Source: a virus (Duplodnaviria; Caudoviricetes). From it: a stretch of 28,842 nt of DNA. A program made the position numbers and the translations under genes. Shown piece after piece: positions 1 through 28,842 of the stretch. Position 1 is the first letter of the stretch. The number at the start of each line of letters is the position of its first letter. The stretch is taken from positions 1 to 28,842 of IMG/VR virus record IMGVR_UViG_3300032327_000392; one strand, 5' to 3'. The notes below the pieces were generated by a model that searched no databases, was not told where the DNA came from, and saw nothing but the letters and a program-made list of their open reading frames with translations.

Positions 1-60
1 CAGCAGACTTAAAATCTGCCGCCGAGAGGCTTGAGGGTTCGAATCCCTCCTTCCGCACCA
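1..60 (+). tRNA. tRNA-Leu(TAA), 5' end truncated by the window edge
   Basis: Anticodon arm GCAGA-CT-TAA-AA-TCTGC (3-19); long variable arm GCC-GAGA-GGC; T arm GAGGG-TTCGAAT-CCCTC; discriminator A57 and encoded CCA at 58-60. Confidence 0.95.
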
Positions 61-135
61 ATCTTACGGGCCTATAGCTCAGTTGGTCAGAGCAGTGAAC
101 TTTAATAAAGGAAGCAGAGATAAAGAAGATTAGAC

Positions 136-234
136 AAGGATGCTTTGTAGGCCTCTAGCATAATTGGTTAGTGCCGCAAACTCATAATTTGTATTGTTCC
201 GGTTCAAGTCCGGAGGGGCCTACAAAGTATCTTT
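136..234. repeat. 13-bp inverted repeat extending the acceptor stem of the nested tRNA
   Basis: AAGGATGCTTTGT (136-148) pairs with ACAAAGTATCTTT (222-234) through 11 Watson-Crick and 2 G-U pairs. Confidence 0.9.
149..222 (+). tRNA. Nested tRNA with CAT anticodon (probably tRNA-Ile2, lysidine type; Met possible), no encoded CCA
   Basis: Full cloverleaf: AGGCCTC/GGGGCCT acceptor; GCAT/GTGC D stem; GCAAA-CT-CAT-AA-TTTGT anticodon arm; TCCGG-TTCAAGT-CCGGA T arm; A222 discriminator followed by CAA. C4-G69 and C5-G68 match TilS recognition determinants. Confidence 0.88.
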
Positions 235-284
235 CCCTGGGTTCAAGTCCTGTTGGGCCCACCAATTCTTAATAAGGAAATAAA

Positions 285-611
285 ATGAATATTGATAAAG
301 GCGTTCGTGGTATTAAACTAGTCACGGGTGAAGATCTTCTTGCAAAAACTGGTCAAACATCAGATAATCAATGGATTTTATCTAATCCAGTTCAATTGCG
401 TATGGTACCATCGCAGATTGCAGGATCTCAACCATCTATTGGTTTTGTTCCATTTCCTTCTCTTGCAAAACAAAAAGTTGATTCTATCACTATCATTGAC
501 GGTTCACATGTGGTATACTCTTATGAACCAGACGAACAGATCACGAGTCAGTACAACTCTATCTTTGGATCTGGTATCGTCACCGCATCGAAACAAATCA
601 TCACTGGTTAA
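285..611 (+). CDS. Conserved T4-like phage protein, Sm-like fold
   Basis: IKLVTGEDLLA...LSNPV...GFVPF pattern; usual position just upstream of gp43 in cyanophage-like myoviruses; RBS AAGGA. Confidence 0.7.
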   Translation: MNIDKGVRGIKLVTGEDLLAKTGQTSDNQWILSNPVQLRMVPSQIAGSQPSIGFVPFPSLAKQKVDSITIIDGSHVVYSYEPDEQITSQYNSIFGSGIVTASKQIITG

Positions 612-614
612 TTA

Positions 615-3143
615 ATGAGTTTTCACTTTTATACGAACGTACAATGTATTGGTAATAATATATTTTATCGTGGTGTTGTTGACAACAAACGTGTCAAACT
701 CAAAATAAAATATCAGCCTTCTTTCTATGAGAAGTCCAAGTCTATTACCAAATACACAAATCTAGCCGGAGAATATCTTCAGCAGATTCGATTCGATTCT
801 ATCAACGAAGCCCGAGACTACTACAAACAATTTGATGGTGTCTCGGGTAAAACCATTTATGGTAACAATCGATATGAATATGCGTTCATTGGTGAACAAC
901 ATAAGAAATCTGTCGAGTGGGATAAAGATCGAATCGTAATTTGTTTCCTAGATATCGAAGTTGGTTCTGAGAATGGATTTCCTGATCCATACATTGCATC
1001 TGAACCAGTGACTGCTGTTGGTATGAAATATCATAATGGCAACATGTATGTCTATGGTTGTGGTGAATATAATAATGATCGTGAAGGTGTAACTTACTTT
1101 CGATGCAAAGATGAGTATTCTTTATTGAAACGTTTTCTTGAAGATTGGGTTGCCAATTATCCAGACATCATTACCGGTTGGAATACTAACTTCTTCGATA
1201 CGCCATATCTAATTAATCGTATTCGAAAGATTCTCGGTGAAGATCATGCAAAAAGATTGTCTCCTTGGAATATGATCTCCGAGCGTGAAATCACAATCAA
1301 AGGTAGAAAACAGACTGCATATGAACTGATTGGTATTACTGATCTTGATTATCTTGAATTGTACAAGTGGTTCTCGCCTGGTGGTAAGTCGCAAGAGTCA
1401 TATAAACTCGATAACATTGCTAGTGTAGAACTTGGCGAACGTAAACTATCGTATGATGAATATGATGGTCTTCATGGTCTATACAAAGAAAATCATCAAA
1501 AGTTTATTGAGTACAACATCAAAGACGTTGAACTTATTGTTCGCATGGAAGACAAGTTAAAACTTCTTGAACTTGCCTTGACTCTTGCGTATGATACAAA
1601 GACTAATTATAGTGATGTATTTGCACAGACTCGCATGTGGGATGCACTAACTTATAATCATCTTCTTGCAAAGAATGTTGTTGTACCACCACGTGTGTTT
1701 CAAAGTAAAACTGAGGCATTCGAAGGTGCATATGTCAAAGACCCTCAAGTTGGTAAACATGATTGGGTTGCATCATTTGATTTGAATTCTCTGTATCCAC
1801 ATTTGATTATTCAATATAATCTATCACCAGAAACATTAATTGAACCTGAGAACTATACTCCAGAAATGAGAGAGATTGCATCTCAAAGTATTACTGTAGA
1901 TTCTCTTCTTCAGAAAAAGATCGATCTGTCTTCTTTACATAATGTAACGATCACACCAAATGGTCAATTCTTTCGTACAGACATTCAAGGTTTTCTACCT
2001 AAGATGATGGAAGAGATGTATGAAGATCGCAAGAAGTTTAAGAAGATGATGCTTCAGGCAAAGCAAGAATATGAAGTCGAAACTGATGCAAAAAAGAAGT
2101 ATGAGATTTCTAAACGAATTGCACGTTATGACAATCTACAACTTGCAAAGAAGTTGTCATTGAACTCTGCATATGGTGCTCTGGGTAGTCAATACTTTAG
2201 ATTCTATGATCTTCGTATTGCACTTGCTGTAACTACTGCGGGTCAGTTGTCCATCCGTTGGATCGAATCTAAACTTAATCAATACATGAATAAGATGTTG
2301 AATACATCTGATGATTATGTTATTGCATCAGATACTGATTCAATTTATCTCAGACTTGGTCCTATCGTTAATAAATTCCTTAAATCGGATACTGATCCGA
2401 ATAAAGTTATTGAGTTTATGGATCGAGTTTGTGAAGATAAGATTCAACCGTTTATCGATAGATCATATCAAGAACTTTCTGAATATGTTCATGCATATGC
2501 ACAAAAGATGCAAATGAAACGTGAAGCATTGGCAGACAAAGCAATTTGGACTTCTAAGAAACGTTATATCATGCATGTGTATAATAATGAGGGTGTACAA
2601 TATGCAACACCTAAAATTAAAGTCATGGGTCTTGAGATGATTAAGTCATCGACACCGGCTGCGATTCGTGATAAGATGCATCAAGCAGTTGATATTATGT
2701 TGAAGGGTACAGAGTCTGATATTCATACGTTCATTGAGAATTCTAGAATTGATTTTAATAATTTGCCTCCAGAAGACATCTCTTTTCCTCGTGGTGTAAA
2801 TGGACTTCGTGAGTATGGTAGTAACACTACAATCTATGCGAAAGGTACACCAATTCATGTTAAGGGTGCATTACTATATAATAATCATCTAAAAGAAAAA
2901 GATCTAACTAAGAAGTATCCTCTCATTCAAGACGGTGAAAAGATTAAGTTTGTATATCTGAAGTTGCCAAATCCAATGAAAGAGGCAGTCATTTCTTTTC
3001 CTGGTCGTTTGCCGGCAGAGTTTAATCTAGACGGATACATTGACTATGAGACACAATTTCAAAAATCATTTATTGATCCAATTAAAATAGTACTAGACTG
3101 TATGGATTGGTCAGTTGAGAAAACAATTTCCCTTTGGGACTAG
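615..3143 (+). CDS. gp43: Family B DNA polymerase (T4 gp43-like)
   Basis: ExoI FLDIEV, motif A SFDLNSLYPH, motif B KLSLNSAYG, motif C ASDTDS; C-terminal clamp-binding-like ISLWD. Confidence 0.98.
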   Translation: MSFHFYTNVQCIGNNIFYRGVVDNKRVKLKIKYQPSFYEKSKSITKYTNLAGEYLQQIRFDSINEARDYYKQFDGVSGKTIYGNNRYEYAFIGEQHKKSVEWDKDRIVICFLDIEVGSENGFPDPYIASEPVTAVGMKYHNGNMYVYGCGEYNNDREGVTYFRCKDEYSLLKRFLEDWVANYPDIITGWNTNFFDTPYLINRIRKILGEDHAKRLSPWNMISEREITIKGRKQTAYELIGITDLDYLELYKWFSPGGKSQESYKLDNIASVELGERKLSYDEYDGLHGLYKENHQKFIEYNIKDVELIVRMEDKLKLLELALTLAYDTKTNYSDVFAQTRMWDALTYNHLLAKNVVVPPRVFQSKTEAFEGAYVKDPQVGKHDWVASFDLNSLYPHLIIQYNLSPETLIEPENYTPEMREIASQSITVDSLLQKKIDLSSLHNVTITPNGQFFRTDIQGFLPKMMEEMYEDRKKFKKMMLQAKQEYEVETDAKKKYEISKRIARYDNLQLAKKLSLNSAYGALGSQYFRFYDLRIALAVTTAGQLSIRWIESKLNQYMNKMLNTSDDYVIASDTDSIYLRLGPIVNKFLKSDTDPNKVIEFMDRVCEDKIQPFIDRSYQELSEYVHAYAQKMQMKREALADKAIWTSKKRYIMHVYNNEGVQYATPKIKVMGLEMIKSSTPAAIRDKMHQAVDIMLKGTESDIHTFIENSRIDFNNLPPEDISFPRGVNGLREYGSNTTIYAKGTPIHVKGALLYNNHLKEKDLTKKYPLIQDGEKIKFVYLKLPNPMKEAVISFPGRLPAEFNLDGYIDYETQFQKSFIDPIKIVLDCMDWSVEKTISLWD

Positions 3144-3152
3144 GAGTAAATT

Positions 3153-4205
3153 ATGGGTATTATGGATAAAATTAAAAAGAATAGTTCAATCAAAGATTCT
3201 GCTATTCTTTCGAAGTCTAAGTTCTTTAATGATAAGGATATGATTACAACGTCTATCCCTATTATTAACGTGGCATTAAGTGGAAGTTTAAATGGTGGAT
3301 TGACACCCGGACTGACCATGTGGGCGGGCCCATCAAAACATTTCAAATCTGCATTTTCGCTTTTTATGGCAAAATCTTATTTGGACAAGTACGAAGATGC
3401 AGCACTCTTATTCTACGATTCTGAGTTTGGTACGCCGAAATCATATTTCGATTCTTTTGGTATTGATATGGATCGAGTTTTGCACACTCCTCTTACTGAT
3501 ATCGAACAATTAAAGTCTGATATCATGCAACAGATTTCTAATGTGGAACGTGGTGATCGGTTGATCATTATTGTCGATTCTATTGGTAATCTTGCGTCTA
3601 AGAAAGAAGTTGATGATGCACTTGAAGGTAAAACTGTTGCAGACATGACTCGTGCAAAAGCAGTCAAGTCTTTGTTTAGAATGATTACTCCACATCTGAC
3701 GTTGAAAGATATTCCAATGATTGTAGTTAATCATACCTACAAAGAGATTGGACTTTATCCTAAAGATATCGTTGGTGGTGGTACTGGTAGTTATTACTCT
3801 GCTGATAACATCTTTATTCTTGGTCGCCAACAAGAAAAAGCAGGAACAGAAATTGTAGGTTATAACTTTATTATTAATGTTGAGAAATCCAGATATGTTA
3901 AAGAAAAATCTAAAATACCTGTTTCTGTATCTTTTGATGGTGGTATCAGTAAGTGGTCTGGTTTACTTGATCTTGCTATCGAGTCAGGACACGTTATTAA
4001 ACCATCCAATGGTTGGTATTCAAAAGTAGATAAAGACACCGGTGTAGTTGAAGATAAAAAGTATCGTGAAAAAGATACCGACACTAAAGAATTTTGGCAA
4101 CCAATTCTTGATCAGAAATCTTTTAATGACTTTGTTGAAGATAAGTATCGATATTCCAATAATAACTTGATTCAAAGTGAGGAAGAATATGAAGACGCTA
4201 ACTGA
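3153..4205 (+). CDS. uvsX: RecA-like recombinase UvsX
   Basis: GPSKHFKS Walker A, FYDSEFG, IVDSIGNLASKKE; RBS AGGAG; synteny with gp43 and gp41. Confidence 0.97.
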   Translation: MGIMDKIKKNSSIKDSAILSKSKFFNDKDMITTSIPIINVALSGSLNGGLTPGLTMWAGPSKHFKSAFSLFMAKSYLDKYEDAALLFYDSEFGTPKSYFDSFGIDMDRVLHTPLTDIEQLKSDIMQQISNVERGDRLIIIVDSIGNLASKKEVDDALEGKTVADMTRAKAVKSLFRMITPHLTLKDIPMIVVNHTYKEIGLYPKDIVGGGTGSYYSADNIFILGRQQEKAGTEIVGYNFIINVEKSRYVKEKSKIPVSVSFDGGISKWSGLLDLAIESGHVIKPSNGWYSKVDKDTGVVEDKKYREKDTDTKEFWQPILDQKSFNDFVEDKYRYSNNNLIQSEEEYEDAN

Positions 4206-4518
4206 AGGCATTGATTATGCATATATTGTACCATCAGATAAAGATACAACAGTACATCTAAAGATTCTAAATGGTATCTTTAAGGATACTGTATATCAAT
4301 ATGGTAAAGTTAAATTTGACGAAGACAAAGAAACTGGTGACATATACTTAAGGTTCGTGTACAATATAGTTGAGACTCCACTTGATGCTGATCAACTGGA
4401 GAAAGACTTGAACTTCAAGAACAAGATCGGCGACATTCTTGTGAGCATCATGGAACAAAATCAAGGAATACAGGATGAAATTGGAGACAGTTATATTGAG
4501 GAATCTGATCAGGAATGA
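4189..4518 (+). CDS. gp40-like head vertex assembly chaperone (putative)
   Basis: Small acidic ORF between uvsX and gp41, where T4 has gene 40. ATG 4189 follows a GAGGA RBS and is preferred over GTG 4177. Confidence 0.55.
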   Translation: MKTLTEGIDYAYIVPSDKDTTVHLKILNGIFKDTVYQYGKVKFDEDKETGDIYLRFVYNIVETPLDADQLEKDLNFKNKIGDILVSIMEQNQGIQDEIGDSYIEESDQE

Positions 4519-5857
4519 AGACTATCTTCGTAAGGTACTTCCATTTCTGAAGACTGAATACTTTACTGATAAAACTGAAAAGATAATTTATGAAGAAATC
4601 AACAAGTTCACAGAAACTTACAACTCTACACCAACGATTGAATCGATTGAATTGGCCGTCAAAGAAAGGCGAAATCTCTCGGATGAAGAACTGGAGAAGT
4701 CCAAGTCGTATCTACATGAAATTGCTTCGTTTAAAGATGAAGAATCCAAAGTTCAATGGCTTACTGACAAAACCGAAAAGTTCTGTCAGGAAAGAGCAAT
4801 CTACAATGCTGTATTGGGGTCTATTTCAATCTTGGACGGAAAAGACAAGTCCAACGACAAAGGTGCGATTCCCAAAATATTATCAGACGCTCTAGCTGTT
4901 AGTTTTGATAATTCAGTCGGTCATGATTATCTGGAGAACTCGGATGAACGATATGAATTTTATCATCGAAAAGAGGAACGAATTCCATTTGACCTCGAAT
5001 ACTTTAATAAAATCACAAAGGGTGGTCTTCCTGCCAAGACACTTAATATTGCCCTTGCTGGAACCGGAGTTGGTAAATCTTTGTTTATGTGCCATGTGGC
5101 TGCTGGCGCTATGGCACAAGGTAAGAATGTCCTTTATATCACTCTTGAGATGGCCGAAGAAAAGATTGCCGAGAGGATTGATGCAAATCTATTGAATGTT
5201 TCGGTTGATGTATTGATGGAACTACCTCGTGACATGTATGAACGTAAAGTCAAACGTGTCAAAGATATGACAACTGGTAAACTAATCATCAAAGAGTATC
5301 CTACTGCATCAGCATCATCTACACACTTTAGGACTCTACTAAATGAACTCAACCTTAAAAAGTCATTTGTACCCGATATTATCTTCATTGATTATCTTAA
5401 TATCTGTTGCAGTTCTCGTATTAAGCCTGGGTCCAACATTAACTCGTATACATACGTTAAGTCTATTGCGGAAGAATTGCGAGGACTTGCCGTTGAGTAC
5501 GGAGTCCCAATTGTATCTGCGACTCAGACCACAAGATCCGGCTTTACTTCTTCCGACCCAGGACTCGAGGATACGAGTGAGAGTTTTGGTTTGCCAGCGA
5601 CTGCGGATCTAATGTTTGCGCTGATTACATCAGAAGAACTTGAAGCGCTTGGTCAAATTATGGTGAAGCAGTTGAAGAATCGATATTCTGATCCAACTGC
5701 ATTCAAAAGATTTGTTATTGGTGTTGACAGGTCGAGAATGAAACTGTATGATGTAGAACAGACAGCGCAAGATGGACTTGCTGATGCTGGTAAACAAGAT
5801 AATCAACCACAACAAAATAAATTTAAAAAGAAAGACTTTTCTGGATTTAAAGTATGA
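4475..5857 (+). CDS. gp41: DnaB-like replicative helicase (T4 gp41)
   Basis: AGTGVGKS Walker A, YITLEMAEE, IFIDYLNI, SATQTTR, KQLKNRY. Confidence 0.98.
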   Translation: MKLETVILRNLIRNEDYLRKVLPFLKTEYFTDKTEKIIYEEINKFTETYNSTPTIESIELAVKERRNLSDEELEKSKSYLHEIASFKDEESKVQWLTDKTEKFCQERAIYNAVLGSISILDGKDKSNDKGAIPKILSDALAVSFDNSVGHDYLENSDERYEFYHRKEERIPFDLEYFNKITKGGLPAKTLNIALAGTGVGKSLFMCHVAAGAMAQGKNVLYITLEMAEEKIAERIDANLLNVSVDVLMELPRDMYERKVKRVKDMTTGKLIIKEYPTASASSTHFRTLLNELNLKKSFVPDIIFIDYLNICCSSRIKPGSNINSYTYVKSIAEELRGLAVEYGVPIVSATQTTRSGFTSSDPGLEDTSESFGLPATADLMFALITSEELEALGQIMVKQLKNRYSDPTAFKRFVIGVDRSRMKLYDVEQTAQDGLADAGKQDNQPQQNKFKKKDFSGFKV

Positions 5858-6960
5858 AATTGACTCATGAAGATGGTTTAGTTTGCGCTAAAGCATTTCA
5901 AAACTACTTTGGAAATTTTGATCGGATCGATGAGTACATGAGAGATCAAAAGATCAATTCATTGTCATCGATTCCTCAATCTTTGTTTCCTCCAGAAGAT
6001 GACTTGTTCTCAGACTTCTCGATGCATCCAAATGATATGGATATTCAAGTTTGTCAGATACCGACCATACAATGGCAAACACTACTTAGTATTACATCTT
6101 CACATGTAAACTCAAGTCCAGTTGGACGAAGAATTGAATTTGCAATCAAAGAAAAGAACACAGATAAGTTTCTAGGATTCATTCGACTCGCTTCACCTGT
6201 AATTAATTGTAAACCTAGAAACGAAATGTTATCTCAAGTATTTACACAGAAATCGGAGTGGAATAAAAGATTTAATCGATCTGCAATGATGGGTTTTGCT
6301 ATTGTTCCTAGTCAACCTTTTGGTTTTAATTACTTGGGTGGTAAACTTCTCGCTGCAATTTGTTGTTCACACACCGTACGTGAAATTGTCAACGAGAAAT
6401 ATGATATGAATTTGTGTTTGTTTGAAACGACTAGTTTGTATGGATCTTCAAAACAAGTATCTCAGTATGATGGAATGAAGCCTTATGTGAGATACAAAGG
6501 TTTGACTGATTCTAATTTTCTACCAATGATGCATGGTAAACCATATTCGGATCTTCGTGATTTTGTGCAATCTAAAGTCGGTCCACTAGTTGAAGAGAAG
6601 ACTTCTAGTAAGAAACTAACGATAACGATGTCGATCATATCTTTAACTAAGGCTGCACTCAAAGGAACACCTGCGGCTGATGAATTCGATGCAACAATCG
6701 AGAAAGCAAAGAATCTGACTGAAAAGAAAAGATACTATATTTCTAACTATGGTTTCTCTAACTACATCGATTATATTAATTGCAAGACTGACACACTCAT
6801 CAAAGATAAAGAAAACTATGACAAGTTTGAACTTGAGAAGATTGTGCAGTGGTGGAAACAAAAGGCTACCAATCGATATGAGTCGTTAAAAAGTGAGAAT
6901 CGTCTTCGCACTAAACTTGAAGTTTGGACAAATGATCATGATATAGATATTATGAGATAA
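5854..6960 (+). CDS. DUF4338 / Druantia DruA-like protein (putative GNAT/Mom-related fold)
   Basis: VPSQPFGFNYLGGKLLA...S...KY...ETTSLYG...SQY motif set recognised as typical of this family; ATGA overlap with the gp41 stop. Confidence 0.65.
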   Translation: MKLTHEDGLVCAKAFQNYFGNFDRIDEYMRDQKINSLSSIPQSLFPPEDDLFSDFSMHPNDMDIQVCQIPTIQWQTLLSITSSHVNSSPVGRRIEFAIKEKNTDKFLGFIRLASPVINCKPRNEMLSQVFTQKSEWNKRFNRSAMMGFAIVPSQPFGFNYLGGKLLAAICCSHTVREIVNEKYDMNLCLFETTSLYGSSKQVSQYDGMKPYVRYKGLTDSNFLPMMHGKPYSDLRDFVQSKVGPLVEEKTSSKKLTITMSIISLTKAALKGTPAADEFDATIEKAKNLTEKKRYYISNYGFSNYIDYINCKTDTLIKDKENYDKFELEKIVQWWKQKATNRYESLKSENRLRTKLEVWTNDHDIDIMR

Positions 6961-6963
6961 ATA
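6957..6963 (+). promoter_or_regulatory. T4-type late promoter-like motif ATAAATA in the loop of an inverted repeat
   Basis: ATAAATA resembles the gp55 consensus TATAAATA and lies 17 nt before ATG 6981, flanked by ATGAGA (6952-6957) and TCTCAT (6965-6970). Confidence 0.6.
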
Positions 6964-6980
6964 TTCTCATTTAATATAAC

Positions 6981-8216
6981 ATGTCACTACTTAAAATTCT
7001 GAACAACTACGCTTACGAAAAAAGTAACAAAAGTAACAGTAAGCGAGATGTCTTTGTTGTTAAGGCTAAAGATCGAACTGGTGCGCAGTCTGAAATTGAA
7101 ACACGCCTGAAAGAAGAGAAAATAGTCTTTTATCGAAAAAAAGATAATGCGCTTTCCGGTTCAACAGAAGTTACGGTTATCGATGGTCCAAAGACAACGT
7201 ATCTGGTGTTCAAACCTGCTGCTGGTGGCATGAATGAAACAACTTTGAATTCTACGATTACTGAACTTGCACCAGCATTAGCATTTGTTGCGGGATATAA
7301 TCCAAAATCAGTTGAAGATTTTTATAATTTTTTAAAACAAGTAAATCATACACAATCTTCAGTTTATGTTGTTGCTGAAAATATTGCAGCCGGTAAAAAG
7401 TTTGTTAGTGAATTTCCAAACTCATCTAAATTCCATGAAAAAATGGAAAATGCGATGGGCGTTTTGAAATATCTTTACGTGGAAAATAAGAAGAAAAAGA
7501 TTGTCAATGTGTTTTGGGGTTATCGACAAAAACCACCAGGAGTTGATTCTAAACATAAAGGTGACTTGTTCATTGATTATGGTAAAGGTAAAATGGTTGG
7601 TGTTTCACTCAAAGCGGGTTCAGAGACAAGTAAAGAACCTAAACTAAACACATATGTTAATCCCATTCTGCAAGATCTAGATCTAAAAAAAATCAACGAA
7701 CTTAGATTGGAATTATGGAATAAAACATACAAATCATTTTCTACTGATAGATTCAACTACGACAAAGCTCAAGAGAAGAAATCTGTTATTGAAAAATTAG
7801 CATTATTAGAAAAATCAGATGTTAGAATGTATGATAAAATGTATGATGAAAATTTGGACATCATAAGAAATTATTTAACAGAAACATTTGAAAAGAATGT
7901 CGATAAAACTGTTAAGTATTTAAATGCGGCCATCGTAGGAAGTGATGACGCTGTTCCTTTAGTTGTATTAAAAGCGTATGGAACAAATTATAAAATTTTA
8001 ACTGATGAAGATGATGTGGGTGTGTTTCTTCCTAAAGTTAAGAAAATAAAATCTTATCCGTCAACTTCTTCAAAACAAGATTTCTATATAGAATTGATGT
8101 CTTCCGGATCAGAGAAGTTGAAAATGAAATTTTCAGTTCGCACCAACAAAACAGGTGATGAACACAAACTAGGACAGTTCTTCAATTTGGCCGTTAAGTT
8201 TAATGGTATAGTTTAA
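6981..8216 (+). CDS. Putative PD-(D/E)XK restriction-endonuclease-like nuclease
   Basis: TITE helix followed by KGDLFI...VGVSLK (D...SLK variant of the PD-(D/E)XK core); Lys-rich, visibly AT-rich. Confidence 0.55.
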   Translation: MSLLKILNNYAYEKSNKSNSKRDVFVVKAKDRTGAQSEIETRLKEEKIVFYRKKDNALSGSTEVTVIDGPKTTYLVFKPAAGGMNETTLNSTITELAPALAFVAGYNPKSVEDFYNFLKQVNHTQSSVYVVAENIAAGKKFVSEFPNSSKFHEKMENAMGVLKYLYVENKKKKIVNVFWGYRQKPPGVDSKHKGDLFIDYGKGKMVGVSLKAGSETSKEPKLNTYVNPILQDLDLKKINELRLELWNKTYKSFSTDRFNYDKAQEKKSVIEKLALLEKSDVRMYDKMYDENLDIIRNYLTETFEKNVDKTVKYLNAAIVGSDDAVPLVVLKAYGTNYKILTDEDDVGVFLPKVKKIKSYPSTSSKQDFYIELMSSGSEKLKMKFSVRTNKTGDEHKLGQFFNLAVKFNGIV

Positions 8217-8231
8217 TTATGGAGTTTTATT

Positions 8232-8957
8232 ATGGGTCCTTTGATAACGGTGATTACACCAACAACTGGTAGTTCAACATTACGTCAAGTTATTCAATCA
8301 GTCAGTAATCAGACATACAAGAATATCCAACATATTGTTGTGATTGATGGCAAAGAACGAGAACATATTGCTATGCCTTATCTTCGGCGTTCAATTGCTG
8401 ATATAGTAACACTTCCATATCCAACAGGTAAAGATCAATACAATGGTCATCGGATCTACGGTGCAATGTCATACGTTGCAAAAGGTGACTTTATTTGTTT
8501 TCTAGATGAAGACAATTGGTTTGAACTGAATCATGTTGAAAAACTTGTTGAACAAATTCTTGATGGCAATCAATGGGCATATTCACTTCGAAAGATTGTA
8601 GATCAAGATGGTAAATTCATTTGTAATGATGATTGTGAATCTCTTGGTAAATGGAAATCAGTTATTAATGATAACTTTATTGATGTTAATTGTTACATGA
8701 TTTCTAAAATCGATGCAATTGCTTTTTCACCATATTGGTATCGTAGAGCAAGACATCCACAAGAGCAACCAGAAGTTGATAGAATTCTTTCTGCATTTAT
8801 GATGCAGAACAAAAAAACATTTGACACAAGTGGTCTATATACTGTAAACTATCGTGTAGCGAGTCGGGCAGATTCTGTACAAGACAGTTTCTTCATTCGT
8901 GGTAATGAAGTGATGAAAAACAATATGAACGGAGAGTATCCATGGCGAAAGATTTAA
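8232..8957 (+). CDS. Glycosyltransferase family 2 (GT-A)
   Basis: ITVITPT, HIVVIDG, AKGDFICFLDEDN (DxD). Confidence 0.9.
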   Translation: MGPLITVITPTTGSSTLRQVIQSVSNQTYKNIQHIVVIDGKEREHIAMPYLRRSIADIVTLPYPTGKDQYNGHRIYGAMSYVAKGDFICFLDEDNWFELNHVEKLVEQILDGNQWAYSLRKIVDQDGKFICNDDCESLGKWKSVINDNFIDVNCYMISKIDAIAFSPYWYRRARHPQEQPEVDRILSAFMMQNKKTFDTSGLYTVNYRVASRADSVQDSFFIRGNEVMKNNMNGEYPWRKI

Positions 8958-9850
8958 TTATTGGTGCATTCACCAATTATGATGAGTTCCAAGTTCTTAG
9001 ACCTTGGGTACAATCTATCAACGATTCAGGTTTCGAGGGCGATAAAGTATTGATAGCGATCAATACGACACAAGAGATGTGTCAAGAAATTATCGACGCT
9101 GGATTTAATGTTATTGCCGTAACCGATACTGAGCAAAAACTACGAGTACATATGCTCAGATTTATTCATGTATATGATTTTCTAAACAAACATGCTGATG
9201 ACTATCGATTCGTTATCACAACTGATGTTCGTGATGTAATCTTTCAATCGAATCCATCTAAGTTCATGGATAACTATTTCAACAAAGGACTCAAAGGACG
9301 CGATTCGTTAAAATTGATTGCACAATCTGAAGCAATTAGAATCAAAGATGAAGCATGGAATCGTGATAACATCATCAAGAATTTTGGTAAATTCTTCTAC
9401 GAAGATGTTAAAGATAAAGAAGTTCTAAACGTTGGAATTATTGCAGGTCTAGCACATTCAGTCAAAGATCTCTGTTTCTTTCTATTTCAAATGTCGTTGA
9501 ATCGTCCTGATTGGGTTGCAGATCAAGCAGCGTATAATATGATTTGTAATTTTAGTCCATTCAAAGATGTTATTGACGTTATACCTCTGAAATATGCTTG
9601 GGCATTGAACGCTCATGTCACAAGTAAACCGGATCAAATGGAAGAGTTCGGTCCATATCTTCTTGAAGAAAGACCTAAGATGATTGATGGCGTCATATAT
9701 AATTCGAATGATAAACCTTTTGTTATTGTGCATCAGTATGATCGTGTTCCAGAATGGATGGATTACTTCTCTAAAAAATATAACTTGACTTTTAATAACA
9801 AGACAAACTTTGGTTCATCGCCAAAGTACTTTACATACAAAACAACCTGA
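8942..9850 (+). CDS. Putative GT-A fold glycosyltransferase
   Basis: VITTDVRDVIFQSNP, LNVGIIAG, DQAAYN and IVHQYDR motifs typical of nucleotide-diphospho-sugar transferase-like proteins. Confidence 0.7.
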   Translation: MAKDLIIGAFTNYDEFQVLRPWVQSINDSGFEGDKVLIAINTTQEMCQEIIDAGFNVIAVTDTEQKLRVHMLRFIHVYDFLNKHADDYRFVITTDVRDVIFQSNPSKFMDNYFNKGLKGRDSLKLIAQSEAIRIKDEAWNRDNIIKNFGKFFYEDVKDKEVLNVGIIAGLAHSVKDLCFFLFQMSLNRPDWVADQAAYNMICNFSPFKDVIDVIPLKYAWALNAHVTSKPDQMEEFGPYLLEERPKMIDGVIYNSNDKPFVIVHQYDRVPEWMDYFSKKYNLTFNNKTNFGSSPKYFTYKTT

Positions 9851-9858
9851 GAGATATA

Positions 9859-10677
9859 ATGAGTAAAATTAGCATTGTTACTGCATTCTACGATATTGGT
9901 CGTGGAGATTGGACAGCAGATAAAGGATTTCCACATTACCTTGAGCGTTCTACTGATACATACATTCAACGATTTTCCCATCTTGCACAACTTGATAATG
10001 AGTTGATTGTTTTCTCAACATCTGATATCATTGAAAAACTAAAGAAGCATCGTGTTGGTAAAGAGTCTAATACAAAGTTCGTTCATTTTGAACCACGAAC
10101 TGTGTTTGCCAAGACACGCCAAAAGATCAAAGAAATTCAAGAACTGGATGAATTTCAGAAATTGATTTATCCTTCTCAAAAGAAGAACCCAGAATACTGG
10201 AATCAAGATTATGTTCTTGTTACTAATTTAAAAGCATACTTCGTACAGAAAGCAATCGAAGATGGCCTAGTCTCAAATGAGATGGTTTCTTGGATTGATT
10301 TCGGTTACTGTAGGTCTGTTGATAAGATTCCTAAATCTAAGACATGGGAATATGATTTTGATGAGTCGAAGATTCATATGTTCTCATATCATGATTATGA
10401 TTATGATCGTCCAATCTCTGATGTTGTTGCATCAAACGATGTACACATTCTTGGTGCAAAAGTTGTGGCACGGCAAGATCTGTGGGGTAAATTAGATCAA
10501 CTAATGCTTGAATCACAAGCTAGTTTATTTGGTGAAAACTTAGTCGATGATGACCAAACTTTATTCTTATTGTCATATCTATTTGAATCAGATTTGTTCC
10601 ACTTGCACTCTATTCCTGATCACCAGAAAGGACATGATCCTTTTGTTCTATTCAATAACTTCAATACAACAGCATGA
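9859..10677 (+). CDS. HtrL/YibB family protein (LPS-locus associated, glycosyltransferase-like)
   Basis: IVTAFYDIGRGDW, RSTDTY...F, NPEYW...Y, WIDFGY, DDDQ. Confidence 0.85.
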   Translation: MSKISIVTAFYDIGRGDWTADKGFPHYLERSTDTYIQRFSHLAQLDNELIVFSTSDIIEKLKKHRVGKESNTKFVHFEPRTVFAKTRQKIKEIQELDEFQKLIYPSQKKNPEYWNQDYVLVTNLKAYFVQKAIEDGLVSNEMVSWIDFGYCRSVDKIPKSKTWEYDFDESKIHMFSYHDYDYDRPISDVVASNDVHILGAKVVARQDLWGKLDQLMLESQASLFGENLVDDDQTLFLLSYLFESDLFHLHSIPDHQKGHDPFVLFNNFNTTA

Positions 10678-12053
10678 ATAAACTAATTATTTTTGATTTG
10701 GATGGAGTCTTGATTGACTCTAGAGAACTACACTATGATGCATTAAATGCGGCACTTCGTAAAGTAGGCGAAGAATATGTAATTTCTCGTCAAGAGCATC
10801 TTAGTCTTTATGATGGTCTTAATACTACCAAGAAATTAAAGATGTTGACTGAATACAAAGGTCTGCCCGTGTCAGTATATGACAAAGTTTGGCAAGACAA
10901 ACAGAAGTCAACTTTTGATTTGCTTCGCAAATTTAATCCAGAGTTTTACTTGAGTGCCATTTTCAATATGGCAAGAAATCGTGGATATAAGATTGCAGTT
11001 GCTTCCAATTCAATCAGAGAGACAGTAAAACTATCTCTACTAAGTATTGAACTGATGGACTATGTTGATTATTTTGTTAGCAATGAAGATGTGAAACGAT
11101 CAAAACCATATCCAGAAATGTACTGGAAATGCATGACTGCACTTAATGCATTACCTAAAGATACAATCATTGTTGAAGATAGTCATATCGGCAGACAAGG
11201 TGCTTTAGACTCGGGTGCTCATCTTCTAGCAGTTGAGAATTCGAATGAAGTGAATTCACAACATATGATGGAAAGGATTAGTAATTTTATGGACAATATT
11301 GAAGGCAAGACACAGAAGTCTCTACCATGGCGAGATAATAAATTGAATATTGTTATCCCTATGGCGGGTGCCGGTAGTAGATTTGCACAAGCGGGTTATA
11401 CGTTTCCTAAACCTTTGATTGAGGTTCGTGGTAAACCAATGATTCAAGTGGTTGTTGAGAATCTTAACATCGAAGCAAACTATATCTTCCTTGTGCAGAG
11501 AGAACATCATGACAAATATAATCTAAAGTATTTGCTTAATCTGATTGCACCAAACTGCAAGATTGTTCTTGTTGATGGTCTAACAGAAGGTTCTGCTTGT
11601 ACAACTCTTCTTGCAAAAGAATACATTGATAATGATGCACCTCTTTTGATGGCAAATTCAGATCAGTTCATCGAGTGGAATTCTAATGAATGTATGTACG
11701 CATTTACTGCTGATGAAATTGATGGTGGAATTCTAACATTTGAAGCAACACATCCTAAGTGGTCATATGCTAGAATTGGTAAAGATGGTTTTGTATCTGA
11801 AGTGGCGGAAAAGAAAGTAATCTCTAATCATGCAACTGTTGGTATCTACTATTGGAAGAAAGGTTCTGATTACGTCAAATATGCTGAACAGATGATCCAT
11901 AAAGGAATACGAACAAATAATGAATTCTATATTTGTCCAGTTTTCAATGAAGCAATTGAAGATGGTAAGAAAATTCGTGTTAAACATATTGATAAAATGT
12001 GGGGTATTGGAACTCCAGAAGATCTAAACTATTTCCTGGATAATCACAAATGA
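10674..12053 (+). CDS. Bifunctional HAD phosphatase / sugar-nucleotidyltransferase
   Basis: N-terminal FDLDGVLID, KPYPE, VEDS (HAD motifs); C-terminal IPMAGAGSRF...PKPLI...GKPMI and GIGTPEDL (NTP transferase). Confidence 0.92.
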   Translation: MNKLIIFDLDGVLIDSRELHYDALNAALRKVGEEYVISRQEHLSLYDGLNTTKKLKMLTEYKGLPVSVYDKVWQDKQKSTFDLLRKFNPEFYLSAIFNMARNRGYKIAVASNSIRETVKLSLLSIELMDYVDYFVSNEDVKRSKPYPEMYWKCMTALNALPKDTIIVEDSHIGRQGALDSGAHLLAVENSNEVNSQHMMERISNFMDNIEGKTQKSLPWRDNKLNIVIPMAGAGSRFAQAGYTFPKPLIEVRGKPMIQVVVENLNIEANYIFLVQREHHDKYNLKYLLNLIAPNCKIVLVDGLTEGSACTTLLAKEYIDNDAPLLMANSDQFIEWNSNECMYAFTADEIDGGILTFEATHPKWSYARIGKDGFVSEVAEKKVISNHATVGIYYWKKGSDYVKYAEQMIHKGIRTNNEFYICPVFNEAIEDGKKIRVKHIDKMWGIGTPEDLNYFLDNHK

Positions 12054-12856
12054 AAAATGTAGTATTCTTTATTACGCATAAGACGTTGATGAATGAACAT
12101 GCCAACGCAACGTTTTATGGAATGTCTAAACAAGTTATGCGCGATGATAAGATGTTTGATACACTATACATCTACAACACTCATGCCGACGAGTTGCCAA
12201 ATGAAGTATTGTTGGAAATGTATAATGACTATGATCTCCGACGATACTTCAAAGAAGTTAAGGTGTTTAATTATGACAACAATACTTCTAAATCACTAGG
12301 TGGTGATGTAACTGCAATCCGTGATTATATGATTGCAAACTATGCACCAGAAGATCGATATCTGATGTTAAAATCAGACTGTGTTCTGAGTAAAAACTAT
12401 TTTGATGAGATTTTGCATCTGCCAGAAGATCGTCCAGTTTACTTTGTTGCACCATTTATTTGTGCAAAAGAGAGAATCTCTGACGCAGAGATCTTTGAGT
12501 ATTCAGAAAGAGATAAAGTTGTTTTCTCAGATGATATTACTTTCTTTGTAGAAGATCAAAATCATACAGAAGAAAGTGATTTCAAAAATCGACCTGGTGT
12601 TAATGTAACAGATTACAAGATTAAATTTACATCGTGTTATGTTATCCGAGACTTCTCTGTGCATTTTTTATCTGTCGGTCTTGCACATTTGATGGAGATC
12701 CATATCTACACATGGGGTGGTTTGAACTTCTGGAGACTAGTCCCATGGTTTATTGAAACGGATCGGTGTTTTGTGATACATAAGTATCATGGTGTGATTT
12801 CAGAGAATAGACAAACGGATCGAGAAGGTCCAGTTCTTTCATGGTTAAAAAGTTAA
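12050..12856 (+). CDS. Hypothetical protein in the glycan island (possibly a divergent glycosyltransferase)
   Basis: 268-aa ORF translationally coupled to its neighbours; RYLMLKSDC segment weakly resembles a GT-A DxD strand. Confidence 0.55.
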   Translation: MKNVVFFITHKTLMNEHANATFYGMSKQVMRDDKMFDTLYIYNTHADELPNEVLLEMYNDYDLRRYFKEVKVFNYDNNTSKSLGGDVTAIRDYMIANYAPEDRYLMLKSDCVLSKNYFDEILHLPEDRPVYFVAPFICAKERISDAEIFEYSERDKVVFSDDITFFVEDQNHTEESDFKNRPGVNVTDYKIKFTSCYVIRDFSVHFLSVGLAHLMEIHIYTWGGLNFWRLVPWFIETDRCFVIHKYHGVISENRQTDREGPVLSWLKS

Positions 12857-12866
12857 GGTGAATATT

Positions 12867-13565
12867 ATGCAACAATTAAATCTTTATAATTCTACTGCAA
12901 AAATTGATGATAATCAGGGAATGTATGATGCTTTTAATACATTCATGTTTAGTAACGATCGGAATGTTTTTAATAAACTATATTATAAATTCAAGTTATA
13001 CGAGATGACTGAACATCTAGTCGGAGATATTGTTGAGTGTGGTGTTTTTAAAGGCACTGGACTAATGGCTTGGTTAAAGATTCTACAACTCAATGAAGCT
13101 AATAGTATTCGTAAAGTTATCGGTTTTGATTTCTTTAATCCTGGTTTCGTTGAGAATCTAGAAGATGAAATTGATCGTGTGACGATGGAACAAGTTTTCA
13201 CTCGTACAGAATCTGGTGATTTCTCGCAAGCAGGAATTCATAAAAAGATAGTAAATGCCGGTTTTGATGAAAGTCGATTTGAACTAGTTCCTGGTGATAT
13301 CAGTATTACTTCTGCTGAGTATGCAAAGTCTCGACCTGGATTTAGAATTAGTCTACTCTATCTTGATTTGGATCTAGATCGACCAACGTATGACACACTA
13401 ATTAATCTGTGGGATCGCGTGGTGCCAGGTGGTGTCGTTGTGTTTGATGAGTATGCATATCACAGTTGGTCAGAATCAAATGCTGTTGATAGATTTATGA
13501 ATGAGAAAGGTCTATATCTGTACAAAACTGATATCAAAACTCCAACCGCTTATATTATTAAATAA
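12867..13565 (+). CDS. TylF/MycF-family sugar O-methyltransferase
   Basis: GDIVECGVFKG, GFDFF, ISLLYLDLD, PGGVVVFDEY. ATG 12867 follows an AAGGTG RBS (the track starts at GTG 12858). Confidence 0.85.
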   Translation: MQQLNLYNSTAKIDDNQGMYDAFNTFMFSNDRNVFNKLYYKFKLYEMTEHLVGDIVECGVFKGTGLMAWLKILQLNEANSIRKVIGFDFFNPGFVENLEDEIDRVTMEQVFTRTESGDFSQAGIHKKIVNAGFDESRFELVPGDISITSAEYAKSRPGFRISLLYLDLDLDRPTYDTLINLWDRVVPGGVVVFDEYAYHSWSESNAVDRFMNEKGLYLYKTDIKTPTAYIIK

Positions 13566-13566
13566 T

Positions 13567-14265
13567 ATGAAAACTGCTGTACTACTAGTTGGTAACGTTC
13601 GTACATGGGAAAAATGTAGGGATAACTTTGTCGAAGTTTTTGGTAAATACAATCCTGATATCTTTCTCGCAACGTATGATACACGATATGGTTATCATCC
13701 TGCCGTTCGTAATAGAATCGGTTATTATGATGATGAGATTTTATCTCGAAAAGAAATAGGAGATATGTTTAAAGGATTAAACCTCAGAGTCGTAGATTAC
13801 GAACGTCTAGATCAGGCGAATGATCGAATATTCTATGCATTAGAGAAAGTGCATAAAATGTTTGGAGAATGTTATAGTTATTACGCACAGTATCGTAAGA
13901 TGAAATCTGCCGTAGATATCATGCAGAAACATGAATATGAGATTGGCGAAAGATATGGACGTGTAATTAGAACTCGATGCGATCTTATGCACAACGGTAT
14001 CAATTTTGATGATGTTGATGGTAAAATTATTATCGATTCAGGAAATGTATTTCCTAATGACTGTTTCTTTATGACAAATAGAGATGCTGCTGTTAATATT
14101 GCTGACTTCATGATGGAAGAATTCTTCAATCCAAAGTATGAAAACAGTGCAGAACGTCCACCCCATCAAATGTTTTTGAATGCAATCAAAGATAATAATC
14201 TTGAAGTTTCTGTTCAGAAAATTATGCAATGTGTTGTTAGACAAAATCAAATTCAATATTATTAA
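13567..14265 (+). CDS. Putative glycosyltransferase-like protein (GxxR...RxRxD type)
   Basis: MKTAVLLVGNVR...DIFLATY...YGRVIRTRCD...NDCFF pattern seen in polysaccharide loci; ATG 13567 lies right after the previous stop. Confidence 0.55.
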   Translation: MKTAVLLVGNVRTWEKCRDNFVEVFGKYNPDIFLATYDTRYGYHPAVRNRIGYYDDEILSRKEIGDMFKGLNLRVVDYERLDQANDRIFYALEKVHKMFGECYSYYAQYRKMKSAVDIMQKHEYEIGERYGRVIRTRCDLMHNGINFDDVDGKIIIDSGNVFPNDCFFMTNRDAAVNIADFMMEEFFNPKYENSAERPPHQMFLNAIKDNNLEVSVQKIMQCVVRQNQIQYY

Positions 14266-14275
14266 GGAGAAAAAA

Positions 14276-14968
14276 ATGACAAATTATGAAGTTAAACAGA
14301 GAGACGAACACATGTATCAACATCATTATGTTCTCTGGAGACAAGTTAGAATCAATAAAATCGAACAAATATTTGGAAAAGAATTCTTCAAAGATAAGAC
14401 AATTTTAGAATTGGGTTGTGGTTACGGAGATATTGGTAAATACTTTAAAGAAAGCTTACAGGCAGATGTTACTTTTGCTGAAGGTCGCGAAGAACATTTC
14501 CCTTTCATTAGAGGGAATGTTTCTGGTTGTAAAATTGTTCACATAAATCAAGAGAATCATTGGCAACTAGAAACAAAATACGATGTAGTGATTCATTTTG
14601 GAGTAATGTATCATCTAGATAATTGGAAACAAGATCTTGAATGTACACTAAAACATTCAGATCTAGTTATTTTAGAAACTGAGGTCGCAGATTCAAATGA
14701 TCCAACTTTCGAACAAAAATTCGTTGATATGATAAGTTATGATCAAGCTATGGGTCCTAAATTATTGGCGACTAGACCTTCGGCTGCATATATTGAATCT
14801 GTTTTTTCTGAAAATGGATTTTCGTTTGTGAGATATGATGATACTGATTTAGATACTGATATACATAACTATAGTTGGAAAGTAACAGGATCGGCAGAAT
14901 CACATAAATCTGAAAGATCTGTTGGTGTTGGAAAACGTAGATTTTGGGTAGTCAGAAAGATAACTTAA
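14276..14968 (+). CDS. Class I SAM-dependent methyltransferase
   Basis: ILELGCGYG motif I, YDVVIHFGVMYHL; ATG 14276 follows AAGGAG. Confidence 0.88.
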   Translation: MTNYEVKQRDEHMYQHHYVLWRQVRINKIEQIFGKEFFKDKTILELGCGYGDIGKYFKESLQADVTFAEGREEHFPFIRGNVSGCKIVHINQENHWQLETKYDVVIHFGVMYHLDNWKQDLECTLKHSDLVILETEVADSNDPTFEQKFVDMISYDQAMGPKLLATRPSAAYIESVFSENGFSFVRYDDTDLDTDIHNYSWKVTGSAESHKSERSVGVGKRRFWVVRKIT

Positions 14969-14969
14969 A

Positions 14970-15431
14970 ATGAAATACATTGCACACAGAGGTCTTTTTC
15001 AAGGTCCAAATAAAGAACTGGAAAATACACCAGATCAGATTAAATTGGCCCTATCGAAAGAATATCATTGTGAAGTTGATATTTGGTGGATTGATCGTGA
15101 ATGGTATCTAGGTCACGATAGACCTCAATATAAAACTTCAGAATCTTTTTTCGAAGAGAAAGGTCTCTGGTTGCATTGTAAAAACTTAGATGCGTTATAT
15201 TATATGAGAAGATATTATAATCATCTCGTATATTTTTGGCATCAGAAAGATGATTTCACTTTAACATCAAATCAGATACTTTGGACATATCCAGGTAAAG
15301 ATTTAACGTCTAAATCTGTTGCTGTTATGCCAGAATATGCTGGAGATGAATACTGGAATTATGTAAAGAAAACACAAGTATATGGTGTCTGTACCGACTA
15401 CTTGGAGAAGTTTATCTCTGAGACTAGTTGA
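14970..15431 (+). CDS. Small PLC-like / GDPD-like phosphodiesterase
   Basis: IAHRG...EN, EVDIW, LGHD, WLHCKN, GVCTD. Confidence 0.8.
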   Translation: MKYIAHRGLFQGPNKELENTPDQIKLALSKEYHCEVDIWWIDREWYLGHDRPQYKTSESFFEEKGLWLHCKNLDALYYMRRYYNHLVYFWHQKDDFTLTSNQILWTYPGKDLTSKSVAVMPEYAGDEYWNYVKKTQVYGVCTDYLEKFISETS

Positions 15432-15433
15432 AT

Positions 15434-15465
15434 ACTAAATAGTAGATAGTCACAGAGTACTATCT
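15434..15465 (+). promoter_or_regulatory. Late promoter-like ACTAAATA followed by a leader hairpin
   Basis: ACTAAATA at 15434-15441; AGATAGT (15444-15450) and ACTATCT (15459-15465) form a stem just before the GAGGA RBS. Confidence 0.65.
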
Positions 15466-15476
15466 TAGAGGATTAA

Positions 15477-16673
15477 ATGTTATCATTTCGTAGATTCATT
15501 ATTGAACAAGAAGAAGAGGCATCAGAAGGTGCAAGCCGTCAAATTAAACATTTGACGCATATAGAAGATCGTCCATTACAGACTGGAAAGAAGGGTGCTG
15601 AACACGCAATCTCAGCACTAAATGCCGCAGCACAACACATTAAAAGTGGCAATAATAATTCAGAACTTACGACAAAATATGATGGTTCACCTGCAATCGT
15701 GTATGGTCATCATCCAGAAACTGGTAAGTTTTTCGTTGCATCAAAGTCTGCATTTAATAAGACTCCAAAAATAAATTATAATGAAGCAGACATTGAAAAG
15801 AATCATGGTCATGCACCAGGTCTTGCTGACAAACTAAAAGCAGCACTTCACCATTTACCTAAGATTGCACCTAAACACGGTGTATATCAGGGCGACATGA
15901 TGTTCACCCATGAAGATAAGAAGTCTGGTCCAAAGGGATCAGTCTCTTTTAATCCAAATCCATCAGGTATCACATATACTGCACATGGCGATTTGGCAAA
16001 TAAAGTTAAGAAAGCAAAGATGGGTGTGGTCACCCATTTAATGTATCATGGCAAAGACGCAAGTAGTCTAAGTGCATCACATGGTGTAGATCATGAGTCA
16101 TTTAAACATCATCCAGATGTGTTTACTGTTGATCCTAGAATGGACACAAGCGCAGTTCATTTTAGTCCAAAACAACAATCAGAATTTAAGAAACATTTAA
16201 CTGCCGCATCTAATATTCATCAAAAACATGGTGAAAACATGTATGCGTTGACAAAAGAACACCAAGGTGTTGGATCTCATTTAGAAACATTTATAAATCA
16301 TACGATCAAAACAGATAAACAACCAAATCACGAAAACTTTAAACATTTTATAGAAAATCATTATAACAAAGCTATCGATAAATTAAAGACAGACAAGAAT
16401 AAAAATCAGAAGAAATCAGAACTGATCCAACACCTCCATCACATCGAAAGAAATAAAGAACACTATAATAATCTATTCAAAATGCATCAACATCTCCAGA
16501 AAGCAAAGAATGTACTAGTGGACGTTATGAATCAAAAACAAGATTTCGAACACACTCATGGTGGTGAGAAAGCTAATCCAGAAGGATACGTTTTCCATCA
16601 TGGCGGAGAATCTGATAAGTTAATTAATAGAGCAGAGTTCAGTAAACGTAATTTCGCTAACCGTACACACTAA
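15477..16673 (+). CDS. DUF6267-like protein with ATP-dependent ligase-type motifs; His-rich; predicted head-packaged
   Basis: TKYDG (motif I KxDG, Lys67), YQGD (motif III-like), PEGYV (motif IV), DKLINR (motif V); N-terminus MLSFRRFIIE. Confidence 0.7.
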   Translation: MLSFRRFIIEQEEEASEGASRQIKHLTHIEDRPLQTGKKGAEHAISALNAAAQHIKSGNNNSELTTKYDGSPAIVYGHHPETGKFFVASKSAFNKTPKINYNEADIEKNHGHAPGLADKLKAALHHLPKIAPKHGVYQGDMMFTHEDKKSGPKGSVSFNPNPSGITYTAHGDLANKVKKAKMGVVTHLMYHGKDASSLSASHGVDHESFKHHPDVFTVDPRMDTSAVHFSPKQQSEFKKHLTAASNIHQKHGENMYALTKEHQGVGSHLETFINHTIKTDKQPNHENFKHFIENHYNKAIDKLKTDKNKNQKKSELIQHLHHIERNKEHYNNLFKMHQHLQKAKNVLVDVMNQKQDFEHTHGGEKANPEGYVFHHGGESDKLINRAEFSKRNFANRTH

Positions 16674-16674
16674 T

Positions 16675-18420
16675 ATGAAAAGTTTTCTACAAAAGATCAC
16701 AGAAGAAACTGCAACTAAGAGTCCTGTAGTGATGGCTTTTGGTCGGATGAATCCTCCAACTATTGGTCATGAGAAATTAGTTAATAAAGTTAAAGAAATC
16801 GCACATGATTATCATGCACCACATCATATTATTATATCACACACGCATGATGCAAAGAAGAATCCACTAGATGCTGAAAATAAACTAAGACATGCGAAGA
16901 GATTCTTTCCTAATACAAATATCACAACGTCAGATAGATCACATCCGACTTTCCTACAACATGCCGCAAGACTAAATCATGCAGGTCATGACCATCTTGT
17001 CATGGTTGCAGGATCTGATAGAGTTGATGAATATAAACATAAATTGAATCAATACAATGGTACTCATGAAGGTGCATTATTTAATTTCAAAAAGATAGAT
17101 GTAAAGTCCGCTGGTCAAAGAGATCCAGATGCAGAAGGTGCAGAAGGAATGTCTGCATCTAAAATGAGAGAACATGCAAAGAATAATGATTTCACTTCAT
17201 TCAAACAAGGTATTCCGGCACATGTTCCTGAACACCATGCTAAAGAATTGATGCGTGATGTTCGTCGAGGTATGGGAATTCATGAAGATGTAGATTACGG
17301 TAAATATAAAGCACTCTTTATCTTTGGTGGACCAGGTTCCGGTAAAGATATAATTATCCGCGAGATGGTTGCAAACGAAAATGTTGTAGAGATGAATACA
17401 TCTTTGGCATCTTCTGTTCTTTCTAAAATGAACGAAAATGTTAAAGATTACAGATGTGATATTATTAGAAATAGAATGCCATTGATTATCAATAGCACAA
17501 CTAATGAGACTGAATTAGTCGTAGAGATGAAAGATAATCTAGAGAGACTTGGATATGTAACGATGATGATTTTCGTCGAGACTTCAAATGAAGTCTCTAG
17601 AATTAGAAATGAAAATCATGTTAAGTCGATATCAGAATCTGTTCGATTTGAACGATGGAAACAGACTAGAAAATCTTCTATGGAATTGTCAGAACATTTT
17701 AATAAGTATCTACAATTTGATAACTCGGTTGATCTTAATCAAGCGAATGATTTACAGATTGCTGAAAAAGAAGAAGACATTACAACGATTACAGAAATGA
17801 TTGATTGGTTCTGGAGTACTTCAGCAAAGAATGTTCAAACTAAAGATGTTAGACGTTTAGTTGAATCTGTTAAGGTATGTACATGTAAATATCCAAGAAA
17901 GTCGATATTTGAAAACATCTGTCCATCATGTCAAATGGTTAGAAAGTCGGGTAAGATTGATTCTGTTAATGATGGTGATGTTCAATCCAATTCTGGATAT
18001 ACGTTCAAAACCTATGAGGCATCTCCAACCATTTCTGTTAAACCAGAACCGAAAGATCCAAACTTTCAACAAGATGCAGATAAGATTCGTTCAAAGAAAC
18101 AGAGACTTAATCCAAATGGTGCCGGCAAAGTTCTAAAACCAGCAGGTATTAGTCCAGAATATGATACACGTGGATCTGGAACAGTATATCCAATGTCTGG
18201 TCTTGGGCAAGTTACATATAGAGAACAGAAAGAGAATAAATACACTAAGAAGTCATTTTCTAAGTTTAGAAGAGAGTCTATGGATTCACCGGGTGATGAG
18301 ATGGGTGTAACTGGTGGTTATCATGGACCATCTAATAAAGATCCTATAGATACTCTGAATAAAGTAGACACTACACCAACAAAGAAGAAAAATGAAAAGT
18401 TTCAAAGAGTTCGTGGCTGA
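16675..18420 (+). CDS. HIGH-superfamily cytidyltransferase-like domain fused to a P-loop kinase-like domain and a low-complexity tail
   Basis: FGRMNPPTIGH, VAGSDR, MSASKMR (aa 1-204); GGPGSGKD and GYVTMMIFVETS (kinase-like); N-terminus MKSFLQKITEE. Confidence 0.8.
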   Translation: MKSFLQKITEETATKSPVVMAFGRMNPPTIGHEKLVNKVKEIAHDYHAPHHIIISHTHDAKKNPLDAENKLRHAKRFFPNTNITTSDRSHPTFLQHAARLNHAGHDHLVMVAGSDRVDEYKHKLNQYNGTHEGALFNFKKIDVKSAGQRDPDAEGAEGMSASKMREHAKNNDFTSFKQGIPAHVPEHHAKELMRDVRRGMGIHEDVDYGKYKALFIFGGPGSGKDIIIREMVANENVVEMNTSLASSVLSKMNENVKDYRCDIIRNRMPLIINSTTNETELVVEMKDNLERLGYVTMMIFVETSNEVSRIRNENHVKSISESVRFERWKQTRKSSMELSEHFNKYLQFDNSVDLNQANDLQIAEKEEDITTITEMIDWFWSTSAKNVQTKDVRRLVESVKVCTCKYPRKSIFENICPSCQMVRKSGKIDSVNDGDVQSNSGYTFKTYEASPTISVKPEPKDPNFQQDADKIRSKKQRLNPNGAGKVLKPAGISPEYDTRGSGTVYPMSGLGQVTYREQKENKYTKKSFSKFRRESMDSPGDEMGVTGGYHGPSNKDPIDTLNKVDTTPTKKKNEKFQRVRG

Positions 18421-18685
18421 AGTTGCTGCATGGCAACGAAAAGAAGGTAAGAATCCTACTGGTGGATTAAATCGGAAAGGAATTGCTTCCTATCGGCGTG
18501 AGAATCCAGGTTCTAAACTATCGATGGCAGTTACTACACCACCATCCAAATTAGATCCAGATAGTAAGGCTGCCAAAAGAAGAAAGTCTTTTTGTGCTAG
18601 AATGGGTGGAATGCCTGGTCCTATGAAGGATGATAAAGGTAGACCAACAAGAAAAGCACTCTCGTTACGAAAATGGAACTGCTAA
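18392..18685 (+). CDS. Small basic protein, DUF6321-like, with capsid-targeting-like N-terminus
   Basis: MKSFKEFVAE followed by AAWQRKEGKNPTGGLN...RRKSFCARM...SLRKWNC. Confidence 0.75.
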   Translation: MKSFKEFVAEVAAWQRKEGKNPTGGLNRKGIASYRRENPGSKLSMAVTTPPSKLDPDSKAAKRRKSFCARMGGMPGPMKDDKGRPTRKALSLRKWNC

Positions 18686-18704
18686 TTTAAACCCGGAGAC
18701 TAAG

Positions 18705-19994
18705 ATGTTCAATAATAAATTTAAATTTGATGCAGCAGCTGATATTGCTAAATCAATTCTTGAGGCTGATGTAAAAGCTAAGATGGAAGCACTCAAAGGT
18801 GATCAAGTTAAATTAGACAAGAATCGCAACGGTAAACTCGATGCACAAGACTTCAAGATGCTTCGTGGCGAAAAGAAAGTAAACGAAGCAGAAGCAAATT
18901 ATCAGTCTTCGTATCGTGTTGGCAAGACTGCTAACTTCAAACCTAAAGCATCTGATGTGGGTCAAGGCAGAAAGATTACTGGCAAGATGGGCAAGTATGG
19001 TAAGCAGCCAGATGATGACAACATGGTCGAACCACCTCCAGAACATAAAGTCGGTGATGTTAAAACTGATCCAAGTGCAGTTGTTCCAGGGCACAGCACA
19101 ATGGGTGCAAAGTTACATCTTGCATCGTTGCCAAAAGATGCAGAAGGCAATACAATTCATAAAGGTGCAAGACGAGTTAATGCTGCTGATCTAGTTGCTA
19201 AGAGAAAAGCAATGATGGCTGGTCAGAAGAATGAAGAAGTTGAAGAAGTTAGTGAAGGAGACAATTTAACATTGCGTGGATTGGTCTCGACTGATCCAAA
19301 AAATGCAGGCAGATTTTTGAGCACACAGAAAGGAAAAGAGAATAGAGCAAAGAGAAATGTTCCTGAATTGAAATCTGATATTAAAAGACAGTTAGGTAGA
19401 CATCCTAAGCCAAATCTTCCTGAAGAAGCAATCGAAGAAGGAATGGAAGATACATTGCATCCAGCGGGTGCTGCTTTATTGAAGCACATCAAACCAGAAC
19501 ATCACAATCTATACAAGCCACATCTAACTAAAGATGTGTTTAATGGTGGTTTTGGTGATCGTCATGCAGTTCTTAAGGCAGCACAAGATGCTGGTCATTT
19601 GAAAATGGATCTAAAGAAACAAAATGAAGAAGTTGAAGAGTTGGAAGAAGCATTAAACAAACAACACACAAACTTTTATGATAAAAATCCCCACTTTAAA
19701 AGTGATGATAGGGAAACAAAAAGTTTAGATAAAAATAGATTGGCAACTAAAATCAGTCCAGCTGGTGGTGTACCTAAAGTTAAAAAGAAATCGATCACAT
19801 CTTTCACATCTAGTCAGAAGAATGAAGAAGTCGAAGAGTTGGATGAACGTGAATTAACTGCTGGTGAAACAGCAGAGAAAGAGAAAATCGTTCATGGCAT
19901 GAAGAAGTCTTTGAAAGGTTTCAAAGCACGTTATGGTGATCGTGCAAAAGAAGTCATGTATGCAACGGCAACCAAGCAAGCTAAGAAAGACTAA
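18705..19994 (+). CDS. Modular putative internal head polyprotein with repeated NEEVEE(L/V)xE linkers
   Basis: ATG 18705 follows GGAG; basic modules are separated by acidic linkers; EF-hand-like loop DKNRNGKLDAQD. Confidence 0.7.
   Translation: MFNNKFKFDAAADIAKSILEADVKAKMEALKGDQVKLDKNRNGKLDAQDFKMLRGEKKVNEAEANYQSSYRVGKTANFKPKASDVGQGRKITGKMGKYGKQPDDDNMVEPPPEHKVGDVKTDPSAVVPGHSTMGAKLHLASLPKDAEGNTIHKGARRVNAADLVAKRKAMMAGQKNEEVEEVSEGDNLTLRGLVSTDPKNAGRFLSTQKGKENRAKRNVPELKSDIKRQLGRHPKPNLPEEAIEEGMEDTLHPAGAALLKHIKPEHHNLYKPHLTKDVFNGGFGDRHAVLKAAQDAGHLKMDLKKQNEEVEELEEALNKQHTNFYDKNPHFKSDDRETKSLDKNRLATKISPAGGVPKVKKKSITSFTSSQKNEEVEELDERELTAGETAEKEKIVHGMKKSLKGFKARYGDRAKEVMYATATKQAKKD
19222..19847 (+). repeat. 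Three dispersed direct repeats encoding the acidic linker
   Basis: Copies at 19222-19250, 19623-19649 and 19813-19847 share the core AATGAAGAAGTYGAAGA. Copies 1 and 3 share 19 identical nt (GTCAGAAGAATGAAGAAGT). Confidence 0.9.
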
Positions 19995-21559
19995 TGAAAA
20001 AGTTGAAGAAAGAAATGATGGGTAAACTAGCAAACGGAGACGATCCAATGGAGCCATGGTCAAGAAAAAGCAATGCTCCATTGGAAGAGCAATCCGAACA
20101 AAAGTTACTTATCGCATACATCCGTTCATTGGGTTATGCACCTGAATTCATGACTTCTTCACAAAAATCTGCTTATGCTAGATCGAAAGGTTTTGAACAA
20201 TATAAAGTCTCACATGATTTTACACAGAAGAATGAAGCGTATGTGAGAAAGACGGCAGCACAGAAAATTGCTGCCGCACTTCAAAAACAACGTGAAAAGA
20301 ATAAACCATACGAAGCGCATCAGGAAAGAATGAGACAACTTGATGCGTTGAAGAAAGGTATGAAAACTGAAGAAGAAATCAACGAAGCAGGTACTGGTCT
20401 TCTGATGACATTCATTCGTGCAAAAGGTCTTGATCCACTTACGATGCATGGCAATCAAAAAGCATCTTACTCACGATCAAGTGAGTTTAGAGTGTTTAAG
20501 AGAAAACATAGACCTGTAAAGGAAGCATCTGGAATGGGTGAACGTGGTGATGACTGGAACGAAGCGTCATCTCCTGCACAACAGGCAGCGATTGCCGTTA
20601 ACATGAAAAAGAAAGGTATCAAACCTAAACACTTCAAAGAAGAAGCAGATAAGAAAGATACTATCATTCTTGATATTCCATTACTCATTCGTGTTCTAGA
20701 GTTAGCAAGAGAAGATATTAAAACTGATATGGATCTACATCGAGTTGTCGAACGTCTTATCGATATTCGTACAAAAGGTATGCTTACGATGGACGATTAC
20801 AACTTTATTGCTGGTCTAAAAGAAGAGTTTCAGATTGATGAGATGAAAAAGACACCAGACAATATGGATGCAGATACAATTGGTGTTGCACGAGAAGATA
20901 GTGTTTGTTGGACTGGTTATAAACGTAAACCGGGTACTAAGAAATTTGCTCCTGGTTCTTGTGTAAAAGAAGAACCAGTGGTAGAAAAAAAGATCATGAG
21001 TAAGAAAGATGATCCTTGTTGGACTGGTTATAGAATGTATGGCAAGAAAAATAAGAATGGCAAAGAAGTACCTAATTGTGTTCCAGAAGAAACTGTATCT
21101 GAAGCAAATGGTGGTAGACAATATAAAGTGAAATCGATTGGATATCATCCAAAGAAAGGTGATTATTATATCAGTCCACAATCAGGTCAACCAGTTTACA
21201 AATCTGGTGTGCAGGTAGGTGATCATGAGAATCCAAAGACTGGTGAAATTAAAAAGAAAATAAGAGAAGACAAGTATCAAGATCCTCATGCAGCAACTCA
21301 GACTGTCGGTATGGAAGTCGAGGGTAAATCTAGAGCATTCAAAGCGATCAAGAAATTAACCAAAGTGAATGAAACAACTTATGATTGGGAAAAGACAGAG
21401 AAAGATAACGACTCTGGTAAGAAACAGATGACTGCTAAGATTATCATGAAAGGTGGCAAGACGAAGACGGGTCAAGATAGAGATACTATTCAGATTGATC
21501 CAATCGTTCGAACCAAACTAGATAACTACAAGAGTATCAATCCTAACAATAATAAATAG
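19994..21559 (+). CDS. Modular putative internal head polyprotein with duplicated modules
   Basis: Many hydrophobic-X-E boundaries; a duplicated 34-aa module; two CWTGY...C modules. Confidence 0.7.
   Translation: MKKLKKEMMGKLANGDDPMEPWSRKSNAPLEEQSEQKLLIAYIRSLGYAPEFMTSSQKSAYARSKGFEQYKVSHDFTQKNEAYVRKTAAQKIAAALQKQREKNKPYEAHQERMRQLDALKKGMKTEEEINEAGTGLLMTFIRAKGLDPLTMHGNQKASYSRSSEFRVFKRKHRPVKEASGMGERGDDWNEASSPAQQAAIAVNMKKKGIKPKHFKEEADKKDTIILDIPLLIRVLELAREDIKTDMDLHRVVERLIDIRTKGMLTMDDYNFIAGLKEEFQIDEMKKTPDNMDADTIGVAREDSVCWTGYKRKPGTKKFAPGSCVKEEPVVEKKIMSKKDDPCWTGYRMYGKKNKNGKEVPNCVPEETVSEANGGRQYKVKSIGYHPKKGDYYISPQSGQPVYKSGVQVGDHENPKTGEIKKKIREDKYQDPHAATQTVGMEVEGKSRAFKAIKKLTKVNETTYDWEKTEKDNDSGKKQMTAKIIMKGGKTKTGQDRDTIQIDPIVRTKLDNYKSINPNNNK
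20905..21032 (+). repeat. 17-nt exact direct repeat TTGTTGGACTGGTTATA (CWTGY)
   Basis: Copies at 20905-20921 and 21016-21032. Confidence 0.9.
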
Positions 21560-21565
21560 TAAATA
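21552..21565 (+). promoter_or_regulatory. Tandem late promoter-like motifs (ATAAATA, GTAAATA)
   Basis: ATAAATAGTAAATA lies upstream of the AAGGAG RBS and ATG 21588. Confidence 0.65.
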
Positions 21566-21587
21566 GATTCACTAAGGAGAATATCAA

Positions 21588-22181
21588 ATGTCCACGACTC
21601 TCTGGAATAATTTCGATGGCGGTAATGCAGCCCCAATCTGGGCAGCGACTGCTATCAGACTTGCACCAACACGAGCGAATGCTAACGTAATTTTCGGTAA
21701 CACAAACGTATGGACGATGGCTTCTGAAGCGATTGGCGTCTATGGAGTGTCTGCCGCTGAAATGGCAAACACAACTGGCGAAGGTAGAAAGGTCGCCCAT
21801 GCTGGCTGGGTTCAGAGAACTGGATTCATGGGTCCAATCGTCAGTATCTCTGCTAATACGAATGCATACGGTACAAATAGTTTTATTACTTTCTCTGGTG
21901 GACAGACAACTTCGAATACAATTAATCCAGCAGGTAGAGGCACAGGTAATACTTCTGCAAACGCAGCAGTAACTGTTGACGCTAACGGAAAGATTATTGC
22001 AATCACGCTAAACTCTGGTGGTTTGTATCTGACTACGCCTAATGCTACTCCAGCGTCTGGTAATGCAGCATTCACGGTGACGATGGGTGGTCGTGCTAAT
22101 CGTTTTCAATATGAAACAATTGTTGCACTTGCTCAGATGACAGGTGACACAACATCTGATGATCATATCCTACCACAGTAA
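21588..22181 (+). CDS. Putative virion structural / decoration protein
   Basis: AHAGWV...GGRANRFQYETIVAL motif pair flanking a G/N/T/A-rich beta segment; late promoter and strong RBS. Confidence 0.6.
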   Translation: MSTTLWNNFDGGNAAPIWAATAIRLAPTRANANVIFGNTNVWTMASEAIGVYGVSAAEMANTTGEGRKVAHAGWVQRTGFMGPIVSISANTNAYGTNSFITFSGGQTTSNTINPAGRGTGNTSANAAVTVDANGKIIAITLNSGGLYLTTPNATPASGNAAFTVTMGGRANRFQYETIVALAQMTGDTTSDDHILPQ

Positions 22182-22191
22182 AATGATCTGA

Positions 22192-22581
22192 ATGTTATTT
22201 GATGATTTGCGTGAGGAGAATGTAATACTGTATGCCATGAAGGCATATGATTCTCCTCATTGCATTATGTCCGAGTTTGAAAGTGATTACAAACGAACTA
22301 AGTATTTAAAGAGATTGTTTCGAAGATACAAGTTGACTGGTGAACTCAGAGAACGATTAATACTAAATCATATCATACTTCTTTATAATGTGTTCGGTGT
22401 AGAAGCAGCAACACGTATATTGTTCTTTAGGATTGATGAAAAAGACTATGATGTACTGAAAACATTTTTGTTATATTTAAATTATATGCCTGAGAAAATA
22501 AAAGGTATATCGGGTAAAGATATTGTCTCTAACAATATAAATATTGACGAAAATATAACAAGGATATTAGAAAGCATATGA
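22192..22581 (+). CDS. Conserved T4-like phage hypothetical protein
   Basis: YAMKAYDSPHC...EF..D.KR.KY.KRL...LILNHIILLYNVFG, recognised as a widespread T4-like family. Confidence 0.75.
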   Translation: MLFDDLREENVILYAMKAYDSPHCIMSEFESDYKRTKYLKRLFRRYKLTGELRERLILNHIILLYNVFGVEAATRILFFRIDEKDYDVLKTFLLYLNYMPEKIKGISGKDIVSNNINIDENITRILESI

Positions 22582-22763
22582 AGTCTTTTAAACAGTTCAG
22601 AGAAGATGCGGGTGGAATTGCAGCACCTGGTCCAGTTAATGTTGTTTCTACTGGTGCAATTGCTGGCACTGGTGGCAAAGGTGGTGAACCCGGTGTCAAT
22701 ATGAAGAAAAAGAATAAAGTCGTAATTCAGCCAATGGCTCATAGAAGTCCACCAAAGATGTAA
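22578..22763 (+). CDS. Small Gly-rich peptide with capsid-targeting-like N-terminus
   Basis: MKSFKQFRED...GAIAG...EPGV..KKK; ATGA overlap with the upstream stop. Confidence 0.7.
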   Translation: MKSFKQFREDAGGIAAPGPVNVVSTGAIAGTGGKGGEPGVNMKKKNKVVIQPMAHRSPPKM

Positions 22764-22765
22764 TC

Positions 22766-23395
22766 ATGGACTTTCAATTCAATTTTACTGAAGTTAAATT
22801 AGGACAGTTACTTAGAGGTAACAAAGAAGTCCATGCTTGGTTCGATGCTTGTGTTGAGATATTTCCACACTACGAACTAACAACAGTAAATCGAGTTGCA
22901 TCTTTTATTGCACAATGTGGTCATGAATCCAATAACTTCATGACACTAGAAGAAAATCTAAACTATTCTTCATCTGGTCTTGTTAAGACATTCAAGAAGT
23001 ATTTTGCAGATGAAACTATTGCATCACAGTATGCAAAACAACCAGAGAAGATTGCAAACAGAGTGTATGCAAATAGAATGGGTAATGGAGACGAGAAGTC
23101 TGGTGATGGATGGTTATATCATGGTAGAGGTCTAATTCAACTCACGGGTAAAACAAACTACGCTGCATACGCACGAGACACAGGTCAAACATTAGAAGAT
23201 GCAGTAGATCACACAAGTCATCCTCATGGTGCATTAGAATCTGCATGTTGGTTTTGGCATACTCGTGGACTGAATAAATTCGCTGATTCTAAAGACATAA
23301 TGACATTGACAAAAAGAATCAATGGTGGTACAATAGGTCTAGAGGATAGAAATCTGAGATTTGAACGTGCAATTAATATTTTAGGAAGAGATTAA
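22766..23395 (+). CDS. Glycoside hydrolase family 19 endolysin
   Basis: FIAQCGHES...EENLNYS, GRGLIQLTGKTNY, RINGGTIGLEDR. Confidence 0.93.
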   Translation: MDFQFNFTEVKLGQLLRGNKEVHAWFDACVEIFPHYELTTVNRVASFIAQCGHESNNFMTLEENLNYSSSGLVKTFKKYFADETIASQYAKQPEKIANRVYANRMGNGDEKSGDGWLYHGRGLIQLTGKTNYAAYARDTGQTLEDAVDHTSHPHGALESACWFWHTRGLNKFADSKDIMTLTKRINGGTIGLEDRNLRFERAINILGRD

Positions 23396-23396
23396 A

Positions 23397-23897
23397 ATGC
23401 CAACATTCTATTCAATTATAATTAAAATAGTCGCATTATTATTAGTACTAATCTGTACGTTCTACGCTGGCAAAAGAGTCAACGATAATCAGTGGTTGGC
23501 TAAAGTACATGAACTTGAACAGAAAGTTGCAGTCGCTGACGAAAAGAGTAAAGCAATAAATACTGTGGTTGAGACTAAAGTTGTCGAAAAAGTAAAGGTG
23601 GTGAAACAAAATGTTTATGTCAACAAAGAAATCATTAAAGAAGTTGCTGGCAAACAGCTTGATGCTAAGTGTAGTCTGCCTGAGTCTACAATCATGCTCG
23701 TCAACAGTGCCAGTCAAAATGAAGTGGCCAGAAGTCCCTCCGTCGCTGATGGAGCCACCTCCACCGTTAAAGCAAGTGACGTCCTCAGCACCGTCGTCGA
23801 AAACTACGGAATCTGCAACGAAACAAGAGAAAAACTAATATCATTCCAAGAGTGGTACAAAGCGCAGAAGAAAATCTTCGAAGATTTAAACAAATAA
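23397..23897 (+). CDS. Rz: Inner-membrane spanin (Rz-like)
   Basis: N-terminal TM helix, coiled-coil and Cys residues; directly follows the endolysin; contains an embedded lipoprotein ORF. Confidence 0.8.
   Translation: MPTFYSIIIKIVALLLVLICTFYAGKRVNDNQWLAKVHELEQKVAVADEKSKAINTVVETKVVEKVKVVKQNVYVNKEIIKEVAGKQLDAKCSLPESTIMLVNSASQNEVARSPSVADGATSTVKASDVLSTVVENYGICNETREKLISFQEWYKAQKKIFEDLNK
23611..23838 (+). CDS. Rz1: Outer-membrane lipoprotein spanin (Rz1-like), fully embedded in the +1 frame of Rz
   Basis: Basic N-region, hydrophobic stretch, lipobox LQS-C, Pro-rich mature part (WPEVPPSLMEPPPPL); AAGGTGGTG RBS upstream. Confidence 0.8.
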   Translation: MFMSTKKSLKKLLANSLMLSVVCLSLQSCSSTVPVKMKWPEVPPSLMEPPPPLKQVTSSAPSSKTTESATKQEKN

Positions 23898-23900
23898 ATA
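23894..23900 (+). promoter_or_regulatory. Late promoter-like ATAAATA
   Basis: Overlaps the Rz stop and lies upstream of AGGAG and TTG 23922. Confidence 0.6.
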
Positions 23901-23921
23901 ATATATCTTAGGAGAACAAAA

Positions 23922-24365
23922 TTGGGTGCTTTTGTCTACGAAGAAGAAAATGGCGTACAGATAGTCAATCAAGCACCTACAACAAGAATTGGTGTCTTTA
24001 GACCTCTTGGTTCTACTGGTGGTGGTGGATTTCAACAAACTGCTGTTCCTGCTCCAATTCTAACTGCTGCTGGTAATAATGCAGCACAGAATGCAGAAGT
24101 TTTAGTTGCAAACACAAACGAAGATTGGATCAATAAGAAATGGCGTCCAGCAATGGGTTGGATGTATATGGCAGTATGTACGTTTGATTTTATGGTTGCT
24201 CCTATTCTATGGAGCATTGCACAAGCATTAGATGGTGGTCAGATTTCTACTCAATGGCAACCCGTGACATTACAAGGTGCTGGTTTATTTCATATCGCCA
24301 TGGGTGCAGTTCTTGGTATTGCAGCATATGGTAGAACTAGAGAAAAACTAGAGGACAAACACTAA
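23922..24365 (+). CDS. Putative holin (GTA 3TM-holin-like)
   Basis: WINKKWRPAMGW followed by hydrophobic helices and LGIAAYGRTREK; located in the lysis cassette; TTG start with AGGAG RBS. Confidence 0.7.
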   Translation: MGAFVYEEENGVQIVNQAPTTRIGVFRPLGSTGGGGFQQTAVPAPILTAAGNNAAQNAEVLVANTNEDWINKKWRPAMGWMYMAVCTFDFMVAPILWSIAQALDGGQISTQWQPVTLQGAGLFHIAMGAVLGIAAYGRTREKLEDKH

Positions 24366-24366
24366 A

Positions 24367-24807
24367 ATGGCTGCCACAGATCAAGACTATACGCAAATGA
24401 AAGTTGATGTGGGTGTATTAAAGGTACAAGTAACACAACTAACGGAACTTTGCGCTAAAATGGACAAAGTAATAGATAAACTAATGGAAAATCAGGATAA
24501 ACTCGTGAATCAGATTTATGAAGATATTGACAATAAGAAAAAAGAAACTAATACAGACATAAAAGAATTGCATTCTAGAATCACTACTATTAGCCGTGAG
24601 TTATCAGATAAAGTTGAATTGACTGAACGTCGCATCATGGAACGTATCGAGAATCTCAGAACTGAGATATCCAATCATAATAAAAAAGAAGATGCTGAAT
24701 TAGGTAAAATACTTGAATGGAAATGGATGGTTGCTGGTGGTATTTTTCTCGCAGGCTTCTTGCTTTCTATGGTAAAAGTTGATATAATGAAGTTGTTCGG
24801 CAACTAA
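24367..24807 (+). CDS. Coiled-coil protein with a C-terminal transmembrane helix
   Basis: Heptad-rich N-terminal part followed by WKWMVAGGIFLAGFLLSMV. Confidence 0.7.
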   Translation: MAATDQDYTQMKVDVGVLKVQVTQLTELCAKMDKVIDKLMENQDKLVNQIYEDIDNKKKETNTDIKELHSRITTISRELSDKVELTERRIMERIENLRTEISNHNKKEDAELGKILEWKWMVAGGIFLAGFLLSMVKVDIMKLFGN

Positions 24808-24824
24808 ATTTATCTCCTTTCGCT

Positions 24825-25829
24825 ATGAGCGTCTACATTGACCGCAAATTCTTAAAGCTTCTGTCGCCCAAATTAGGCAAGTTCACTCAACGGCGTGAGG
24901 ACTTGTACAACTTTAGGTGCCCGTTCTGTGGCGATTCTCAAAAGAATCAATTCAAGGCCAGAGGCTATATCTACCGCAAAAAAGATGACTACTTCTATAA
25001 GTGTCAGAATTGTGGTATCGGCCATTCCATGTATAACTTTATCAGTCACCTGGATCCTGAAATGGTGAAAGAGTATGCGCTTGAAACATATTCAAATGTT
25101 AAAGTTCATATCGATGTAAAAGTCCCAGACTTTAAATTTGAAAAACCAATATTCAAAACAAAGATTAATCTACCAAAGATATCAGAATTAGATGATGAAC
25201 ATTATGCAAAAAAGTATTGCTTAAATCGAAAGTTTAGTGTAGAATGCTTAGACAAGCTCTACTTTGCAGAGAGTTTCAAACGATTCGTAGATGAAATTCT
25301 ACCAGACAATGAAAAGAATCTCAAAGAAGATGATCCTAGATTGATCATACCATTCTTCGATATTGATGGATCACTCCTCGCAATTCAAGGCAGAGCACTT
25401 CGTGATTCAAAGATTCGATATATAACTATCAAAATAAATCAAGATAGTATTAAGATATTTGGTCTAGACACAGTAGATAAAGAAAATAAAGTCTATGTGA
25501 CTGAAGGTCCTCTAGACTCTTTGTTTCTACCCAATGCAGTTGCTACTGCTGATGCAAATCTAACAAATGCAGTCAACTATATTGCTAAAGATAAATTGGT
25601 GTTGGTGTTTGACAATGAACCAAGAAACAAAGATATATGTAGACTTATGGATGAAGCAATCGAGAAACATTTTCAAATCTGTATCTGGCCAGAGATGATG
25701 CAAGAGAAAGATATCAACGATATGATTCTGAATGGATTCTCATCAGATGAGATAAAAGACATTATAGATAACAACACGTTTGTTAATCTCAGAGCAAAGT
25801 TTGAGTATACACAATGGAAAAAGATATAA
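24825..25829 (+). CDS. gp61: DNA primase (T4 gp61-like)
   Basis: Zn finger NFRCPFCGDS...CQNC, QGRAL, Toprim VTEGPLDS, FDNEPRN, KDINDM. Confidence 0.96.
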   Translation: MSVYIDRKFLKLLSPKLGKFTQRREDLYNFRCPFCGDSQKNQFKARGYIYRKKDDYFYKCQNCGIGHSMYNFISHLDPEMVKEYALETYSNVKVHIDVKVPDFKFEKPIFKTKINLPKISELDDEHYAKKYCLNRKFSVECLDKLYFAESFKRFVDEILPDNEKNLKEDDPRLIIPFFDIDGSLLAIQGRALRDSKIRYITIKINQDSIKIFGLDTVDKENKVYVTEGPLDSLFLPNAVATADANLTNAVNYIAKDKLVLVFDNEPRNKDICRLMDEAIEKHFQICIWPEMMQEKDINDMILNGFSSDEIKDIIDNNTFVNLRAKFEYTQWKKI

Positions 25830-25839
25830 GGAGTTTTGA

Positions 25840-26484
25840 ATGAAAGTTAGTCTAGTCTCTTATTCGCGGGATCTTGAGGATAGAAGTCTCCTTAATCAAG
25901 TTGCATACGCTGCACGAGTTTCTAATCCAGGTAATCAGAACAATGAAGAAACCGCAGAGAAACTAGTTCGATATCTGATTAAACATCAACATTGGTCTCC
26001 ACTTGAAATGGTATCATTGTGTTTAGAGATTGAAGTGACTAGAGATATTGCACGGCAGATTCTTCGTCATAGGTCATTCTCATTCCAAGAGTTTTCACAA
26101 CGATATGCTGTTGCAGATCTAGGTTGGGAATTAAAAGAAACGCGATTACAAGATACAAAGAATCGACAGAACAGTATTGAAACTGAAGATCATTTACTTG
26201 CAAATGATTGGTATCGTGCTCAACAACGAGTTCTATTCACAATTCAAAAAGAATATGATTGGGCAATTGCAAATGGTATTGCAAAAGAACAAGCTCGAGC
26301 TGTTCTTCCAGAAGGACTTACTTTATCGCGTATGTATATGAATGGAACTCTACGTTCATGGGTTCACTATATACAACTACGTTCTTCTAATGGAACACAA
26401 AAAGAACATCGTGATGTGGCACTCGCTTGTGCTAAAGCAATTGAACCAGTATTCCCTCTAATTACGGAGTTTACGAATGAATAG
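25840..26484 (+). CDS. thyX: Flavin-dependent thymidylate synthase
   Basis: HWSPLE, RHRSFSFQEFSQRY signature, TQKEHR. Confidence 0.97.
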   Translation: MKVSLVSYSRDLEDRSLLNQVAYAARVSNPGNQNNEETAEKLVRYLIKHQHWSPLEMVSLCLEIEVTRDIARQILRHRSFSFQEFSQRYAVADLGWELKETRLQDTKNRQNSIETEDHLLANDWYRAQQRVLFTIQKEYDWAIANGIAKEQARAVLPEGLTLSRMYMNGTLRSWVHYIQLRSSNGTQKEHRDVALACAKAIEPVFPLITEFTNE

Positions 26485-26842
26485 TCACGATGATGTTAAA
26501 GTTTTTATGGATGCATGTGATCAAACCGAAGTAGGTTTTACTGCGCAGGCAGCACTCTATATGAAACTAATACAAGAAGAATATGAAGAGTTAATGGAAG
26601 CATATAGAAATAATGACATAGTTGAAATTGCAGATGCGTGCGCTGATTTGAAATGGGTGATTGAGGGACTAGAACATACATTAGAATTACCACAACAAGA
26701 CATATGGAATGAAGTTGCACGGAGTAATCTAAGTAAGATATCATCAACAGGTAAAGTTTTAAAACGCGCAGATGGTAAAGTGTTGAAGCCAGAAGGATGG
26801 TCACCGCCAGATATTAAAAAAATACTAGAAGACAGGAATTAA
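26477..26842 (+). CDS. MazG/PRA-PH-like all-alpha NTP pyrophosphohydrolase
   Basis: LIQEEYEEL...EIADACADL...EVARSNLSK...DGKVLKP. Confidence 0.85.
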   Translation: MNSHDDVKVFMDACDQTEVGFTAQAALYMKLIQEEYEELMEAYRNNDIVEIADACADLKWVIEGLEHTLELPQQDIWNEVARSNLSKISSTGKVLKRADGKVLKPEGWSPPDIKKILEDRN

Positions 26843-26843
26843 A

Positions 26844-28658
26844 ATGGAAGACACAGTACATGGAATTAAAGTTGATTATTCTCGTGACAATCTATTTGAT
26901 GAATTAGGAATTAAACGACTTAAAGAGTCGTATATGAAAGAAAATGAGGCATCGCCGCAGGAGAGATTTGCATATGTTAGTAATGCTTTTGGATCAAATA
27001 AAGATCATGCTCAGCGTTTGTATGATTACTCTAGCAAGCATTGGCTTAGTTATTCTACTCCCATTCTTAGTTTTGGTCGCTCTAAGCGTGGCCTTCCTAT
27101 CTCATGCTTTCTTAACTTCATTGAAGATACTGCGGAGGGACTAGTTGACAACCTTTCTGAAACCAATTGGCTTTCTATGCTTGGTGGTGGTGTGGGTATC
27201 GGTTTTGGCATTCGCTCGGCTGATGATAAGTCTACGGGAGTTATGCCGCACCTTAAAATGTATGACGCATCATCTCTCGCCTATAGACAAGGTAGGACTC
27301 GGCGCGGTAGTTATGCTGCATATCTTGATATTAGCCACCCTGATATTATCTCCTTCTTAGAGATGAGAAAACCAACGGGTGATCCTAATCTCCGTTGCTT
27401 AAATCTTCATCATGGAATAAACATCACAGACAAATTCATGCAAATCATTGAAAAATGCATGATTGATCCTAATGCTGATGATTCGTGGGAATTAGTTGAT
27501 CCCTATTCTAAAGTGGTTCGTGAAACTGTTTCCGCAAAACATCTTTGGCAAATGATTCTTGAACTTCGAATGCATACTGGTGAACCATATCTACATTTCA
27601 TCGATACTAGTAATCGTGCTATGCCACAATTTCTAAAAGATCAAGGTTTGCAGATTATGCAATCAAATCTTTGTTCTGAGATTATTCTACCAACTAATGA
27701 AGAAAGAACAGCCGTATGTTGTCTATCTTCCGTTAATCTGGAGTACTATGATGAATGGAAGAACGAGCCACTTTTTCTACAAGACGTTGCCGAAATGTTG
27801 GACAACGTTTTGGAATATTTTATTAGTAATGCGCCTTCAACCATTCAACGCGCTATTTATTCCGCCTCTAATGAGCGGTCTATTGGTATTGGAGCTTTGG
27901 GATTTCATGCGTACTTACAGCAAAAAGGTATTGCGTTCGAAGGCGTAATGGCGAAAATTTGGAACAATAGTATTTTTAAAGATATAAGGAAAAAATTAGA
28001 TGATGCAAATCTTAAATTGGGTAAAGAAAGAGGTGAAGCTCCTGATGCCTTTGGTACTGGTTTACGATTTAGTCATCTTATGGCCATTGCTCCTAATGCT
28101 AGTTCTTCCATCATTATGGGGAACACTAGCCCTAGTATTGAGCCTTATCGGGCTAATGCTTATCGGCAAGATACTCTTTCAGGGTCGTTTTTAAACAAAA
28201 ACAAATATCTAGACAAGGTTATCCAAAAACATTTGCAATATGGAGATGAAAATGCTTCAAATAGTGCTGATGAATATAATGATATTTGGTCAAGCATTAT
28301 AGCTAATGATGGTTCTTGTCAACATCTAGAATGGTTAGATGAGAATGATAAGGCAGTCTTTAAAACTTCAATGGAAATCGATCAACGATGGGTAATTGAA
28401 CATGCTGCTGATCGTCAACAGTATATTGATCAAGCACAATCTTTGAATGTTTTCTTTAGACCAGACTCACATATCAAGTATATTCATGCTATTCACTTTA
28501 TGGCATGGAAAAAGGGTGTTAAGACTCTTTACTATTGTCGCTCTGAGAAACTTGCAAAAGCAGATAAAGTTTCTAAAAGAATTGAACGTCAAGTAATCAA
28601 AGAACTTGATATGTCTGCTTTAGTTCAAGGTAATGACTGTATAGCTTGCGAGGGATAA
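26844..28658 (+). CDS. nrdA: Class I ribonucleotide reductase alpha subunit (short form, no ATP cone)
   Basis: PISCF, SNLCSEI, IAPNASSS, TLYYCRS, C-terminal CIAC. Confidence 0.96.
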   Translation: MEDTVHGIKVDYSRDNLFDELGIKRLKESYMKENEASPQERFAYVSNAFGSNKDHAQRLYDYSSKHWLSYSTPILSFGRSKRGLPISCFLNFIEDTAEGLVDNLSETNWLSMLGGGVGIGFGIRSADDKSTGVMPHLKMYDASSLAYRQGRTRRGSYAAYLDISHPDIISFLEMRKPTGDPNLRCLNLHHGINITDKFMQIIEKCMIDPNADDSWELVDPYSKVVRETVSAKHLWQMILELRMHTGEPYLHFIDTSNRAMPQFLKDQGLQIMQSNLCSEIILPTNEERTAVCCLSSVNLEYYDEWKNEPLFLQDVAEMLDNVLEYFISNAPSTIQRAIYSASNERSIGIGALGFHAYLQQKGIAFEGVMAKIWNNSIFKDIRKKLDDANLKLGKERGEAPDAFGTGLRFSHLMAIAPNASSSIIMGNTSPSIEPYRANAYRQDTLSGSFLNKNKYLDKVIQKHLQYGDENASNSADEYNDIWSSIIANDGSCQHLEWLDENDKAVFKTSMEIDQRWVIEHAADRQQYIDQAQSLNVFFRPDSHIKYIHAIHFMAWKKGVKTLYYCRSEKLAKADKVSKRIERQVIKELDMSALVQGNDCIACEG

Positions 28659-28672
28659 AAAGGAGTAATAAA

Positions 28673-28842
28673 ATGCATTACAAATCAATCTTCATATCTG
28701 ATGTTCATTTGGGATCTAAAGAATGTAAGGCTGATAGACTAAATAATTTTCTAAAAGAAAATAGTTGTGATACATTATATCTTGTTGGTGATATTATTGA
28801 TGGGTGGAAAATACAACAAAACAAATTACAATGGAAACAAAG
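28673..28842 (+). CDS. LpxH-like (UDP-2,3-diacylglucosamine hydrolase family) metallophosphoesterase, 3' truncated
   Basis: Not in the ORF track. Manual translation gives MHYKSIFISDVHLGSKECKADRLNNFLKENSCDTLYLVGDIIDGWKIQ..., with DxH and GDxxD motifs; AAGGAG RBS. Confidence 0.85.
   Translation, partial: MHYKSIFISDVHLGSKECKADRLNNFLKENSCDTLYLVGDIIDGWKIQQNKLQWKQ

Follow-up and report, generated by a model that had tools for sequence, protein, structure and literature searches.

The tRNA lying within a tRNA at positions 68–264 of the window (the whole stretch of 28,842 nucleotides analysed here) is a decayed relic and not a designed nested RNA. It is quite probably the deletion remnant of a cassette composed of a predicted endonuclease gene and a spare CAT tRNA, likely spread by intronless homing. 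Three allele states at one slot, shared cassette ends in two tRNA genes, and the loss of the resident halves elsewhere are established by comparison, and homing of the cassette is what these sequences suggest.

Layout of the nested locus and identity of its tRNAs

The nested layout at 68–264 is real, as confirmed by the sequence, ARAGORN, Rfam, and folding. The outer pieces are, as an earlier note on this DNA had described, the halves of one tRNA. They run from 68 to U33 at 101 and from 240 to ACCA at 264, and their acceptor strands pair at seven of seven positions (one G-U). The gap between them holds a second, complete CAT tRNA, placed at 149–223 by ARAGORN, which finds no other tRNA in the window, and at 149–222 by Rfam (RF00005, 56.8 bits, E 1.3e-10). 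The gap, earlier put at about 135 nt, measures 138 nt (102–239) and stands in place of 18 nt of the resident gene, from the anticodon to the T-stem 5' strand. The loss of a clean 3' anticodon strand and variable loop from the outer gene was correctly seen but is only part of the loss, as the anticodon itself and the T-stem 5' strand are also gone. The features of the locus are as follows:

1–60, + strand: 3' part of the upstream tRNA-Leu(TAA), a neighbour outside the cassette (Rfam tRNA match at 1–57, 5'-truncated; the contig start cuts the gene)
68–101, + strand: 5' half of the resident CAT tRNA, with the acceptor strand, D arm, and 5' strand of the anticodon stem, ending with U33, after which the cassette begins; same sequence as in the L001 empty allele and in L130
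102–103, + strand: deletion junction, 523 nt absent relative to L130, with a 1-nt overlap within an imperfect 9-nt repeat; the joint is seen in run X1
105–158, + strand: relic of the endonuclease gene by translation, last 17 codons and stop, with no start codon remaining; the stop codon is positions 8–10 of the inner tRNA
136–148, + strand: leader strand of the 13-bp extension to the inner acceptor stem, folding with 222–234 and conserved over 10 variants; doubles as the last codons of the nuclease
149–222, + strand: cargo tRNA, anticodon CAT at 183–185, without an encoded CCA (ARAGORN, Rfam)
222–234, + strand: trailer strand of the 13-bp helix (folding and conservation across variants)
235–239, + strand: right end of the cassette, the same in L129, L130, and L390; stands in for the resident T-stem 5' strand and leaves the T stem mismatched
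240–264, + strand: 3' remnant of the resident tRNA, with the T loop, T-stem 3' strand, acceptor strand, and ACCA; identical to the empty allele
285–611, + strand: conserved gene of unknown function (phrog_527) used as the synteny anchor, with a T4-like DNA polymerase gene next downstream

The 138-nt insert is fully accounted for by the ORF relic, the tRNA, and the trailer. The protein-coding relic (105–158) and the 13-bp helix (136–148/222–234) are both absent from the earlier note.

The window is a T4-like phage contig, with downstream ORFs of the DNA polymerase, recombinase, helicase, and primase types, named from reading their translations. ORFs of the sugar-modification type (glycosyltransferase-, phosphatase-, and methyltransferase-like by reading the sequences) occupy 8232–15431, between the replication genes and very large low-complexity ORFs at 15477–21559. 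A blastn comparison of window 1–620 with cultured phages returned 283 records, none with 80% query coverage, and all of the 40 matches listed fall within window 1–110 only.

The inner and outer tRNAs both carry G3-C70 together with C4-G69 and C5-G68, the last two pairs having been read correctly from the sequence before. tRNA-Ile(CAT) is marked by G3-C70 (Silva 2006, PMC1635315), and the rule given there for tRNA-Ile2, the TilS substrate, is G3 or A3 with C70 or T70, with C4-G69 and C5-G68 frequent (PMC1635315). The cargo tRNA is likely of the Ile2 type, as had been proposed, judging from G3-C70, although the C4-G69 pair cited in support is kept in just three of the 10 cargo variants (C4 in three, G3 and C5 in all 10). 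Cargo and resident tRNAs are identical in 54 of 75 columns, and aligned copies of the cargo show compensatory changes in the acceptor, anticodon, and T stems. The AUA codon makes up 84 of the 588 Ile codons in 27 window ORFs and six of 11 in the L130 nuclease, counts too weak to argue from. A simple immunity rule, by which the cargo would differ from its target in the 3' strand of the D stem, was rejected: it holds in the window lineage and fails across the family, in which some cargos have D arms like those of their targets.

Empty, full, and deleted alleles of the slot

Eight syntenic loci were found via the downstream protein. Six of them possess an empty allele, an intact CAT tRNA that agrees with the outer pieces of the window over its 34 initial and 25 final bases. 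The layout is not due to chance, since the relatives' intact gene begins and ends with exactly these two sequences. In the other two (L006, L007), a different intact CAT tRNA occupies the slot, and the insert is absent from all eight. The entire tRNA-Leu(TAA) gene is present in L001–L004 and L006–L008; upstream of it, ARAGORN calls a Gly(ACC) with an odd anticodon arm, a call that may be wrong. Tandem duplication of two ordinary tRNAs, which the earlier note had named alongside misassembly as an outcome that would refute its reading, can be set aside, since the halves lie on either side of the insert and together correspond to a single intact gene.

A probe of the inner tRNA identified two viral loci, L129 and L130. 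L130 contains the full insert at the same slot, composed of the outer 5' half, a nuclease ORF, an identical inner tRNA, and the same 3' remnant, with nothing but the ORF and the tRNA between the halves. The ORF is 190 residues long from stop to stop, approximately 180 amino acids from its start codon, and its stop codon lies inside the inner tRNA. Compared with L130, the window lacks 523 nt, and 103–264 differs at 3 nt. The deletion took most of the nuclease gene along with the -35 box of an internal promoter-like site of the sigma-70 type (TTGACA-17-TATAAT), found at the 3' end of the L130 ORF. L129 has undergone a separate deletion that left four bases of the outer 5' half and retained the promoter-like site. 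On the minus strand of L130, just upstream of the CAT cassette, a second cassette occupies the neighbouring slot, where 24 nt of the resident tRNA-Leu(TAA) are accompanied by an HNH ORF and another tRNA-Leu(TAA) that differs from the resident.

A near-identical full cassette was found in a different resident tRNA, between tRNA-Arg and tRNA-Gly, in L390, the only metagenome match for the cassette. It begins after U33 and finishes at the T loop, as in the slot of the window, and this recurrence with unchanged ends in another tRNA gene indicates that the cassette moves as a unit. Both L130 and L390 are without an integrase or a rebuilt resident tRNA, and each consists of one nuclease ORF and a split resident gene. 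The search for empty-site alleles and for the same insert elsewhere that the earlier note had called for was thus successful on both counts (the L001 group and L390). These loci uphold its proposal that a tRNA-bearing element invaded the anticodon of a CAT tRNA and brought a replacement with the same anticodon; the element was a nuclease cassette of approximately 660 nt, here deleted, and not the small tRNA-only element envisaged.

A degenerate probe returned nine loci, L129 and L130 among them. A nuclease frame is present in L297 and L298, behind other outer halves, and in L295, where it is cut by the contig end, while in L293, L294, L296, and L300 the tRNA is preceded by no more than 10–15 relic codons and only a few letters remain of the former 3' end. 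The same junction of nuclease and tRNA is found behind other outer halves in L297, L298, L315, L318, and L323.

These decayed copies bear on the earlier note's suggestion that the nested RNA functions as a precursor, whose outer shell, including its CCA, would guide processing or shield the inner tRNA. The 197-nt RNA (68–264) can indeed fold as nested (z -3.5), with the inner acceptor stem lengthened by the 13 pairs of 136–148/222–234, and a contig from an RNA run extends over 107–358 at a depth of 2.1, which may be DNA. However, the short nested form arose by deletion from the insert of approximately 660 nt, and the T stem of the outer gene is mismatched. That L129 has lost the 5' half shows the shell to be dispensable, and the inner tRNA persists there as well as in the four loci without nearly all of both halves (L293, L294, L296, L300), so that a role for the shell is very improbable.

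The support from sequencing runs comes from Logan contigs throughout; 14 runs with under half of the query words were left out. In X1, which may be the source sample, a 4671-nt contig is identical to window 72–900 and spans the 523-nt joint with a 32-nt side. In X3, from the same study, the full nuclease allele (581 nt, three differences) occurs with an empty allele, so that empty, full, and deleted alleles are all present across the two runs of one study. X2 and X4 are without coverage of 121–150 and X6 is without coverage of the nuclease, gaps that prove nothing. A chimeric assembly of two tRNA alleles would agree with the depths in X1, where the empty alleles are far deeper (48 and 80) than the deleted allele (8.5), and with the exact left (deletion) junction, which has no match in the JGI metagenomes, where records of the window's own genome may be lacking, and is seen only in X1, the possible source run. 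On the other hand, all pieces match L130 in order with three differences, the X1 contig crosses the joint, and L129 has its own independent deletion. Independent occurrences of the right junction are found in L129, L130, and the RNA-run contig, which stops short of the left junction. The misassembly that the earlier note had asked to be ruled out is therefore unlikely, and a chimera of this kind has very little probability.

The cassette nuclease and related split-tRNA cassettes

The ORF of L130 matches an endonuclease family, phrog_15137 (E 2e-20), while its matches in Pfam are all below cutoff (NUMOD3, E 0.0045). A PD-(D/E)XK-like motif, PDFY...EVKG, is kept in five of five aligned rows. The structural model, built with five sequences, has a pLDDT of 72.8, and Foldseek found nothing in the PDB at E <= 0.001. 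In VIA-align, TnsA (Z 7.1, rmsd 2.6, 89 aligned) is near the top with the domain of the homing endonuclease I-Bth0305I and Vsr (both Z 6.6), scores below 8 being middling. Taken together, the phrog match, the motif, and the model indicate that the ORF likely encodes a PD-(D/E)XK-like endonuclease.

Homologs were collected as the best 80 of 451 stretches, from 33 of 64 parts scanned, and gave 68 distinct loci, one without the ORF. Among these best 80 of 451 stretches, ARAGORN places a CAT tRNA at the nuclease stop in 27 of 68 homolog loci and another tRNA in 10, and in 24 of the 34 closest distinct loci, chosen by protein alone, the tRNA at the stop is CAT. The overlap between stop and tRNA is exactly 10 nt in 12 of these 24 CAT loci, and the orphan 5' halves upstream of the homologs mostly end at U33 or C34. 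Homologs also occur in 38 records of cultured phages, eight of which were examined. For instance, PhaxI has a 5' half, the nuclease, and a CAT tRNA with the 10-nt overlap; an overlap of stop and tRNA is present in Kuja, and one uncultured record has a CAT tRNA downstream of the nuclease. Acinetobacter phage AM101 (L305) and CkP1 (L307) possess a related nuclease between both halves of a CAT tRNA with no cargo, PX29 (L308) has the 3' half only and no cargo, and IME341 and IME13 hold other debris. Since nucleases without cargo split CAT tRNAs in AM101 and CkP1, compensation is common but not obligatory. AM101 keeps both halves whole, with a hairpin over a late-promoter-like leader. In L223, a CAT tRNA has a 13-pair leader–trailer helix and an orphan 3' piece, and a different PD-(D/E)XK-like ORF lies further upstream.

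The undamaged halves of AM101 and CkP1 around a related nuclease gene are what would be expected if the insert were an intron, self- or enzyme-spliced, with its removal restoring the outer tRNA as proposed for the Lak introns. The left junction at U33 agrees with this, and other phages hold intact tRNAs with tRNA-like inserts at the anticodon, as in a separate class of loci described below and in PMC6784885. In the window, however, 18 nt of the outer gene are gone, and the missing anticodon brings the intron reading close to exclusion. The outer gene goes uncalled by ARAGORN even with its intron option and a lowered threshold; 1296 in-silico excisions gave 31 ARAGORN calls at the default threshold, none of them CAT and with scattered boundaries; and Rfam, up to E 1, detects no intron family in window 1–6000. 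Splicing is hence most improbable here.

The 10 distinct variants of the nuclease end read GCFxxL-stop, and none encodes CCA. With the window's own variant aside, their cargo bodies have 45–65 letters identical to the 73 of the window. Over the first 11 leader–trailer pairs in these variants, 106 of 110 positions are paired (86 Watson–Crick and 20 G-U), the remaining four being two A-C and two other, and that G-U outnumbers A-C in this way suggests that selection has acted on the RNA encoded by this strand. In eight aligned copies, the helix is 94% paired against 35–52% in slid controls, with one-sided variation in four pairs and two-sided variation in one, figures that are supportive but amount to no probability because the copies are related and the structure was taken from one of them. 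RNase P cuts a tRNA at +1 and would remove the stop codon of the nuclease; for this reason, the helix may choose between the mRNA and tRNA fates of the transcript, or it may be a double-strand processing site. The helix joining the last codons of the nuclease to the tRNA trailer offers a testable idea, namely, that a toxic nuclease is limited through tRNA processing.

A generic scan for two T loops 20–56 nt apart and ending in RCCA returned 162 loci, 127 of them distinct; a full tRNA followed by an orphan 3' piece was observed in 96 of these 127. An orphan 5' half that pairs with the 3' piece is present in 30 of the 96, compared with 3.9 +/- 1.7 (maximum 8, 100 draws) when acceptors were swapped. 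One of the 30 is a member of an intron-like class and one is L130. An ORF of a nuclease family (HNH, His-Me, GIY-YIG, EndoVII, or PD-(D/E)XK-type; Pfam E <= 0.01 or PHROGs E <= 0.001) lies between the halves in 24 of the 30; these counts are biased and are lower bounds, as a T loop was required in the remnant, which biases the right junction, and about a dozen flanks were short. Outer halves that keep at least two anticodon letters match the cargo in L136, L186, L195, L261, and L276, as read by eye. The design of a nuclease cassette in a split tRNA is therefore widespread.

Other short relics of a tRNA in a tRNA are L041 (Leu TAA with a NUMOD3-like peptide remnant) and L102 (Arg TCT), indicating that the state seen in the window recurs with other anticodons. 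A separate class with intact outer tRNAs (Gln, Pro, Lys, and others) is composed of L145, L148, L154, L159, L162, L174, L183, and L193, with L151 and L182 added by eye. Their inserts are 58–85 nt long, tRNA-like, with a T loop and an ACCA end, and sit apparently between anticodon positions 35 and 36; when an insert is removed, ARAGORN recognizes a tRNA. They look like true tRNA-shaped introns, near the Lak case, which could be excised by the combined action of RNase P, 3' trimming, and a ligase. In addition, L011, L036, L057, L060, and L086 encode tRNA-like RNAs of 120–123 nt that have an acceptor stem and CCA as well as additional hairpins, among them a second T-loop motif; they may be kin of the T4 species I/II RNAs.

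The scan also bears on whether the cassette spreads passively, with recombination at conserved tRNA motifs swapping alleles, selection (for example, against a host anticodon nuclease) retaining them, and the nuclease hitchhiking. Both junctions fall at the most conserved tRNA motifs, the slot also carries a different plain CAT tRNA in L006 and L007, and the tRNA outlives the nuclease. In contrast, the 24 of 30 loci with a nuclease ORF between split halves involve four unrelated nuclease families. Moreover, the family of the L130 nuclease is tied to CAT tRNAs (24 of 34) and, with or without cargo, enters at the CAT anticodon, which is what site choice by the enzyme would predict. Passive spread is accordingly considered unlikely, and homing is the preferred reading.

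Proposed life cycle and comparison with known systems

In the proposed mechanism, the predicted enzyme would cut CAT tRNA genes that lack the cassette, at a site within or close to the anticodon arm, and the break would be repaired from the donor via the conserved tRNA halves, setting the left end at U33/C34 and the right end at the T loop. The cargo tRNA would supply the lost function, likely AUA decoding as tRNA-Ile2, and thus make the insertion harmless without splicing. Later, the nuclease gene and the dead halves would erode while the cargo stays. In the window, where the promoter-like site of the cassette is broken, transcription reading through from the upstream tRNA cluster would supply the cargo.

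A broader proposal, which is possible but more doubtful than not, is that such cassettes add to introns and inteins a third means by which a homing endonuclease can reside in its own conserved target, namely by carrying a cut-resistant spare gene. In the subfamily of the window, the spare would also control the enzyme: with the stop inside the tRNA and the last nuclease codons held to the tRNA trailer by a helix of 11–13 bp, one transcript would serve as either mRNA or pre-tRNA, and maturation would destroy the message. Repeated invasion and decay would then be a main route by which phage tRNA alleles are replaced.

The tRNA in a tRNA can thus be regarded as one frame of a life cycle that passes through empty, invaded, and decaying states to a tRNA alone. 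The series of loci is unusually complete, with stages before and after invasion at one slot that provide natural test substrates. It suggests how phage tRNA alleles get swapped, which bears on the mosaic tRNA sets of phages and is a possible way in which phage tRNAs might outrun host anticodon nucleases. It also cautions that, among the tRNA introns predicted in phages, some are nuclease relics.

Mobile group I introns and inteins carry a homing endonuclease in its own target, and the damage is undone by RNA or protein splicing. The cassette resembles them in having a nuclease gene in its own presumed target within a conserved gene, with the damage neutralised, but here the damage is offset by a spare gene copy and not by splicing. 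Some integrative elements interrupt a tRNA gene on insertion and restore it with a duplicate that they bring along. An interrupted tRNA gene whose function is kept by a carried sequence is common to both, whereas the cassette has no integrase, does not rebuild the resident, brings in a whole diverged tRNA, and replaces 18 nt of the target.

The megaphage precedent mentioned in the earlier note is real: a tRNA-Thr(TGT) intron of Lak phages may encode a tRNA, with the outer tRNA predicted to be intact, according to the available text of the report (PMC6784885). The window is similar to the Lak introns in having a tRNA-like sequence within a tRNA gene and empty alleles in related phages (PMC6784885). 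In contrast to the Lak outer tRNAs, predicted to be intact after removal, the outer gene of the window is short of 18 nt, and its insert is a nuclease relic with an isoacceptor. Among the titles and abstract openings of the literature searched, no description of a cassette of nuclease plus isoacceptor was found; the word "intron" is absent from the main text of PMC7162821, and the available part of PMC12386605 has nothing relevant to the cassette.

The closest likeness is to free-standing homing enzymes. The free-standing T4 enzyme SegB, of the GIY-YIG type and encoded in the tRNA cluster, recognises a T-loop motif and cuts within tRNA genes, so that cleavage of such genes by a phage homing enzyme has a precedent (PMC2330249). 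Free-standing homing enzymes are described as intergenic, with a cut site hundreds of bases or more from their gene, in the accessible portion of PMC2988022. As with T4 SegB and the seg and mob genes, the cassette provides an optional, intronless nuclease gene in a phage tRNA cluster, absent from relatives. The genes of these enzymes are also known to contain promoters that serve downstream genes, and the full cassette has its sigma-70-type site. Of the features that define the group, a nuclease domain with a DNA-binding module is predicted in the full allele of L130 (NUMOD3 being sub-cutoff and the modelled fold restriction-like), of which the window keeps 17 codons; the nuclease is absent from the slot in all eight relatives; and no intron family occurs in window 1–6000. 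The intergenic position is the exception: unlike SegB, a GIY-YIG enzyme encoded between genes with a distant cut site, the cassette has a PD-(D/E)XK-like gene inside a split tRNA gene, carries a replacement of like anticodon, and has the nuclease stop codon within that replacement tRNA. By analogy, the cassette would work like the free-standing homing enzymes in all but this intergenic feature.
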